From: Prevotellaceae bacterium
GTDB taxonomy: Bacteria; Bacteroidota; Bacteroidia; Bacteroidales; Bacteroidaceae
Reading direction: 5' to 3'
Length of the DNA stretch: 64,000 nt
NCBI GenBank assembly: GCA_030531085.1
Contig: JAUNOM010000002.1
Coordinates: 11,094 to 75,093, forward strand
Shown: piece by piece, positions 1 to 64,000 of the stretch
Position numbering within the stretch: position 1 is the stretch's first letter
How the letters are laid out: every line of letters starts with the position of its first letter
Translations under genes and position numbers: made by a program
Notes under the pieces: model-generated
The model's input: only the letters and a program-made list of their open reading frames with translations
What the model was told of the DNA's origin: nothing
The model's database searches: none

Positions 1-1449
1 TGCACGGAACAATGACGGCAGACGCTGGCTCTGTGAAGCAAGTGAGTCACCTGCCTCTGCTGGGGCGAACACCACATACACGTCATACTGTACATTTGAC
101 AACACATTACGGATATCAAACAAAGCGTTTGTGATATTGGAAGAGCCCGACGGTGAAATCTCTATATATCTGTTGTTAGACACTTTATCATAGAACTTGC
201 TGTCACTCGGCACTGAACGGACCACAGCAGGAAGGGTATTGCCACGCGGATTGTTTGTAGAACGAATGTTAAGAGAGTCCAGTGTACTGGTACTCTCCGC
301 CTCCATAACAATATCTGTCATAAAGGTCTGACTGCGCTTGATTTTCCAGTTGTCTGTTTTCTTCAGCACACCGTTGGAGAGTGCTATATCCTGCGCATCG
401 CTGAAGATACCACCGGCAGTATTAGGACGGTCATACACATAGAACTTCTTGTCGTATGAGCCATACAGGAGCTTACGTAATGAGTATGGCCTTGCAACAG
501 TTGCCTGTACGGAGTCAAGCGCCGCACCCGGTGTAAGTATGTTCTTGTTGTCCGTAGCACTGAACACCGCTCCCCTAAGAATGGCGAGTCGTGGATGCAG
601 ATACTCGAAGGAGTCCTTCTCCGCTACCTGCTTGTCATAAACAAAGTACTGTTTGTTAATGTTAAGCAGTCTTTCCCACTCTGCATTCGTAGGAGCAAGC
701 ATCACATAGCTTGAGTCCTCATCATTAAGCTGTGCATAAAGCATGGAGTAATAATCCATAAGGTCATTCTCCATGACGGTAACAGAGTCGAGGTAGTTGA
801 TTTTACCATCCACAATCTCTCCCGGCACACTCTCGGAGGCTACAAATCTGTCATTGTTATAATTGTAGACAAAGTTACGGACACTGTCAAGGTCTGCATC
901 CTTATCAAGATACTCAAACAGGTTTGGTGAATAAGTTGACTGACCGTTGATTGAGAACAGAAGGCCATTACCTGTCTGGACATTGCTGCGCGCAAATGCG
1001 TTGTTGGCAAATGAGGAACTTGTGAACTTCATCTTCTTACCGTTCATCATGCTGATAACCGTATCGGGAGCAGCAGGAGAGGCAGAATAGTTATAAAGAG
1101 CTATATGATTCTGTACAAACTCTTTTATGGCTGTGTTTCTTGAAGTCTTGACTTTATTCTCCACCTGCTGGTTGTACAGCTGTATCACTGCGTCCCTGTC
1201 AGCCTCCGTGAAGTAATCATTTGTCGGTGCGAAGACAGTGAACACCTGACTGCCGCCAAGAGCCGCATCATATCCAGTTGCCTTCATGACAGCCTGGAAA
1301 TTGCTCAGTGTGGGGTCTTCACTGATGGCCTGCCATATAGAACCTGTGGCAGGAGTCATGACCTCATAATGCTCATCCCAGTCATCGGTGCATGAGGAAG
1401 CGGCACCTACAAGCAGCATAGCGGCCGCTATTATCTTGTTATATTTCAT
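1..1449 (-). CDS. Fasciclin (FAS1) domain lipoprotein, 3' end beyond window start
   Basis: Not in ORF track (no stop in window). Manual translation from ATG at 1449: MKYNKIIAAAMLLVGAASSC (lipobox) TDDWDEHY...VFTVFAPTND...NHIAL...NGLLFSING, which are FAS1 H1/H2-type motifs. Confidence 0.85.
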   Translation of the reverse strand, partial: MKYNKIIAAAMLLVGAASSCTDDWDEHYEVMTPATGSIWQAISEDPTLSNFQAVMKATGYDAALGGSQVFTVFAPTNDYFTEADRDAVIQLYNQQVENKVKTSRNTAIKEFVQNHIALYNYSASPAAPDTVISMMNGKKMKFTSSSFANNAFARSNVQTGNGLLFSINGQSTYSPNLFEYLDKDADLDSVRNFVYNYNNDRFVASESVPGEIVDGKINYLDSVTVMENDLMDYYSMLYAQLNDEDSSYVMLAPTNAEWERLLNINKQYFVYDKQVAEKDSFEYLHPRLAILRGAVFSATDNKNILTPGAALDSVQATVARPYSLRKLLYGSYDKKFYVYDRPNTAGGIFSDAQDIALSNGVLKKTDNWKIKRSQTFMTDIVMEAESTSTLDSLNIRSTNNPRGNTLPAVVRSVPSDSKFYDKVSNNRYIEISPSGSSNITNALFDIRNVLSNVQYDVYVVFAPAEAGDSLASQSQRLPSLFRA

Positions 1450-1551
1450 AGTTGTAATAGAATGAAATGTTATTCTAACTTTTGTATATTCTTTGAGGTT
1501 ATTCTGCTAATGGCAGCTGTCCGGAGACAACCGGACAGTTGCCAATACATC

Positions 1552-3630
1552 TTACAGATCATCCTCCGCCATTCCGCCGTCGGTCACACCGTAGACGCTC
1601 TTAGGAACAAGCTCAAGGTAGTCCAGCATGGCCTCCTTCTCCTTGGCACGGAATGTAGACACATTACGTATGCGCAGCCTGTGTGGCTCGCCCGGCTTGA
1701 TATGCACCGTACAGAGCACCTTGCGCACTGTAGACGGCTGACGTGCAAAGCGCTCACCGGTGTTCATATTGTTATTACCGTCATGGAACACTGACCACGG
1801 ACCTCTGTAATAACCTTTGTTCTTCAATATCTTGAAGTCAGAAGCACGGCGCTCGTCATCTTCTCTGAAATCCTCATCGTATGTTGGGAATGAGGCTGCA
1901 CCGTATACGGCCGCAGAATTGATGCGTTCGTCCATATTAAGAGGTATGCCCTGTGCCTTGTCATCGAAATAAATCTGGAAAATACCACGTGAGGCACCCT
2001 GTGAAGCATCCATAGGAGCAAAGCCAAGACGTATCTGCCAGTCACTCTCAAATGGTACGGGAGGTATCTCGAACTCAAGGTCAAACACACCATTGGCAAT
2101 CATCTCGTCACCATGCATTGAATAATAGCCGGCACGTGGACGACGGTAGATAAAGTGACCACCTGTGTTGTTGTCAGAGAACTTCACATTCTTCAGATAA
2201 CCAGCTGGGAAGAAATAGTTCTTGCCGTACTTGTAGCTGTCATCATATCTTGTATCATCATCCTTGGTGTAGTTACCGTTCATACGGATGTTGTTGGTCA
2301 TAATCTCGGGGAAGATTGTAGAGAAGTCCATACGTATGCGGCAGTTGTCAATCACGTCACGTGTAGTAGCGTCAAACTTCAGTATATCATCAATGTAGAA
2401 GTACACACCATTGTTACCGTCCGTTATATATTCAGACTCAACTTCAGGCAGAACGTGTACGCCACGCTCATGATAGTTGTCATCATAACGGCGGTTAATA
2501 TACCTGTCACCCTGAACGTCTGAGGCTATCCACTTTGTAACCATCAGCTTCTCTACCTTTATCATTGTGTATGGCAGCATGGTTGTATACCAGTCTGTAG
2601 GGTTGACGAGGGTTGTCACAACACCAACGTCATCACGCACTGTAAGATAATTGTAGCCCTGCACATTGCGGTCAAGCAGATGATATGCCATAAAGCGGTA
2701 GAGAGGGTTTATAGGACTGTCAAGATGATCGAAGTCATGCTCCGGTTTGTCAACGTCATCGGGATACATCTCATCATAGATGCGGCAAGCAAGATCATAA
2801 AGTCCACGCAGGTCTGTAACACGGTATTTGCGCTCCAGTACATCATCTGGAACAAGGAAAGCGGTGAAACCATAGAGTTTCTCATCAGGCGGATTGGCTA
2901 CCTCGTAAATAGAGCCACCCGTCATGTACTGTATCTTCTCCTCGTAGTCATTTGGATTATACTCATTATCCTTGTAAGCTTCCAGTACCTCAGCAAGCTT
3001 GGTTGCCTTCAGGGCCTCATTATATATTTGCACGCGCTCATTCTTGTCCATCAGCGACGGCACAGAGAGTGTGGAGTTCTCTATCACAGCACTTACAGGC
3101 TGCATGATACCGTTCTCCACAGAGTCGTCCTGGTGCTCAAAGAACACCATGGAGTTTCCGTTCACAATCACCACAGAATTGCCGTTGCCGTCAATGTCGT
3201 GTGTTATCTGAAGGTTACGGCGCATCATGTTCTGTGTAGGCAGCACACTGGTACTGCTCTCGCCGCCCATCTCCGAGATGGAGTACATCACATTCACCAG
3301 ATGTGTGCGGGCCAATGTGTCACAGTCCGCATCTGTCAGTGTCTCCATTGACTTGCCTTTCTGCTCCAGATAAATGTTGATGGCATCATTGCTCGGCACA
3401 AAGCAGGTGTAGTGGCCGTATGCTGAAAGCTGCTCCATGAGTCCGGCACGCTGCACTATTGTGGCAAACTGGCTGTACTGGGCATTTGACGTAAGGTATT
3501 CGCTCATCATCTGTCCCGTGAAGGAATAGAAGTTGTCACCATCGGGCTCGTCATTACATGACTGCAGTGTTGGCGTTACAATGGCGAACAGACCCAGCAA
3601 AAACAATATGTTTAATGTTATTCTCTTCAT
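1552..3630 (-). CDS. Fasciclin domain lipoprotein (SusC/D-associated surface protein)
   Basis: Lipobox LQSC; FAS1 motifs YTCFVPSNDA, ENGIMQPVSAVI, FTAFLVPDD, NGVYFYIDDIL. Confidence 0.85.
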   Translation of the reverse strand: MKRITLNILFLLGLFAIVTPTLQSCNDEPDGDNFYSFTGQMMSEYLTSNAQYSQFATIVQRAGLMEQLSAYGHYTCFVPSNDAINIYLEQKGKSMETLTDADCDTLARTHLVNVMYSISEMGGESSTSVLPTQNMMRRNLQITHDIDGNGNSVVIVNGNSMVFFEHQDDSVENGIMQPVSAVIENSTLSVPSLMDKNERVQIYNEALKATKLAEVLEAYKDNEYNPNDYEEKIQYMTGGSIYEVANPPDEKLYGFTAFLVPDDVLERKYRVTDLRGLYDLACRIYDEMYPDDVDKPEHDFDHLDSPINPLYRFMAYHLLDRNVQGYNYLTVRDDVGVVTTLVNPTDWYTTMLPYTMIKVEKLMVTKWIASDVQGDRYINRRYDDNYHERGVHVLPEVESEYITDGNNGVYFYIDDILKFDATTRDVIDNCRIRMDFSTIFPEIMTNNIRMNGNYTKDDDTRYDDSYKYGKNYFFPAGYLKNVKFSDNNTGGHFIYRRPRAGYYSMHGDEMIANGVFDLEFEIPPVPFESDWQIRLGFAPMDASQGASRGIFQIYFDDKAQGIPLNMDERINSAAVYGAASFPTYDEDFREDDERRASDFKILKNKGYYRGPWSVFHDGNNNMNTGERFARQPSTVRKVLCTVHIKPGEPHRLRIRNVSTFRAKEKEAMLDYLELVPKSVYGVTDGGMAEDDL

Positions 3631-3664
3631 TGTTATAATCTTTAAAGAAGTAAAAGGTTACACT

Positions 3665-5437
3665 TTAGTTAGCCTCATAACTGCTGTTCTCTCCACTGCC
3701 AAAGGCCGAATTCTGTTTCAGGTTAGGATTAGCCTTCAGCTCTTCGAGGTTGTACGGCCAGTAGATGGCATCCATCTTCTGCATCTTACTCTCAACTATA
3801 GATCTGATGTCCACACTCTTGTTTGCGACATTTGAGCGCAGATAGTCTGTATTGCCGTCACGCTGTGAGCGTCTCACAAGGTCAAAGAAGCGCTTGCCCT
3901 CAAACATCAGCTCTCTGTGACGCTCCTGATACACAAGATCCGTTATGGCTGACTTGGTAGTGTAGTCTGCGGCAACAAGTGTATGCCTTGGCTCACGTTC
4001 AGTCAGAGAGCGTCTGTTCACTGCGTCAACCAGCTCAAAAGCCTGATCGAGATAGCTCTGATCCTCTGGTGACAACACACCACTTTCGTCTGACATCATC
4101 TGCGTCAGCGCTTCTGCCTTCAGAAGCATGATGTCTGAAAGGCGGTATATGACATAATTGGCCTTGTTGCGTGAGTCATGCTTTGAGCCTGCTGTAGGAT
4201 ACCAGCCTGGATAAACCATTGACTTCCATGCATCGGGACCTCCAGTAGGTAACATGAATGAACCATTTCGACATGACAACTTGTTTATGCACATCAGCAT
4301 CTGGTTCATGTTCTCGTATGCACGTGCATCATATCCCGCATTGTTCTTGTCAAAGACTTTGTAAACACCGTCACGCTGGTCATTACCAACATAGGTGGTG
4401 TATACAACCCAAGGTGTCCTGCCCTCTCCGCCATAGAAGTTACTTGCGGGACCATTAGAATTCTGGGTATCACCTCCATCCTTGTCAAATGACAGTTCAA
4501 AAATACTCTCGGGGCTGTTACCATTCGCGAAGATATAAGTGAATGACTGTCCATAGCCATTACCCCTATAGGCGGTAGGGATAAGCGGATAACCATGGAA
4601 GTTGGAAAAGTCATTTGCTGTAAAAGTCTTATCTTCCTCGAAATCGGTACGCTTACGTGCTATGACACGGTCCGCATACTCTATACACTTAGGATAGTCC
4701 TTCTTCCAGAGATAAAGTTCACACAGCATGGCGTCAATAAACGTGCGCGTAACCCTGGATGTATTATACATATCAGAAAGACCGCCAGTATATGGATAGC
4801 TTGTTATAGCATCCTCCTTCACAGCCTCAAGTGACGCTATCAGCTTGTCAAGCACCTGATCGAACGGTGTGGCAGGCAGAGCCAGTTCCTGACTGTCATC
4901 AAGATATGCGACATCAGAATATGGAACGTCACGGAAGGTGCGTATAAGATAGAAGTAGCACAGTGAGCGCAGCGCCGTAACCTCAGCGATGTCTGCCTTC
5001 AGATCACTCTGTGTGTATGATGGATCCTTCTCCGCAACACCCGGTGCATACTCTATCACGGTGTTACAGTCATTGATAATCTTATAAAACTCCGTCCAGT
5101 CCGTATACGCATTGTTAGCCATGATATTCTCCTTCAGCACACGCTCCAGACTGATATCATCATTGATGATACCATTGTTGATGACATTCTCAGAGCGGTA
5201 CTCACCCCATATCATCATCCTACTAAGCATTCCGTACGACTGCATCTGCGAATAACAGCCGGCTATAATGTTCTTCACATCCGACTCCTCATTCCAGAAC
5301 TGCTCCAGCGTGATGACATTCTGAGGGTCAACCTCAAGGAAGTCACTGCAGCTTGACAGCGCTCCGACTCCCAGCGGAGCCACAGCAGCCACCATTGCCA
5401 GATGCCTTACCTTATTATATATAGTGTTGTATTTCAT
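3665..5437 (-). CDS. susD: RagB/SusD family outer-membrane lipoprotein
   Basis: SSCSDFLEVDP lipobox; LRSLCYFYLIRTFRDVP; YRLSDIMLLKAEAL; ERHRELMFEGKRFFDLVR; directly downstream of SusC. Confidence 0.93.
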   Translation of the reverse strand: MKYNTIYNKVRHLAMVAAVAPLGVGALSSCSDFLEVDPQNVITLEQFWNEESDVKNIIAGCYSQMQSYGMLSRMMIWGEYRSENVINNGIINDDISLERVLKENIMANNAYTDWTEFYKIINDCNTVIEYAPGVAEKDPSYTQSDLKADIAEVTALRSLCYFYLIRTFRDVPYSDVAYLDDSQELALPATPFDQVLDKLIASLEAVKEDAITSYPYTGGLSDMYNTSRVTRTFIDAMLCELYLWKKDYPKCIEYADRVIARKRTDFEEDKTFTANDFSNFHGYPLIPTAYRGNGYGQSFTYIFANGNSPESIFELSFDKDGGDTQNSNGPASNFYGGEGRTPWVVYTTYVGNDQRDGVYKVFDKNNAGYDARAYENMNQMLMCINKLSCRNGSFMLPTGGPDAWKSMVYPGWYPTAGSKHDSRNKANYVIYRLSDIMLLKAEALTQMMSDESGVLSPEDQSYLDQAFELVDAVNRRSLTEREPRHTLVAADYTTKSAITDLVYQERHRELMFEGKRFFDLVRRSQRDGNTDYLRSNVANKSVDIRSIVESKMQKMDAIYWPYNLEELKANPNLKQNSAFGSGENSSYEAN

Positions 5438-5463
5438 GTTTTATCAGAATTTCTGTTACTAAT

Positions 5464-8400
5464 TTAGAAATCAACCGTCATACCGAATGTATATGACTTG
5501 GCGCGCGGTGTCTGGCCGTTGTCTATAGCCGGAGCTGTACCACCTGCACTGATATCCGGATCCACACCGGTATACTTCGTTATTATGAACGGATTGTTGG
5601 CACTTACATAGAAGCTGATCTTGTTAAGTCCAATCCATGTCAGGTACTTCTTCTTCAGCGTATATGACAGCTGTGCGTATGTCATACGCAGATAAGAGCC
5701 ATCCTCCACGAAGCGGTCACTTATCAAGGTATTGTAGTTAGTGTCCTTACCATACATGGCACGTGGGATAGATGTAACCTGTCCCTCCTTACGCCAGCGG
5801 TAGTTCACTGCCTGACTCTGGTTGTCGTTGTTTATCATGGCCTCCGCAGTAAGGCGCGCACGGTTTATAATCTTAACGCCTACACGATAAGAGAACTGGG
5901 TGCTAAGACGCCAGTCACCGTATGTGAACGCGAAGCCGAAACCACCCATGAGCTTTGGCAATGATGAGCCAAGATACACAATGTCAAGTGCGTTAATCTG
6001 TCCATCATGGTTCACATCCTCATATATCGCGTCACCGCCTGCGAACCTGTAGCCTGCACCGTTGTTGACGCCACCATTGCTGTTTGAATAAGCGAACACC
6101 ATACGGATAGGGTCACCCTTGTCATCACGTATTATCTGCCCGTCAGCGGTCAGCGCCACCGGAGCGGTCTTTCCGTCACGCAGGAACTGCTCCTGATCAG
6201 CTACAGACAAGTCCTTGAATGTATCATACTGATACTGATAAACTCCCTTGTAACGGAAACCATATATGGAGTTGTTAGGGTTGTTAAGCTGTACACGCTC
6301 CATTATCTGGTTGTTCTCATTATTGAAAGTAGAGTTTCTGCTCTTCAGCAGGTTCTCGTCCATCTCCAGTATGCGGCTCTTTGAATTGGAGAAGTTTGCA
6401 TTGAAGTCCATGGTGAACTTACCGGCCTTCACGAGTTTGTTAGTGTTGATATGGAACTCCCAGCCAGTGTTTCTCATCTTACCGTCATTGCGGTAGTCCA
6501 CATGGGCATAACCACTGCTTGAAGGTATGCGGAAGTTCGCCATGAGGATGTCTGACACTGTCTCGTTATACATCTCGAATGTGATATTGAACTTGTCATT
6601 AAAGAAGCCAAGGTCAAAACCGAGGTTATACTTTGTGGACTTCTGCCACTTCAGGTCCAACAGCTTCAGGTTGACAGGTCTCATAGCCGGCATATCCAGA
6701 TACTGTGATGTGGACTCATACTTGGATGTATACAGATAGTCCTTGTTAGGTGCCACACCTGTGTACGCCCAGCTTGGACGTATTGAGAGCATGGACATCC
6801 ATGAGCGGAATTTCTCCATGAACGGCTCGTCTATGACGTTCCATCGCAGAGACACTGAAGGGAAGTAGCCCCATCTGTTATCCGGTCCGAACTTTGTCGT
6901 ACCATCCGCACGCAGTGTAACATCCATCATATAGCGGCTCTTGTAGGCATAGTGTGTAGAGAAGGTGAAGAACAGAGAGCGGCCCTCTGAATACCATGAG
7001 GCCAGACCGCTGTTCAGACCGCCGGCGTACGCACTCTCTATACCACCGGAAGGCAGTCCCTTAGCACTTGTAGACTGTCCGCTGCCGTTCCATGTTGAAA
7101 GTTCCATACGGGCCAGTGCAAGCAGAGAGTGGTCCTTGTTCTTGAATGAAGGAATGAAGGTAAGGGTCTGCTTTGTTGTCAGAGACACATCCTTCTTGCT
7201 CTCATTGAATGCGGTGTTCACACCTGCTGACCACGATGTAGTCACAAGGTCAGACGGATAGAACTTGTCTGTATATCTGTTTGATATACGCATATACACC
7301 TGTCCCTTCCATGTCAGACGGTGATGGTCCTCATCCAGTCCCAACAGCTCATAGTTAAGCACCAGCTCCGGGTTCAGGTCGTATGTAGTAAGAGTGTTCT
7401 TTGCAAGATGCGCACTGGCAACGGGATTGACATAAGTGCGCTGGTCATCCTTGAACACCTCGCTGCCCATGTACAGTCCGCTCTGCATCATATTGTAATA
7501 TGTCTGTGTGTCATTACCGTAGATATCCTCCTCATAGATACTCATGTTAGGCATCTTCTTGTAGGCAATGGCCAGCAGGTTGTCAGAGTTCATGTAGTTC
7601 TTCGTGTATGTCATGGCGAAGTTCGTCTGCACACGTATACGCTCACTGACATTATAGTCAAGGTTCACACGTGTGGAGAAACGGTTCAGCTTCTGCTTTA
7701 TCACAGAACCGGTCTCATTGTCAAAGCCACCGGAGATACGGAAGAGCGCCTTCTCACCACCACCGGAGATGGTAACATAGTGGTTCTGCAGGAAGCCCCA
7801 CTGAGTCACAGCGTCACGCCAGTCTGTGTTATCGTCATACTGGTTAGCTTCCCTCCAGTTATTGATGCCGAGATAGTTTATCTCCGGTATACTTGAAGCG
7901 GCGTCATTCTGCTGTGGATTGAAGTATGACTCCTTCAGCAGCATGGTGTAGTCATCACCGTTCAGCATCTCCATACCCTTTGGCTGGTACTTACCGGTCA
8001 GCTTAAAGGTGTATGTAAGCCTTGGTTTACCGCGTGTACCACGCTTTGTCACAATCTCGATGACACCGTTGCCACCCTGCGAACCATATATCGCAGCACC
8101 CGCACCGTCCTTGATAACGTTGATGGATGCGATATCATCAGTATTCACATTAAGCAGCTCAGAGAACTTCTCCTCATTGGCACTGGCAATATCAAAGTTT
8201 GACATATCAAGGTCATCGCGCACATTACCGTCCACCACGATGAGCGGCTGCTCGTTTGTCAGACCTGACAGAGATGAGGAGTTACGCAGCTTCATCGTTG
8301 AGCCGGCACCGAGGTTACCAGAATTTGCCACAATGTCAAGACCGGCGATACGTCCCTGCAGCGCCTCGTCCACAGAAGTGATACCGAGACCCTCGAACTC

Positions 8401-8841
8401 CTTAGCGTCAATGGACTGTCTTGCGAATGACACCTCACGCTCCGGTATAGGCAATGAGTTACCCTGCATACGGCGCTTTGACTTCACTGTAACCTCCTGC
8501 AGTGTGGTGGCAGACTCCAGCTTCACATCGAATGTGGTCTTGTCAAACTTGAACGTCTGCGTCTTCAATCCCACAAACGAGATGCGCAGCCTGTCCTTTG
8601 TCGGGTTCTTCACCTTCATGGTAAAGTTACCGTTCATATCAGTGATGGTGGACTCTATGATACGCCCGCTACCATCTATCTCGCAGATGGTGGCACCCAT
8701 CAGCGGACCGAAGTCATCACTTACCGTACCGTGTACGGACGTTATCTGCGCCATGGCGGCCACGCTGCATAGAAGCAGAGCGAAGGTGATAAGCGCCGCC
8801 CGGCACTGATGACACATTGTATTTATAATATTTCTTTTCAT
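5464..8841 (-). CDS. susC: SusC/RagA TonB-dependent outer-membrane transporter
   Basis: Plug motif DIASINVIKDGAGAAIYGSQGGNGVIEIVTKRG; RADGTTKFGPDNRWGYFPS; C-terminal aromatic F. Confidence 0.95.
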   Translation of the reverse strand: MKRNIINTMCHQCRAALITFALLLCSVAAMAQITSVHGTVSDDFGPLMGATICEIDGSGRIIESTITDMNGNFTMKVKNPTKDRLRISFVGLKTQTFKFDKTTFDVKLESATTLQEVTVKSKRRMQGNSLPIPEREVSFARQSIDAKEFEGLGITSVDEALQGRIAGLDIVANSGNLGAGSTMKLRNSSSLSGLTNEQPLIVVDGNVRDDLDMSNFDIASANEEKFSELLNVNTDDIASINVIKDGAGAAIYGSQGGNGVIEIVTKRGTRGKPRLTYTFKLTGKYQPKGMEMLNGDDYTMLLKESYFNPQQNDAASSIPEINYLGINNWREANQYDDNTDWRDAVTQWGFLQNHYVTISGGGEKALFRISGGFDNETGSVIKQKLNRFSTRVNLDYNVSERIRVQTNFAMTYTKNYMNSDNLLAIAYKKMPNMSIYEEDIYGNDTQTYYNMMQSGLYMGSEVFKDDQRTYVNPVASAHLAKNTLTTYDLNPELVLNYELLGLDEDHHRLTWKGQVYMRISNRYTDKFYPSDLVTTSWSAGVNTAFNESKKDVSLTTKQTLTFIPSFKNKDHSLLALARMELSTWNGSGQSTSAKGLPSGGIESAYAGGLNSGLASWYSEGRSLFFTFSTHYAYKSRYMMDVTLRADGTTKFGPDNRWGYFPSVSLRWNVIDEPFMEKFRSWMSMLSIRPSWAYTGVAPNKDYLYTSKYESTSQYLDMPAMRPVNLKLLDLKWQKSTKYNLGFDLGFFNDKFNITFEMYNETVSDILMANFRIPSSSGYAHVDYRNDGKMRNTGWEFHINTNKLVKAGKFTMDFNANFSNSKSRILEMDENLLKSRNSTFNNENNQIMERVQLNNPNNSIYGFRYKGVYQYQYDTFKDLSVADQEQFLRDGKTAPVALTADGQIIRDDKGDPIRMVFAYSNSNGGVNNGAGYRFAGGDAIYEDVNHDGQINALDIVYLGSSLPKLMGGFGFAFTYGDWRLSTQFSYRVGVKIINRARLTAEAMINNDNQSQAVNYRWRKEGQVTSIPRAMYGKDTNYNTLISDRFVEDGSYLRMTYAQLSYTLKKKYLTWIGLNKISFYVSANNPFIITKYTGVDPDISAGGTAPAIDNGQTPRAKSYTFGMTVDF

Positions 8842-8862
8842 GTCATTGATTTCTTTTGGTTA

Positions 8863-11607
8863 TTACTCCCAGACATCTCTTGTCAACTGACTTCTGTCAA
8901 ACAGCAGCACGCCGTCTATCTGATGCACAACAGCATTTGATGATGATGACAGGGTGGCTGTCTCTGATCCTGGAGTGCCCATGATCCAGTACTCACGGCA
9001 TATCCTGTTGTACAGACCGCCAGTCTTCATCACATTGCGTGTGTTGCCCAGCTGGTCCCTCACTGTATAGTTGCTGCCGTCAGCAGAAACTGTGAAGGAG
9101 AAGTATCTGTTGTTAGCCGGGTTCAGCTTGGCAGACTCGTACTGCTCGCCGCTGACATTGTCGCCGCCGATACACACCGCGCGGTCCTGTATATGGTAAC
9201 GTACAAAGTCATGTATGCGGTTCGCTATCTTGGTCATCAGCACCTCGTTCTCTGCCTCGCTCGCCTTGTTGTACTGATCCCATGTAGGCAGGCAGCCGTC
9301 ATCTATCAGTTCCTGTATAGCCTCGTCAGTAGGCACATACACAGTGTAGTTATAGTTATCGAAGAGCCTGATGTTTTTGTTCTCGAGATAGTTTGCACAC
9401 CTGTAGGAACCGTCTTTCGCAGAGAGGAAGTTGTCAGCAGACTCATCACCGGCAAGAAGACTGTAGAACAGCTTGCACTTGCTTCCCGGCTTCTCACTCT
9501 CCTCCTTCAGCAGCTGGTACACAGACTTGCTGGCTGTCATAGGCATAGAAACGATCTTGTCTGCGTCATTCTCGGAGCATACGCCGTATGTCACACCGTT
9601 ACCAGTGCTGCCCATGTCGTATGTATGCTCTGCAGCCACGCTCACGGTGTTGCCTGTCTCCATCTGCCATCCGCCCTCAAAGTGCATGGCACCGTTATTC
9701 CTGTAGGCCTTCATGATGCTGCCGCCCTTGGTCTGGTAATATGTCTTGCCGGATGTGATGTCACTGACAATGATGCTGTTGTCAATGATGTCATACAGAC
9801 GGTTGCTTATCACCGAAGAGGACAAATTCCTTGAAGTGGACATATCCACACTGACATTGCCGGCATCGTCCACAGTACACTTGTATGATGTGCCTGTTAT
9901 CACCTCATTGTCAAATGTGAACTCGAAGAGGTTCTGCTGTGCCATACCGTATGAGCATGGATCTATATAGCGGAACGTCTTCTGGCCCGGACGCAGTGGG
10001 TTCAGGGAAGGGGTAACGTTATATGGTATCACGACAGAGAAGCGTGAGTCCATGGCGTTAAGGTAAGGGGTGAAGTCCATAGCCGCAGACTGTGTCATGG
10101 ATGTACCCGTAGCTGTAGGATAAGTACCTGTTATGGCATTGTATGCTATAAATGTTTTTGAATCCCTCTGGTGCAGTGCAGGAGCTATGACAGAACGGTA
10201 TATCACAGGGGCGAACACTCTGTTCACCACATATACCACACCGTTGCATCCCATATAGCAGGCCTTGATGTCACCCTTGGTTATTCCAAGCTGTCCCTGT
10301 CCGTCATCAAGCACAGAGGAGAACTTGGAAGGCACGGACTCGACAAAGGACTCCTGCATATTCACGTTTATCAGCTTGGCGAGTGTGGCGTATGGCACAT
10401 TCTCCCAAGTGCCGTATTGCTCACGCAGACCTGCGCCGCCGCCATTCTGCCACCAGTCCTGCAGAGCCTCGTCGGTAGGCACGATCATCGCACCCGCGTC
10501 ATAGTGCATATCCTTCGTCTGGCTGTTGTAGATGTACTGGTTCCATCCTGGGTCAAACTTCAGCACATCCGTCTCCAGCAGGCTTACATCGCTGTTAGGC
10601 AGAGTCAGCAAGCGTCTGCGGCCCACGGCACCGTTGAAGTATCTCAAGTTGTACACAGAGTCCTGCGTATCAAAGAGCGTACGGTATTCCCTCAAGTCAT
10701 TACCCGTTACAGGATAAGGGCAGGAATATCTCTTCAGGAAGCTGGCCCACAGCGATGTCTCGGGCAGGCTGTTGATAATCTCCGCCATATTCTGCGTGCC
10801 GTCAATGACTCCGTCTATCACATATATGTATCCGTTCTTACACGTCTGCTCGGAGCTGATGACCTTCTTGCCGTTAATCCACGAATCCGAAATGGAGTTG
10901 GACTGTCCGTTGGTTATAATGCTGAGGTCCTCGTCAGTGATGCTGTTCTTTGCCATGAACTCGGGCAGGAAGTGTATCATCGGTGCCGATGAGGCATCCT
11001 TGAATATCTTTATGTCCTGTCCCTTGTAACGGCGCGCGGCCCATGCGTCCTTCTCCGGAGAGCCAAGGGCATTCACTGGCATATCCACCACCCTGTAGGT
11101 CGGGATGGAGTCATAGATGGACGCCGATGACTCACGGCGCATACACATTCCCTCCTGCGGAGGATTACCGCTGACATTGGACATCAGCTCCAGCAGATAG
11201 GCATTGTTAATCATGGAATTGTTGAACAAGGCCCTCTTCTGTGCCAGACTCAGCTGATCGTAGGTGACACCTTTGGCACGGAACCACTCCTCATAGACAT
11301 CGTCCGGCACAGCAAACACTGTCTTGGAACCAGTCTTTGACAATGTCTCGCTATAGCCGAGATCGTCAATGAGGCGCAGCGTAGTGCTGAAGGTCCTTGT
11401 CGTACCGTCATCCACCGTGATGCCATCCTGCAGACGCTCACTGATGGAGTTACCAAGCCACTCCGGCTGTCCCGTAAGAATGTCCTTGTCACATGACTGC
11501 ATCATGCCGGCGCCAAAGAGGAACCCACAAGCAGCAAACATGTTCACGGTTGCCCTACGGCCCCATGAACCACGTGCGTTGTCCTTCTTCGCATCTTTTT
11601 TTCTCAT
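8863..11607 (-). CDS. Multi-fasciclin domain lipoprotein
   Basis: Lipobox MQSC; FAS1 motifs KTVFAVPDD, KNGYIYVIDGVI, NGVVYVVNRV, YTVYVPTDEA, NAVVHQIDGVL. Confidence 0.85.
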   Translation of the reverse strand: MRKKDAKKDNARGSWGRRATVNMFAACGFLFGAGMMQSCDKDILTGQPEWLGNSISERLQDGITVDDGTTRTFSTTLRLIDDLGYSETLSKTGSKTVFAVPDDVYEEWFRAKGVTYDQLSLAQKRALFNNSMINNAYLLELMSNVSGNPPQEGMCMRRESSASIYDSIPTYRVVDMPVNALGSPEKDAWAARRYKGQDIKIFKDASSAPMIHFLPEFMAKNSITDEDLSIITNGQSNSISDSWINGKKVISSEQTCKNGYIYVIDGVIDGTQNMAEIINSLPETSLWASFLKRYSCPYPVTGNDLREYRTLFDTQDSVYNLRYFNGAVGRRRLLTLPNSDVSLLETDVLKFDPGWNQYIYNSQTKDMHYDAGAMIVPTDEALQDWWQNGGGAGLREQYGTWENVPYATLAKLINVNMQESFVESVPSKFSSVLDDGQGQLGITKGDIKACYMGCNGVVYVVNRVFAPVIYRSVIAPALHQRDSKTFIAYNAITGTYPTATGTSMTQSAAMDFTPYLNAMDSRFSVVIPYNVTPSLNPLRPGQKTFRYIDPCSYGMAQQNLFEFTFDNEVITGTSYKCTVDDAGNVSVDMSTSRNLSSSVISNRLYDIIDNSIIVSDITSGKTYYQTKGGSIMKAYRNNGAMHFEGGWQMETGNTVSVAAEHTYDMGSTGNGVTYGVCSENDADKIVSMPMTASKSVYQLLKEESEKPGSKCKLFYSLLAGDESADNFLSAKDGSYRCANYLENKNIRLFDNYNYTVYVPTDEAIQELIDDGCLPTWDQYNKASEAENEVLMTKIANRIHDFVRYHIQDRAVCIGGDNVSGEQYESAKLNPANNRYFSFTVSADGSNYTVRDQLGNTRNVMKTGGLYNRICREYWIMGTPGSETATLSSSSNAVVHQIDGVLLFDRSQLTRDVWE

Positions 11608-11878
11608 AGTAGGTTAGCGTTTATTTTTGTTTGTAGTTTATGTTTCTGTACTTTTTCGGCAGTCTTGCCTGCCTTCTCTGTGTATGTTATATATAATGGT
11701 CACCACCATAATGTGGCTGGATATATTCTGAATTATGTTTCTATGGATACCACACGCCCATATAACAAAGGCATCCGCTCATTTACAAATCACTCCTCTC
11801 TAAACCCGTGTGTCTGTGTATTGCACTCCCGTTGTCCTTACACCTTATTATATATAGGGGGCAGACTCGTGAGTTGAA

Positions 11879-11926
11879 AATTACAGAAGCAGAGCCACCG
11901 CCTCAACGGGGCCTACTTCTGTAATT
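11879..11926 (-). terminator. Stem-loop downstream of the 12007-15552 gene
   Basis: AATTACAGAAG / CTTCTGTAATT inverted repeat. Confidence 0.55.
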
Positions 11927-12006
11927 CCATTGTTCATATACTATGTGTCTTCATATTCATGCAGGACGCGATAGTTTATGCTGATCATTAATCACCTAAT
12001 TGTTAC

Positions 12007-15000
12007 TTACTTCACAAGAACAGTCTTGCTTGTCACATTGCCCTCAGCGTCTGCGGTGACAACGATGTTGACACCCTTCTGCAGAGATGTGTGCTCTACG
12101 CCGTCAGCAGTGTAGATCTTAACTGACTTAACCTCGCCAGCGCTCTCTACGCCCTTGACATCGTTCCAGCCATTCTCCTCGGCAGAGCTGTTTGTGCCAA
12201 GATACATGAGACGGAAGTTGTCCATTGCTACCCAGACATTGTCCTTATCACAACGTACACCTACGCGGAGCTTACCGTCTGTAACCTTGATGTTCACACC
12301 GTTTACATAACGGCCCTGATCGAAGTAAGCTACGGAGCTGACAACGTCATTCGGCATATTGTACTTAACACCATCGTTGTTTGTATACTGCTGCTCACTG
12401 CCCTGTCCTATAGGCTCTGTGCTTGCATTGATGTCACTTGCACGGTTCTCTATAGCATGCTCAACAGTTGTCTCGCCTGATGTAGCGTAGAAGACAGCTG
12501 GTGAAGCCACTCCGGCTACATAGTCATCATATCCCTTCTCGGTAGAGCAGAATGCGTTAACGCTTACCTGATATGTACCGTTAGGAACAACGATGTCCTG
12601 ATAGAGGTCTATCTTCTTGTGATACCATTCTGCAGCGAGTGCAGCCTTCTGAGTGTCGCTGTTACCGAAGCTGCCATCGAAGCCCTGCCATCCCTCTGAA
12701 GAGTTAGCGCCGTCCTTCTCGAAGCCGGCAGACAGTATCAGAGCTGTCATGTCAACAGGCTCTGCGTCTGTAGCGTTCTCATAGCCTGCAGGCAGTGAGA
12801 GCTTGTAGCGGCATTCAGCGAGCTTGGCGCTGATTTCCTTAGCCTCCGCATTGGTCTTGCCCTCAAGGGTAACCTCTGCAAGATAGTTAGCGACTTCAGC
12901 CTTCACATCGTCAGCGGCAGCAGACTCTGCAACAATGTTGTTGAGGTCGTCAATATTGGTCTGGATAGCTGCGAAAAGTTTAACAGACTGCTCGATAGAG
13001 TCATTATTACTAAAGATAGCAGCAAGAGCCTTAAACATCTCAACACCGTCAGCAGTTGCTATAGCGCCATTACCATTCTGGATCAGAGTCTCTGTGTTGC
13101 TCTTCACATCTGTACCCATAAGCTGTGTGAGATCTATAGCACCGATAGCCTTCTCCAGCTCCGGCTGCAGAATCTCTGCCTTATAGCCCTGATATACAAG
13201 ATTGAAGCGTGTGAAGATAGCCCAAGAGTCACCCTCCTGTGTTGTGGTGCCCTTCATGCCGATACGGAGAGGATCCCCCTTCTTTGCAACAAGACCGAAT
13301 GCTGACACTTTATAAGCATCATGATCAAATGCGAGACCTGCATCAGCCATATTGTTTGGATATGTGTACTTCACGCCATTCACCTCTGGACCTGTATAGT
13401 AGTCACCTGTGTAATATTCAGATTTCCCTTCAGCTGTACATGGTACACCATACTCGAATACGTTGGCCAGCGGAGTCTTGTTATCATTCAGGTATACGTA
13501 TGCCGGTGTCTCTGGCACTGTCGGCTTTGGCAAACCTGTTGCCTCATCAAAGTAGAACTTCCATGCGTTGTCACCACGTCCACGGCGGTAGAAGCCCTGT
13601 ACAGAAACCTCATAACAACCTACAGGCGCACCCTCAATCTCCTGCCAAATATCGAAGTCTGAACTGTTCCATGCCTCAGCACACTTTGCACCAGAATTAG
13701 CAGCAACGTTACCGCCGTTGCCCTTATGGCCCCAGCCATCCCAGCCAGCAGAGAAATCACGGTTCTTTATTCTGTCGGTAAAGTCTGTACCAGGTGTGAT
13801 GGAGTTCTGCTGTGCATTCTCACGCATTTCCTTAACTTTGGCAGTCTCGGCAATAAGCAGTTCTGTAGTGAGCTCTCTTGCCTCAATTATCATATCTGCC
13901 TCAAGATCTACATAGTCTGCAAGTTCTTCAACATCGGGACCCTGATAATTGTCATTTCCTGTAATGCTCTTAGCCATTTCCAGCTCTTCCTGATAAGCCT
14001 TCCATGCGGCGATATTAGCCTCTACGTCAGCCTGTGCAGCCTCAACGGCAGCCTTGTTCTTCATCACATCCTCGTAAGTAGCGGCTGTGGCAGCAGCTTC
14101 CCTTACATGGTTATACTCCTCAAGTGCAACAGTGCTAACCAGCACATCGTCAGCGTTGTAAACAGGTGCCTGTGAGAGCACGTCATCATTCAGCAGCTGA
14201 TAAGCGTCAGCGCCGTTACCGTAATACTTCAGACCGAAGTTGTCAAAGATAGACCAGTCATTATTTTCCTTTGTATCCTTCTTGACACCTATTCTCATAG
14301 AGCCTTCAGTCACGGCGAACATTACCTTATTGTTCTTATAATAGCCCGCATCGAAGTAATTGGTAGCACCCTTCATGGAACTTGGCACTGTATAGTTTTG
14401 GCCATCCTTTACGTATGTCTGGGTCTGTCCGTCTGAAACATCATTCTTCTCTGGCTCAATACCAGCATAAATGCTCAAGATAGAACTTGTAAGGGTATCA
14501 TTCTGCGCCTCATCAGCCTTGATGTTTGTGGCATACAGCTTTGCAGCTCCACCTCTATGGTTTACGAGGTCGTCCCATGAGCCAGAGTAACGATAGAAGC
14601 CATCAGCAGTAAGCGCCCACACACCGTTAGGAACATTGTCAAACTTCTGCCAAGTATCGTATGTCTTGTTATAATGCTCCGCACAAGTACTTGTTGTACC
14701 ACCTGCACCGAACTTATCTCCAGACCAACCATCGAAATTGCCAATGACATCGAATGTGCGGTTCTCTATCATAGAGCTCATGTCAGCAGGTTCTGCAGCA
14801 GTGCCCTTGCTTGCCCTAAAGTCAATTATAGCCTGCTTTACATTAGCCGCAGCCTCACCAAGAGCCTCTGCTGTAGCAGCCTCGTCAGCATAGACAGCCT
14901 CGTACTGTGCCAGTCCCGGTACGCCAGCCTCGTCAGCCTCTACCAGTACAGCCCACAACTTCTTCAGAGCGTCATTTGTCGCGAGGATGTCAGCACGGAG

Positions 15001-15552
15001 TGCAACGTTTGTTGTGTACTCCTCTTCTGTAACAGCATACCATGTGTAGCTGAAGTTCTCCCTGTCCTGTGGATAGAGGAACAGCTGCTTCTCTGTCTGG
15101 TCACCTTTCTCTGCACCGAAAACGCCTTCAGCGGCTGCAGGGTTAGAAATCACGAATGTACCGTCAGCGGCCTGCTCAAACACCCAGGCATCAACATTGG
15201 CACCATTGTTATTATCTACATAGATGTCGCTTGGACCACCTGCGAACATCTTACGGTACTCGCGGAATTTCTCCACAGAGTCTCTGATGGCATACATACC
15301 ACCTAAATCCTCGACCTTCACCTTGAAGCCTTTCGCCATATTGACACAGGCACGTGTGTCGTATGGCTGGCCACCCATGAAATAGGACTGTGTACCGACA
15401 TTGTAAAGATACTGTACTGTAGCATTATCTGTAGCCAATGTTGCCTTAGCGGGATCAGGAATAGGGAGAACCCTTTCCGTAACCGTTAGAGCGGCCTGTG
15501 ATGATGCAACTGCAAACATACCTCCACAAAGAAGTAATTTTTTTAGTTTCAT
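12007..15552 (-). CDS. Large secreted protein with three repeated beta-rich domains, helical linkers and a T9SS-type C-terminal domain
   Basis: Signal peptide; three repeats of D(M/F)(S/T)xxI...F...AE.(W/Y)...D..Q...P.G.(W/Y)....(G/A)F; C-terminus VKIYTADGVEHTSLQKGVNIV...KTVLVK. Confidence 0.75.
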   Translation of the reverse strand: MKLKKLLLCGGMFAVASSQAALTVTERVLPIPDPAKATLATDNATVQYLYNVGTQSYFMGGQPYDTRACVNMAKGFKVKVEDLGGMYAIRDSVEKFREYRKMFAGGPSDIYVDNNNGANVDAWVFEQAADGTFVISNPAAAEGVFGAEKGDQTEKQLFLYPQDRENFSYTWYAVTEEEYTTNVALRADILATNDALKKLWAVLVEADEAGVPGLAQYEAVYADEAATAEALGEAAANVKQAIIDFRASKGTAAEPADMSSMIENRTFDVIGNFDGWSGDKFGAGGTTSTCAEHYNKTYDTWQKFDNVPNGVWALTADGFYRYSGSWDDLVNHRGGAAKLYATNIKADEAQNDTLTSSILSIYAGIEPEKNDVSDGQTQTYVKDGQNYTVPSSMKGATNYFDAGYYKNNKVMFAVTEGSMRIGVKKDTKENNDWSIFDNFGLKYYGNGADAYQLLNDDVLSQAPVYNADDVLVSTVALEEYNHVREAAATAATYEDVMKNKAAVEAAQADVEANIAAWKAYQEELEMAKSITGNDNYQGPDVEELADYVDLEADMIIEARELTTELLIAETAKVKEMRENAQQNSITPGTDFTDRIKNRDFSAGWDGWGHKGNGGNVAANSGAKCAEAWNSSDFDIWQEIEGAPVGCYEVSVQGFYRRGRGDNAWKFYFDEATGLPKPTVPETPAYVYLNDNKTPLANVFEYGVPCTAEGKSEYYTGDYYTGPEVNGVKYTYPNNMADAGLAFDHDAYKVSAFGLVAKKGDPLRIGMKGTTTQEGDSWAIFTRFNLVYQGYKAEILQPELEKAIGAIDLTQLMGTDVKSNTETLIQNGNGAIATADGVEMFKALAAIFSNNDSIEQSVKLFAAIQTNIDDLNNIVAESAAADDVKAEVANYLAEVTLEGKTNAEAKEISAKLAECRYKLSLPAGYENATDAEPVDMTALILSAGFEKDGANSSEGWQGFDGSFGNSDTQKAALAAEWYHKKIDLYQDIVVPNGTYQVSVNAFCSTEKGYDDYVAGVASPAVFYATSGETTVEHAIENRASDINASTEPIGQGSEQQYTNNDGVKYNMPNDVVSSVAYFDQGRYVNGVNIKVTDGKLRVGVRCDKDNVWVAMDNFRLMYLGTNSSAEENGWNDVKGVESAGEVKSVKIYTADGVEHTSLQKGVNIVVTADAEGNVTSKTVLVK

Positions 15553-15677
15553 AACAGTAGTAATTAAGTTAGTGAATATAATATAATAATGTATTTACAC
15601 CGTTTTATTTCTCGTCTGACGTATTGTTATACGAACCAGCAAGACCATGCACTTAGATAATTTTATGAAATATGACG

Positions 15678-15685
15678 CAAATTTA
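15678..15685 (-). promoter_or_regulatory. Bacteroidota sigma70 -7 box (TAAATTTG)
   Basis: Matches TAnnTTTG on the minus strand, ~125 nt upstream of the start at 15552. Confidence 0.6.
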
Positions 15686-15768
15686 TAAATTTTTTCTTAG
15701 TTTCCGACTGATACGAATGACCAAAATCAATTTGTTAGCATTTTTTAACTACTCAAGGGGGAAGATGG

Positions 15769-15879
15769 TTTTAGTTCTTAGTTATGAATTATGAGTTGTG
15801 GGTTAGGCCATCAGTGGAATGCGGCTAATAACTCATAATTCATCACTCACAACTCATCATTGATAATTAAGAACTAAAA
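15769..15879. repeat. Heptamer-period imperfect palindrome A
   Basis: TTTTAGTTCTTAGTTATGAATTATGAGTTG ... AACTCATAATTCAT...TAAGAACTAAAA. Confidence 0.85.
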
Positions 15880-15887
15880 ACTACCAC

Positions 15888-17180
15888 TCAATCCTTCAGA
15901 CACGCAAGCGGGATAACCTTTACACCGTCCGGGCGAGTGTATGCCATGCTGCCGCCTGTAAGTATAATTAGCAGGTTCGGCTCACGTAATGGCACCTGTT
16001 TCTCCGTCTTGTTATATTCCTGTATGAGTCGTTTTATCTTCAACAGGTGTTCAGCCCCCTCCTCTATCTCGCGACTTCCCACTTTGCATTCAATGAGTGC
16101 ATATCTGCCATCTTCAAGATGTAGCACCAAATCCGCCTCTAAACCGTAGCGGTCACGATAATATGATATATGACTGTTGAAGTCTGCCGTGTAAGCCTTT
16201 AGATCACGTACACACATCTGTTCAAATATGAACCCGAATGTCTTCAGTTGTGTTTCCAGTGCTTCCGCATTCACTCCCATGGCGGCCACAGCAATGGAAG
16301 GGTCGGAGAAACAACGCTTGGGTATGCTGCGAATGGCTGTCTTGCTACGTATGGCAGGACACCAGGCATCTATATCCTGAATAACAAAGAGTTTCTCTAA
16401 TGCCCTAACATAGTCGTCAAATGTATCCATGGACAGTGTAATGTCTCCTGATGCTGTAACATCCGCAAGGATACTGGTTTTCTTGGCTAATGTGCTTATG
16501 TTACGGGCATACGAACGTATTATCTGTCTGGCGACCTTTGGATTACGTTGCTTCCTGTCAATGGTGGAGATGTCGTTGTCACAGACACTGTTGACATAGT
16601 CCTTTGCTATCAGCTGACTGGCCTTATCGTTCAACTGAAGCGTTGCCGGCCAACCGCCACGACAGGCGGCCTTTATCAACTTGGGGATGTCAAGACCACT
16701 GGATGCACCATCTATATTATAATCAGGATTGTCAAACAGTTCATGTACAGAGACCTCACCAGAAGACTCTTTAGATTCCCATAAGCTCATTGGGTACATT
16801 CTCATTCTGGTGATGCGCCCAGTACCAGTGTGATATATTCTATCCCTATCCACTGTATTACTACCAGTAAGGATATATTGACCTGGTGCGCCACCAGTAT
16901 TGTCTACCGAAGTACGCACGGCATCCCATAACGTAGGTACATCCTGCCACTCGTCAATCAGACGTGGCTGCTTTCCTTTCAACAACAATGAAGGCATGGT
17001 GGCAGCCGTGGCAAGATATTCATCACGTTTATCAGGATCCTGTAGCTTAATGACACTCTTAGCCTGCTGTTCGGCAGTGGTTGTCTTACCCGTCCATTTG
17101 GGGCCTTCTATCAGTACTGCGCCGAACGCCTCAAGCCTTTCTTGCAGCATTGTATCCGCCACTCTTGGTAAATACCTCAT
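15888..17180 (-). CDS. AAA-family ATPase with DUF4143 (C-terminal PD-(D/E)xK-like) domain
   Basis: Walker A GPKWTGKTT; Walker B RLIDEWQ; YILTGS; C-terminal YYRDRYGLEADLVL...ALIECK. Confidence 0.9.
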   Translation of the reverse strand: MRYLPRVADTMLQERLEAFGAVLIEGPKWTGKTTTAEQQAKSVIKLQDPDKRDEYLATAATMPSLLLKGKQPRLIDEWQDVPTLWDAVRTSVDNTGGAPGQYILTGSNTVDRDRIYHTGTGRITRMRMYPMSLWESKESSGEVSVHELFDNPDYNIDGASSGLDIPKLIKAACRGGWPATLQLNDKASQLIAKDYVNSVCDNDISTIDRKQRNPKVARQIIRSYARNISTLAKKTSILADVTASGDITLSMDTFDDYVRALEKLFVIQDIDAWCPAIRSKTAIRSIPKRCFSDPSIAVAAMGVNAEALETQLKTFGFIFEQMCVRDLKAYTADFNSHISYYRDRYGLEADLVLHLEDGRYALIECKVGSREIEEGAEHLLKIKRLIQEYNKTEKQVPLREPNLLIILTGGSMAYTRPDGVKVIPLACLKD

Positions 17181-17212
17181 AACTAAAAAATGTTTTAGAA
17201 GTTATTTTGCTG

Positions 17213-17286
17213 CAAAGATAACAATTTTTCTTCAAACCACAAAGCCCAATCGGTGTTTTTGTGGCATTTCAATCGGTGTTTTTGTG
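17213..17286 (-). promoter_or_regulatory. -7 box TATCTTTG with two upstream 17-bp direct repeats
   Basis: CAAAGATA at 17213-17220; CAATCGGTGTTTTTGTG at 17247 and 17270 (23-bp period). Confidence 0.65.
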
Positions 17287-17308
17287 ATAATTATTAGTTA
17301 TGAGCGGC

Positions 17309-17398
17309 TTTTAGTTCTTAGTTGTGAATGATGAGTTATGAGTCACCTACAACCTATAACCTATAACTCATCATTCATAACTCACAACTAAGAACTAA
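17309..17398. repeat. Heptamer-period imperfect palindrome B
   Basis: TTAGTTCTTAGTTGTGA (17311) / TCACAACTAAGAACTAA (17382-17398) is a perfect 17-bp inverted repeat; near-identical to palindrome A. Confidence 0.88.
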
Positions 17399-17403
17399 CA
17401 TCA

Positions 17404-18312
17404 TCACTGTCTCTTCGCCCTTGACTGTGTCACCAGCCATACACCAGAGAAGACAAGCACTACGGCGAGGAGCTGCGGCCACTGCAGGACACTGATGCCG
17501 AGAATGATGCTGGCAGCAACGGAAACGATGGGCTGCACGTAGTTATATACGCTGACTACGGTAGGCCGCAGTGTACGCTGGCCCACCATGGTGAGAATAT
17601 AGCTTATGTATGTACTGAAGAATACAACGTATGCCACCTCCCATATAGTGGAAACAGGCACTCCGCCCCACTCTATCGCCGCGACATGAGAGGCCGTGAA
17701 TGGTGTTATCATCACTGAAGCCCACAGAAACATCCATTTGTTGACGGTAAAGACGGAATATCGCTTTATCAGTGGATTGAACAGGGCGAGGTAAAGTGCG
17801 AACGAGAACTGTGCGCCAAGACACAGCAGGTCTCCACGTATGTCGCCCACCTTGTCAGACACCGCATTGGCACTGGTGAGAATGAGTATCAGGGCGCCGC
17901 TGCATCCCATCAGGACGCCACCGGCCTTCTTGCCCGTCAATGGCTCTCCAAGTATGATGGCTGACAGAACCATGGCGAAGATAGGCATGGAAGTGGTTAC
18001 GATAGAGGCGTTGACAGGAGATGTGATGCTAAGGCCGATGGTATAGCAGCACTGATTGAATACAAGTCCGAACAGTCCTGCACCGATAAAGCGCAGCTTG
18101 TCAGACAGTGGTACGTGCTCATGCTTGACAAAAAGGGATGTAATCCAGAAGAGGCACGCTCCTCCCACCACACGGAAGGTCACCATATCGATGCCCGTTA
18201 TGCCGTGGGTCATGGCATCCTTGCCGAGAGGTGCCATCAGTCCCCAAAAGGCGCAGGCCATAAACATGGATACGTGCGCAAGGATACGTTGATTTGCAGA
18301 TGTGTGTTTCAT
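17404..18312 (-). CDS. DMT/EamA family transporter
   Basis: 302 aa, ~10 hydrophobic segments, two EamA-like halves (FWG..., GDLLCL, YNYVQPIVS). Confidence 0.9.
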   Translation of the reverse strand: MKHTSANQRILAHVSMFMACAFWGLMAPLGKDAMTHGITGIDMVTFRVVGGACLFWITSLFVKHEHVPLSDKLRFIGAGLFGLVFNQCCYTIGLSITSPVNASIVTTSMPIFAMVLSAIILGEPLTGKKAGGVLMGCSGALILILTSANAVSDKVGDIRGDLLCLGAQFSFALYLALFNPLIKRYSVFTVNKWMFLWASVMITPFTASHVAAIEWGGVPVSTIWEVAYVVFFSTYISYILTMVGQRTLRPTVVSVYNYVQPIVSVAASIILGISVLQWPQLLAVVLVFSGVWLVTQSRAKRQ

Positions 18313-18344
18313 TGTTGTGTTATTCTGAATAGTTGGCTTTTTGA

Positions 18345-18551
18345 GGGTTGTGGGTTGTAGGTTTTGGGTTGTTGGTCTGTCCTCTGTGGCTTAATTGATG
18401 GTTGTTGGTTTGGGGGTATGGGTTGTGGGTCTTGTCCTCTGTGGCTTAATTGGTGGTTGTTGGTTGTGGGTTTTAGGTTGTGGGTCTGTCCTCTGTGACC
18501 TGAAACCGAAAGACCTTCAACCTAAAACCTACAACCAACAACCCCACAAAA
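18345..18551. repeat. Heptamer-period G/T-rich then C/A-rich palindrome C, with an internal ~55-bp triplication
   Basis: GGTTGTG-type units on the left, CCTAAAA/CCTACAA units on the right; GGTCTGTCCTCTGTG at 18374, 18428 (one extra T) and 18483. Confidence 0.85.
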
Positions 18552-18557
18552 CGTGCA

Positions 18558-19790
18558 TCACCAGATATGATCCTTCGGGAAAGGCTGCCCTCCCCATGCC
18601 TTTATCTGTGTCCATGGCTGTGCCGGACAGGTCCAGAAGTCATGGTCTGCCGGCAGTCCCAACGGCAGCAGCACCTCTGACGTGATATACAGAGAGCCGT
18701 TATTAGTGTACCAGTCCGCCACTTCCGGCTGTCGTCCGCAAAAGCCTATCGTCAGGTACCCCTTCTCATTGTAATTACCCGGAGCGTCCCACATACGGTG
18801 CATCACCTTTGTAAGCGCCGCACGCACCTGTCCATTGCTTAAATCAGACGGCAGAGTCTGGTACCATGCCATCAGTGACAGCGGCTGCATTGCAGCAAGG
18901 CGATATGGTATGCTGCGTCCGAAGACGGGGAAAGTGCCTTCCGGCGAGATGAACCTCTCAAGGATTATGCTGAACTTCTGACAGCGTTTCAAGGCGCGGT
19001 TGTAAAAATCCTTATAGTTTATATTCCAGCCATACCCCCGCTTGTCGCGCATGGTGGCGAGCGTTTCGAGGTACATGGCGTGAAAGACATAGCTGGAGTA
19101 ATAGTCGAAGGCGAAGGTACCCTGTCCATCACTGTACCATCCGTCACCAACATACCATTCCTCCACCTTGCGTACCGCGCCATTGACACGGTACTGGTCA
19201 TAGGACGCACCTGCCTTAGCCAGGAAACTCTCTATGGTGGATGCGAACAGCAGCCAGTTGGTATACGGAGGCTCCACACGGCGCAGGCGTGTGAACTCGT
19301 CTATGTAACGTGCTTTTGTAAGGGAGTCCAGCGGCATCCACAAGGCGTCATATCCTCTGATAAGGCTCTCCGCTATATATGCGGCATCCACAAGGGGCTG
19401 CCCTTCCTTGCGCCACAGCAGATAGTCCTTGGACTGCGGGTCCACTGCCTGCGCATAGCTTTTCAAGGCCCATTCCCTCAGTTGTCTGCGCTGCTGTCCT
19501 TCCGCCGTATCGTCATCGGGCAGTGACAGCCATGGGGATATACCTGCCATGAGACGGCCGAAGCATTCCATATAGGTGACACGCTTGTCGCGACTGTCAA
19601 AGGAGGGACTGACCTCTATCTGCATCTCCGTGGACAATGCACCACGTGACATCGGCTCCAGAACAGGAGACGCCATGCGCCATGCCTGCTGCGCCCAGTA
19701 CTCGCGGTCACTAAGCGTCTGCACGGCTTTTTTCTTCGCCACTGATGATAGTGGCAGTGCAAAGAGTAATAAGAATAGTAGGTGTTTCAT
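18558..19790 (-). CDS. DUF2264 family protein (glycoside-hydrolase-like, GH154-related)
   Basis: Signal peptide; ECFGRLMAGISPWL, QPLVDAAY, NWLLF, YVGDGWYSDG, GRSIPYR, YTNNGSLY. Confidence 0.8.
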   Translation of the reverse strand: MKHLLFLLLFALPLSSVAKKKAVQTLSDREYWAQQAWRMASPVLEPMSRGALSTEMQIEVSPSFDSRDKRVTYMECFGRLMAGISPWLSLPDDDTAEGQQRRQLREWALKSYAQAVDPQSKDYLLWRKEGQPLVDAAYIAESLIRGYDALWMPLDSLTKARYIDEFTRLRRVEPPYTNWLLFASTIESFLAKAGASYDQYRVNGAVRKVEEWYVGDGWYSDGQGTFAFDYYSSYVFHAMYLETLATMRDKRGYGWNINYKDFYNRALKRCQKFSIILERFISPEGTFPVFGRSIPYRLAAMQPLSLMAWYQTLPSDLSNGQVRAALTKVMHRMWDAPGNYNEKGYLTIGFCGRQPEVADWYTNNGSLYITSEVLLPLGLPADHDFWTCPAQPWTQIKAWGGQPFPKDHIW

Positions 19791-19894
19791 TGGGGGTTAT
19801 TGGTTTTTGGTTATGGGTTATAGGTTGGAGGTTGCGGGTTGTGGGTTGGAGATAAAGGAAAGACCAAAAACCTAAAACCCAAAACCAACCAACC
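19791..19894. repeat. Heptamer-period palindrome D
   Basis: GGTTATT GGTTTTT GGTTATG GGTTATA GGTTGGA GGTTGCG GGTTGTG ... AAAGACC AAAAACC TAAAACC CAAAACC. Confidence 0.85.
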
Positions 19895-19900
19895 GTTGTC

Positions 19901-20851
19901 CTATTCTTTAAACAAATCCTTGATGCCTCCGATGGAGCCAAGGAGGTTAGTGGCCTCGTATGGCAGGTATACAGTCTTGGACTTGTCACCGGCCGCGATG
20001 TCCTGCAATGCCTGTATGTACTTCTGCGCAAGGAGATAGTTGGCAGGGTTGGTGCTCTTGCCTACCGCTTCCGTTATCTTGTCAATGGCTATCGCCTCCG
20101 CCTCCGCCTTGCGGATGCGTGCCTGCGCCTCACCCTCCGCGTGCAGTATCTCCTGCTGCTTGGCGGCCTCCGCACGGTTTATGGCAGCGGTCTTCTCCGC
20201 TTCCGACTGTAATATCACCGCTTGCTTCTCACCCTCTGATGTCAGGATTGTGGCACGCTTGTTACGTTCCGCCTGCATCTGCTTCTCCATAGCCTGCAGA
20301 ACCGTTGCCGGCGGGATGATGTCCTGCAGCTCCACGCGGTTCACCTTTATGCCCCACTTGTTGGTTGCATCATCAAGGACAGCACGCAGCTTGGTATTTA
20401 TGGTGTCGCGCGATGTGAGGGTCTGATCCAGTTCCATCTCACCTATTATATTACGTAGGGTGGTCTGCGTCAATTTCTCTATGGCGTTAGGCAGGTTACT
20501 GATTTCATAGACAGCCTTGAACGGATCCACTATCTGGAAATACAGCAGAGCATTTATCTCCATCTGTATGTTATCCTTTGTAATCACGTTCTGGCGGTCA
20601 AAGTCATACACCTGCTCTCGCAAGTCTATGCGGTCGGTATACACATAACGTCCGCGTGTCATGCCTACCATAACCTTTGCCTGATCTATAAAGGGGATTA
20701 TGATATTGACACCAGGCTCAAGGGTATTGTAATAACGTCCAAGACGCTCTACAATCTTTGTCTCTGACTGTGGGATAATGATGATGGTCTTTTTTAAGAC
20801 CACTGCTGCCAGCACTACGATGACAACAAGAAATACTGTTACAAATTCCAT
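19901..20851 (-). CDS. SPFH/Band 7 (paraslipin/QmcA-like) membrane protein
   Basis: IVERLGRY, VITKDN, WGIKVNRVELQDI, MEKQMQAERNKRA. Confidence 0.93.
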   Translation of the reverse strand: MEFVTVFLVVIVVLAAVVLKKTIIIIPQSETKIVERLGRYYNTLEPGVNIIIPFIDQAKVMVGMTRGRYVYTDRIDLREQVYDFDRQNVITKDNIQMEINALLYFQIVDPFKAVYEISNLPNAIEKLTQTTLRNIIGEMELDQTLTSRDTINTKLRAVLDDATNKWGIKVNRVELQDIIPPATVLQAMEKQMQAERNKRATILTSEGEKQAVILQSEAEKTAAINRAEAAKQQEILHAEGEAQARIRKAEAEAIAIDKITEAVGKSTNPANYLLAQKYIQALQDIAAGDKSKTVYLPYEATNLLGSIGGIKDLFKE

Positions 20852-20868
20852 GTTTCTAATTAATTATT

Positions 20869-20952
20869 TGGTTATGGGTTTATGGTTGTGGGTTATGGGT
20901 CATTCCCTAAAGGCCTAAAGACCTAAAACCCACAACCTATAACCTACAACCC
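20869..20952. repeat. Heptamer-period palindrome E
   Basis: GGTTATGGGTTTATGGTTGTGGGTTATGGG ... AAAGACC TAAAACC CACAACC TATAACC TACAACC. Confidence 0.85.
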
Positions 20953-21384
20953 TCACAAAGTTCTCACTGTGATGACGATGCTTTCTCTTGACACCACTGT
21001 TACCGTTGTGCCTACTGGTATCGTCTCGTTATGTTCACTTACGGCGCGCCATTCGTCTCCGTCTATCTTTACATAGCCATGTCCGCCCGGTTGTATAGTC
21101 TCTATCACTTGTCCTGTTCTGCCTATTAAGGCATCGGCATTGCTACGCCGTCCATTGCCACGCAGTTTCTTGACGAGTGATGGACGCAGGAAAATAACGC
21201 AAAACACTGATGCGGCGGCCATCAGCAACACCTGCATCCATAATGGCATACCAAGGAGCGCGGCAACAAGACCTACAAGGGCACCAAGCGCAAAGCACAG
21301 CACGTAGAGGTCACCGCTGCCCAACTCCACAAGGAGACATAAGAAGCTGACTGTAAGCCACAGCAGCCATAGATGGTTAATCAT
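20953..21384 (-). CDS. NfeD family membrane protein (SPFH partner)
   Basis: Hydrophobic N-terminal half, then NADALIGRTGQV...GYVKIDGDEWRA OB-fold. Start reassigned to ATG 21384 because the longer start runs through repeat F. Confidence 0.88.
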   Translation of the reverse strand: MINHLWLLWLTVSFLCLLVELGSGDLYVLCFALGALVGLVAALLGMPLWMQVLLMAAASVFCVIFLRPSLVKKLRGNGRRSNADALIGRTGQVIETIQPGGHGYVKIDGDEWRAVSEHNETIPVGTTVTVVSRESIVITVRTL

Positions 21385-21506
21385 TGTGGTTGTTGTTTTT
21401 TTGGTTTTGGTTTTTGGGTTGTGGGTTATTGGTTTGAGGTTTTGGGGTTGTGGGGCATTATCTAAAGACATAAAACAAATAACCTAAAACCTAAAACCAA
21501 CAACCA
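21385..21506. repeat. Heptamer-period palindrome F
   Basis: GGTTGTG GGTTATT GGTTTGA GGTTTTG... / AAAGACA...AATAACC TAAAACC TAAAACC AACAACC. Confidence 0.85.
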
Positions 21507-21508
21507 CT

Positions 21509-21985
21509 CTACTCCTTCTCTATCAGAGCCACGGCGTATGCGGATATGCCTTCCTGACGACCTGTAAAGCCGAGGCGCTCTGTTGTGGTGGCCTTTATTG
21601 ACACATTGTCCTCGTCCGTGTGCATCACAGCGGCCAGGCAACGGCGCATATCATCAATATGCGGATTGAGCTTGGGACGTTCCGCACATACAGTGCAGTC
21701 TATATTGCCAAGCGTATAGCCCTTAGACGCTATGAGGTCAATGGTCTTGGCAAGGAGTATCTTCGAGTCTATACCGTCCGTCTCCTCCGCCGTATCGGGG
21801 AAGTGATAACCTATATCACGCATATTGGCAGCTCCCAGAAGCGCATCGCATATAGCATGGATCAGCACGTCTGCGTCACTGTGTCCAAGAAGCCCATGTG
21901 TGTGTGGCACGAGTATGCCACCAAGCCACAGTGGGCGGTCGTCCACAAGCCGGTGGACATCGTATCCGAAACCTATTCTTGTCAT
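21509..21985 (-). CDS. ispF: 2-C-methyl-D-erythritol 2,4-cyclodiphosphate synthase
   Basis: RIGFGYDVH, GHSDADVLIHAICDALLGA, SIKATTTERLGFTGRQEGI. Confidence 0.97.
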   Translation of the reverse strand: MTRIGFGYDVHRLVDDRPLWLGGILVPHTHGLLGHSDADVLIHAICDALLGAANMRDIGYHFPDTAEETDGIDSKILLAKTIDLIASKGYTLGNIDCTVCAERPKLNPHIDDMRRCLAAVMHTDEDNVSIKATTTERLGFTGRQEGISAYAVALIEKE

Positions 21986-21987
21986 AT

Positions 21988-22092
21988 TTGGTTGGTTTGG
22001 GGGTTATGGGTTGTGGGTTATTGGTTTGAGGTTATGTTGGGGCTTTCACCTAAAACCAAAGACCCAAAACCTACAACCAAAAACCAACAACC
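21988..22092. repeat. Heptamer-period palindrome G
   Basis: GGTTATG GGTTGTG GGTTATT GGTTTGA GGTTATG ... AAAGACC CAAAACC TACAACC AAAAACC AACAACC. Confidence 0.85.
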
Positions 22093-22096
22093 TTCC

Positions 22097-23137
22097 CTAC
22101 CGTCTCTTAACTTTATTAATTATATAGGCGCTTATCCTGCTGACAATCCATGCCAGAGGCAGAGTCAGCACCAGGGTTATCAGGAAAGTGGGCCAATAGC
22201 CAAGCCCGTGGCGCTGCAGAGGTTTTAATACAAACTCCACGTGTATCAGATACATTTCAAGGGATATGCCTCCCACCCACGACAACACCGCATTAGGAGA
22301 CAGGCGGCACTTCACATTGCGCAGACGGTGGAACACCTCCGACATTATAAGTACTGTAGTAATGGCGAGGGGTATGTACAGCATACGTTCCACATAAAGC
22401 GGAAAGCGGCCGTGACGCATCTGCTCAAGCCACACGCAGGCTCCAAGGCTGACGGCAAAGAAGATGCCTACCATCCACCATGCCTGACGGTCCACCACAC
22501 ACTCTCTACGCACCAGCTCCGCACAGTTTATGCCGAGAAAGAATATCGGCACACGGCTCCAGAATATCTCTATATGTCCTACGGCCACATGGACCGGTGT
22601 GACATACTGCACTATGATGCACCACATAAGCGGCAGCACCACCAGCCAGCGGTATACGGGATGCCGGCGCACCAGTTCCATATAAGGCGGTGCAAAAACA
22701 TACAGCATCATCGTTGCCGGCACATACCAGAACGTCAACTCGTCATGCAGCCAGAAGTCCCAGTTAAACAGCACATCGCCCACAAGGTCTATGCCACTGT
22801 CTAAAGCCGCCACTCCCGTGCCGCCAAACGGCAGGGCATACGACGGTGCCGAGGGGTTAAAGTGACTGACATAAAATGCCCCTGCCACAAGAAGCCACGC
22901 AGGATATATGCGCAGGGCACGGTTCCGGTAGAAGCGCCGCCAGTCCTGACTCTTCATCCATGAGTACCATAGTCCCACGCCAGACAGGAAGAAGAAGATG
23001 TCCACACCGAGGTTTCCCATGCGGCGGAGGCCAAAGAAGGCACCGGAGCGTGGAGAATAGACGTGGAAGAGCATCACAATTATAATAGCGAAGCCCATCA
23101 GCTCACCTCGATAGCGTGATATATTGGAGAGGGACAT
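22097..23137 (-). CDS. Acyltransferase family 3 membrane protein
   Basis: LMGFAIIIVMLFH, GVDIFFFLSGVG, RALRIYP, SLEMYLIH. Confidence 0.88.
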   Translation of the reverse strand: MSLSNISRYRGELMGFAIIIVMLFHVYSPRSGAFFGLRRMGNLGVDIFFFLSGVGLWYSWMKSQDWRRFYRNRALRIYPAWLLVAGAFYVSHFNPSAPSYALPFGGTGVAALDSGIDLVGDVLFNWDFWLHDELTFWYVPATMMLYVFAPPYMELVRRHPVYRWLVVLPLMWCIIVQYVTPVHVAVGHIEIFWSRVPIFFLGINCAELVRRECVVDRQAWWMVGIFFAVSLGACVWLEQMRHGRFPLYVERMLYIPLAITTVLIMSEVFHRLRNVKCRLSPNAVLSWVGGISLEMYLIHVEFVLKPLQRHGLGYWPTFLITLVLTLPLAWIVSRISAYIINKVKRR

Positions 23138-23330
23138 TTTGGTTGTTTGGTGGTTTTTGGTTGTGGGTTGTGGGTTTTTGGTTGTTTAGTTGTTTGGTTA
23201 TGTGGTGGGTTTATGGTTTTGGGTTGTAGGTTTAAGGTTCTTGGTTGTGGAATATTCCTTAAACGCCAAAGACCTAAGACCTAAAACCAACAACCACTAA
23301 CCATTCCGAGGCCAACAACCCATAACCAAA
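23138..23330. repeat. Heptamer-period palindrome H
   Basis: About 13 GGTT-containing 7-mers, then AAAGACC TAAGACC TAAAACC AACAACC. Confidence 0.85.
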
Positions 23331-23348
23331 CGAGAGACCTACACACTG

Positions 23349-23427
23349 CAAAGTTACACTTTTTTAGCGTAACCGCCAAATTTTTAATGTTGTTTTTGGT
23401 TATTTAGGAAATATCTTTGTAACTTTG
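23349..23427. promoter_or_regulatory. Divergent -7 promoter boxes (TAACTTTG on both strands)
   Basis: CAAAGTTA at 23349-23356 (minus) and TAACTTTG at 23420-23427 (plus, 5 nt before the ATG). Confidence 0.65.
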
Positions 23428-23432
23428 CACCC

Positions 23433-23888
23433 ATGAAAAAGATACTATTTGTATGTCATGGTAACATCTGCCGCAGTCCTATGGCAGAATTCATTATGAA
23501 GAAACTGGTGGCCGACGCCCACAGGGAGGCCGACTATCACATCGCTTCCGCCGCCACCAGCACCGAGGAACTGGGCAATGCCGTATATCCGCCAGCGCGC
23601 CGCAAACTTGCCGAACACGGAATATCATGCGCAGGCAAGACAGCACGCCAGCTGACGCGCGCCGACTATCGCGCATACGACATACTGATAGGCATGGACT
23701 CATACAACATACGCAACATGGAACGCATCTGCGGAGGTGATCCCGACGGCAAGATACACAAGCTCATGGACTACACCCCACGCCCCGGCGACGTGGCAGA
23801 CCCATGGTATACCGGTGACTTCAACGCCACCTACCGCGACTGTATGGAGGGATGCACGGCACTGCTAACGCTTTTAGAGGAGGAATAA
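23433..23888 (+). CDS. Low-molecular-weight protein-tyrosine phosphatase
   Basis: Active-site loop FVCHGNICRS; DVADPWYTGDF. Confidence 0.95.
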   Translation: MKKILFVCHGNICRSPMAEFIMKKLVADAHREADYHIASAATSTEELGNAVYPPARRKLAEHGISCAGKTARQLTRADYRAYDILIGMDSYNIRNMERICGGDPDGKIHKLMDYTPRPGDVADPWYTGDFNATYRDCMEGCTALLTLLEEE

Positions 23889-23889
23889 G

Positions 23890-25716
23890 GTGATGCCGCT
23901 ATTGTTCAGACCTATCTTCACTCGCGCGTTCCTGTTCCTGTACCTGTTGGGAATAACAAGCAGCATCATCACAGTGCCGCCATACAAGGATGCGCATATC
24001 TACAGCAATGCGCCCCTTGAGCTGTTCCTTGACGTGTACATAATATGCGCACTGCTATGCCTTGTGCCCAAGACACTGTCCCTTATGGGGCATAAGGTAC
24101 CGCTAAGGGCCGCTGCCAAGGCTGTTGTATACGCCATAGCGTATCCCCTTTACATCATAGACACCTTCTGTCTGGTAAAGTTCGGCAGCACCATCAACCC
24201 CTCCATGCTGCTGCTTGTAGGCGAGACGAACGGCAACGAGGCCAGTGAATTTCTTTCAAGCTACATAACACCGGACATCATTATCAGCGATGTGGGATGG
24301 ATACTGCTCATAGCCATAGCACATATAATATGTGCCGTGACATGGAAACGGCTGTTCCGGACGCTGCGTCTGCCACAACTGCCACCGCCGCCACACAGCA
24401 CCACGGGCAGGATGATATGGCACGCCGCCGGCTCACTGCCCGTTGCCGCCATGCTGTTATGGTCTGCGGCAAGCAGTTATGACAACAAGATGCTGTACAG
24501 GCAGATAATGTCACGTGAGACCATCGGCGAAGTGGAGCATGACCTCGCCGTCAAGCCGCGCACGGAGATGTACCAGCCCGCCATGCGCCTGCTGTTCTCC
24601 ATTTATAGCAACAGGCTTATAGCCAAGCAGCTCATACGCCTTACGGAGACCTCAAGGCACATCACCGTGGACTCCTGCGACATCAGGAGCCGTAACATTG
24701 TGCTCATCATCGGCGAGAGCTTCAACAAACGCCACGCACAGCTGTACGGTTACGACAAGAACAATATGCCCAACCAGATGCGTATGCTCAAGAGCAGACG
24801 GCTGACACGCCTTGATGATGTGGTGAGTCCATGGAACCTCACCAGCTTCGTCTTCAAACACCTGATGACAACATACTGTGTAGGCGACAAAGGTGACTGG
24901 TGTGACTATCCGCTCTTCTGCCAGATATTCCGCAAAGCCGGCTATCAGGTCAACTTCCTCACCAACCAGTTCCTCCCACAAGCTAAGGAGCAGGTGTACG
25001 ACTTCAGCGGAGGCTTCTTCATAAACGATCCTGAAACGAGTGCAGCACAGTTCGATGTCAGGAACGACCGCCTGCATATCTTCGATGAAGGGTTGCTGCA
25101 TGACTTCGATCACCTTTTCCCTGACTCTGTAAGGGCGCACGCCCAAAAGCCGCAGCTCACCATTTTCCACCTCATGGGACAGCACGTCAACTACCGCATA
25201 CGCTGTCCCAAGTCCAAGAAGAAATGGAAGGGCGGAGACTATCCCGACGACCTTGACCTGCCGGCAAAGAAGCTGGAGGTGCTGGCGGACTATGACAACG
25301 CCGTGTGGTACAACGACTCCATTGTGAACCAGATAGTGCGGCGCTTCAAGGATGACGATGCCATAATAATATACTTCGCAGACCACGGCGAGGAAGTGTT
25401 CGACAAGGGCGCGCGCCATTTCTTCGGCAGGATGCACAACGCTGACATCACACGCCGTCTGGCGGACGAGGAGTTCCGCATACCAATGTGGATATACTGC
25501 ACAAGGAAGTACGCCGCCGCACACCCCGACATCGTAAAGGCCGTGCAGGGGGCCAGGAGGCAGCCCTTCATGACCGATGCCATGTCCCATCTGCTGATGG
25601 GACTGGCCGGAATACACTGCCATTACTACAATCCGCGCTACGACCTGCTGTCACCGGACTATGACAGCAGCCGGAAACGCATACTCAAGAACACGGCTGA
25701 CTACGACAGCCTGTGA
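23890..25716 (+). CDS. Phosphoethanolamine transferase (EptA/CptA-like, sulfatase fold)
   Basis: N-terminal TM helices; IVLIIGES, FHLMGQH, YDNAVWYND, YFADHGEE. Confidence 0.88.
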   Translation: MMPLLFRPIFTRAFLFLYLLGITSSIITVPPYKDAHIYSNAPLELFLDVYIICALLCLVPKTLSLMGHKVPLRAAAKAVVYAIAYPLYIIDTFCLVKFGSTINPSMLLLVGETNGNEASEFLSSYITPDIIISDVGWILLIAIAHIICAVTWKRLFRTLRLPQLPPPPHSTTGRMIWHAAGSLPVAAMLLWSAASSYDNKMLYRQIMSRETIGEVEHDLAVKPRTEMYQPAMRLLFSIYSNRLIAKQLIRLTETSRHITVDSCDIRSRNIVLIIGESFNKRHAQLYGYDKNNMPNQMRMLKSRRLTRLDDVVSPWNLTSFVFKHLMTTYCVGDKGDWCDYPLFCQIFRKAGYQVNFLTNQFLPQAKEQVYDFSGGFFINDPETSAAQFDVRNDRLHIFDEGLLHDFDHLFPDSVRAHAQKPQLTIFHLMGQHVNYRIRCPKSKKKWKGGDYPDDLDLPAKKLEVLADYDNAVWYNDSIVNQIVRRFKDDDAIIIYFADHGEEVFDKGARHFFGRMHNADITRRLADEEFRIPMWIYCTRKYAAAHPDIVKAVQGARRQPFMTDAMSHLLMGLAGIHCHYYNPRYDLLSPDYDSSRKRILKNTADYDSL

Positions 25717-25743
25717 CTCTAACTAACAATAACTGCAATCATA

Positions 25744-26814
25744 ATGAACAACACGGCACTTTTATCACGCACAGAGTGCTCCGCGCTCCGCGGCATCGCC
25801 ATCCTCGGCATCTTCATGCACAACTACCTGCACTGGCTCGGTCCCATGGTGAAGGAGAATGAATACCAGTTCCACCAGCACAACATTGACCAGCTGATGC
25901 AGTCGCTGCAGTCCATGAACGCGGACCTGCCGCTGCAGCTGTTCTCCTTCTTCGGACACTACGGCGTGCCTGTGTTCCTGTTCCTCAGCGGCTATGGTCT
26001 CGTCATGAAGTACGAGAACGGGCCTGCCAACGCCTGCGGACAGCATCAGGAGGAGGGTGTATGCACATTCATGAGGAAACATTTCATGAAGCTGTTCCCC
26101 ATGATGCTACTGGGCTTCACCGTCTTTGCCATGGTAGACTGGATTACCCCCATGCGGCATCACTGGACATGGAGCGACATCCTTGCGCAGCTCACCATGA
26201 CTATCAACCTCCTGCCGCATCCGGACAAGATTATCTGGCCTGGGCCCTACTGGTTCTTCGGCCTCATGATGCAGCTGTACCTGCTCTACAGGGTTGCAAT
26301 ATACCGCAGAAGCGACAAGATACTGTGGGCGCTGATAATAGCCAGCTGGGCCATACAGGCATTATGCTATGGCGACCCCGAGGGCGAAGCCATCAACAGA
26401 ATCAGATACAACTGCATAGGCGGCGTGCTTCCTTTCGGAATGGGCATCATGGCCGCACGCACCCCATGCCACTCACTGCCGCGCCAGGCACACTACGCCG
26501 GATTGCTCATCATATCGGCCGCCAGCACCATTGTGCTGTCGCTCAACTTCAGCACATGGCTGTGGGTACCCGCATTCATCATCATCCTCAGTGTGTCCTT
26601 CATAAAACTGCTTCCTGCCGTGTGCATAAGGCCCCTTGACTGGCTCGGCGCGCTGTCAGCGGCCATATTCGTCTGTCACCCCATAACACGCAAGATATTC
26701 ATACCCATAAGCCGCAGCGGAGACATTATGGACGGCCTCGTGATATACACCGTAACCACACTGATGCTCGCCATGCTGTTCAGGCTTGCCATAGGAAAAC
26801 TAAGACAATCATGA
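25744..26814 (+). CDS. Acyltransferase family 3 membrane protein
   Basis: LRGIAILGIFMHN, GVPVFLFLSGYG, PYWFF. Confidence 0.85.
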   Translation: MNNTALLSRTECSALRGIAILGIFMHNYLHWLGPMVKENEYQFHQHNIDQLMQSLQSMNADLPLQLFSFFGHYGVPVFLFLSGYGLVMKYENGPANACGQHQEEGVCTFMRKHFMKLFPMMLLGFTVFAMVDWITPMRHHWTWSDILAQLTMTINLLPHPDKIIWPGPYWFFGLMMQLYLLYRVAIYRRSDKILWALIIASWAIQALCYGDPEGEAINRIRYNCIGGVLPFGMGIMAARTPCHSLPRQAHYAGLLIISAASTIVLSLNFSTWLWVPAFIIILSVSFIKLLPAVCIRPLDWLGALSAAIFVCHPITRKIFIPISRSGDIMDGLVIYTVTTLMLAMLFRLAIGKLRQS

Positions 26815-27689
26815 AAGATATACTGAAAGTAATACGCCCACACCAGTGGATAAAGAACCTCTTCGTCTTCCTGCCGCTGTTCTTCGGACACCGGCTGCTT
26901 GACCCCGTGCTGCTTGCAGACACGGCCCTGGTGTTCCTGGCCTTCTCGTTCGCGGCGTCCAGCATCTACTGCCTCAACGACGTGATAGACGTGGAGGCCG
27001 ACCGCGCCCACCCCGTGAAGCGCCACCGCCCCGTAGCGTCGGGAGCCGTAAGCGTCAGGGCCGCCTGCATAATGATGGCGGTAATGATGGTCCTGAGCAT
27101 AGCCACCATGTCACTGATGCACAACAGTCCGTGGCCCACAGCGTCGGTAATAGCAGGCTACTGGCTGCTTAACACCACATACTGCTGGCGCCTGAAGCAC
27201 TACGCCATTATAGATGTGTGCATCATAGCCTTCGGCTTCGTGCTGCGCATACTGGCAGGCGGCGTGGCCACTGGCATAGTACTGAGCCACTGGCTGGTGA
27301 TGATGACGTTCCTGCTGACCCTGTTCCTGTCCTTCGCCAAGCGCCGTGACGACGTGCTGCGCATGATGAAGACGGGAGAGGCACCGCGGCACAACACCTC
27401 GCGCTACAACCTCACGTTCATAAACCAGGCCATAACCATCACAAGCAGCGTCATGCTGGTGTGCTACATCATGTATACCGTACAGCCGGAGGTGATAGCC
27501 AGTTTCGGAACACCGTACATATACCTCACCAGTGGATACGTAATCCTGGGCATACTGCGCTATATACAGCTGGCAGTGGTTGACGAGAAGAGCGGAGACC
27601 CTACCAAGGTGATGCTCAGTGACCGCTTCACGCAGTTCATTGTCACAGCATGGATAGGCACATTCCTGCTCATTATATATATATTGTGA
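26811..27689 (+). CDS. UbiA-family polyprenyl-phosphate phosphoribosyltransferase (DPPR synthase-like)
   Basis: RPHQWIKNLFVF, YCLNDVIDVEADRAHPVKRHRPVASG, FAKRR. Confidence 0.88.
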   Translation: MKDILKVIRPHQWIKNLFVFLPLFFGHRLLDPVLLADTALVFLAFSFAASSIYCLNDVIDVEADRAHPVKRHRPVASGAVSVRAACIMMAVMMVLSIATMSLMHNSPWPTASVIAGYWLLNTTYCWRLKHYAIIDVCIIAFGFVLRILAGGVATGIVLSHWLVMMTFLLTLFLSFAKRRDDVLRMMKTGEAPRHNTSRYNLTFINQAITITSSVMLVCYIMYTVQPEVIASFGTPYIYLTSGYVILGILRYIQLAVVDEKSGDPTKVMLSDRFTQFIVTAWIGTFLLIIYIL

Positions 27690-27709
27690 CGGCCGCGAGG
27701 AGCGGATGT

Positions 27710-28164
27710 GTGAAAAATCAAAGTGTCAGGAAAACGGCCTTTTTTCTGACACTTTGATTTTTTGCGATTGCGGAGAATGCCCTCGTTTCAAAATTATTTT
27801 CCGACGGGCCTGTACAGCGCATTCTCTGGCGATTTTGATAACACACTGTCAGACAGAATATTAACAAAACCCTTCCGTAAAAGACACACTAAAACGCCAG
27901 AAAAAGGGCGCCTTTACGCTGCAATATGATAGAGATTGCTGTGCGAAAGCTATCTTTTCACATGGTCAAAGCTATCGTTTTAGGGTGCGAAAGCTATCCT
28001 TTAGCTTTCTATATGCCGCAGATACGACTTTAAACATCGTATTTTTGACCCGGAAACGCGGCAACGCTATATATTTTCTCTCTATTTTGCGAGGTGAGGA
28101 CGACAGTCCCAAAATATCAAAACGTCACAAAAACGGCTGTTTCTGTGACGTTTTGATATTTCAC
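27710..28164. mobile_element. Putative non-autonomous ~455-bp element with hairpin-forming inverted termini (copy 1)
   Basis: Hairpins at 27713-27762 and 28111-28161; the ends are imperfect inverted repeats (23/30); internal blocks are shared with 44271-44693. Confidence 0.6.
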
Positions 28165-28177
28165 CCCTTTTCCATTC

Positions 28178-29215
28178 TCATTCCCTAAGCAACGTTCTCG
28201 CGGTCTCGATGATGGTGTCTATTCCGCGCCCCATGTCCTCCCGGGTCATGGACACGCTGATATGCGGCGGTATACCGTGCTCGGTTGAGTTGCCTTCGGC
28301 ATTGAACATCGGGCAGGCCGACAGCCTCACGCCCCAACCGTTAGGCAGTTCGGCGGAGTATGGCATTCCTGAACCGCCGCCCGTGACATCGCCTATCACC
28401 GTGACATTGGGCATACGCTTCATGTACTTCACAAACTCGTTGGCTGCGCTGTACACGCTCCTGTTTGTCAGCACACACACCTTCTTGTGCCACCTGATGC
28501 CTGCGGCTGGCGCTATCCACTGCTCCTCCATGGCCGAGAAGTCGTCATGACCCGGCCCTGTCTTATGCTGCATATAGCCGACAAGGGTGTTCCCGTCGCA
28601 GAAACGTGCCGCAAGGCGGTGCGCCTCCGTCAGCTTTCCGCCGCCATTATTGCGCACATCCACTATAAGTCCCTGGCAGGAGCTAAGGTAGAGCATCACC
28701 TCGTCAATGTTTCCGTCCCCTATCTCGTCGGCAAAGCTGCCTATATACACGTACCCCGTGTTGTCATCAAGTATGCGGTAGTACATTCCGGAGGCTATAC
28801 GGTAGTCCGTGCCGAGATAACGGCGATGAATTGAGTCGGAGAAGTTTGCGGCATAGTCCTCCTTCCACGACCAGTTGCGCGCCATGTCGAACGATGCCGA
28901 TAGGTTGACATGGCCGTCGCGCAGCTCGCCTGTCATGCGTCCGAGGAACTCGAACAGCTGTGTGCGCGACATTCGGTCGTTGACATTGGCGGCGTAGCGG
29001 CTGTGCACGTCGTCCCAGTTCACGCCAAACTCGCGCTCCTTCTCCGTGAAGAAGCAGTAGCGCTCATCCATTATCCTCCACAGCGCCTCCATGTTGTCTG
29101 TGGCGGTGTTGTCATACTCGTCCACATCCACGCACGATGCGAGGGAGAGGATGGCGGACATTATGACGGCCACCCATGCGGCGGCCCTTGCTGTCATTGC
29201 TGTAGTATACTTCAT
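28178..29215 (-). CDS. S41 family peptidase lipoprotein
   Basis: LASC lipobox; LRDGHV, IVDVRNNGGG, SAANEF, GDVTGGGSG. Confidence 0.9.
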   Translation of the reverse strand: MKYTTAMTARAAAWVAVIMSAILSLASCVDVDEYDNTATDNMEALWRIMDERYCFFTEKEREFGVNWDDVHSRYAANVNDRMSRTQLFEFLGRMTGELRDGHVNLSASFDMARNWSWKEDYAANFSDSIHRRYLGTDYRIASGMYYRILDDNTGYVYIGSFADEIGDGNIDEVMLYLSSCQGLIVDVRNNGGGKLTEAHRLAARFCDGNTLVGYMQHKTGPGHDDFSAMEEQWIAPAAGIRWHKKVCVLTNRSVYSAANEFVKYMKRMPNVTVIGDVTGGGSGMPYSAELPNGWGVRLSACPMFNAEGNSTEHGIPPHISVSMTREDMGRGIDTIIETARTLLRE

Positions 29216-29223
29216 AGGGAGGG

Positions 29224-30024
29224 CTATTTGCGCACCACCACACCGATGGTGGCGGCGTTGTAGTAATTGTGCTGCTTCAGATTGTTGGGCTTGGCCTGCC
29301 GGTAGTCGCCGAGATAGCCCACACGCAGGGCGCAGCGCGCCGAGAAGGGGATGTCAAGACTGATGTGATGACGCAGCTGCGGCACGGCGACAGAGGTCAC
29401 GACAATGTTGTGGTCATAGTCTCCGCGGTTGAATATCTCATAGTACGACTGCCCATAGTTAGGCGAGAACATCACGCCCACAAGCGGCAGGCGCGCCTCC
29501 CAGTTCACTCTCATGGCCTTGCCCCACAGGGTGAAGCCATAGTTAAGCATCACGTGCGGCCCGATGTCAACGGACATATAGCCCTGTGCGGGGTTGTTGG
29601 CGGAGGTACGTGTATTGTATGCGAAGCCGACAGAGTAGTGCGCCATGGCGCCGACAAGCAGTCTAAGCCTGTCATGGGCCATATTGAAGCGGCGCGCGGC
29701 GGTATACGAGAAGTCATAGCCGCCGCTTATCTCGCTGGCTGTCTCCGCCCTGTTGTGCGTACTCGCCATGGTGCCCTCGTGGATGAGTATGTATGCCATG
29801 GGACGCTTGGCGCTGCTGCGCACCACCTCGGACATGAAGCGTCCCTGAAAGCCACTGTACTTCTCCGGTGACAGATAGGTGTCCAGATTGTCCGTGGCGC
29901 CTAAAGCAAGTTGTGTTGCCACCTCCTGTGCGCCGGTATGGTGCATAGAGAGTGACAACACAACTGCTGTGATGTAAAGTCTTATGTTCATGTTACTCCT
30001 TATGAGCGGTTTTAGTATAGCCAT
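29224..30024 (-). CDS. DUF3316 family outer-membrane protein
   Basis: DTYLSP..YSG, NNPAQ, FSPNYGQSYYEIF; sits between parC and the S41 peptidase. Confidence 0.75.
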   Translation of the reverse strand: MAILKPLIRSNMNIRLYITAVVLSLSMHHTGAQEVATQLALGATDNLDTYLSPEKYSGFQGRFMSEVVRSSAKRPMAYILIHEGTMASTHNRAETASEISGGYDFSYTAARRFNMAHDRLRLLVGAMAHYSVGFAYNTRTSANNPAQGYMSVDIGPHVMLNYGFTLWGKAMRVNWEARLPLVGVMFSPNYGQSYYEIFNRGDYDHNIVVTSVAVPQLRHHISLDIPFSARCALRVGYLGDYRQAKPNNLKQHNYYNAATIGVVVRK

Positions 30025-30058
30025 TCGGGTGACGGTGTTCTGTGAGTCGGCACGGATT

Positions 30059-32788
30059 TCAGAAGAGGTTCAGCTGTCCCGTAATCTCATCGCGTACCTG
30101 CTGCTCGCTCTTTCCTGCATCCGGGTCGAGATTCTCCTCCTCCTGCGCCTCCATATCGCCGTCATTCCCCTCTCCGTCATCATCCGCCGTATCCGGCCCG
30201 GGCTGCCGCAGCGGCTCCAGCTCGTCAACCTTGGCAACGTTGAAGGTTGATATGCGCTTGCCCTTGGCCTTGAAGCCCTTCACGGTGATGAACTGCTCCG
30301 CGTCTATCTCCATAGCCTCACGGAAGGCGTCATTGCCGCCGAAGGTGACAAGGATGCGCGGATAGGGCTGGTCCGTGAGCAGAAGCAGCCTGCTCTTGGG
30401 GTTCTCTCCGACAAAGGAACGGTGGTTCTTTGAGGCCTCCATCTCAAAGCGCTTGATGTAGGCGAACCCATTGTTGTCGGCATCCAGTACCACCGCGGTC
30501 CATGGCTTGTGCTCGTCCCACTTCTCAATACGCATGATGTTCTGCTCGAAGTGGTTATTCGGGTCTGCGGAGGTGATGTAGAACTCTCCGTTATCCAGAA
30601 TGACAAGGATGCTGTCATCGTCCTGAAACTTGCCCAGTGACACGCCATGCGCGTCATAGTTGAGACGGTTCACGTCAGCGTCCCACCACACCTCGCGTCC
30701 GCCCAGTGTGGAGTGGCCGTGGCTCTTCAGCCCAATCTTGTGGATGGGCATCCTGGACAGGATGTTACCACGTGAGCCGCGCCCCTTGACAGCTACGCTG
30801 GCAAAGTCCTTCTCCATAAACAGGCGCTTGACTTTCGGCCCCGGCTCAAGTGTCACCTTTATCACCTCGGCCTCTCCGTTGGGATTGGCGGTGAAGTAGA
30901 GCACGCGGCTCTGCGGCGTGCCGAGGGTCAGGTCATACTCGCGGTCACGTGTGCACGTGTCCACATTAAATCGCTTGATGTAGTACGTACCGTTGGCCCC
31001 GTCGCGGTAAACTGCATTGTATGTGGTGCGCTTGTCATTGCGTTTCCATATCCCGACGTGTATTATGTTCTTGCCAATGTTAATCTTCTCGGCCACGCGC
31101 ACTATCTTGTACTTGCCGTCCCTGTAGAAGATTATGACATCGTCAATGTCGGAACAGTTGCAGACAAACTCCGCCTTCTTCAGTCCTGTGCCCAAGAAGC
31201 CCTCCTTTCTGTCTATGTACAGCTTCTCGTTAGCCTCAACGACCTGTGCGGCCTCAATGGTGTCGAAGTTGCGTATCTCCGTCAGTCGCGGATGGTCAGC
31301 GCCGTATTTCGCCTTCAGATGCTCAAACCACTCGCACGTTATGTCCACAAGATGTGCCAGGTCATGCTCTATCTGCTTTATGTCCGCCTGTATTCTGGCT
31401 ATCAGCTCGTCCGCCTGGTCCTTGGAGAACTTCAGTATGCGCTTCATCTTTATCTCCATCAGGCGCAGGATGTCCTCCTTCCGCACCTCGCGCACCAGCT
31501 GCGGATAGAACGGAGTGAGACGCTTGTCGATGTGCTCGCAGGCCTTGTCGAGGGTCTCCGCATTCTCATAGCCCTTGTCCTTGTATATGCGCTCCTCGAT
31601 GAATATCTTCTCCAGTGAGCAGAAGAACAGCTGTTCCAGAAGCTCGTTGCGCCGTATCTCAAGCTCACGCCCTATCAGTGCCTTGGTCTGGTCTGTGCTT
31701 GAGCGCAGCACATCGCTCACAGTGAGGAACTGGGGCTTCCTGTCCTTGATGACACAGCAGTTTGGTGAGATGCTGATCTCGCAGTCCGTGAAGGCATACA
31801 GGGCGTCAAGGGTCTTGTCGGACGACACGCCCGGCGCGAGATGTACCAGTATCTCCACGCTGGCGGCGGTCATGTCCTCCACCTTCCTTACCTTTATCTT
31901 GCCCTTCTCCACCGCTCTGGTGATGCTGTCGATAAGCGTCTCCGAGGTCTTGGAATATGGAATGTCGCGTATTACAAGTGTCTTCTGGTCTATCTTCTCT
32001 ATCTTTGCCCTTACCTTTATGCCTCCGCCGCGCTGACCGTCATTGTATTTTGACACGTCAATGAAGCCGCCCGTGGGGAAATCGGGGTACAGTCTGAAGT
32101 CCTCACCACGCAGATAGGCCACAGCCGCATCGCAGATCTCGCAGAAGTTGTGGGGCATTATCTTGGAGTTCAGTCCCACCGCGATACCCTCAACGCCCTG
32201 TGCCAGCAGCAACGGGTACTTTACGGGCAGGGTTATAGGCTCCTTGTTACGTCCATCGTATGACATCTGCCATTCCGTTGTCTTGGGATTGAACACTGTC
32301 TCCAATGCAAACTTGGACAGTCTTGCCTCTATATAGCGCGGTGCGGCGGCTGACGAGCCTGTAAGTATGTTGCCCCAGTTGCCCTGAGTGTCTATGAGAA
32401 GGTTCTTCTGGCCTAACTGTACCAGCGCGTCACCTATCGAAGCGTCGCCGTGGGGATGGAACTGCATGGTGTGACCCACTATGTTTGCCACCTTGTTATA
32501 GCGGCCGTCATCCATCCTCTTCATAGAGTGCAGTATGCGGCGCTGCACTGGTTTCAGGCCATCCTCTATGTGCGGCACCGCACGCTCTAAGATAACGTAT
32601 GAAGCATAATCAAGAAACCAGCGCTGATACATTCCACTAAGGTTGTGGACTACGGCAGCGTCAAAACGATTAGCGGGACGGTGGCCGTCTGACTCCGTCT
32701 CGCTAATCGTCTCCTCTGTCGCCGCATACTCTTGTGGGATAGTGGTATTATGACTTTCTATGTTCTCTGTCTTCTCTTCGTCGGACAT
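30059..32788 (-). CDS. parC: DNA topoisomerase IV subunit A (Bacteroidota type)
   Basis: ERAVPHIEDGLKPVQRRILH, FHPHGDASI, AAPRYIEARL (catalytic Tyr). Confidence 0.92.
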   Translation of the reverse strand: MSDEEKTENIESHNTTIPQEYAATEETISETESDGHRPANRFDAAVVHNLSGMYQRWFLDYASYVILERAVPHIEDGLKPVQRRILHSMKRMDDGRYNKVANIVGHTMQFHPHGDASIGDALVQLGQKNLLIDTQGNWGNILTGSSAAAPRYIEARLSKFALETVFNPKTTEWQMSYDGRNKEPITLPVKYPLLLAQGVEGIAVGLNSKIMPHNFCEICDAAVAYLRGEDFRLYPDFPTGGFIDVSKYNDGQRGGGIKVRAKIEKIDQKTLVIRDIPYSKTSETLIDSITRAVEKGKIKVRKVEDMTAASVEILVHLAPGVSSDKTLDALYAFTDCEISISPNCCVIKDRKPQFLTVSDVLRSSTDQTKALIGRELEIRRNELLEQLFFCSLEKIFIEERIYKDKGYENAETLDKACEHIDKRLTPFYPQLVREVRKEDILRLMEIKMKRILKFSKDQADELIARIQADIKQIEHDLAHLVDITCEWFEHLKAKYGADHPRLTEIRNFDTIEAAQVVEANEKLYIDRKEGFLGTGLKKAEFVCNCSDIDDVIIFYRDGKYKIVRVAEKINIGKNIIHVGIWKRNDKRTTYNAVYRDGANGTYYIKRFNVDTCTRDREYDLTLGTPQSRVLYFTANPNGEAEVIKVTLEPGPKVKRLFMEKDFASVAVKGRGSRGNILSRMPIHKIGLKSHGHSTLGGREVWWDADVNRLNYDAHGVSLGKFQDDDSILVILDNGEFYITSADPNNHFEQNIMRIEKWDEHKPWTAVVLDADNNGFAYIKRFEMEASKNHRSFVGENPKSRLLLLTDQPYPRILVTFGGNDAFREAMEIDAEQFITVKGFKAKGKRISTFNVAKVDELEPLRQPGPDTADDDGEGNDGDMEAQEEENLDPDAGKSEQQVRDEITGQLNLF

Positions 32789-32827
32789 ATCTTATCTTTA
32801 AGGAAATTGTATTAAGGTGGGGAGAGT

Positions 32828-33490
32828 TTATTGGAACGCGGGCCATTTCTCACCGCTACGGGCAAAGGAATGCAGCGTTATGTCGAAGAACATCATGCTG
32901 TATGACGGTATTGTGCTTGATATGGTTGAGCCGTCAGTAAGCGGATACGGCACACATATCTCCCAACGGTCGCCAAGGTGCATATTCATGACGGCAGTGG
33001 CAAAGGCATTGCAGTCGCCGCCCACGGCGTAACTCTGCGGAACCATGGTCTGCGGATTGTACTCTCCCAGCCATGATGAGTCGAATTGGAAGCCAAAACC
33101 GCCGAAGCCCTCAGACTTTACGTTATATGATGCTGACGGCATGAGGTATCGGCGTATGTGCACTCGCACGGAATCAGTGTAATATGGCGACTCGGCGTAT
33201 GACGGTTTGGTGCACTCTTCATGCTCCGCCTTCTGGCTAAGCACATGAACAATGATATAGTCCGTATGCGCGCCTTCCGTATCAGGGTTCCTTGAATATG
33301 CCTTTATGAGCTTCCACTTAGTGGGATTCTTCGCTATGCTGTCAAGGGCTCGCTGGTACATCAGCTCGAAATGCTCCACATTACGCTGCTGCCAGTTATC
33401 ATATTCCGTGTCACTGTCATCAGACTCGGAGCAGGATGTGGCACACACCATACAGGTGCATACAAGTATCATATAAAGTATTCTCTTCAT
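32828..33490 (-). CDS. FKBP-type peptidyl-prolyl isomerase lipoprotein
   Basis: ATSC lipobox; DSVRVH, MHLGDRWEICVPYPL, IPSYSMMFFDITL. Confidence 0.8.
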   Translation of the reverse strand: MKRILYMILVCTCMVCATSCSESDDSDTEYDNWQQRNVEHFELMYQRALDSIAKNPTKWKLIKAYSRNPDTEGAHTDYIIVHVLSQKAEHEECTKPSYAESPYYTDSVRVHIRRYLMPSASYNVKSEGFGGFGFQFDSSWLGEYNPQTMVPQSYAVGGDCNAFATAVMNMHLGDRWEICVPYPLTDGSTISSTIPSYSMMFFDITLHSFARSGEKWPAFQ

Positions 33491-33506
33491 TGTATTATAA
33501 AGAACA

Positions 33507-33541
33507 CCCCTCCGCCTCGCCTTACGGGTGCGGCGGAGGGG
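33507..33541 (-). terminator. GC-rich stem-loop after glycyl-tRNA synthetase
   Basis: CCCCTCCGCC / GGCGGAGGGG. Confidence 0.55.
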
Positions 33542-33585
33542 AATGTAGCGGACTTTGTTAGTATATGGTTTTGTCTTTCCTTGTC

Positions 33586-35130
33586 TTATTGCAGCTTCTT
33601 GAGCAGGGAAGTGATGGTAACCTGATCCTCAATGATGCCGCGCAGGTCTGCAATGTTAACCCTCTTCTGCTCCATGGTGTCGCGATAGCGCAGCGTCACG
33701 GTGTTATCCTCAAGGGTCTGATGGTCTACGGTAACACAGAACGGTGTGCCTATGGCGTCCTGTCTGCGGTAACGCTTGCCTATCTGGTCCTTCTCCTCAT
33801 ACTTGCAGTTAAAGTGGAACTTCAGATCATTCATTATCTCCATCGCCTTCTCGGGCAGTCCGTCCTTCTTGGTCAGTGGGAACACGGCGAGCTTTACAGG
33901 AGCAAGGGCGGCAGGCAGATGCAGTACGGTGCGTGTCTCGCCGTTCTCCAGCTTCTCTTCCTCGTATGAGTGGCACATGATGGAGAGGAACATACGGTCC
34001 ACACCGATTGATGTCTCAATGACATACGGGGTATATGACTCGTTAATCTCCGGATCAAAGTACTTGATTTGCTTGCCGCAGAACTTCTCATGCTGTGACA
34101 AGTCGAAGTTAGTACGTGAGTGTATGCCCTCAACCTCCTTGAAGCCAAACGGCATACGGAACTCTATATCGGTAGCGGCATTGGCATAGTGAGCCAGCTT
34201 GTCATGGTCATGGAAGCGGTAGTTCTCTGACCCGAAGCCGAGATTCTGATGCCATTTCATTCGAGTCTCCTTCCATTTAGCGAACCAGTCAAGCTCTGTG
34301 CCCGGCTTAATGAAGAACTGCATCTCCATTTGCTCAAACTCTCGCATACGGAAAATGAACTGTCGCGCCACAATCTCGTTACGGAAAGCCTTTCCTATCT
34401 GCGCTATGCCGAACGGAATCTTCATGCGGCCCGTCTTCTGCACATTGAGATAGTTCACAAATATGCCCTGTGCTGTCTCCGGACGCAGGTAAATCTTCAT
34501 GGAACTGTCTGCGGAAGCGCCCATTTCTGTAGAGAACATGAGGTTGAACTGACGCACGTCTGTCCAGTTACGTGTGCCTGATATCGGGCATACTATCTCC
34601 TCATCAAGTATAATCTGCTTGAGCATATCCAGATCCATGGCATTCATAGCCTCGGAATAGCGTGTATGCAGGTCGTCGAACTTCTTCTGATTCTCAAGCA
34701 CCCGTGGATTAGTCTGACGGAACTGCGCCTCATCAAAGCTGTCACCGAACTTCTTTTTCGCCTTAGCTATCTCCTTTGCTATCTTATCCTCATACTTCGC
34801 CATCTGCTCCTCAATGAGGACATCGGCGCGATAGCGCTTCTTTGAGTCGCGGTTGTCAATGAGAGGGTCATTGAAGGCATCAACGTGTCCGGATGCCTTC
34901 CATATAGTTGGATGCATGAAAATAGAGGAGTCAATGCCAACAATGTTGTCATGCAGCAGAACCATTGACTGCCACCAGTACTGCTTGATGTTATTCTTCA
35001 TCTCCACACCGTTCTGACCGTAGTCGTAAACTGCGCCCAGACCGTCGTAGATGTCACTTGAAGGGAACACGAAACCGTATTCCTTACAGTGGCTTACAAT
35101 CTTCTTGAAAACGTCTTCTTGCTGTGCCAT
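33586..35130 (-). CDS. glyQS: Glycine--tRNA ligase (alpha2 type)
   Basis: YLRPETAQGIF, IAQIGKAFRNEI, FRMREFEQMEMQFF, IGKRYRRQDAIGTP. Confidence 0.97.
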   Translation of the reverse strand: MAQQEDVFKKIVSHCKEYGFVFPSSDIYDGLGAVYDYGQNGVEMKNNIKQYWWQSMVLLHDNIVGIDSSIFMHPTIWKASGHVDAFNDPLIDNRDSKKRYRADVLIEEQMAKYEDKIAKEIAKAKKKFGDSFDEAQFRQTNPRVLENQKKFDDLHTRYSEAMNAMDLDMLKQIILDEEIVCPISGTRNWTDVRQFNLMFSTEMGASADSSMKIYLRPETAQGIFVNYLNVQKTGRMKIPFGIAQIGKAFRNEIVARQFIFRMREFEQMEMQFFIKPGTELDWFAKWKETRMKWHQNLGFGSENYRFHDHDKLAHYANAATDIEFRMPFGFKEVEGIHSRTNFDLSQHEKFCGKQIKYFDPEINESYTPYVIETSIGVDRMFLSIMCHSYEEEKLENGETRTVLHLPAALAPVKLAVFPLTKKDGLPEKAMEIMNDLKFHFNCKYEEKDQIGKRYRRQDAIGTPFCVTVDHQTLEDNTVTLRYRDTMEQKRVNIADLRGIIEDQVTITSLLKKLQ

Positions 35131-35263
35131 TTTTCTTATATCGAGTTATTTATGATTATTTATGTGAATAATTCGTTATGAGGTACAAAATTACAACTTT
35201 TTTCTTGAATAATGATTAATTTCGCACTTTTTAACCATTACGGGCACTAAGCGCCCTTATCTT

Positions 35264-36439
35264 TTAGTTAACAGAGTCTGCATACCCCACTCTTCGCCAC
35301 ACTACGAGCAGAGCTGTACAGGCATAGCATACCATCTGCATCCATAATGCCTGACATTCTCTCGCTACGTCCGGAAGCAATGCGCCCATGCTGCTCATGC
35401 GTATAAAGCCACGGATGCCGAATGTGCTTGGGAACAGAGTGGAAACACCTTGCCAGAAGCCCGGCATAGCGCTCTGCGGCCAGCTGACTCCGGAGAGAAA
35501 CAGCAACGGTACGGATGAGAACACGACCACAAGCATCACACTCTCGCGGTATCTTACAAGCTCGCTCAACGTTATCGCAAAGAAGACACAGGCAAGGAGA
35601 TAAGGGATAAAGAAGAGTAACAGGTCCATACCATGGACTAACGATACAAAACCGAAGAAGCGCGGCACCACAAGCGTAATCCATGCAAGCATAACACTGA
35701 ATATTAACAGATAGGCTGACGACTTGCCGCAGAGCACTGTGACGGCCTGTCGCATTCTGCTGCGGCCTTTATCACGCCGATAATTGGCGAAGGCACGCTC
35801 CCGTTCCGTACCGGATATCATTCCTACTCCAAGCAGCATGGCCTGCTGTATTATGAGCACAAGCACCCCGGGCAGTATAAAATTGCCATAACCACCCGTG
35901 GTATTGAATATAGGCACTTCGTCAAACGTCAATGGCTGTGTGGCAATAGCATCGTCACGGTCCGTCTTACCGCCAAGACGCTGCCGCTGTATGTCCGCCC
36001 CCATATCCATAGCCACTGCTGTGGCGGCGGAAAAAATAGCCTTGTAGGTCAGCATATAACTCATATCACAGTACAAACTGATATGCGCCTGCTCCATTCT
36101 GCCGCACTTTCTGTCAAAATCAGCTGGGATGTACACTATGCCGTACGCCTCACCACGGCCTATATGGAGCCGTCCTTCGTCAATACTGCCACTCCTGTAC
36201 GCTATGTTCACATCGGGAGAGGCGTCAAGACGCATTGAGAACTCACGGCTCATGGCCGAATGCGAGTCGTCAACAAGCACGACGGGCACATCGCGGACCA
36301 CCTCATTGTTGTATATCCACGAATAAATCAGCGGATAGGCAATTGGCAGGAAGAAGAAGAAGAGCATCACCCCCTCATCCTTTACTATGGCTTTGAGTTC
36401 TTGTATCATTGTCATCATCTGTGGATATGCAGCACACAA
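35264..36439 (-). CDS. ABC-2 type exporter permease
   Basis: VPVVLVDDSHSAMSREF; YGNFILPG; LSGVSWP. Confidence 0.88.
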   Translation of the reverse strand: MCAAYPQMMTMIQELKAIVKDEGVMLFFFFLPIAYPLIYSWIYNNEVVRDVPVVLVDDSHSAMSREFSMRLDASPDVNIAYRSGSIDEGRLHIGRGEAYGIVYIPADFDRKCGRMEQAHISLYCDMSYMLTYKAIFSAATAVAMDMGADIQRQRLGGKTDRDDAIATQPLTFDEVPIFNTTGGYGNFILPGVLVLIIQQAMLLGVGMISGTERERAFANYRRDKGRSRMRQAVTVLCGKSSAYLLIFSVMLAWITLVVPRFFGFVSLVHGMDLLLFFIPYLLACVFFAITLSELVRYRESVMLVVVFSSVPLLFLSGVSWPQSAMPGFWQGVSTLFPSTFGIRGFIRMSSMGALLPDVARECQALWMQMVCYACTALLVVWRRVGYADSVN

Positions 36440-36448
36440 GTGCCTGTG

Positions 36449-37663
36449 TTATGGCTCATAGCCGAAATTAATGAATGCGTTCCTCATCCTGCGCATTACA
36501 AAAACCGGCAGTATAGCGAAGAATATCAGAACAACAATATGTGGAAAAGCGTCTGAAAGCGGATAATCATTGAAGACGCACAGCTGGTATATCATGAAAT
36601 AATGGCGTACGGGGAACATCCAGGACAACGCCTGCAGGGGCGCATCCATTGCGAACACGGGGAATGCGGAACCAACCATGGAGAAGCTGAGCACTCCCCA
36701 CAGCGAGCAGACGCTCATAGCCATGCGCAATGACGGTACAAGTCCGAACATGAACACTGCAAATCCCTGGGCTGCCACAACAGAGAGGACGCACAATAGC
36801 AATATTCTGCCGGCGCCACCCGGTGCGGGGAAATGCAGAAAGCCAAACATACAGGTCATACTGAACAGCAACACCGCCGTGAACAGCAATGTCTGGGGGA
36901 GGAGTTTGGCGAACATTGCCTTGGCAAAACTGCCGTCCGACAGCGCAAGCCACTCCTGCTGTGTGCCGAATTTCAATTCTGTGCCTAATGAGTACACCGT
37001 TATAAGAAACACAAACAGCAGTATGCTGGCCGGTATAATCATCGTATTCAAGTATATATTATAGTTTATCCATGGATTTCCCACATTATGCGTATCCAGT
37101 TGTATAGGTTGCAGCATAGCCATTGCCTGCTGTTGCGTCGCACCCTTTGCCAACAGCGTCGCCTGTCCCACTGCCGCTGCCGCGAGAGTGCACATTGTCT
37201 TCATCTCCTTATACAGCAGCGAGCCTGCCATGATGGAGGTATTACTATAGTATACGGACATTCTTGGCTGGCGTGCGGACAGCAAGTCCTGCGTGAGGTC
37301 CTTCGGAAAAAGCACAAAGCCGTATATCTCATCACGCTGCATAGCCTTGCGCGCCTCGGCAACCGTTGGATAATGCGCCACGACATGGGATGACTGGAAT
37401 GCGTCTATGAGGCGTGTCAGCTTCCGGGTGGTAGTGGTATTGTCCTGATCCACGATACCTATCGGCATATCCACGGGCTGTCCGTTATTCATCATCGTAG
37501 TGAAGAACACGGTAACGAATAACGGCAGCGCCACCATACATATAAGGTATATAGGGTGGTGTATAAGTATTGACAGCTCACGCAATAGCGCCTGGCGCAT
37601 ACCGGACGCGCGACGCTCTTCCTTTTCCTGTCCGCTGTTGTCAGTGTTATTCTGTAAACTCAT
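36449..37663 (-). CDS. ABC-2 type exporter permease
   Basis: MPIGIVDQDNTTTTRKL; NPWINYNIYL; FPVFAM. Confidence 0.88.
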   Translation of the reverse strand: MSLQNNTDNSGQEKEERRASGMRQALLRELSILIHHPIYLICMVALPLFVTVFFTTMMNNGQPVDMPIGIVDQDNTTTTRKLTRLIDAFQSSHVVAHYPTVAEARKAMQRDEIYGFVLFPKDLTQDLLSARQPRMSVYYSNTSIMAGSLLYKEMKTMCTLAAAAVGQATLLAKGATQQQAMAMLQPIQLDTHNVGNPWINYNIYLNTMIIPASILLFVFLITVYSLGTELKFGTQQEWLALSDGSFAKAMFAKLLPQTLLFTAVLLFSMTCMFGFLHFPAPGGAGRILLLCVLSVVAAQGFAVFMFGLVPSLRMAMSVCSLWGVLSFSMVGSAFPVFAMDAPLQALSWMFPVRHYFMIYQLCVFNDYPLSDAFPHIVVLIFFAILPVFVMRRMRNAFINFGYEP

Positions 37664-37693
37664 AGCCAGAATGATGGGTACACGTCCCTTTCA

Positions 37694-38677
37694 CTACTTT
37701 ATTATCACAGACATTCCTGGACGCAGCCCCTCCAAAGACTCCGTTGGGCGTGCCTTTACCTCAAAAGTCTTCATGTCATACTGCCCGTTAGTCTTCGTAG
37801 CCTTCCATGTTGCATAGCTGCCCTGGTCCTTTATCGACGTCACCTTGAATGTCATCTCCTTGTTAAATGCCGGTACATACGCCTTGAAAGTGTCACCATT
37901 CTTCATTCCGTTAAGCTGATCCTCACGTATGTTGAACGATCCCCATACGTCATTCATTATGCTTATCGTCATTATCGGTGAGCCACTGCCCACAAGTTCT
38001 CCCACCTTGGGATATATAGTGGACACCTCGCCCTCCATCTGCGCGGTCTGCACCGTCTCGTTGATATACGACTCCACCTCGTTAACGGCTCCCTTAGCCC
38101 TTGCCACCTGCGCCTTTGCCGCAGCCTTCTCCTCCTTCCGTGCTCCATTCACGGCCATGTCATACTGGCTCTTGGCGGCTTTCTCCTGCGCTTCATAGAC
38201 TTTGTAGCTGGCGTATGCCTCATCACGTTTCTGTTCTGTCATCACTCCCTCGTCAAAAAGCCTCTGCACACGCTCGTATGACTTCCTGTGTATCTCCAGT
38301 GCGGCCTTTGCCTGCTGCCACAGCTCATACGCTCCGCGCACCTGTTCCCTTCTTGCTCCGGCCTGCGCCATATCACTCATGGCCGCAGCGGCGCCTTCCG
38401 CCCCCTCGGCCTGCTGCCTCTTCGCCACAAGGTCGGGCGCATCGAGGATGGCGAGGGTATCGCCTACGTGTACATAGTCACCCTCCTTTACCCGCAGTTC
38501 CAGTATACGTGCCGGCACTTTACTTGACACTCTGTATTCCTCAACGTCTATCTGTCCCTGTATCACCTCCTGCTCTTTTCCTATAGTGAAGTATCCTATG
38601 GCACCAATCACCACCACCACTGCGGTGAATACCGCAAGGGCCGCCATAACACTTTTATGTTGCGCTTTATTTTCCAT
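37694..38677 (-). CDS. HlyD family periplasmic adaptor
   Basis: VSSKVPARILELRVKEGDYVHVGD; coiled coil; LRPGMSV. Confidence 0.92.
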   Translation of the reverse strand: MENKAQHKSVMAALAVFTAVVVVIGAIGYFTIGKEQEVIQGQIDVEEYRVSSKVPARILELRVKEGDYVHVGDTLAILDAPDLVAKRQQAEGAEGAAAAMSDMAQAGARREQVRGAYELWQQAKAALEIHRKSYERVQRLFDEGVMTEQKRDEAYASYKVYEAQEKAAKSQYDMAVNGARKEEKAAAKAQVARAKGAVNEVESYINETVQTAQMEGEVSTIYPKVGELVGSGSPIMTISIMNDVWGSFNIREDQLNGMKNGDTFKAYVPAFNKEMTFKVTSIKDQGSYATWKATKTNGQYDMKTFEVKARPTESLEGLRPGMSVIIK

Positions 38678-38711
38678 ATCTATATTAATGCAATGCTTAT
38701 TACTCCGTTCC

Positions 38712-40259
38712 TTAATCCCTTATAGACAAAGCCTTCCTTAATGCGGTCTCGCTCAGCTTCATCTCCACTTCCGCGTCTATCTTCTGCGTCTGTGCCTGCA
38801 GCCATGCCGTCTGTGCCGCCATGACATCTGTCGTCTGCATCACCCCTTCCCTAAATCCAAGGTCCGCACACCGCAGGTTCTCTTCCGCCCTCTCTATGTT
38901 CTTTTTGGCCGTTGCGAGGTTCTTTCCTGATTCCTTTATTCTGAAAGCGCACTGGCTTATCTGCAGTTCCACCAGTTCCTCGGCCTCACTCAGCTTCAAC
39001 TGCGCCAGAGTGGTGGCGCACTTCGCCGCGCGTATGGCGTACATCGTCTCTCCCCAGTCCAGAACGGGTATCCTCACCATCACTCCCACGTTGAACGCTC
39101 CCTTGAACTTGCGCTCAAAGCTGTTATAAACACTTGGGTTTGAGAACAGGACTCCTGTTGTCAATGCCACCTGAGGCAGGTGTCCCGCACGGGCAATCCT
39201 TGTCTGTTGGCGTGTCAGCTCTATCGCATCATTCAACATACGCAGCTCATGCCGCCGCTCCATGGCATCCTCCACATCGTATTCACCTACCGGCGCTGCG
39301 GCTATCTCCTCCTTGTCCTCATCCTCAAGAGTTATATTTGAGTCCAGTGGCATTCCGCACAACTGGCAAAGGCTCATCTTCGCCAGCGCCAGACCATTGT
39401 CCACCTTCGACTTTGTCATGTCCGCATCGTTCACAGCCACACTGACTTTCAGTCCGTCAGCCCTTGTGGCAACTCCGTTCTTTATCATCTTCTGCACGTC
39501 GCTCTCCAGTTTCCTCACCAGTTTCAGATACCCCTCCGCCAGTCTCTGCTTCTGTTTCAGCGCCACCACAGTCCAATAAGTGTTGTCGATGCGGTATCTC
39601 ACGTCATCCTCGGTAGCCTCTATGCCCGTATCAGCCATCCGCTCCGCGATGTCCGCCATCCTATTGCCCGCTGTCACCGCTCCGCCCATATACAAAGGCT
39701 GTGTCAATACGGCCGACGCTGTATATATGTTATGCGTGTTTGTCGTAAAGGCATCAACGATATGCTGGCCTATTGCATCGCCTGCCACCGCCAGTTGCTG
39801 CGCCATCTCCTGTCCCATTTTACCGAAAGACGCCGCTGTCTGACTGGCTATGTTGCCAAAAGCCTGCGCCTGTGCCGGTGTTATCACCCCCTGCGCCGCC
39901 AGCTTCTGTATACTGTTTGCCATCTCCTGCTGCACCTGTCCGGCCATGGGACCCATCTTGTCCCCAAGCGTATGCATGGTGGTTGTGCCGGCATTGCTCA
40001 GTATGTCCTGCTGCCTGTCGCTCAATATGGACAGTTCTCTGCTTGAGTACACATAGCCTCCCGCCACGTCAATGCGTGGCAGGTGTTTGGTACGCGCGGC
40101 CTTGCGCGCATTTTCCGCAGCCTTCTTCTTCACCCTTGCCATTCCCAGTTGCTTATTCGCACGCAATGCCCTCGCCCGGCATGAGTCCAGCGACAGTGTC
40201 TCTGCATAGGTCGCAGCCACAGAGAGAAGACACATTAATAATATGACGTATTTTTTCAT
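38712..40259 (-). CDS. TolC family outer-membrane channel
   Basis: LSLDSCRARALRAN, LTQPLYMGG, FREGVMQTTDVMAAQ. Confidence 0.9.
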   Translation of the reverse strand: MKKYVILLMCLLSVAATYAETLSLDSCRARALRANKQLGMARVKKKAAENARKAARTKHLPRIDVAGGYVYSSRELSILSDRQQDILSNAGTTTMHTLGDKMGPMAGQVQQEMANSIQKLAAQGVITPAQAQAFGNIASQTAASFGKMGQEMAQQLAVAGDAIGQHIVDAFTTNTHNIYTASAVLTQPLYMGGAVTAGNRMADIAERMADTGIEATEDDVRYRIDNTYWTVVALKQKQRLAEGYLKLVRKLESDVQKMIKNGVATRADGLKVSVAVNDADMTKSKVDNGLALAKMSLCQLCGMPLDSNITLEDEDKEEIAAAPVGEYDVEDAMERRHELRMLNDAIELTRQQTRIARAGHLPQVALTTGVLFSNPSVYNSFERKFKGAFNVGVMVRIPVLDWGETMYAIRAAKCATTLAQLKLSEAEELVELQISQCAFRIKESGKNLATAKKNIERAEENLRCADLGFREGVMQTTDVMAAQTAWLQAQTQKIDAEVEMKLSETALRKALSIRD

Positions 40260-40320
40260 TATTGGTTTATTTGTGAATCATGTACAAGACCAAATCTGTT
40301 AAAGCGGCGTCATTGCCATA

Positions 40321-41091
40321 TCATTTCCTTATCACGAACCACACATGAGCCGCCAATGTCGTAAACAGTCCGTAATGCCTTACCATTATCCGGAAGCGCT
40401 CAATCAGGGAGGCGCGGTGGTTCTTTACTGTCAGCCCCCCGTCAAGGTACTTGCATAGGGTGATGTGGGTGTAGAACAGTCCGAGTCCCTGCCTTTCCGC
40501 CTCCCTCATTATGCGTATGCACCAGTCCACATCAGCCGAGAAGCGGTATCTGCGGTCATAGAGTATTCTCTTCACCATATCGGTACGGGCGTAGAAAGCC
40601 TGATGGCACACCAGCATTCCCATTCTGAACGAGCGCCATGTCAGCCGCTCAGGAGGCTGCAACCTACGCCGGTGCAGAAAACGTCCCTGCGCATCCACAA
40701 TGTCCGTATTGCCATATACCACGGCAGGGAGTTCCTTTCCCTCCCCCACTCCTATCATTGCGGCCACGCGCTCCAGTGTATTGTCATCCGCAAAGGTGTC
40801 ACCTGCGTTGAGAAACAGCACATAGTCGCCGCTGGCAATGCCTATCGCCTTGTTCATGGCATCATACAAGCCTCCGTCCCTCTCGCTTACCACTGTCACA
40901 ACATGGTGTGAACCGGCATCGCCGCACCTCCTGGCATACTGCCGTGCCATATCCGCCGTCCCGTCATCCGACAGCCCGTCCATAATGATATGTACCACAT
41001 TGGCATACGTCTGCCTTTCCACACTGTCAATGGTACGTGACAATTCCCTTACGGCATTGTATGTACAGGTTATAACGCAGAAAGTAATCAT
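40321..41091 (-). CDS. Glycosyltransferase family 2 (WcaE-like)
   Basis: IMDGLSDDGT, SERDGGLYDAMNKAI, FLNAGD, CHQAF. Confidence 0.9.
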   Translation of the reverse strand: MITFCVITCTYNAVRELSRTIDSVERQTYANVVHIIMDGLSDDGTADMARQYARRCGDAGSHHVVTVVSERDGGLYDAMNKAIGIASGDYVLFLNAGDTFADDNTLERVAAMIGVGEGKELPAVVYGNTDIVDAQGRFLHRRRLQPPERLTWRSFRMGMLVCHQAFYARTDMVKRILYDRRYRFSADVDWCIRIMREAERQGLGLFYTHITLCKYLDGGLTVKNHRASLIERFRIMVRHYGLFTTLAAHVWFVIRK

Positions 41092-41104
41092 CCCCCTATT
41101 CCTT

Positions 41105-41911
41105 TTAGAATACAGGCAGCGTCAGCAGCTGGTACATCAGAGTCTTGGCCATCCGCTCATGTCCCTTGCCGTTAGGGTGCAGGCGGTCGGTATCTGCATT
41201 GTTGAAATACTGCGCATACTCGTCCATCATGGGATACAGGCCCGTCAGCGCACCGAAGTCAATCACGGGCACAGCCCATACATCCGCCATCTCCTTTGTG
41301 GCGTCCACGTACGCCTTCAGATACTCTCCGCAGCTGTTGGTATAGTCCTCCGAGCACTGCCAGTTCTTCTCGTTGGCATGAAAGTTCTGCCTGTGCAGCG
41401 GTGTCAGCACCACAATCTGCTTCGTAGGATACATACGCTTCACCTTATTCATAGCGATGTTTATCCTACCACGGTATGTTGAGTTGTCCATGCACAGATA
41501 CTGGCGCGTGCGTTTGGTCATTTTCTTCGGCTGTCCGTGTCCGTACATCACCTCTTCCTCCTTCTCCTCGTACCATTTGCCGAGAGGCACCCCGTTATTA
41601 TAGTCGTTAGTGCCCATGAGTATGATTATTGCGTCCACGCTGTCCTTATGCTCCGCCATCAGTTTGTCGGCCTGACGCGGTATGTCGTTCCACTGTCTTC
41701 CGCTCACCGCATACACATACGGCGTTATGCCGAGCCACTCCTGCAACAGATGCCAGTACTTCTTTGCGGCCGCCTTGTTGCGGGGATCTGTTATGGAGTC
41801 GCCGAAATAGGCCACTTTCTTACCCTGCCACGGATGTACCAGCGGCATCTGCGCACTGCCGGACAGCGTCAACACCAGGAGTGTCAGCAATGTTAGGAAT
41901 TTCTTTTTCAT
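41105..41911 (-). CDS. SGNH/GDSL hydrolase (probable carbohydrate acetylesterase)
   Basis: FGDSIT, GTNDY, DRLHP. Confidence 0.88.
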   Translation of the reverse strand: MKKKFLTLLTLLVLTLSGSAQMPLVHPWQGKKVAYFGDSITDPRNKAAAKKYWHLLQEWLGITPYVYAVSGRQWNDIPRQADKLMAEHKDSVDAIIILMGTNDYNNGVPLGKWYEEKEEEVMYGHGQPKKMTKRTRQYLCMDNSTYRGRINIAMNKVKRMYPTKQIVVLTPLHRQNFHANEKNWQCSEDYTNSCGEYLKAYVDATKEMADVWAVPVIDFGALTGLYPMMDEYAQYFNNADTDRLHPNGKGHERMAKTLMYQLLTLPVF

Positions 41912-42045
41912 ACGCCTTATTATATTATTGTCATCTTACTCCCCACCTATTATATATATAGTACGGCGGAGGAACACTTTTTCTGTGCAAATTTACTAAA
42001 TTCTCTCCGTTCTACAAAAAATTGACTCATGTAATAAACAAATTA

Positions 42046-42106
42046 TGCCATTTTGACTATAGATAGTGACAATTTGACAATTAATATATGATGGTATATG
42101 CTTTGA
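42046..42106 (+). promoter_or_regulatory. Putative heat-shock regulatory region: TG(C/A)CA-N3-TGAC pairs and a sigma54-like -24/-12 box
   Basis: TGCCAtttTGAC at 42046, TGACAattTGACA at 42067, TGGTATATGCTTTGA at 42092. Confidence 0.45.
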
Positions 42107-42152
42107 GTAAAAGTGTGACAGAACAACAAATCAAGAAGAAAGGAGTTAGATT

Positions 42153-44261
42153 ATGATGAACCAACCAGAGATGACAAACAAGGAGGCGCTGCAGCGCTTT
42201 GCCAAGAATCTTGTGGGCGATGCCAAGGCCGGAAAGCTTGACCCTGTGATAGGGCGTGATGATGAAATCCGCAGAGTATTGCAGATTCTCTCACGAAGAA
42301 CGAAGAACAACCCCATCCTTATCGGCGAGCCGGGAACGGGAAAGACGGCCATTGCCGAGGGACTGGCACAGCGTATAGTGCGCGGTGACGTTCCGGAGAA
42401 CCTCAAGGACAAGGAAATCTACACCCTGGACATGGGCGCGCTGGTGGCAGGAGCCAAGTACAAGGGTGAGTTTGAGGAGAGACTGAAGGGCGTTATAAAC
42501 GCTGTGATAGAGTCAGAAGGCAAGACCATACTGTTCATTGACGAGATTCACACCCTCGTAGGTGCCGGCGGCGGCGACGGAGCGATGGATGCAGCCAACA
42601 TTCTGAAGCCTGCACTGGCCAGAGGCGAGCTGAGAGCTATCGGTGCAACCACACTTAACGAGTACCAGAAGTACTTCGAGAAGGACAAGGCGCTGGAAAG
42701 GCGTTTCCAGATTGTAATGGTTGACGAGCCGGACGAGCTGTCCGCCATCTCAATACTGCGTGGACTGAAGGAGCGTTATGAGAACCACCACCGCGTTCGT
42801 ATACAGGACGACGCCTGCATCGCTGCAGTGACGCTGTCAGAGCGGTACATCTCGGACCGTTTCCTGCCCGACAAGGCTATCGACTTGATGGACGAGGCGG
42901 CGGCAAAGCTGCGTATGGAGCGCGACTCCCTGCCCGAAGAGCTGGACGAGCTGGCACGAAGGCTGAAGCAACTGGAGATAGAACGCGAGGCGATAAAGCG
43001 TGAGAACGACAAGGAGAAACTCGCGGAGCTGAACAAGACCATCAACGTGCTGCAGGAGGAGGAGCTGCGTATGCGCTCAAAATGGGTGCAGGAGAAGAAC
43101 CTCGTGGACAAGATACAGCACGACAAGCAGCAGATGGAACGCCTGCGCTTCGAGGCTGACAAGGCAGAGCGTGAGGGTAACTACGGCAAGGTGGCCGAGA
43201 TACGGTACGGAAAGCTCAAGGAACTGGAGGAGGACATCCTCCGCGTACAGGAACAGATCAACGCCGAGGGCGCAGGAAAGATGGTACGCGAGGAGGTTAC
43301 GGCCGATGACATAGCAGAGGTGGTAAGCCGCTGGACTGGAATACCTATGACAAGGATGATGCAGAGCGAGAAGGACAAGCTGCTGCATCTTGAGGAAGAG
43401 CTGCACAAGCGTGTCATAGGACAGGACGAGGCCATACAGGCGGTGAGCGATGCTGTACGCCGCAGCCGCGCAGGACTACAGGATCCCAAGCGTCCGATAG
43501 CGTCCTTCATATTCCTCGGAACAACCGGTGTCGGCAAGACAGAACTGGCAAAGGCACTCGCGGACTACCTGTTCAACGACGAGTCAATGATAACGCGCAT
43601 TGATATGTCGGAGTATCAGGAGAAGTTCTCGGTAACGAGACTGATAGGAGCGCCTCCGGGTTACGTCGGATATGATGAGGGTGGACAGCTGACAGAGGCC
43701 GTAAGACGCAAGCCATACAGCGTCCTTCTATTTGACGAGATAGAGAAGGCGCACGCCGATGTGTTCAACATACTGCTGCAGGTGCTTGACGATGGACGGC
43801 TGACGGACTCTAAAGGCAGAGTGGTGAACTTCAAGAACACCATAATAATAATGACCTCCAACCTCACGAAGGATCAGCTTTACGGACGTCAGCCCATACT
43901 GGACGGCAACGGCATGGTGAAACCGCCCATACGTCCGGAGTTCCTGAACCGTATTGACGAGATTATCACCTTCAGCCAGCTGTCAAAAGACGAGATAGCC
44001 GCTGTGGTAAGACTGCAGATGAACCATGTGGCCGGGATGCTCGCAAAGCAAGGTTTCACGCTGAATGTAACGGATGCGGCTGTAGCCACACTCGCCGAGG
44101 CGGGTTATGACCCGGAGTTCGGAGCACGACCGGTGAAGAGGGCCATCCAGCGGGATGTGCTTAACGCGCTGTCCAAACAACTGCTTGCAGGGACAGTAAC
44201 CAACGACAGGCCCATAACAGTGGACAGTCACGAGGGCGTTATAACCTTCACCAACGCATAA
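42153..44261 (+). CDS. clpB: ClpB AAA+ disaggregase lacking the N-terminal domain
   Basis: [14 protein letters not shown]; NBD1 GEPGTGKT; M-domain coiled coil; NBD2 [13 protein letters not shown]; GARP; 702 aa. Confidence 0.92.
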
Positions 44262-44270
44262 TATATGTAA

Positions 44271-44693
44271 TTACGGATTGTAAGTAAAAAGGCCTTTTTG
44301 CTTACAATCCGTTTTTTCGTACCCCCACGAGAATCGTTTATTTGAAAATTTTCTTTCCTCGGACGCGTACAGCGCATTCTCCGCGCAGCACGTTAATACT
44401 TTGATTATCTTTACGTTAACCGAACATACCATTTTAAAGTAGGCGAAAAGTGCCCTTAAACAGACGTTTTTCACACGTTTTGGGGCTCTTTTCACGCCAC
44501 AATATGATACAGATTGCAGGGTAATTTGATAGCTATTACAGTGTAATTAATATCATATTGCACGGTAATCAGATAGCTATTGCGCCTCAAAGTGGTAAAA
44601 GGCACGTTCGTTCTCTCTAAAACGCAAGGTGGAGACGACACTTTCAAAAACACTGACTGTAAGCAAAACGGGCCTTTTACTTACAATCTGTAA
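44271..44693. mobile_element. Putative non-autonomous ~423-bp element with hairpin-forming inverted termini (copy 2)
   Basis: TTACGGATTGTAAGTAAAAAGGCC / GGCCTTTTACTTACAATCTGTAA terminal inverted repeat; internal blocks are shared with 27710-28164. Confidence 0.6.
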
Positions 44694-44844
44694 GTTGATA
44701 TCTTTTACTTCAGCACGGAATTTCCTGCAAAAAGGTTAAAAGAAATGCACCTCTTTAAACCGCCAACCGAAGCGATGGCAGACTTATTTCATCACTTTTT
44801 TTATTTTTTCTCGCTTTTCTTTCTTTTGTTTCACAAAAATAATG

Positions 44845-44852
44845 TAAATTTG
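44845..44852 (+). promoter_or_regulatory. -7 box TAAATTTG driving the leader region
   Basis: Matches TAnnTTTG, 26 nt before the uORF ATG. Confidence 0.6.
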
Positions 44853-44878
44853 CAAGCGACATATATACAAGTGTAAAT

Positions 44879-45004
44879 ATGCGAATTGGACTACAAATCA
44901 TTTCCATATTTTCACTTATCATTATCCAACCCCACGCCGAGCCTTTGTTACGGCAACCCGTATTCAAAGGAGAAAGGGTGGGTGAAAGGATAACGACATA
45001 TTAA
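44879..45004 (+). CDS. Putative 41-aa leader peptide (uORF)
   Basis: Manual translation MRIGLQIISIFSLIIIQPHAEPLLRQPVFKGERVGERITTY*; overlaps one arm of the leader structure. Confidence 0.4.
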   Translation: MRIGLQIISIFSLIIIQPHAEPLLRQPVFKGERVGERITTY

Positions 45005-45295
45005 AAGGCGTTTACTTGGCGCTATGTTCTTGACGAACTGGAATCTAGCAAATTACCAAATTGAAGTCATGGACATTGCAACGGTAGATGACCCGGGTGT
45101 GATTTATATTACAGCCAATGGTGTTTCCTGGCAGCATGAATTGTACACATACCTCTCATGCGTATCAAGGAGCGCCGTATGGTGAATTATATTTCATATC
45201 GGCGTGGGTTCTAGCGTTGTCTGTTCAACTTCAATGGGTAATGCTAGAACCTCAGTTCGTGGGACAGACAACAAGGACGTTCCCACGCTTTTTTT
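44931..45295 (+). ncRNA. Candidate structured cis-regulatory leader RNA ending in an intrinsic terminator
   Basis: Multiple long-range complementary segments; final stem followed by T7 (45289-45295). Confidence 0.6.
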
Positions 45296-45365
45296 ATGCT
45301 CGTGAATTACAATTAACTAAAACCGCCATCATGGGGAACGGTTGGCCAACTTATAAAAAAACTAT

Positions 45366-45758
45366 ATGGCTATTGTAAAATGTTCCGAATGCGGAAAGGA
45401 AGTCTCTGACAAGGCTACGTCTTGTCCTAATTGTGGTGCACCACTTCAAACAGTTATTCAAGCACCTACACAAACAGTAGAAAAAGAAAAGATTATCGTT
45501 GTTAACAATTCATCATCAAATGGCTGTGGCATAGCTGGGTTTGTATTTGCCATATTGGGATTGTTTTTAGGTTGGATACCTGTTTTAGGATGGATAATAT
45601 GGTTTATTGGATTAATACTATGTTTTATCGGTCTGTTCAAAACACCCAGAACTATGGCTATAGTTGGATTATTCATTACATTTATAGAAGTATTTATTAT
45701 CTTAGCTATAGCAGGAACATTTGCAGCAGGTGCTTCAGCAATATCAAACAGTCTATAA
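45366..45758 (+). CDS. Zinc-ribbon membrane protein
   Basis: CSECG...CPNCG followed by three hydrophobic helices; AT-rich. Confidence 0.82.
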   Translation: MAIVKCSECGKEVSDKATSCPNCGAPLQTVIQAPTQTVEKEKIIVVNNSSSNGCGIAGFVFAILGLFLGWIPVLGWIIWFIGLILCFIGLFKTPRTMAIVGLFITFIEVFIILAIAGTFAAGASAISNSL

Positions 45759-45879
45759 TTACATAGAAAAGAAAGAACGATATCTTAACAACCAATCATA
45801 AGTACAATATAGTAAATCAACAAATTAACAAGTAAAGCATACAACCCAAAACATAATATTAACCTAAAACAAGAAGAAT

Positions 45880-46146
45880 ATGAACATTGAAGAAGCTAAG
45901 AGTGTTTTAAACACATTGAGTAAAGAATTCGACTCTCACGAGTTTATCAGGAAGTATATACAGGACTTTACTGTTTCATACGGTCAATTATTAATAGAAC
46001 GCAAACAAGTAGAATTAGCGCATGGAGCAATAGGCATATTTCTTTCGCAGCATTCTGATGAACTCGGCATTAATTGTACTGGTAAGCATAAATCTATAGA
46101 CATCTTTAATAATGAGTCTTCGTGCGCAACATGGAGTAAACTATAA
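45880..46146 (+). CDS. Small hypothetical protein (88 aa)
   Basis: Clean ORF with an A-rich translation-initiation region, followed by a terminator. Confidence 0.7.
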   Translation: MNIEEAKSVLNTLSKEFDSHEFIRKYIQDFTVSYGQLLIERKQVELAHGAIGIFLSQHSDELGINCTGKHKSIDIFNNESSCATWSKL

Positions 46147-46182
46147 TCCGGCAGATCTCACAACTAACAATACAGCGCGACC

Positions 46183-46224
46183 ATCAAGTCCCCTACAGGA
46201 GTGCATTCCTATGGGGGACTTGAT
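46183..46224 (+). terminator. Stem-loop terminator
   Basis: ATCAAGTCCCC..AGGA / TCCT..GGGGACTTGAT. Confidence 0.65.
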
Positions 46225-46351
46225 TATTGTATAGCCATCCGCATTGGTTAAAAAACATTAATTGTATAGTATGTTTTATACCTCATCATAAAAAAATCAT
46301 TACCTTTGCTTCAACATTAAGTGTATGCAAGCCTAAAAACTAATAACCAGA

Positions 46352-49258
46352 ATGGTAACGGACACTATCATATCTGCGCTAACCAACCTTTTTGCTTTAT
46401 TCTGCTCACGGGGTGGAGTGGACAGGAGGATGTCGGCCAAGATGCTTGACAGTTATCTTGGAAGCCATTTCGGAATACGTGGTAAGGAACAATACACCAA
46501 TCTGTACATAGAACTGCGCGAGCTGTACGAGGAGATGCCACAGCTCAACATCGAGGAGATTGTCGATGGAATATGCACAGGGCTGAAATCGTCCATAAGG
46601 CACGAGGAGGGCGCCATGGTATTGCTGCGGCTTATGGAGTTCTGCGCCAAGACTCCGGAGAGCTTTAACGTAGAGGACCCGATCTTCAGACGTGCCGCCC
46701 ACAAGTTAGGTGTGTCAAAGAGTCTCTTTGACGACTTCTCCGACTTTGTGATGGACTATGAGACGCGACACGTAAAGCTATGCAGGTTTACGGGATTCAA
46801 GGCTCCTGTGAAGACATTATGGCTGAAGAGCATGAACCTTCTGATATTCTCATACAACGGAAGCGACATAAGAGGGGTGCTGTTCAACGACGTGCCAATA
46901 GCAAAGGGAATGTACCAGGTGTGGGATACCAGCGGAGTACTGAAAAACAAGTTCGGAAATCCCGTATACTATTCAACGGTACAGGCCCAATATCACACCA
47001 CAGGCAAACGGGGCAGGATACAGTTTTCCGGGCGCGACATTGATTTCCACTTCCCAGGCAGCAGCAACGGGATACACAACTTCTCGTTTGATATGCACGA
47101 TGGAGAACTGATAGCCATCATGGGCGGCAGTGGTTCGGGCAAGACCACACTGGTATCCATACTCAACGGCAGCATCATACCACAGAAGGGAAGCATCACT
47201 ATCAACGGTCACGCAATAGACAAGCCGGAGGCCAGGGCGCTGATAGGATTTGTGCCACAGGACGATATGCTGATAGAGGAGCTGACGGTATACCAGAACC
47301 TGTACTACACAGCGCGGCTATGCTTTGACGGTATGCCGGACGAGGAGATAGACAGCAGGGTGAACAAGACCCTGAAGGACCTCGGACTCTACCAGACACG
47401 CGACCTGAAGGTGGGCTCTCCAATCAAGAAAGTCATATCCGGAGGACAGCGCAAACGCCTGAACATAGCACTGGAGCTGATAAGGGAACCGGCTGTACTG
47501 TTCCTCGACGAGCCCACATCGGGCCTGTCATCAGCCGACACAGAGAATGTAATATCGCTACTGAAGGAGCAGACATACAACGGAAAGCTGATAGTCACAA
47601 ACATACACCAGCCATCGTCTGATGTGTATAAGCTCTTTGACAGACTGTGGCTGCTTGACAAAGGAGGGTTCCCTGTGTACGACGGCAACCCCATCGAGGC
47701 CATAACATACTTCAAGACGGCCGCCAACTACGCCGATGCGGACACCAGCACGTGCCCGACCTGCGGAAATGTGACACCGGAGGTGATACTGAACATCATA
47801 GAGGAGAGGGCACTCGACAACAAGGGACAGGCGACGGAGGAGCGGAAAGTGGAGCCGGAGAGATGGCACGCCATGTACCTTGAGCAAAGGGAGGCGATGG
47901 AAAAGCCGAGACCCTTCACCATACCCGGGACAGAACAGCGGAAGCCTAATGCCTTAAAGCAATGGTGGATATTCATGCGGCGCAACGTCATGTCGAAGAT
48001 AACCAACACGCAGTACCTCGCCATAGCGCTGCTTGAGGCGCCGCTACTGGCGCTGGTGTGCGCAATGCTCACACACTACACGCCGGCAGGAGAGGAGTAC
48101 TCCGTCATGAACAATAAGAATCTCGTGTCCTATCTGTTCATGGCCATAATAGTGGCAACATTCATAGGCATGAGCGGATCGGCAGAGGAGATCATAAAGG
48201 ACCGCGCACTGCTGAAGAGGGAGAGGTTCCTACAACTGTCATACCATAGCTATATATGGTCAAAGATAATACTGATGGCAATGGTGTCAATGGTGCAGAC
48301 AATGCTGTTTCTCGCTGTCGGCAACAGCATAATGGGCCTGACAGACCAGATAATGATGTGGTGGGGAATACTGCTTGTCACCGCCATTCTGGCCAGCCTT
48401 ACGGGACTGATACTGTCGCAGAGCCTCAACTCGGTAGTGTCCATATACATCACCATACCTATACTGCTCATACCACAGATACTACTGTGCGGACTGGTAG
48501 TAAACTTCAGTGACCTCACACCGGGAAGCACCACAGGCAACGTGCCACCCGCAGGCAACATAATACCCTCACGGTGGGCATACGAGGCGCTTGCTGTGAC
48601 AAGCTATGCGGACAATGTATATGAGAAGGAGCTCTTTCCGTTTGACAAGACGAACTATGAGACGCAGTATTACCGCCACGGCTTCATATACAAGCTACAG
48701 TCAGCCAACGAGACCATGAGGCAGGAGCGGCAGCGTGGCAACACGGCAGGAGTGCAGGAGCAGATGGAACTGCTAAGGAACGAGGTGCATTATTTAGCCG
48801 AGGTGTGCAGTATGGCACCGTACAGCGGAGGATATGACCACGCCTCACTGCACCAGTGGCTGGACAACGCGGAGCTATACATGAGCAGGAAAGGCAACAA
48901 GGCGGCACTGGACGCGGACAGACTGACACAGAGGAGGATAAAGGAGACAGGAGCGAAGGAACTGCTGAAGCTGAAACGCGACAACCACAACCTGCAGTTA
49001 CAGTCACAGCTGGCCGGCATGGACGCGAGGGAAATATGCGAGGTGGTGGGCGGACACATAGTACCGAGGGCCGGATTTGTATACCTGACCCCACGCAGCA
49101 CCAACGGTAACGCTCCGTTCTACAGCAGTGAGAAGCGGCTGGGCACCCTGACCATACCCACACTGTGGTTCAACATGGCGGTAATGCTGACAATGTGCAT
49201 AATCACCACACTGATGCTGCTGATGGACATACCTGGGAAATACATCAGAAGTCACTAA
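46352..49258 (+). CDS. ABCG/White-type fused ABC transporter (N-terminal helical domain, NBD, ABC2 TMD)
   Basis: GGSGSGKTT, FVPQDD, ISGGQRKRLNIALEL, LFLDEPTSGL, IHQPS; TMD EIIKDRALLKRE, PSRWAYEAL; -7 box TACCTTTG at 46301. Confidence 0.88.
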   Translation: MVTDTIISALTNLFALFCSRGGVDRRMSAKMLDSYLGSHFGIRGKEQYTNLYIELRELYEEMPQLNIEEIVDGICTGLKSSIRHEEGAMVLLRLMEFCAKTPESFNVEDPIFRRAAHKLGVSKSLFDDFSDFVMDYETRHVKLCRFTGFKAPVKTLWLKSMNLLIFSYNGSDIRGVLFNDVPIAKGMYQVWDTSGVLKNKFGNPVYYSTVQAQYHTTGKRGRIQFSGRDIDFHFPGSSNGIHNFSFDMHDGELIAIMGGSGSGKTTLVSILNGSIIPQKGSITINGHAIDKPEARALIGFVPQDDMLIEELTVYQNLYYTARLCFDGMPDEEIDSRVNKTLKDLGLYQTRDLKVGSPIKKVISGGQRKRLNIALELIREPAVLFLDEPTSGLSSADTENVISLLKEQTYNGKLIVTNIHQPSSDVYKLFDRLWLLDKGGFPVYDGNPIEAITYFKTAANYADADTSTCPTCGNVTPEVILNIIEERALDNKGQATEERKVEPERWHAMYLEQREAMEKPRPFTIPGTEQRKPNALKQWWIFMRRNVMSKITNTQYLAIALLEAPLLALVCAMLTHYTPAGEEYSVMNNKNLVSYLFMAIIVATFIGMSGSAEEIIKDRALLKRERFLQLSYHSYIWSKIILMAMVSMVQTMLFLAVGNSIMGLTDQIMMWWGILLVTAILASLTGLILSQSLNSVVSIYITIPILLIPQILLCGLVVNFSDLTPGSTTGNVPPAGNIIPSRWAYEALAVTSYADNVYEKELFPFDKTNYETQYYRHGFIYKLQSANETMRQERQRGNTAGVQEQMELLRNEVHYLAEVCSMAPYSGGYDHASLHQWLDNAELYMSRKGNKAALDADRLTQRRIKETGAKELLKLKRDNHNLQLQSQLAGMDAREICEVVGGHIVPRAGFVYLTPRSTNGNAPFYSSEKRLGTLTIPTLWFNMAVMLTMCIITTLMLLMDIPGKYIRSH

Positions 49259-49299
49259 ATTAATATCATCAACCATAAACAATAACCAAACAAAAAACT

Positions 49300-50115
49300 A
49301 TGCTTATGAAAAAAATCACATTCATTGCGGCTGCCGCAGCAGCCATCGTTCTCGCCTCATGCGGCGGTGGAAAACAGGCAGAGACCACTCCCGAGACCAA
49401 TGACAGCATCACATTCGAGCAGTCACAGATTGAGGAGAAGATCATGACAGAGCTTGACTCTATCGCCGACATCTACACTAAGCTGGCTCCGGTAGAGGGA
49501 GTGTTCGCCAATGGCAGCATACAGCTTTCAGAAGACGAGGCAAAAGTCAAGCCGACATACCTCTATGACATCAAGCAACTTGACAACCTGCAGCTGATAT
49601 CACAGAAATACCGCGCACTCGGCATACTGTCTGTAGACGCGCAGGTGGCAGAACTATACAAGATGGACACTGACGCATACAAGGCTGCCATAGCAAAACT
49701 GGCAACGGACGTGAACGATCCGGCCATCAAGTACAACGAGAAGCCGACGGCAGAGGATGTGAAGGCCATATACACCGCAGAGAAGGAGAATGGCCGCATC
49801 AACCTGTTCTGGGAGGCCGCCGCAGCAGGTATCGTGGAGAACCTGTTTGTACTGTCACAGAATATTGACAAGTTCCTGCCGGCATTCAACGACCAGTCTG
49901 CATCAGACATGACATACCACATAGCACTGCTGAAGCTGTCACTTGATGACCTTGCCACATACGACACCAACATCAAGGAACTTGTGGAGACCCTGGCTCC
50001 GCTAAACGAGCTTAACGCCATCAATGTGCAGCAGCTGAAGGAACAGCTGACAAAGATGAAGCCGCAGATAGAGGCCGCACGCACAAAGATTATCCAGACC
50101 AGCGCGGCTGAATAA
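49300..50115 (+). CDS. Predicted alpha-helical lipoprotein, co-oriented with the ABCG-type transporter
   Basis: Lipobox LASC; 41 bp after the ABC gene; followed by a terminator. Confidence 0.78.
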   Translation: MLMKKITFIAAAAAAIVLASCGGGKQAETTPETNDSITFEQSQIEEKIMTELDSIADIYTKLAPVEGVFANGSIQLSEDEAKVKPTYLYDIKQLDNLQLISQKYRALGILSVDAQVAELYKMDTDAYKAAIAKLATDVNDPAIKYNEKPTAEDVKAIYTAEKENGRINLFWEAAAAGIVENLFVLSQNIDKFLPAFNDQSASDMTYHIALLKLSLDDLATYDTNIKELVETLAPLNELNAINVQQLKEQLTKMKPQIEAARTKIIQTSAAE

Positions 50116-50171
50116 GAAATAGGAAAACGTCATGAGTGGACTGGTGTCCACATACAGACACAGGCATACGG

Positions 50172-50215
50172 GTCACCCCCACCGCTACAAAACAGAGCGG
50201 CGGGGGTGACTTTTT
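50172..50215 (+). terminator. Intrinsic terminator
   Basis: GTCACCCCC.CCGCT / AGCGG.GGGGGTGAC followed by TTTTT. Confidence 0.8.
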
Positions 50216-50282
50216 ACTTGTGGCGGATAAATCACAATTATATTTTCTTGGCCGTTTCAGTAAAAATATGTAACTTTGCGGC

Positions 50283-50987
50283 ATGATTGACGTTAAGAAT
50301 ATAACTAAGTCCTTTGGCACACTACAAGTTCTGAAGGGCATAGACCTGCATATAGAGCAAGGGGAGGTGGTGAGCATCGTTGGTCCAAGTGGCGCAGGAA
50401 AGACCACACTGTTACAGATAATGGGCACTTTGGACAAGGCTGACAGCGGCACAATAGAGATAAACGGTGTAAATGTCAGCGCACTGTCCACCAACAAACT
50501 TGCAGACTACCGCAACCATAACATCGGGTTCATATTCCAGTTCCACCAGCTGCTGCCGGAATTTACCGCAGAGGAGAACATACTGCTGCCGGCACTCATC
50601 GCGGGGACACGCCGCAGCGAGGCCAAGGAGAGGGCAAGGGAGTTGCTGGCATTCCTCGGCATGGAGGAGCGTGCGCACCATAAGCCGGCGGAACTGTCCG
50701 GAGGAGAGAAGCAGCGCATAGCTGTTGCACGCGCACTGATAAACAATCCCACGGTGGTGTTTGCCGACGAGCCGTCCGGTTCGCTGGACACGAAGAACAA
50801 GCAGGAGCTGCATCAGCTGTTCTTTGACCTTAGAGAAAAGTATGGCCAGACATTCGTCATAGTGACACATGATGAGGAGCTGGCACGCATAACAGACCGT
50901 ACCATACACATTGTCGACGGAGTGATAGTGCAGGAGGAGACCTGTGGCGACACATCCGCAGAACAAGTAACACTAACAGAAGAATAA
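50283..50987 (+). CDS. lolD: LolD-like ABC ATP-binding protein
   Basis: [44 protein letters not shown]. Confidence 0.8.
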
Positions 50988-50990
50988 AAG

Positions 50991-51857
50991 ATGAAACTAC
51001 AACTTGGAAAAAAGAATACACTAAAAGCCGCATGGCGCGTGGACTTTGGTATGTACCTTGAGGGCGGAGGCTATGAAGGGAAGATACTGCTGCCTGAACG
51101 CTACGTTCCGGAGGACCTGCAGATAGGCGATGAGATTGAGGTGTTCCTGTATCTGGACAACGAGGAGCGGCTTGTGGCAACGACACTGGAGCCGAAAGCC
51201 ATGGTGGGTGAGTTCGCATACCTTGAGGTGGCATGGGTGAATGAGTACGGGGCATTTCTGGACTGGGGACTGATGAAGGACCTGTTCTGCCCGTTCCGTG
51301 AGCAGAAAAGACGCATGGAGAAGGGACGCTCGTACATCGTTCATGTGCATATCGATGAGGACAGCTACCGCATCATGGCCTCTGCAAAGGTTGAGAAGTT
51401 CCTGATACGCACCACCACAGGCAGTGACGGCACACCGGGAGAGCCCATACCATACAAGCCCGACGACGAGGTGGACCTGCTGATATGGCAGAAGACGGAC
51501 CTGGGCTTCAAGGTAATCATAGACAACGCATACGCCGGACTGCTCTATGACACACAGATATTCCGCAACATCCACACGGGAGACAGGATGAAGGGATATA
51601 TCTCAAACGTGCGCAAGGACGGGAAGATTGACGTGAAGCTGCAGAAGACTGGCCACGTCCACACCACTGACTTTGCAGAACAGCTGCTGAGATACCTGCA
51701 GACGCAAGGCGGCCGCTGCCGACTGGGCGACAAGAGCGACGCAGAAGAGATAAAGGAGCAGTTTGGAGTGAGCAAGCGCACATACAAACAAGCCATTGGA
51801 GACCTGTACAAACGCAGGCTGATAACTATAACCGAGAATGGCATAGAGCTGTGCTAA
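50991..51857 (+). CDS. cvfB: CvfB/YitL family S1 RNA-binding protein
   Basis: GAFLDWGLMKDLFCPFREQ; C-terminal wHTH FGVSKRTYKQAIGDLYK. Confidence 0.88.
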   Translation: MKLQLGKKNTLKAAWRVDFGMYLEGGGYEGKILLPERYVPEDLQIGDEIEVFLYLDNEERLVATTLEPKAMVGEFAYLEVAWVNEYGAFLDWGLMKDLFCPFREQKRRMEKGRSYIVHVHIDEDSYRIMASAKVEKFLIRTTTGSDGTPGEPIPYKPDDEVDLLIWQKTDLGFKVIIDNAYAGLLYDTQIFRNIHTGDRMKGYISNVRKDGKIDVKLQKTGHVHTTDFAEQLLRYLQTQGGRCRLGDKSDAEEIKEQFGVSKRTYKQAIGDLYKRRLITITENGIELC

Positions 51858-51907
51858 GCGCCGAAACGGCGTGGACTACGTACATACACAGACTGAAACA
51901 TAAGGCA

Positions 51908-51949
51908 AGAGGAGTCCTGAAAGTTCAACATCACTTTCAGGACTCCTCT
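51908..51949. terminator. Bidirectional terminator between convergent genes
   Basis: Perfect 17-bp stem AGAGGAGTCCTGAAAGT / ACTTTCAGGACTCCTCT. Confidence 0.8.
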
Positions 51950-51968
51950 ATTTATATCATGTCACACC

Positions 51969-53558
51969 TTATTCTATATACAGGAAGTTAATGGAATGCG
52001 GTGGAAGAATGACGCTGCCATCCTTCAGGCTGTACTGCCTCTCCTGCGGAGTAACCCTGTTCTCACTGCCAATGTCGTTATAGTCATCGGTAGAGGAGCC
52101 TTGCAGTATGACACCCTTGACCTTCTTTCCCTTAAAGGACGGAAGCACCTTGAGGTCAAGACGTACACTCCTACCCTTCTGAGGGTCTTTGTTAACGATG
52201 GCGTACACATAGCGTGTACCGGCCGAATTGGATGTCAGTATACCGTCAATGACAGGAGTACGCTGTTCCTTCTCTGTCAGATTCTCTGATGTAACGGCTA
52301 CAGGCACTATCCAGTCTTCAAGAAGATTAGTGTACATACTGAAGGTATGGAATGTGGTACGCTTGACTATGCCATTGGGATGAACGAAGATGGCGCCGCG
52401 TGTATTCACAATAGGTGAGAAGCAGGCTATCTCCACATCGGCAGAATTGCGCAGGCAGGTATTCAGGAAACAGGCGGAGAACAAGGCATCAGCCATCGTA
52501 TATGTAGAGTTCTCATCGTTCTTGTTGCGCGCCTCGATTTCAAAGCCCTTGCGAAGGTCACCATGCCATGGATGATGCCAGTAACGTAAGTTCCACTCAT
52601 CAAAGGCTATCTTTATCTTACCTCGCAGTCCTGCCTCCTCCAAAATCTTGACAGTCTCAAGGATTTCACGCTCAGGACGGCCCGTCTGCATCATACAGTC
52701 CATATATGGGGACGGCGTATTGTAATGATAAAGAGGACGCGGGTCGTAATAGCCATGCAGAGAGATATAGTCAAGATGCCTGCCGGCAGCCTTGAGCAGA
52801 GGCAGGGTCCAGGCGCGATCCGCACGGCCTGCGGCAAAGAGCTTTGCGTCACGTGTCACGCTTCTTATGAGCTTTGCAGACTCACAGACCAGCGGTCCCC
52901 AGTCCTTCACAGTCTTGGCACCAAGCTCCCAGTCTCCATAGTTCTCGTTGCCGACACTCCAGTATTTCACATTATACGGCTGCTCGTGACCGTTAGCCAT
53001 ACGCATACGGCCATACTTGCCGATGGACAGATTGCAGTACTCCACCCAATCACTCATCTCCTCTGGAGTACCTGTGCCGGCATTAGTACAGATATACGGC
53101 TCCGTACCAACCTTGCGGCACCATTTTATATACTCGTCAGTACCGAAAGTGTTCGGGTCCTCAACCTGCCAGCTCTTGTCATACACAGGAGTGCGCTTGT
53201 CCCCCACTCCGTCCAGCCAGTGGTATGTGGAGACAAAGCAGCCGCCGGGCCACCTCACGATAGGTGTCTTTATCTCCTTCAACGCGGCGATGACATCACT
53301 GCGGAAGCCATCCGCATCCGCAAATCGGGAGCCGGGATCATATATACCACCATATATCTGGGTATGGAAATGCTCTATGAACTGACCGAATATCATGTGG
53401 TTGTACTGTATTCTCGGCGCATCGCTGACAGCAGTTATGCCGTTGCCCACAGCACCATCGCTGGCAGACGATGCGGCAGAGAATACAGACATGGCACAAT
53501 AAAGGCCAAATTTCTTAACGCTAATATTCATATCACAGAAAAAATGTTTTGTTTTCAA
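51969..53558 (-). CDS. GH51 alpha-L-arabinofuranosidase
   Basis: FGQFIEH, RWPGGCF, WSVGNE (acid/base), AFDEWN (nucleophile). Confidence 0.92.
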   Translation of the reverse strand: MKTKHFFCDMNISVKKFGLYCAMSVFSAASSASDGAVGNGITAVSDAPRIQYNHMIFGQFIEHFHTQIYGGIYDPGSRFADADGFRSDVIAALKEIKTPIVRWPGGCFVSTYHWLDGVGDKRTPVYDKSWQVEDPNTFGTDEYIKWCRKVGTEPYICTNAGTGTPEEMSDWVEYCNLSIGKYGRMRMANGHEQPYNVKYWSVGNENYGDWELGAKTVKDWGPLVCESAKLIRSVTRDAKLFAAGRADRAWTLPLLKAAGRHLDYISLHGYYDPRPLYHYNTPSPYMDCMMQTGRPEREILETVKILEEAGLRGKIKIAFDEWNLRYWHHPWHGDLRKGFEIEARNKNDENSTYTMADALFSACFLNTCLRNSADVEIACFSPIVNTRGAIFVHPNGIVKRTTFHTFSMYTNLLEDWIVPVAVTSENLTEKEQRTPVIDGILTSNSAGTRYVYAIVNKDPQKGRSVRLDLKVLPSFKGKKVKGVILQGSSTDDYNDIGSENRVTPQERQYSLKDGSVILPPHSINFLYIE

Positions 53559-53575
53559 TCATATTCTGATTATAC

Positions 53576-56500
53576 TCATCTTGCCATGACCTTTCCATTC
53601 AATATGTACAGGCCACTTGCAGGCACTGCATCCAGTCTGCGGCCGAACAGGTCGTATATGGTATCAGTGGTATCAGCCTTCTTCTCGCGCACCACTGCTG
53701 CGGCCGTCACGTCCGCACCATGGTATGTCAGTGTGAAGTTGTCGAACACAAGCCATGTGGTACCGGCCGTAGGCTCCTTGATACCTAATGTCATGGTGCC
53801 GTCCGTCACATCAACTGCCACAGACAGGCGTCCGTACTCGGCATTGGCCAGCATCCTGTCACGCTCCGCATCGAAGTTGCTGCCCACACAGCTCTGCTTA
53901 ACCACATCCGTGTCCTCGCTGTCTCCGGACTTGGCGTACAGCATGGCGGTGTTGGCACCGTCACCGTTTGCCATCTGGCAGGTCACGGTATAATGTCCGT
54001 CAGGCAGACCTGTCAATGTCTGTGTGAGGTCAAAGTCTGTGCTGTGCCATACCTCTGCCGCGCCGTTGTATCTCTGGTTGCCCCAGCGGCCCAGCAGCTG
54101 CCATCCGAAACCGTTGCCTATGAACTCGGGATTGACAAGAAGTGCCGTGGCGTTAACAGGTGCATCGGCCGTGGCCGCAGCCAGGAACTCCTTATGGAGC
54201 CTTTCCCTCTCAATGGCGAATATCTGCAAACGTGCGATGTCGTCACCGCTCTTGTCGCATCCTATCTCCTCTCCGTCACGGTATCCGTTGGCAGGAGTCC
54301 ACAATCCAAGCCAGTTGCCGGGATACTTGCCATTCTCCACTGTCCATGCGCCGTTCTCGTTGTTCAGCAGCAGGCGTGTCCACTCACAGGCGAACGGCTG
54401 GTCGTGCGTGCGCATCTGGTCCGGCCTGTCCCACTCTGTCTGTAACAGCAGTCCGTCATAGTCTATGTTACGCATACAGAAGGCATCGCCGTAAGGCTCT
54501 ATCATGAACACCTTGGCGAGGTTCTCAACAGGGTTCTGCGGTGCCTGGAAGAACAGGGCCTTGTTTCCGTTGTGCGGAGCGTTCTTCAGTTCAACAAGCA
54601 AATCCGCATCGTCACTGGTAAGAACGAAGTAGTGTGTGCCTGCCTTCTCCGTAAGCTCTTCCGTAGATGACACGATGGAATAGCCATTGTCCGCGGTCAG
54701 CATATTATAATAGGTGAAGCCCTCCGTCTGCTTCAGGTCTATATTATATGTATAGGTCAGCGCTCCTGCGAACAGGGAGTTATAGCTAACCTTCACCTCC
54801 ATGCTCTCCGTAACATTCTCCACGGTATATGTAGTGCCGTGTGAGCCGTCGGGCCATGTGATATTCTCGGCAGAATCGTATGAGGGGATAGCCAGCTCCA
54901 TAGTCACATTGCCTCCCTTAAGCACAGTGATATCGCTTGCCGGCTTACCGGAGACGGACGGTGTTGCGGCCGTTCCGATATACTGCATCGCAGGCACCAC
55001 GTTGATATTGAACACGACCTGGCTCACCGCACCGCTCTGGTTGGCGTACTGGCAGGTATAGGAGCGTGAAGTCGTTATGTCACTTACGGTTATAGAACCG
55101 CCCTTTGCGCCATTATCCCAAAGGTAGTCGTCCGTCCAGCCTGTAACGGGAGAGGCTGACAGGGTGACGCTGCTGCCGCTCAGCACGGTAGCCTCCGTGG
55201 TCTGCTCCGCAGCACCGCCAGCGGTAATCTGGCTTGTCATCATATCAGGTGCGGCGTCACCGGCCACCGCGATGGCGAACGCCTGGCGGCTCTGCGTGCC
55301 GTTCTCTGCTGTATATGTCACACGATAGATATAGCTGCGGTCAGCCTTCACCGTGATGTTACGTGTTGTCTCGCCGGTGCTCCACAGCCAGTTGCCCGTA
55401 TCCGTGGTTCCCTCGGGCAGCTGCGGCATCAAGGTTATGGCAGCGCCATCGGCAGGGATGGCCTTTGTGGTGCAGGCATTATAGTTATACTTCAGTCCTC
55501 CGAGGTTGGTCTGGTTCTTCAGCACCTCGCCGTTATACTCTATATCACCGCTCAACGGCGTTATGGCCTGCGCCTTGTCTATGGCCGGGCGCCAGCCTGT
55601 GAGGGTGGAGAAGCCGAGATGGTCAAAGCCTCCGGAGTTCTGACTGTAGTTGCCGCCGCCACCATCAGGACAAACCTGCGCACTGGCAGCCTCGGCATAC
55701 GGCATCTTCACGCCGCGCAAGCCCTGATAATAGCCCAGCAGTCTGTCCCAATAGGGACGGAACTCACCGGCACCGCCGGTGTTTGGGCCGCCCATCTTCC
55801 ATGCCTCGCCCACTGTTCCGCGGCAGTCGGCATACTCATACTCTGTCCATGGCAGCGAGGTGGCATCCACTCCGCCGAAGTTCATGGCGGCCACGAACTC
55901 CGCGCCGGCCGCTATGCGGTCATTCATATATGCAAACAGGTCATCGCCCTGGTTCAGGCCTACCTGACAGATGTCTATAGCCAGTCCGAGAGCCATCAGC
56001 GAGTGGCCCTGGTCACGGCCAGACTCCTGCATCTGTCCGAGGTAACCAAGGGCGCCGCGCTTGTCGGCGTGCACCACAGGCACAAGGTTTCCGATGAACT
56101 CATCACAGCCATCGTTATATATAAGGCGCTCGTTTGAACGGTCCTTGAACGTACCCACATGGTCATACTTATAGAAAGACATTCCCTGATTGTACATATG
56201 CACATCATCACAGAGTATGCCGATGCTCATAACACACAGGGCATTGCACAGTCCCCAGTTACTCCAGTAGTGGCCCGGACGCTCGCCGAGGGTGGAATAT
56301 CTGAAGTTGGCCCATGTGTCATGCCTGCGGCGCAGGAAGTCTATGGCAGGATTGTAGAATACTTTTACTATCCATCTCTTGAACTCCTCAAAGTCCTCAC
56401 GGCTCCAGCCGTCATAGTCACGCATCAGCTCCGCAGCGTTGGCGAACTCATGGCCGTAGATGCCTGCCGCCAGCGACACGTTGGTGTCTCCGCCCAGTGC

Positions 56501-57823
56501 CTTGCAGGCTCTTGCCCACTGCATCAGTATGCGTACGGCACCGTCTGCATTGGCCCTGTCACCGCTTATCTTCCAACGCAGGGCATTCTGGAATGCCATT
56601 GCGGCACCACGCGCACAGTTCATATAGTTCTGTCCGCTGCCGCCTCCACGTATGACGGTCTCTGTAGGCCATGTGGCCACGTCGGAATGGGAATAGCCGT
56701 TGTCGCAAAGTATCTGCCACGCCTTCAGCATACGCTCGTCGCCTGCTGCGATCATCGCCTTGGCGCGGTCAATGTCATCCTGCGAAACGATGCCGCCGGG
56801 GTGCATGAAGCCGTGGTCCAATGTGACGTCGAACACTCTCTTAGCCATATAGCCCTCCGTGGCCTTGCAGGCCTCAATGGCCGCATCCAGTGTCTTCAGG
56901 CTCTCGTCAATATATGTCTGCGATGCCTTGCCGCCATCTATTATCAGCTGCGCCATAGTCAGGCGGTCCTTCAGTTCCGCCACAGCATTGGGAGCGTAAA
57001 GCGAAGCCGATGCCACAATCTGACGGCCTTCCTCTGCCTTAGCGGAGAGCTGCGTCATGTCGCCGGCAGTTCCGTACTTGTACTCCTTATCATAATCTGC
57101 GGAGACAGCCACGAGGCGCTCCACCTGCTCGTCGCTGACGGCGCAGTCATAGACACGGAAGTCCGCAACCATGGCATTGTTAAGATAGTTGTCAGCAGAG
57201 AACGGCGCACGGCCAAGCCAGTTGCTCGTGGGGGCGGAGGCGAAAGCCTGTGACGGAACCGGCATACCGCTGTTCTGCGCAACGGTGCGGCCGTTTATCA
57301 GAAGTTGTCCTGTCTGTCCCTTCTGACGGTATACAACATTCACCCACTGTCCCTTGACGGACTCGGTGCCGACCTTTAGCGCCATCTCGCCGCCCCAGCC
57401 TGCCGTGGAAGCGCACAGCGTCTGCTCATTCAGACGGTAGCCAACATAGACTCCTTCTGTCTGTGTATTGGACTGCATGGTGGAGAAGGCCCAAAGGAAA
57501 CGACCAGCTCCGGACAGCGAAGCGTTCGGTGACACATAATAGCATACGGAGACAGTAAAGTCATTGAGCTTACGCATAATCTCTCCAGCGGCAGAGGTCA
57601 TGTCGAGATAGGCAATGTTGTTGCCAAGCTGCAACACATGATACTTGCCAACCTCAACGACCTTGGCGTTGTAGAGCATACGCGCTGTAATGCCCGACAC
57701 ATCATCGGTGACCCTCGTTCCAGAAACATTGCTGAAATCGAAGTGCATCTTCAGATTGGCATCCTGTCCCTGTGCACAGACCATTGTCACAAGGAATGCA
57801 AACAGTGTAAGTAATCGTTTCAT
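53576..57823 (-). CDS. Multimodular secreted protein: LamG-like, alginate-lyase-family (alpha/alpha) domain, Ig-like repeats, beta domain, T9SS CTD
   Basis: Start reassigned to MKRLLTLF; FMHPG, WSNWGLCN, QESGRDQGH; C-terminus IYDLFGRRL...GLYILNGKVMAR. Confidence 0.78.
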   Translation of the reverse strand: MKRLLTLFAFLVTMVCAQGQDANLKMHFDFSNVSGTRVTDDVSGITARMLYNAKVVEVGKYHVLQLGNNIAYLDMTSAAGEIMRKLNDFTVSVCYYVSPNASLSGAGRFLWAFSTMQSNTQTEGVYVGYRLNEQTLCASTAGWGGEMALKVGTESVKGQWVNVVYRQKGQTGQLLINGRTVAQNSGMPVPSQAFASAPTSNWLGRAPFSADNYLNNAMVADFRVYDCAVSDEQVERLVAVSADYDKEYKYGTAGDMTQLSAKAEEGRQIVASASLYAPNAVAELKDRLTMAQLIIDGGKASQTYIDESLKTLDAAIEACKATEGYMAKRVFDVTLDHGFMHPGGIVSQDDIDRAKAMIAAGDERMLKAWQILCDNGYSHSDVATWPTETVIRGGGSGQNYMNCARGAAMAFQNALRWKISGDRANADGAVRILMQWARACKALGGDTNVSLAAGIYGHEFANAAELMRDYDGWSREDFEEFKRWIVKVFYNPAIDFLRRRHDTWANFRYSTLGERPGHYWSNWGLCNALCVMSIGILCDDVHMYNQGMSFYKYDHVGTFKDRSNERLIYNDGCDEFIGNLVPVVHADKRGALGYLGQMQESGRDQGHSLMALGLAIDICQVGLNQGDDLFAYMNDRIAAGAEFVAAMNFGGVDATSLPWTEYEYADCRGTVGEAWKMGGPNTGGAGEFRPYWDRLLGYYQGLRGVKMPYAEAASAQVCPDGGGGNYSQNSGGFDHLGFSTLTGWRPAIDKAQAITPLSGDIEYNGEVLKNQTNLGGLKYNYNACTTKAIPADGAAITLMPQLPEGTTDTGNWLWSTGETTRNITVKADRSYIYRVTYTAENGTQSRQAFAIAVAGDAAPDMMTSQITAGGAAEQTTEATVLSGSSVTLSASPVTGWTDDYLWDNGAKGGSITVSDITTSRSYTCQYANQSGAVSQVVFNINVVPAMQYIGTAATPSVSGKPASDITVLKGGNVTMELAIPSYDSAENITWPDGSHGTTYTVENVTESMEVKVSYNSLFAGALTYTYNIDLKQTEGFTYYNMLTADNGYSIVSSTEELTEKAGTHYFVLTSDDADLLVELKNAPHNGNKALFFQAPQNPVENLAKVFMIEPYGDAFCMRNIDYDGLLLQTEWDRPDQMRTHDQPFACEWTRLLLNNENGAWTVENGKYPGNWLGLWTPANGYRDGEEIGCDKSGDDIARLQIFAIERERLHKEFLAAATADAPVNATALLVNPEFIGNGFGWQLLGRWGNQRYNGAAEVWHSTDFDLTQTLTGLPDGHYTVTCQMANGDGANTAMLYAKSGDSEDTDVVKQSCVGSNFDAERDRMLANAEYGRLSVAVDVTDGTMTLGIKEPTAGTTWLVFDNFTLTYHGADVTAAAVVREKKADTTDTIYDLFGRRLDAVPASGLYILNGKVMAR

Positions 57824-58009
57824 GTAGTTTAAGTTTAGGTTGAATGAAAATGTTTTCCGCAAATTTCACAATTTTATTTATAAAATATCTGCTTTGTTTA
57901 TATAAATCCGTACGTTTCTCAAATACAAAGACGCAAAATAGACGTTACAGACATATCTTTTCGACAAAACAGGCATATCTTTCCATATAATTTCACGGTC
58001 TATAGAAAA

Positions 58010-58200
58010 CTGAAGACGGTCCTCACGCAGCTAAAGACGGCCCACAGTGAAAAAAGGACGGCCTTTAGGAATAAAATGATGGGCCTTGGAGAAAAATGGA
58101 TGGGCTTTTTGAAAAAAATGGATGGCATCCACAGAAAGCTGTAGACCATCCACAGAAATTTTTAGAGCGTCCACAGAATGCTATGGAGCGTCGACAGACG
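58010..58200. repeat. Degenerate 21-bp-period tandem repeat
   Basis: GA(C/T)GG at 58015/58036/58057/58078/58099; C(C/G)ACAGA at 58129/58150/58171/58192. Confidence 0.65.
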
Positions 58201-58358
58201 CAGCATGACAGTCATTATCCATATTGGGATTACAGATATGACAATATATAATAAGGTAGTGTAAAGAAAACTGTGTCAAGGTTCTCTTTACACTACCAAT
58301 TTTCCTGCCGGATGATGTTTACCGACATCCAGCTGATGTCTACAGAATTTTCCTGCCT

Positions 58359-58399
58359 TTATATATACTCCGCAATTATAAAGGATGGAGTATATATAA
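58359..58399 (-). terminator. Stem-loop after the BspA gene
   Basis: TTATATATACTCC / GGAGTATATATAA. Confidence 0.55.
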
Positions 58400-58412
58400 C
58401 ATCATAATATAC

Positions 58413-59693
58413 TTACTTCACCATTACATTGACAGCGCAGCCACCAGTCTTCACCACGTAGGCACCCGTATGCAGCCTTATCACCTCTCCTGAATAGACG
58501 GGAGCGCTGTAGACAGTAGCACCGCCGACGCTGAACACCTCAACCCTTGCTCCGTCACCGCCAGATACCACTATGCCTCCATCCGACATACGCACCGTCA
58601 CCGCATTGCCGCTGGCTGTAACGCTGCCAACACCAGTTAGCTCCTGTTTCTCCACTATCTCCTTAAATCCGCTCCATGCCTCATCCGCAAGATATGCGTC
58701 CTTGGAGCCTATGGGCACATTCAGAACACACTGTGACTTCTGTTCCGGCATAAAAGCATTCTGCATTACGGGTGGCACCACGGCACGCACGTTTACCTCC
58801 TGTAGATTTTTGCAATAATGGAAAGCATTATCCTCTATATTCGCAATGCCGCTGCCTAAAGTGACGGAGCGCAGGTTCTGACAACTGTTGAACGCCTGGA
58901 AGCCAATAGTCTCCACCTTATCGTGAAGTGTAACATCCGTCAGTCCATTGCAGCTCATGAAGGCATTTCCTCCAATGCTTGTCACCGCTTCCGGTATGCT
59001 CAACGTTGTAAGAGCGGAGCAATAGGCCATGAAACCGTATGGAATGGCGGTGATACCAGCAGGAATATTCACGGACTTCAGTGCGCTGCAGCCATAGAAT
59101 AAGTTGCTGCCCAACTCCGTGACATTGTCAGGAAGTACAACTTCCGTAAGAGCGTCATTAAACATAAAGGCCATGTCACCGATGCTCGTCACGCTGTTCG
59201 GAACAACCATTGAGGTCAGGCCGCAAAGGGAGAACGCTGAAGCGCCTATGGCAGTCAGGCCCTCAGGCATTGTCACTGACGTAAGGCCGGAGCAGCCTTC
59301 GAAGGCTGACTGCCCTATATGTGCGAGTGCAGCAGGCAGTTTCAGAGATGTCAGACCGCTACAGTTGTAGAATGCCGACTCGCCGATGCTTGTAATACTA
59401 TTAGGCAGAATGACCTCCGTCATATCACTGCTGCCGGAAAAGGCGCTGAAGCCTATGGCTGTGACGGGGAATGTAACGTTCCCGTCGGAAACCTCGGCTG
59501 GAATGTCTACCGTTCCCGAATACGTGGAACCGTTACGCATAACCATCAATCCCTTCCCATCTTCGGTAATGGCAAAGTTTAAAGTCTGAAACCGCGCACC
59601 GCCGGAAGCGCTCGAGGAAATAACAGAGGCAGACAAGCTGACACCGTAAAGACTGGCCAGCATAACCAATAAAAGGGTGTAGAGCTTCTTCAT
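58413..59693 (-). CDS. BspA-type leucine-rich repeat surface protein (T9SS cargo)
   Basis: 23-aa repeats LPNSITSIGESAFYNCSGLTS; signal peptide; T9SS-like C-terminus. Confidence 0.9.
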   Translation of the reverse strand: MKKLYTLLLVMLASLYGVSLSASVISSSASGGARFQTLNFAITEDGKGLMVMRNGSTYSGTVDIPAEVSDGNVTFPVTAIGFSAFSGSSDMTEVILPNSITSIGESAFYNCSGLTSLKLPAALAHIGQSAFEGCSGLTSVTMPEGLTAIGASAFSLCGLTSMVVPNSVTSIGDMAFMFNDALTEVVLPDNVTELGSNLFYGCSALKSVNIPAGITAIPYGFMAYCSALTTLSIPEAVTSIGGNAFMSCNGLTDVTLHDKVETIGFQAFNSCQNLRSVTLGSGIANIEDNAFHYCKNLQEVNVRAVVPPVMQNAFMPEQKSQCVLNVPIGSKDAYLADEAWSGFKEIVEKQELTGVGSVTASGNAVTVRMSDGGIVVSGGDGARVEVFSVGGATVYSAPVYSGEVIRLHTGAYVVKTGGCAVNVMVK

Positions 59694-59987
59694 ATTATAT
59701 AATGTATATTTTTATAGCGTCTGCCGACCTCCAGGCATAGACGCTGCCGGTGAATAATTCGTATAAAGAAGACATTGAGGCCTGCGCACACTCTGAATGC
59801 GGAATGTCTTTTTCTGTATCTCTGCGACAAAGATACGAAAAAGGAACTACACCACCAAATTTTTCAGATACTATTTTTCATGCAGACCGTAATTATATGG
59901 CGACGATTTATCACAAAATAATAACGAGGCGCCCACCATGTCATGGATGTGGACACCTCGTTATCACGTATCATACAGAGCAGTTTA

Positions 59988-62375
59988 TTACTTATTCACT
60001 TTCTTTACACCGTTCTGTATGTATATTCCATTCTTTGCCGGAGCACTTATTCTGCGCCCCGTGAGGTCATACATGATGCCACCCTCATTCTGTTCGCAGG
60101 CATCACCATACAGGTTCTGCACGCCTGTTGCAGGATCCATCGGCAGGATATTGTAGTTCCTCCAGTACTTTGCGGCCTTATATGCGGCGACAGAACTTTC
60201 TGGAACGTAAACATCTACAAGACTTGTAGGCAAAGAGCTATCTACAACTAACTCTGGTGGTGTAGTAGCATAACTATAGATTGTTTTCAGGCCACAACCG
60301 TAAAAAGCAGAAGCTGCTATGCTATTAACAGTGTTAGGTAATATTATGGATTGCAAGTCGGATGCACTATGAAAAGCAGACCACCCAATAGAAGTTACAC
60401 CTGTGGGAATAACAGTGTTTTTACACCCTGCGAGCAAATTGCCTGTAATCTTATCTATAATGGCATTGCATCCACCCCTGCTATCATAGAACGCATTATT
60501 GCTATCAACAACAATGCTGGTAACTTTTGGACAGTCCATTAATATACTAAGCCCAATACGATACACTGATTGAGGTATAAAGATACTTGTCAACTCTCTA
60601 CATGATGAAAATGCTACATCCCCTATCCTTTCGACGGAGTTTGGTATTGTAATTTCCTTTAATGAATAGCATTGGTTGAAGGCACTCCTGCCTATAACCT
60701 GTACACTTTCCGGTATATCCACTTTCTGTAACTTGTCGCACCAATAGAAAGCTCCATCACCGATTACAGTCACGGTATTGGGAATTGTCACGCTTTGCAG
60801 ATCCTGACAATATTGGAATACATAATCAGGTATCACTGCTACTGATGTGGGAAAGGTGAAGTTCGTAAGTTTAGCCCTCGAAAAAGCCCTTGTTCCTATT
60901 TCCGTTACAGAATTAGGAATTGTGATATTAGTAAATGCACAACCGTAAAAGGCTTCTTCTCCTATTGAGGTTACAGTGTTTGGAATTGTGATAGCAGACT
61001 TACAATACGCAAAAGTTCTTTTAGCTATTGTGGTTACAGAACTTGGAAAGGTGAAGTTTGTAAGTTTACAGCCCTCGAAAGCACCTTCTCCTATTGAAGT
61101 TACAGAGTTTGGGATAATGATATTATTAAGTTCACAGCCGGCGAAAGCACCATCACCTATTGAAGTTATAGTGTTGGGAATTGTGATTGTAGTGAACTTA
61201 CAATATGCAAAAGTATTTTTAGCTATTGTGGTTACAGAATTTGGAAAGGTAAAGTTAGTTAGTTTACAGCCGGCGAAAGCACCTGCTCCTATTGAGGTTA
61301 TGGAGTTTGGAATAATGATGTTGTCGAGACTGCTGCAACCTTGGAAAGTACTGTCACTTATACTTGTCAGCGTGTTCGGAAGCTTTATTTCAGTAAGATT
61401 GGCGCAACCGCTAAAGGCTTTGCTTTCAATGACGGTCAAGGATGCCGGCAGATTGATGCTGCTGAACATACACTTTGAGAATGCTCCCTTGCCAATTCGG
61501 GTAACGGATGTGGGGATAAAGCTTGTATCAAAGCCTAACAGCAATGTGTTTGTCTTTGTCTCAATGATGGCATTGCAATTATCACGGCTGTCATACAGTG
61601 GGTGTCCCTCCTCCACTTTTATCTTAGTCAGCCCCGCTGCGCGGAACACATCGACGTCAATGTTCTTAACAGAGCTTGTGATGATGGTGTTGTTACATAA
61701 GAGAATGGGCGTGCCTGTCGCTGTCTCTATGATGGCGTTACAGTTGTTTTCGCTGTTATACGTGGCATTGGCCTTATCCACCACAATGCTATTGATTTCT
61801 GTACAGCCATTGAAAGCACCATCAGCAATATTCGTTACCGATGCGGGAATGATAATGTCCTTAGGACAATTGCTGCCAACAAAGGCACTGCTGGCGATTT
61901 CGGTTACACCGTTTGGGATAGTGGTGTTTAGACAACCCATTATCAGAGTATTCGTGTTCTTTCTTATTATTGCGTTACAGTTGTCTCTGCTGTCGTATAT
62001 GGTATTGCCCTCGTCTATTACGATGGAGTGGATATTGTGACAGCCATCGAATTCAGAGATATCTCCTAAGAGGGAGGCACCCAGTTTTATGGATGTTATG
62101 TCTAAACAATCTCTAAACGCCCTCCTTCCTATTGCGGTTACTTCGTTTCCTATCTCTATAGTTTTAACTGATCCTGCATATTTTGCCCATGGTGCACTTC
62201 CGTAATAATTCCTCATTCTTCCTGCACCGTCTATTTTCAAAACTTCTGTTTCTGTGTCTAACTGCCAGGTAACGCCTGTTCCACAGGAGCCGGTATAAAC
62301 TTCCGCACTCACGTTGAGTGCATTAATTATCTGCACAAAGGCAAATAACAGTGTGATTTGAATTTTGTGTTTCAT
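59988..62375 (-). CDS. BspA-type leucine-rich repeat surface protein (T9SS cargo)
   Basis: IPNSVTSIG..AF..C repeats; four YDSRDNCNAII-type motifs; MYDLTGRRISAPAKNGIYIQNGVKK. Confidence 0.92.
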   Translation of the reverse strand: MKHKIQITLLFAFVQIINALNVSAEVYTGSCGTGVTWQLDTETEVLKIDGAGRMRNYYGSAPWAKYAGSVKTIEIGNEVTAIGRRAFRDCLDITSIKLGASLLGDISEFDGCHNIHSIVIDEGNTIYDSRDNCNAIIRKNTNTLIMGCLNTTIPNGVTEIASSAFVGSNCPKDIIIPASVTNIADGAFNGCTEINSIVVDKANATYNSENNCNAIIETATGTPILLCNNTIITSSVKNIDVDVFRAAGLTKIKVEEGHPLYDSRDNCNAIIETKTNTLLLGFDTSFIPTSVTRIGKGAFSKCMFSSINLPASLTVIESKAFSGCANLTEIKLPNTLTSISDSTFQGCSSLDNIIIPNSITSIGAGAFAGCKLTNFTFPNSVTTIAKNTFAYCKFTTITIPNTITSIGDGAFAGCELNNIIIPNSVTSIGEGAFEGCKLTNFTFPSSVTTIAKRTFAYCKSAITIPNTVTSIGEEAFYGCAFTNITIPNSVTEIGTRAFSRAKLTNFTFPTSVAVIPDYVFQYCQDLQSVTIPNTVTVIGDGAFYWCDKLQKVDIPESVQVIGRSAFNQCYSLKEITIPNSVERIGDVAFSSCRELTSIFIPQSVYRIGLSILMDCPKVTSIVVDSNNAFYDSRGGCNAIIDKITGNLLAGCKNTVIPTGVTSIGWSAFHSASDLQSIILPNTVNSIAASAFYGCGLKTIYSYATTPPELVVDSSLPTSLVDVYVPESSVAAYKAAKYWRNYNILPMDPATGVQNLYGDACEQNEGGIMYDLTGRRISAPAKNGIYIQNGVKKVNK

Positions 62376-62554
62376 AAGATTTTTTGTTTAGTATGACATT
62401 ATGTTCATTGTTTATGTTCCGTAAACGGGTTGAGTTAATATGTACAGGGATGTCGGGCCTTGCACAGGTCCGCATACTTTAGTCCCGTGCGAAACTCAAT
62501 ACAGCGCATTATAAAGTGGCAATTTGAATAGAAGTCAGGTTTCATATAAAAACG

Positions 62555-62704
62555 AAAAAAGGCGGAACTGTTCGTAACCTTTCCGTCAATCAGGCATCGC
62601 CAAACGCCCCACACAAGGAAAAGTACGAACAGTTCACGCCCTAACAGGACGTGAACCTTCGTCAGCTTGTTCTCTTGTGTTGAATTTTGGCGATTTCGAT
62701 TGAC
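62555..62704 (-). promoter_or_regulatory. Candidate terminator/antiterminator leader RNA upstream of the BspA gene
   Basis: Nested stems compete with a ~23-bp stem followed by U6 on the minus strand. Confidence 0.6.
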
Positions 62705-63194
62705 AAGAAACAAGGACAAAGTCCAAGTATACTATGTACTCCCCCATGAGAGAGCTATGCTTTCCGTAGGGGCAGCTGATATAAAATCATTTACATATTC
62801 CGCATAATTTATATTTGGAATGATAATATCATGGGACAAAATTAACAAAAAAAAATCAAATGACAAACATTTTGTCGAATTTTTTTCTTTTGTTCTTTGC
62901 TTTGTTTTACGCAACTCCACAAATTACCACATTTGTCTACACGCATGAACAGGCGGCATACAGAAGTGGGAATATGTCTTTTATAGGTTTAAATATATCT
63001 TCATCAACCTATTTTTATATTATATTCTCCCTAACAGAACGTATCGTCAAGTAATTTTGTGTAACGATTTACTGTTACATATCCACATACACATCGAAAA
63101 CACAACAGGCCTATTATCGTATGAGCCCAATTGAGTCATGAGGGGAAAAGCACATCATGCAACTTAACAAGCACTAATCAAACAATATCAATCT

Positions 63195-64000
63195 ATGTCA
63201 AGACTATCATTTTCATTTATCATTGTCACTCTGATTCTCACCCTGGCATCCTGTAACAAGGAGCCTGACGAGTCGAACCTCTACACTTTCACCGGACAGA
63301 CCATCCAGGACTACCTCCAGGCCAATGACTCCGCATTTCACAAATTCAACATCATCCTGCGCCGTTCTGGCCTCGACCGCATGATGGCATCCTATGGAGA
63401 ATACACCTGTTACGCGCCATTAGACCGCGGAGTAGACCAGTACATCGACAGTCTGTGGAACGACCCTGACGCAAAGATACCACATAACGGACTGACCGAG
63501 AACAGCATTGACGGTCTGACGGACGAACAGTGCCAGGAGATAGCAAAATATCACCTCTCCGCCATGCAATACACCTTTGTGGAGGACCTTAGCGATGCCG
63601 GCGGCAAGGAGATAACAACCATGCTCAGCACACCCTTCATATCCCGTCTTCACGATGACGGCGTGGTGAGATTCAATAACTCTGTCAGCGTGCTGCGTTC
63701 CGTGGAGGACGGGAAACTGACAAATGGCAACGTACATATCGTTGACAAAGTAATTCCTCGCACCACACACTACCTGGCAGAGATACTGGAGGAACATACA
63801 GAGTTCAGCATCTTCCACGAGGCTCTCGTCAAGTGCGGACTAACAGACCTGCTTCATACAGACCACAAGACAAATGCTAACGGCATTCCAAGAACCTACA
63901 AGTGCGATAACATCAACGGCCCCGCTGGTGGAGGATGGGAGAAAGAACGCTATTACTACCCAACGGAATGCAAGATAAAGTTCACAGTCTTCGCAGAGAC
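63195..64000 (+). CDS. Fasciclin domain lipoprotein, runs off the window end
   Basis: Not in ORF track. MSRLSFSFIIVTLILTLASCNKEPDESNLYTFTGQTIQDYL...YTCYAP...TNGNVHIVDKVI...FTVFAET; paralogous to 1552-3630; -7 box TAATTTTG at 63052. Confidence 0.85.
   Translation, partial: MSRLSFSFIIVTLILTLASCNKEPDESNLYTFTGQTIQDYLQANDSAFHKFNIILRRSGLDRMMASYGEYTCYAPLDRGVDQYIDSLWNDPDAKIPHNGLTENSIDGLTDEQCQEIAKYHLSAMQYTFVEDLSDAGGKEITTMLSTPFISRLHDDGVVRFNNSVSVLRSVEDGKLTNGNVHIVDKVIPRTTHYLAEILEEHTEFSIFHEALVKCGLTDLLHTDHKTNANGIPRTYKCDNINGPAGGGWEKERYYYPTECKIKFTVFAE

What the first reader, a model, noticed from the sequence alone, without database searches (positions are those of the whole stretch)
15769..23330. Eight consecutive intergenic spaces filled by telomere-like, 7-nt-period imperfect palindromes
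Seen: every intergenic gap from 15.8 to 23.3 kb carries a G/T-rich arm of degenerate heptamers (GGTTGTG, GGTTATG, GGTTTTG; AGTTATG type in the first two). A complementary C/A-rich arm follows (CACAACC, TAAAACC). The gaps are 15769-15879, 17309-17398, 18345-18551, 19791-19894, 20869-20952, 21385-21506, 21988-22092 and 23138-23330. In copies C-H the right arm opens with a conserved AAAGAC(C/A). The unit drifts along the run: copy B contains both unit types. I saw no such arrays elsewhere in the window, and they even separate the conserved SPFH-NfeD pair. Inference: a locally spreading element, or a repeat-writing/gene-conversion mechanism acting on one transcription unit. The arrays could form long mRNA hairpins or G-quadruplexes (GGGTT runs), or act as recombination sites for gene capture. 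Heptamer STRR repeats of cyanobacteria are the nearest established analogue.
Basis: partly seen in the sequence, partly recalled or inferred. Interest (0 to 1): 0.75.

Follow-up and report, generated by a model that had tools for sequence, protein, structure and literature searches.

The report
Gene-less heptamer hairpins filling an operon
Eight neighbouring gaps between genes of a gut bacterium each hold a mirror-image pair of 7-letter repeat runs, and these are likely the emptied end-pieces of a small gene cassette seen intact in related species, which would give long-unexplained bacterial 7-letter repeats a testable origin.

Summary
All eight gaps carry a G/T arm followed by a complementary C/A arm, and independent samples carry them too. 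They are not local: the genome has 63 such sites, G arm first in 37 of 37 two-armed sites. The run of eight is the genome's longest (next is 3). Orthologous gaps in relatives are mostly short, or hold arrays of other repeat words. Related samples differ by 7 or 14 bases inside arrays. The same layout is published for Xanthomonas and TAACTGA repeats. In this genus, 104 of 155 four-helix-bundle (TIGR02436) genes sit between such inverted arms, and the repeat word tracks the protein clade. A close relative has an intact cassette with the word of copies A and B. Against this: this 81%-complete genome has no such gene, and no cassette in the genus was found with the word of copies C-H. G-quadruplexes, telomere kinship and general local unit drift are not supported. 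The scan reported the cassette link before on other genomes. Best reading: emptied cassette arms that change length by slippage (0.55). How they move is untested.

The parts
15769..15882 (.). Copy A: a-word inverted arms (AGTTRTG/AATKATG); G/T arm 15773-15807, C/A arm 15827-15882; ends a few nt after the AAA_14 stop codon on the mRNA
   Evidence: bridged without difference by a contig of run X1
15888..17180 (-). AAA_14 + DUF4143 ATPase gene between the directly repeated copies A and B; possible cargo
   Evidence: Pfam; A/B alignment and GC3 0.47; 113 differences in about 1455 nt in runs X2/X3 against 28 in about 1025 nt for EamA
17309..17398 (.). Copy B: a-word arms with three g-like units on the inner side of the C/A arm; follows the EamA stop codon
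17404..18312 (-). EamA/DMT transporter gene (host)
18345..18551 (.). Copy C: g-word (GGTTDTD); G/T arm in three copies of a 55-nt unit, each ending in a GGTC cap, then one C/A arm
   Evidence: the stretch is 110 nt instead of 206 in run X2
18558..19790 (-). DUF2264 gene (host)
19791..19894 (.). Copy D: g-word arms; orthologous SPFH-DUF2264 gap is 10 nt in L043
19901..20851 (-). SPFH/Band 7 gene (host)
20869..20952 (.). Copy E: g-word arms in the NfeD-SPFH gap; 14 nt longer in run X1, one 7-nt unit inserted in run X5
20953..21384 (-). NfeD gene (host)
21385..21506 (.). Copy F: g-word arms running up to the NfeD start codon; 7 nt shorter in runs X2/X3; orthologous gap 6-33 nt in four relatives, 191 nt with related words in L218
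21509..21985 (-). ispF gene (host)
   Evidence: TIGR00151 above cut-off
21988..22092 (.). Copy G: g-word arms; acyltransferase and ispF overlap by 4-8 nt in G153 and G166
22097..23137 (-). Acyl_transf_3 gene (host)
23138..23330 (.). Copy H: g-word plus 8-nt GGTTGTTT units, likely in the 5' leader of the operon
23349..23356 (-). Promoter-like TAnnTTTG motif (recalled Bacteroidota -7 consensus) just upstream of copy H; predicted start of the transcript that carries copies H to B
   Evidence: inference

Best explanation
The eight arrays are inserted pairs of inverted heptamer arms, and they are likely gene-less copies of the arms of a small cassette whose full form carries a four-helix-bundle gene (TIGR02436/PF05635) at stop/start junctions. 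Shown: the arms are absent from most orthologous junctions, have a fixed polarity (G/T arm outer-left, C/A arm outer-right, GGTC cap inward in about half of the g arms), and vary between samples by whole units. Shown in relatives: full cassettes have the same layout and each protein clade keeps its own word. Inferred: this lineage received at least three words (a, g and an 8-mer); the gene was lost or never co-inserted; empty arms spread preferentially to nearby junctions and into existing arrays; unit number then changes by replication slippage, which erases local similarity. Predicted: on the mRNA each copy folds into a 25-40 bp hairpin that RNase III may cut, as it does for the Coxiella 23S intervening sequence. 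The enzyme and chemistry of movement are unknown; no step of movement was tested.
For: Short or overlapping orthologous gaps: acyltransferase-ispF -8 and -4 nt vs 111; ispF-NfeD 6 and 33 vs 124; SPFH-DUF2264 10 vs 110. G arm before C arm in 37 of 37 two-armed sites. 104 of 155 distinct four-helix-bundle genes of the genus share at least 2 inverted 9-mers between their flanks, against 12 for mismatched flanks and 14 in direct orientation. For cassettes at non-homologous junctions the words match in 36% of 300 pairs with proteins at least 60% identical, 8.7% of 437 pairs at 50-60%, and at most 0.3% of 7050 pairs below 50% (pairs are not independent). The a-word pattern occurs in 4 of 300 other genomes of the genus; three of them are among the four best SPFH matches. 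In one of these, G219, the only four-helix-bundle gene found has a-word arms on both sides (L348). Arms ending in GGTCTTT enclose such a gene in 2 of 68 GTDB loci (L164, L176). Length differences of 7 and 14 nt inside arrays. The Coxiella IVS has tandem heptamers before its S23p gene and is cut by RNase III (PMC4990558, passages).
Against: No four-helix-bundle gene was found in this genome by TIGR02436, PF05635 or a 155-sequence profile; the genome is 81% complete and 7 of 61 contigs end in an arm. None of the 155 cassettes has the g-word of copies C-H; the nearest are 8-mer words (profile similarity at most 0.40). All 5 tested genomes rich in the g-word have four-helix-bundle genes (8 in all), none with g-word arms. 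66 of 68 GTDB loci with the g-word arm have no such gene inward within the DNA held. A pattern search for g-arm plus gene start in 400 Bacteroidia genomes gave 2 hits, neither such a gene. 0 of 22 junctions of this genome whose orthologues carry a cassette elsewhere have arms. Loops hold no gene remnant (1-121 nt). In one lineage arms appear stepwise around an unrelated hairpin.
Confidence: 0.55

Rival explanations
1. The arms are self-sufficient simple repeats. They arise and grow by polymerase slippage, the second arm is made by template switching, and words spread by recombination between arrays. Four-helix-bundle and other small genes are passengers captured between arms, not the source.
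For: About 55 junctions carry arms with no cassette gene found in the genome. Unit-length polymorphism. A series at the NfeD-SPFH junction with no arm, one arm, two arms and nested arms around one unrelated hairpin (L235, L034, L223, L221). GxxExxY genes also sit between inverted arms in 2 of 4 loci (L457, L458). Slippage was proposed for heptamers in the papers read.
Against: It does not explain why words track the protein clade across unrelated junctions, the fixed G-then-C polarity (37 of 37), or the inward GGTC cap. Most genomes of the genus lack both words (g in 7 of 400, a in 4 of 300).
Confidence: 0.27
2. The arrays are kept by selection as RNA regulatory elements: RNase III sites or stabilising hairpins that tune operon segments, with the C/A arm acting as a translation enhancer. 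This concerns maintenance and can coexist with the best explanation.
For: Significant hairpins. Arms start a median 8.5 nt from the stop codon at 24 co-oriented sites. All six g copies lie on one predicted transcript. MacGregor proposed translational regulation for TAACTGA repeats (PMC4679880, abstract).
Against: Orthologous operons do without them. Words are not conserved between lineages. For g copies the own partner arm fits no better than another copy's. The arm before the start codon is longer in 11, equal in 1 and shorter in 12 of 24 sites. None of the listed terminator-like sites lies in an array (10 found). Rehm et al. found no regulatory role.
Confidence: 0.12
3. The arrays act through G-quadruplex formation.
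For: GG and GGG runs in copies C-H. The Xanthomonas GGGAATC repeats form G4 in vitro (PMC4692102, abstract and discussion).
Against: No canonical four-G3 motif in any copy; A and B have 0-1 G3 runs. Other lineages use words with few or no G runs at the same junctions. A complementary arm competes for the G strand.
Confidence: 0.03
4. The arrays are an assembly artefact.
For: Single letters in copy F differ from two other samples, and E and the H region differ by 14 nt from a near-identical sample, so some copies may hold local assembly errors.
Against: Contigs of runs from other studies (X2, X3, X5) bridge the same junctions with arrays or inserts of similar length. A sister-species contig has a related array at ispF-NfeD (L218).
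Confidence: 0.02

Closest known systems
Xanthomonas GGGAATC and Nostoc GGGGA(C/T)T heptamer repeats (Rehm et al. 2015, PMC4692102; abstract, passages and discussion read)
   Same: Intergenic heptamer runs of about 4 units; convergent inverted pairs (70 in Xcc, 75 in Xac); G-rich arm on the sense strand within 50 bp after the stop and on the antisense strand before the start; length variation between close relatives; function unknown.
   Different: Different and more degenerate words, three words in one genome, an inward GGTC cap, no canonical G4, and a run of eight consecutive junctions. The paper has no mention of four-helix bundles or intervening sequences.
TAACTGA repeats of Beggiatoaceae, cyanobacteria and Bacteroidetes (MacGregor 2015, PMC4679880; abstract, introduction, passages and Bacteroidetes section read)
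   Same: The a-word read on the C/A arm (TAACTCA, TAACTAA) is one base from TAACTGA; forward orientation just before start codons, reverse after a stop; relatives with the same neighbours have shorter gaps without repeats.
   Different: Mostly single direct arrays there (one inverted case in BOGUAY); here paired arms are the rule. No mechanism or protein partner was identified there.
ORF-bearing 23S rRNA intervening sequences (Coxiella IVS with S23p; PMC4990558, passages read) and TIGR02436/PF05635 genes
   Same: Hairpin made of terminal inverted repeats, tandem heptamers with strain-variable copy number upstream of a four-helix-bundle gene. Cassettes of this layout are common in this genus.
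   Different: These copies lie between protein genes, not in rRNA, and carry no ORF; excision from RNA was not shown.
REP/BIME and MITE elements (features recalled; only search listings seen)
   Same: Short intergenic palindromes, many per genome, clustered, near stop codons.
   Different: No fixed sequence, no GTAG/CGTC end seen, no Y1/RAYT transposase found in the genome, no target duplication seen.
Cyanobacterial STRR heptamers (recalled)
   Same: 7-nt period, intergenic.
   Different: Different words and phylum; not compared by a call.

Membership tests
Intergenic inverted heptamer repeats (Rehm 2015 type) | Period-7 tandem units, about 4 or more per arm | tested here: met
   period 7 gives 121 regions genome-wide against 5-57 for periods 4-12 (a few rows are N gaps)
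Intergenic inverted heptamer repeats (Rehm 2015 type) | G-rich arm on the sense strand after the stop, C-rich arm before the start; convergent pairs | tested here: met
   37 of 37 sites; median 8.5 nt from the stop
Intergenic inverted heptamer repeats (Rehm 2015 type) | Dispersed through the genome, length-variable between relatives | tested here: met
   63 sites; 7- and 14-nt differences
Intergenic inverted heptamer repeats (Rehm 2015 type) | Four G3 tracts able to form G4 | tested here: not met
   no canonical motif in any copy; in vitro folding not testable
IVS-like four-helix-bundle cassette | Inverted tandem-repeat arms at a stop/start junction | tested here: met
IVS-like four-helix-bundle cassette | TIGR02436/PF05635 gene in the loop | tested here: not met
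   loops 1-121 nt; no gene found in the 81%-complete genome. The copies are therefore not filed as cassettes, only as likely derivatives.
IVS-like four-helix-bundle cassette | Repeat word shared with an intact cassette | tested here: inconclusive
   met for the a-word (L348, 1 of 155); for the g-word 0 of 155 in the genus and 2 of 68 GTDB loci, both Pyrinomonadaceae with a related word
IVS-like four-helix-bundle cassette | Excision from RNA by RNase III | not testable with these tools
   only assembled contigs were available; contigs of RNA run X5 bridge E, F, G and H but also the divergent promoter region, so DNA may be present
REP/RAYT | Y1 (RAYT) transposase in the genome | tested here: not met
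   PF01797 not found (incomplete genome)
Known RNA families (Rfam) | Match above the gathering score | tested here: not met
   0 matches in the window
Intrinsic terminator | Short GC stem followed by a U tract | tested here: not met
   none of the listed sites lies in an array; 10 found against 6.6 +/- 2.7 in shuffles

The most novel reading that the evidence does not exclude
Bacterial intergenic heptamer and octamer repeats are the non-autonomous copies or footprints of a mobile cassette driven by four-helix-bundle (Avd-fold) proteins, each protein clade with its own word. The cassette targets stop/start junctions through the transcript, and the six g copies C-H are the trail of one element walking along one mRNA.
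Probability: 0.2. Interest if true: 0.88.

Novelty: new variant of a known kind. Interest (0 to 1): 0.55.

Why it matters
Heptamer repeats in bacteria have been described repeatedly with no origin or function, and TIGR02436 is a large family with no known function. If the arms and the protein are two parts of one mobile cassette, both questions become testable with one experiment. This locus is a useful case because orthologous junctions exist in empty, one-armed, two-armed and nested states, and because eight junctions in a row are filled. The link was not found in my six paper searches, apart from the heptamers noted in the Coxiella IVS. The library lacks most subscription journals.

Tried and rejected
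Four-helix-bundle gene in this genome: not found. GxxExxY and Y1 transposase: not found. One reverse transcriptase exists on contig C39 (best NCBIfam match group II RT, far below cut-off), about 28 kb from the nearest array among small hypothetical ORFs; no link, so no support for 'repeat writing'. Rfam: none. Local unit similarity: not found overall (only 4 near pairs for the a-word). Copy-specific arm co-evolution: not seen for g copies. Longer arm before the start codon: no bias. Cargo in g-word loops of sister genomes: short loops, and one ordinary glycosyltransferase-like ORF between arms of two sites. Cassette junctions of relatives mapped onto this genome: 0 of 22 have arms. No cassette was found at the operon's own junctions in the loci. 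The g-arm plus gene-start pattern in 400 Bacteroidia genomes gave no cassette; it only catches the 'VWQ' clade. The 155 cassettes are the best-scoring of 537 matches plus those, so weaker clades are under-sampled. Joints in the read tables between arrays were not used: they are short and explained by other copies of the repeat. Run X1 may be the source sample and is not counted as independent. The genomic-language-model preprint 10.64898/2026.10.21.760802 has no mention of heptamers (term search only). No supplements were read; those of the Rehm and MacGregor papers list repeat neighbours and may bear on the cassette link.
Full report
Setting. The window lies on contig C21 of a 2.37-Mb, 81%-complete genome. 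The genes on the - strand are an acyltransferase, ispF, NfeD, SPFH, DUF2264, EamA, an AAA_14/DUF4143 ATPase and a 1181-aa protein without a family.

The observation. Each of the eight gaps has a period-7 G/T arm followed by a C/A arm. On the mRNA strand all eight fold better than controls that shuffle each half separately: z -2.8 to -8.0, at most 1 of 100 as good. Copies A and B use the a-word (AGTTRTG/AATKATG). C-H use the g-word (GGTTDTD). B has three g-like inner units and H has 8-nt GGTTGTTT units. AAAGAC is present in 6 of 6 right arms C-H. It is the mirror of a GGTC unit that closes the inner end of 36 of 64 G arms and 28 of 54 C arms genome-wide. There is no Rfam match, no canonical G-quadruplex motif, and none of the listed terminator-like sites lies in an array.

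Not an artefact, but variable. Twelve public runs from 6 studies hold the stretch or part of it; I laid five. Run X1 is nearly identical in coding pieces (0-1 differences in each of six long pieces) and may be the source sample. It bridges A and G without change, but is 14 nt longer across E, has 14 gap letters in the piece spanning H, and has 4 substitutions in F. Runs X2, X3 and X5, from other studies and about 2-4% different in host genes, bridge the same junctions. F is 7 nt shorter in X2/X3, E has one TGGGTTA unit inserted in X5, and C spans 110 nt instead of 206 in X2. Unit number therefore changes fast, as slippage predicts.

Genome-wide family. A strict scan gives 139 arms in 63 sites; the looser scan gave 166 arms against 2 in a 1.2-Mb Markov control. 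In 37 of 37 two-armed sites the G arm precedes the C arm. At 24 co-oriented sites the arm starts a median 8.5 nt from the stop codon. Sites cluster: 25 of 55 occupied junctions (of 1725) have an occupied neighbour, against a random mean of 3.3 and maximum 14. The window's run of 8 is the longest; the next is 3, and random draws reach at most 4. Neighbouring sites do not share a word more than chance (21 of 36 pairs, expected 19.0), and near g sites are no more alike than far ones. The one sign of local copying is the outer cap of A and B, found 5 times, all within 23 kb on C21. Promoter-like TAnnTTTG motifs (recalled consensus) at 23356, 17220 and 15685 on the - strand suggest three transcription units. 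The six g copies would lie on the first, and the a copies at two 3' ends (inference).

Insertion at junctions. In relatives the same gaps are short: acyltransferase-ispF -8 and -4 nt (here 111), ispF-NfeD 6 and 33 (here 124), SPFH-DUF2264 10 (here 110). Of 73 NfeD-SPFH junctions from other genomes (80 rows less 6 refetched and our own), most are under 65 nt. Five score 0.76 or more for period 7 with other words, and two more show longer-period arrays by eye. Metagenome loci add a sister species with an 8-mer plus g-word array ending in GGTCTGT at ispF-NfeD (L218), and a lineage with no arm, one arm, two arms and nested arms around one unrelated hairpin (L235, L034, L223, L221). The g pattern occurs in 7 of 400 other genomes of the genus and the a pattern in 4 of 300.

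Link to four-helix-bundle cassettes. I raised this from recall; earlier scan notes from other genomes then stated the same link and the word-per-clade idea, which I tested. TIGR02436 is found in 150 of 200 sampled genomes of the genus. Of 155 distinct full-length genes, 104 share at least two inverted 9-mers between their flanks, against 12 for mismatched flanks and 14 in direct orientation. Among the 130 with a measurable word, cassettes at unrelated junctions share words when the proteins are close (36% of 300 pairs at 60% identity or more) and almost never below 50% (at most 0.3% of 7050 pairs; not independent pairs). G219, third-best SPFH match among 300, has 11 a-pattern hits, and its only such gene is flanked by a-word arms. 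Two Pyrinomonadaceae loci have the gene inward of a GGTTTTT/GGTCTTT arm. The Coxiella IVS has tandem heptamers of variable number before its S23p gene and is cut by RNase III (PMC4990558).

Against the link. This genome has no detectable gene of the family, although it is incomplete and 7 of 61 contigs end in an arm. No cassette of the genus has the g-word that makes up six of the eight copies (0 of 155). The five g-rich genomes tested have 8 such genes, none with g arms. 66 of 68 GTDB g-arm loci have no gene inward. None of 22 junctions that hold a cassette in relatives has arms here. GxxExxY genes also sit between inverted arms in 2 of 4 loci, so the arms may be the mobile part and the genes passengers.

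Mechanism. Shown: insertion relative to orthologues, fixed polarity, clustering, unit-length polymorphism, the cassette layout and word-clade association in relatives. Inferred: descent of these copies from cassette arms (0.55), local spread, slippage. Predicted and untested: RNA hairpins in vivo, RNase III cutting, any role of the protein in movement. The main rival is self-sufficient repeats that capture small genes (0.27). Regulatory selection (0.12) may add to either. G4 (0.03) and artefact (0.02) are unlikely. The AAA_14 gene between the directly repeated copies A and B diverges faster than EamA in X2/X3 (113 in about 1455 nt against 28 in about 1025) and has low GC3. It may have entered by recombination between a copies, but its paralogue on C40 has no arms.

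Comparison and verdict. The layout matches the Xanthomonas GGGAATC repeats point by point except G4 capacity (PMC4692102), and the a-word is one base from TAACTGA (PMC4679880). As repeats these are a known kind in a new genus. The tie to four-helix-bundle cassettes was not found in six paper searches, but here it is direct only for two of eight copies. I rate it a new variant of a known kind, interest 0.55.

Noticed in passing
window 27941-28003 and 44513-44583; genome-wide: A separate ~22-nt repeat family with core GATAGCTWTTRC: 93 hits in 66 clusters in the genome, 7 clusters within 400 nt of a heptamer arm, some sitting between arms (contigs C11, C38, C57).
   Followed up: partly
window 58050-58198: Two adjacent 21-22-nt tandem arrays of different sequence; not examined.
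   Followed up: no
genome G000, 28 places incl. window copy H: A third word, the 8-mer RGTKGTTT, forms arrays, often at the same sites as a or g arms; a similar word flanks cassettes L111 and L311.
   Followed up: partly
L458 (G493:C63:297-623), L110, L111, L113, L119: One junction (sdhA-sdhB by my recall of the protein ends) holds a four-helix-bundle cassette in several genomes and a GxxExxY gene between inverted arms in another; L457 is a second armed GxxExxY gene. A second hot spot maps to G000 C31:15944-16277 with 16 cassette loci.
   Followed up: partly
window 15888-17180: AAA_14/DUF4143 gene has its own promoter-like motif, short tandem repeats upstream (17251-17290, with one more unit in run X3) and diverges about three times faster than EamA between strains.
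   Followed up: partly
L355 (G000:C39:113156-113791): A 424-aa reverse transcriptase, best match group II RT far below cut-off, among small hypothetical ORFs; class not determined.
   Followed up: partly
window 23890-25716: Phosphoethanolamine transferase-like gene (CptA/EptA family, all NCBIfam matches below their cut-offs).
   Followed up: no
window 12007-15552 and 8863-11607: Two large proteins (1181 and 914 aa); the first has no Pfam or NCBIfam match, the second was not scanned.
   Followed up: no
window 60850-61319: 66-nt tandem repeat, probably a leucine-rich-repeat coding region (recalled resemblance).
   Followed up: no

What the first reader, a model, noticed from the sequence alone, without database searches (positions are those of the whole stretch)
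44845..45295. Leader peptide plus large switchable RNA controlling an AT-rich accessory cassette
Seen: a TAAATTTG promoter box precedes a 41-codon uORF (44879-45004; 7 Ile in the first 16 residues). Its Pro-His-Ala-Glu codons contain CCCACGCCGA (44931-40), the exact complement of TCGGCGTGGG (45199-208). The same GCGTGGG can instead pair with CCCACGC (45282-88), directly before T7, closing a terminator. A separate long imperfect helix pairs ACGAACTG..TCTAGCA..ATTACC..ATTGAAGT (45033-67) with ACTTCAAT.GGTAATGCTAGA..CAGTTCGT (45228-60). That helix excludes the local hairpin GGTTCTAGC/GCTAGAACC and overlaps the CGTGGGA/TCCCACG stem. GGCGCT..CTTGA (45018-33) also pairs with TCAAGGAGCGCC (45165-76). 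Inference: a ribosome-coupled or antisense/protein-triggered attenuator. The downstream genes are not biosynthetic, so it may be a portable expression module for acquired genes rather than an amino-acid attenuator. I cannot assign it to a named RNA family.
Basis: partly seen in the sequence, partly recalled or inferred. Interest (0 to 1): 0.75.

Follow-up and report, generated by a model that had tools for sequence, protein, structure and literature searches.

The report
Kissing-hairpin leader RNA of gut Bacteroidales
The flagged stretch is one copy of a widespread folded RNA, absent from Rfam, that gut Bacteroidales place between a promoter and many unrelated accessory genes; it consists of two mutually complementary hairpins that are predicted either to zip into one rod or to stay apart as a stop signal, so it likely acts as an on/off switch for those genes, while the proposed leader peptide is a chance reading frame.

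Summary
The RNA is real; the leader peptide is not. Window ~44857-45296 is one of 13-14 copies in this genome and belongs to a Bacteroidales-wide family with no Rfam 15 match. Across 75 aligned homologues two exclusive folds both covary. One is a ~70-bp rod. The other is two ~87-nt hairpins, H1 (45007-45093) and H2 (45202-45288, followed by U7), whose apical loops are 7-nt complements. The H1 loop carries a YUNR U-turn motif in 138 of 156 members, typical of antisense-RNA target loops. The rod is ~10 kcal/mol more stable and hides the terminator. The uORF frame is random among homologues, and the highlighted 10-nt pairing is optional. B. thetaiotaomicron dRNA-seq supplements list nine copies as unnamed paralogous sRNAs; one runs from the promoter to the U-run, and two have extra 5' ends at the start of H2. 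Best reading: a two-state transcription attenuator, akin to the pLS20 zipper attenuator but with a kissing-loop module. The trigger is untested; the boldest option is the element's own released H2 RNA acting in trans, as in phage P4 immunity. Earlier scan notes appear to describe the same family in other genomes.

The parts
44845..44852 (+). Bacteroidetes sigma-A -7 box TAAATTTG; start site predicted at about 44857
   Evidence: TAnnTTTG lies upstream of 86 of 95 homologues against 11 of 90 control windows; in two B. thetaiotaomicron copies the mapped start is 5 nt after the box
44869..44917 (+). 5' hairpin, variable between copies
   Evidence: Fold; not alignable in homologues
44879..45004 (+). 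41-codon uORF, judged a chance frame
   Evidence: Frame and peptide not conserved; no Pfam match
44931..44982 (+). Optional element A (CCCACGCCGA, 44931-40) held by A' (GGGTGGG, 44976-82); A can also pair with T1
   Evidence: A:A' 796 of 882 cells paired; A:T1 92%; A:T1 predicted only transiently, at length 45212; absent from most divergent members
45007..45093 (+). Hairpin H1: base stem 45007-16/45083-93, GCT/AGC, stem D 45026-34/45066-74, open X and Z strands, apical stem 45040-43/45053-56
   Evidence: Base stem 94.8% paired with 6 of 10 pairs changed on both sides; D stem 88%; the 5' domain alone folds this way in the members printed; apical stem weaker, 68-76%, with AT/GC exchange at one pair
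45044..45050 (+). Loop sequence Y (UCUAGCA) with YUNR motif CUAG at 45045-48
   Evidence: YUNR at positions 2-5 in 138 of 156 members, 31 of 40 divergent ones; Y:Y' 99% paired, 5 of 7 pairs with double changes
45096..45200 (+). Spacer hairpin of variable length, closed by GGTGTGA/TCATATC
   Evidence: Closing helix 94% paired; interior unalignable and almost absent in minimal forms
45202..45288 (+). Hairpin H2, the predicted terminator: T1:T2 45202-08/45282-88, S2 45216-26/45262-72, apical stem 45236-39/45249-52
   Evidence: T1:T2 99.4%, S2 99.5% with 8 of 11 pairs changed on both sides, apical stem 98.7%; -35.2 kcal/mol alone
45242..45248 (+). Loop sequence Y' (UGCUAGA), complement of Y
45025..45266 (+). 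Rod (predicted read-through fold): D:S2-3', X 45033-40/45253-60, Y, Z 45060-67/45228-35, 45071-74/45223-26, 45078-88/45210-20
   Evidence: 58 pairs, 95.6% of 4318 cells paired, 449 double-change cells against 118 in shuffles
45206..45287 (+). Second terminating fold in the close clade: hairpin 45206-52 plus small stem CGTGGGA/TCCCACG (45258-64/45281-87)
   Evidence: 45206-52: 2319 of 2627 cells paired, little covariation; small stem 93% with AU 38 / GC 26 at one pair
45289..45295 (+). U-run of the terminator
   Evidence: 6 or more T in the 8 nt after T2 in 136 of 150 members; an exact RNA contig stops at 45290
45366..45758 (+). First gene: 130-aa zinc-ribbon membrane protein
   Evidence: PF13240 E 7.7e-9; scattered relatives at about 50% identity
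45880..46146 (+). Second gene: 88-aa Bacteroidota protein of no named family, followed by a hairpin at 46183-46224
   Evidence: No Pfam, NCBIfam or PADLOC match; Atlas clusters of hypothetical proteins; hairpin

Best explanation
This is a conserved leader RNA made of two mutually complementary hairpins, and it likely works as a two-state transcription attenuator for the genes behind it. H1 is made first and folds on itself. If the 3' half then pairs with H1, by zipping down from the spacer or by a loop-loop kiss of Y with Y' followed by strand exchange, the RNA becomes a rod that hides T1 and T3, no terminator forms and RNA polymerase would read through (inferred). If H1 stays shut or is occupied, the 3' half folds alone into H2 in front of the U-run and transcription would stop near 45295 (inferred; RNA ends at this place are seen in a homologue). 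The YUNR loop of H1 is the likely decision point. I rate an RNA-RNA race at that loop as the likeliest trigger: its own nascent 3' arm (on) against delay or a released H2 RNA of the same copy (off). Shown: family, position, both folds by covariation, transcription of homologues. Inferred: termination, polarity, trigger.
For: Position: always promoter, element, gene on one strand (13 near-complete own copies; promoter in 86 of 95). Both folds covary: rod 449 double-change cells vs 117.7 shuffled, 0 of 500; terminator fold 88 vs 32, 0 of 500; full two-hairpin fold with kiss 186 vs 58.7; slid controls far lower in all three. S2 pairs 45220-21/45267-68, which the rod does not use, covary. Rod is more stable than the separate halves in all 47 members computed, mean 10.2 kcal/mol, range 3.5-18.5, 16 here. 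U-run kept in 136 of 150. Y is constrained to YUNR (138 of 156) while YUNR occurs anywhere in the 9-nt X strand in 89 of 156 and in the H2 loop in 43 of 156; YUNR is described as common in RNA-RNA recognition (passage, PMC4737173). B. thetaiotaomicron BTnc262 is a whole copy by eye, from a TEX-enriched start to 2 nt past the U-run (PMC7366714 supplements). An exact RNA contig covers 44873-45290 at depth 12.6, contigs in the genes at 2.9-3.4 (weak). A tested zipper attenuator with the same logic exists (PMC13401043).
Against: No termination or reporter assay exists. Equilibrium folding predicts read-through by default, yet the RNAs seen end at the terminator, so either kinetics or a factor favours stopping, or the ends come from processing. 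The H2 terminator has a long interrupted stem and the simple terminator scan did not flag it. T1:T2 is nearly invariant, so its 99% pairing is weak evidence on its own. Aligned members are related and many were found by one exact 25-mer, so counts overstate independence. The apical stem of H1 is only 68-76% paired. The RNA contigs come from one study, cannot show ends, and the main contig carries a 21-nt unexplained tail. No condition that flips the switch was found.
Confidence: 0.62

Rival explanations
1. Same two folds, but a protein sets the state: a factor such as the UpxY-type NusG paralogue often encoded next, or an RNA-binding protein, binds conserved H1 features or changes polymerase pausing.
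For: The first gene is a NusG-domain protein in 29 of 82 cases by Pfam, 35 with KOW-only and by-eye cases; 3 of 3 tested pass the UpxY cut-off. The element lies upstream of 7 of 12 UpxY genes with a long N-terminal extension and 0 of 18 ordinary ones (some of the 7 were in the training set). UpxY is recruited at leader pause sites (PMC11685472). The 2x3 loop between X and Y is fixed in size.
Against: A 99%-complete genome with 6 copies has no match to the UpxY profile at E 1e-5, and none of 5 copy-rich genomes has the extended clade. Only 2 of 14 own copies precede UpxY. Almost every conserved base is explained by pairing in two or three folds.
Confidence: 0.17
2. The element is mainly a stable RNA or processing platform: the rod is cut or trimmed by nucleases, giving stable small RNAs or a protective 5' hairpin for the mRNA, and termination is incidental or constitutive.
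For: Nine copies are annotated as intergenic sRNAs. In one stress comparison 8 family RNAs rise together with rRNAs and tRNAs, as stable RNAs would. 5' ends without a promoter box map just before H2 in 2 of 6 copies checked. X, Y and Z are almost purely Watson-Crick.
Against: It does not explain why stems specific to the separate-hairpin state (S2, H1 base, D) are conserved and covary, nor the fixed place between promoter and gene.
Confidence: 0.14
3. A small non-autonomous mobile element that carries a promoter and terminator and spreads as DNA; the symmetry serves transposition or single-stranded DNA folding.
For: 13-14 dispersed copies here, 11 in two other genomes, also on integrative elements, plasmids and three viral contigs.
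Against: Copies in one genome are very divergent yet keep all helices; many helices use G-U pairs that favour the + strand as RNA; orientation is fixed towards a gene; no terminal repeats were seen in the alignments.
Confidence: 0.05
4. A ribosome-coupled attenuator driven by the Ile-rich leader peptide.
For: The ORF exists here, covers element A and ends just before H1.
Against: Frame and peptide are random among homologues and 30 of 75 have no such ORF; minimal forms lack the whole region.
Confidence: 0.02

Closest known systems
Zipper-type attenuator cATT of Bacillus subtilis plasmid pLS20 (PMC13401043; abstract, last Results section and first part of Discussion read)
   Same: Long leader; an upstream hairpin and a downstream terminator are complementary and extend a central stem into a rod; rod is the antiterminator and the default; often directly before a processive antitermination gene; trigger unknown.
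   Different: Gram-positive conjugation operons with ConAn1; weak SL-2 (-6.4 kcal/mol) and short terminator. Here both hairpins are ~87 nt, H1 is about -24 kcal/mol, the loops are exact complements with a YUNR motif, and the element is multicopy before unrelated cargo. No sequence comparison with cATT was run.
Antisense-RNA-controlled attenuators and kissing systems of plasmids (pT181, pIP501, CopA-CopT; recalled, apart from the YUNR passage in PMC4737173)
   Same: Hairpin loops that kiss, a U-turn motif in the recognition loop, open strands beside the apex, conversion to a long duplex.
   Different: There the partner is made from the opposite strand; here both partners lie in one transcript and no conserved antisense promoter was found.
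Phage P4 CI RNA immunity (passage in PMC4825925) and P1 C4 (recalled)
   Same: A leader holds both a potential antisense segment and its target; a processed piece could enforce early termination.
   Different: No Rfam match; no repeated target downstream of the antisense piece for the X/Y/Z code; processing is only hinted by two 5' ends.
Bacteroides capsule-operon leaders with opsX and UpxY (PMC11685472; passages and first part of Results read)
   Same: Leader before a UpxY gene in many loci.
   Different: opsX is a ~40-bp pause site, not a 300-nt bistable RNA; most copies and some whole genomes lack the linked UpxY.
Unnamed paralogous sRNA cluster BTnc006/042/047/163/166/169/198/235/262 of B. 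thetaiotaomicron (PMC7366714, supplementary file 4)
   Same: By eye the same family (BTnc262 shows every segment); 11 sites listed together.
   Different: Listed only as duplicated intergenic sRNAs; no structure or function given in what I saw; distinct from the FopS cluster.

Membership tests
Any Rfam 15 family | Score at or above the gathering threshold | tested here: not met
   Window: best E 0.26 and 1.7, all far below threshold; 29 homologue loci: one hit, DUF805, 42 nt downstream of the element in L215, not on it
Leader-peptide (trp/his/ilv-type) attenuator | Conserved short ORF with control codons in a fixed frame over the switching strand | tested here: not met
Leader-peptide (trp/his/ilv-type) attenuator | Biosynthetic genes for the sensed amino acid downstream | tested here: not met
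   82 first genes: UpxY, kinases, LRR, TerD, FHA, caspase, lipoproteins and unknowns
Zipper-type attenuator (cATT pLS20) | Upstream hairpin and terminator complementary, extending a central stem into an antiterminator rod | tested here: met
   (by covariation and folding)
Zipper-type attenuator (cATT pLS20) | Precedes a conAn1-led conjugation operon of a Gram-positive plasmid | tested here: not met
   Bacteroidales only; downstream genes unrelated
Zipper-type attenuator (cATT pLS20) | Functional terminator suppressed by the full leader | not testable with these tools
   Needs reporter or in vitro transcription
Cis-antisense-RNA attenuator (pT181/pIP501 type) | Convergent promoter making an antisense RNA across the leader | tested here: not met
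   Minus-strand TAnnTTTG in 7 of 95, at scattered places; other promoter types not tested
Cis-antisense-RNA attenuator (pT181/pIP501 type) | U-turn (YUNR) recognition loop on the target hairpin | tested here: met
   138 of 156
P4 CI / P1 C4 type immunity RNA | Small RNA processed from the leader that pairs in trans with nascent leader | tested here: inconclusive
   5' ends just before H2 in 2 of 6 B. thetaiotaomicron copies searched; cognate arms bind best in 11 of 11 copies in each of two genomes, which cis pairing also predicts
opsX-UpxY leader | Cognate UpxY as first gene | tested here: inconclusive
   Not met at this locus; met in 29-35 of 82 homologues
FopS sRNA family | 65-70-nt sRNAs of the 14-member cluster | tested here: not met
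   Separate cluster in the duplication table; lengths
Metabolite-binding riboswitch | Conserved unpaired core and one metabolic gene class | tested here: inconclusive
   Conserved bases are mostly explained by alternative pairing and genes are diverse; ligand binding not testable

The most novel reading that the evidence does not exclude
A self-silencing RNA circuit: each leader releases its own terminator hairpin H2 as a small RNA, which kisses the YUNR loop of newly made H1 of the same copy, blocks the rod and forces termination. A newly acquired cassette would be expressed in a burst and then shut off, and the variable X/Y/Z pairing code would keep a dozen copies per genome independent. That would be a P4-immunity-like timer spread over surface, signalling and conflict cargo across Bacteroidales.
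Probability: 0.25. Interest if true: 0.88.

Novelty: new variant of a known kind. Interest (0 to 1): 0.72.

Why it matters
Gut Bacteroidales swap accessory genes freely, and little is known about how incoming cargo is controlled after transcription starts. This family sits before hundreds of such cassettes, occurs 11-14 times per genome in three genomes counted, and has 11 sites in the model organism B. thetaiotaomicron, where nine are already annotated as sRNAs of unknown role. The two-hairpin model gives exact mutations to test in a tractable strain and would re-assign those sRNAs as attenuated leaders. A natural set of orthogonal kissing switches would also be a ready part list for engineering Bacteroides.

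Tried and rejected
uORF as control element: rejected. Pairing 45018-33/45165-76: copy-specific. A:T1 as core switch: optional. Conserved antisense promoter: not found. Dependence on the linked UpxY clade: not general. Stress induction: 8 family RNAs rise in the panel that the legend calls gentamicin (log2FC 1.1-4.0) while BT_2997 is flat, but the top of that table is rRNAs and tRNAs, so I read it as a stable-RNA effect, not regulation; BT_2997 also has its own internal start. Short length of BTnc163 (5' part only): not used, because fragmented 75-cycle libraries can produce such ends. High summed depth on the 3' half in the RNA runs: not used, it pools paralogues of many organisms. The 21-nt tail of the exact contig was not found in the genome or loci. 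An ops-like reading of the short hairpin at 45007-23 was dropped once its bases were explained by the H1 base stem. DUF805 Rfam hit: separate motif in one locus. Phage collection: no match with two queries; plasmids: none with the window query, two Phocaeicola plasmids with a homologue. Whether the cassette is a recent insert could not be shown: three relatives of the next gene have other neighbours. The first covariance model had a one-column error in T1:T2 and was not used (rebuilt). Rows dropped: 155 hits were reduced to 132 at 92% identity; 75 of 124 well-covered cores went into A1; 49 of those 75 into A2; 2 divergent hits lacking a 5' half were left out; 156 of 167 sequences gave a Y call; 82 of 84 first genes were scanned.

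Full report
Observation. The 441 nt from 44860 fold at -161.1 kcal/mol, z = -8.1. Rfam 15 has no match. The element lies between clpB (42153-44261) and an ABC-transporter gene (46352-49258), in front of two AT-rich genes: a 130-aa zinc-ribbon membrane protein and an 88-aa protein of no named family.

A family. blastn found matches in 143 of 301 genomes of the same family, own genome included. A profile found 14 places in the own genome at E up to 1.3e-4, one of them a 5' half only, and a covariance model of the 3' half found 13 at E up to 3.2e-5. The model matched 23 of 150 other genomes spread over the order and 2 of 150 in a phylum sample, both in the same order, with 0 of 146 outside it. 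A TAnnTTTG box lies upstream in 86 of 95 members against 11 of 90 control windows. First downstream genes are diverse; 29 of 82 carry the NusG domain, 2 more only KOW and 4 more belong by eye, and 3 of 3 tested pass the UpxY cut-off. The rest include kinases, LRR surface proteins, TerD, FHA, caspase, fimbrillin and LytTR proteins. This sample is biased to close relatives; only 2 of the 14 own copies precede UpxY.

The leader peptide fails. Among 75 leaders with the CACGCC element, 30 have no ATG ORF across it and 45 have one in frames 14/10/21 with unrelated peptides. The region is missing in minimal forms of about 160-200 nt. The pairing 45018-33/45165-76 is not conserved.

Two folds, both conserved. 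Mutual information on 132 non-redundant members (mean identity 66%) picks out three helices X, Y and Z between 45033-67 and 45228-60. On 75 aligned cores the rod has 95.6% of cells paired and 449 double changes against 118 in shuffles. The exclusive terminator fold has 95.5% and 88 against 32; its S2 stem is 99.5% paired with 8 of 11 pairs changed on both sides. Folding with the terminator enforced showed that the 5' half forms one long hairpin H1, 45007-45093. Its base stem, GGCGTTTAC with GTAGATG.CC, explains two otherwise puzzling invariant blocks, and the 5' half alone folds this way in close and divergent members. H1 and H2 are each about 87 nt, each has open strands (X, Z; Z', X') below a short apical stem, and their loops hold the 7-nt complements Y and Y'. 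The rod is thus the extended duplex of two kissing-competent hairpins. It is more stable than the separate halves in all 47 members computed, by 10.2 kcal/mol on average. These controls do not correct for relatedness.

The loop motif. X and Z vary freely, but Y is held to a YUNR pattern at positions 2-5 in 138 of 156 members and 31 of 40 divergent ones; the pattern occurs anywhere in X in 89 of 156 and in the H2 loop in 43 of 156. YUNR motifs are described as common in RNA-RNA recognition (passage, PMC4737173). A helix that only zips needs no such motif, so I infer that the H1 loop is used for a kiss. No conserved antisense promoter was found (7 of 95), so the partner is most simply H2, in cis or in trans. 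Cognate arms pair at about -33 and -30 kcal/mol against -12 and -11 for non-cognate arms, cognate best in 11 of 11 copies in each of two genomes; cis pairing predicts this too.

Expression. One metatranscriptome holds an exact contig 44873-45290 at depth 12.6, with contigs in the two genes at 2.9-3.4; a second run of the same study covers 44929-45274. This is weak: contigs do not show ends. Stronger: supplements of the B. thetaiotaomicron dRNA-seq map (PMC7366714; supplement rows and Methods passages seen) print a sequence that by eye is a whole copy, annotated as sRNA BTnc262, from a TEX-enriched start 5 nt after TAGTTTTG to 2 nt past the U-run by my count. Its duplication table lists 11 sites, 9 with BTnc names, as one unnamed cluster, apart from FopS. 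In 2 of 6 copies searched a further 5' end lies within about 5 nt before H2 with no TAnnTTTG box; one is detected but not TEX-enriched in early exponential phase, and both are enriched in stationary phase. This hints at an RNA that starts at H2. The apparent stress induction in the 2024 atlas (PMC10994844; source-data rows and legends seen) tracks rRNA and tRNA and was rejected.

Mechanism. Stepwise equilibrium folding gives H1 first, a brief A:T1 pairing at length 45212, then zipping from 45222 to a full rod before the terminator can form. Rod means read-through; separate hairpins mean termination (inferred). RNAs ending at the U-run suggest that stopping is common in cells, so H1 (about -24 kcal/mol) may resist opening, local 3' hairpins may win, and a kiss may be what rescues read-through; or a released H2 may occupy H1. 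I give the attenuator 0.62 and the trans-acting H2 version 0.25. A protein trigger is the main rival: the element precedes 7 of 12 UpxY genes with a long N-terminal extension and 0 of 18 ordinary ones, but a 99%-complete genome with 6 copies has no UpxY match and none of 5 copy-rich genomes has that clade.

Known systems. The closest tested system is the zipper attenuator cATT of pLS20 (PMC13401043; abstract, one Results section, first part of Discussion), a lead taken from an earlier scan note. It shares the logic but not host, genes or, in what I read, complementary loops. P4 CI RNA is processed from its leader and causes termination by pairing with it (passage, PMC4825925). opsX leaders are short pause sites (PMC11685472; passages and first part of Results). 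Ten literature searches found no description of this family's structure or function; none of the held papers names BTnc163 or BTnc262 in its text. Gaps: Prezza et al. 2022 is not held; two model files of Fremin and Bhatt (PMC8040213; passages and 6 of 8 supplements searched) could not be searched and may hold fragments; subscription papers are not covered. Several earlier scan notes appear to describe this family in other genomes; a look-up by sequence returned nothing, so the identity rests on their wording.

Verdict. A real, transcribed, order-wide leader RNA; a new variant of the two-state attenuator with a kissing-loop module; trigger open and directly testable in a model strain. Interest 0.72.

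Noticed in passing
L022:714-1454(-), L046:4163-4819(+), own genome C16:7994-8749(-) and others in alignment A3: UpxY genes behind the element carry a 40-70-codon N-terminal extension with a motif fixed at nucleotide level (GGG GTG TC in 22 of 26 rows printed); it may be a pause or recruitment site, or GTG may be the true start.
   Followed up: partly
window 44255-44790: A separate dispersed repeat with paired palindromes (44273-44312 and 44652-44691) recurs on several contigs at about 70% identity; it also lies upstream of the C22 copy of the leader.
   Followed up: partly
window 42153-44261: The clpB-like ORF is 702 aa and starts at the first AAA domain, apparently without the usual N-terminal domain (Pfam list was cut at 25 families); only one other Clp ATPase hit in the genome.
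   Followed up: no
window 45324-45348; L013, L023, L029, L039, L198, L212 just past the U-run: A small hairpin with a GGGGA-type loop follows the terminator in several non-UpxY copies; not in Rfam.
   Followed up: partly
L215:1391-1459(-): An Rfam DUF805 motif (79 bits) sits 42 nt downstream of a minimal copy, a tandem of two cis-regulatory RNAs.
   Followed up: partly
L255:9001-9100 (Phocaeicola dorei plasmid NZ_CP072250.1): A copy lies on 93-95-kb Phocaeicola plasmids before a hypothetical gene, among NVEALA-peptide and beta-propeller loci.
   Followed up: no
own genome C11:43504-43643 and C41:17159-17418; L061, L155: Half-copies: a 5' half without H2, and copies whose 5' part is replaced next to integrase-side sequence, suggesting recombination within the element.
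   Followed up: no
L012, L015, L026, L172 downstream genes: Several cassettes behind the element encode tubulin-like, vWA-like, kinase, FHA and caspase proteins of conflict-system type (tubulin and vWA labels are by eye).
   Followed up: no
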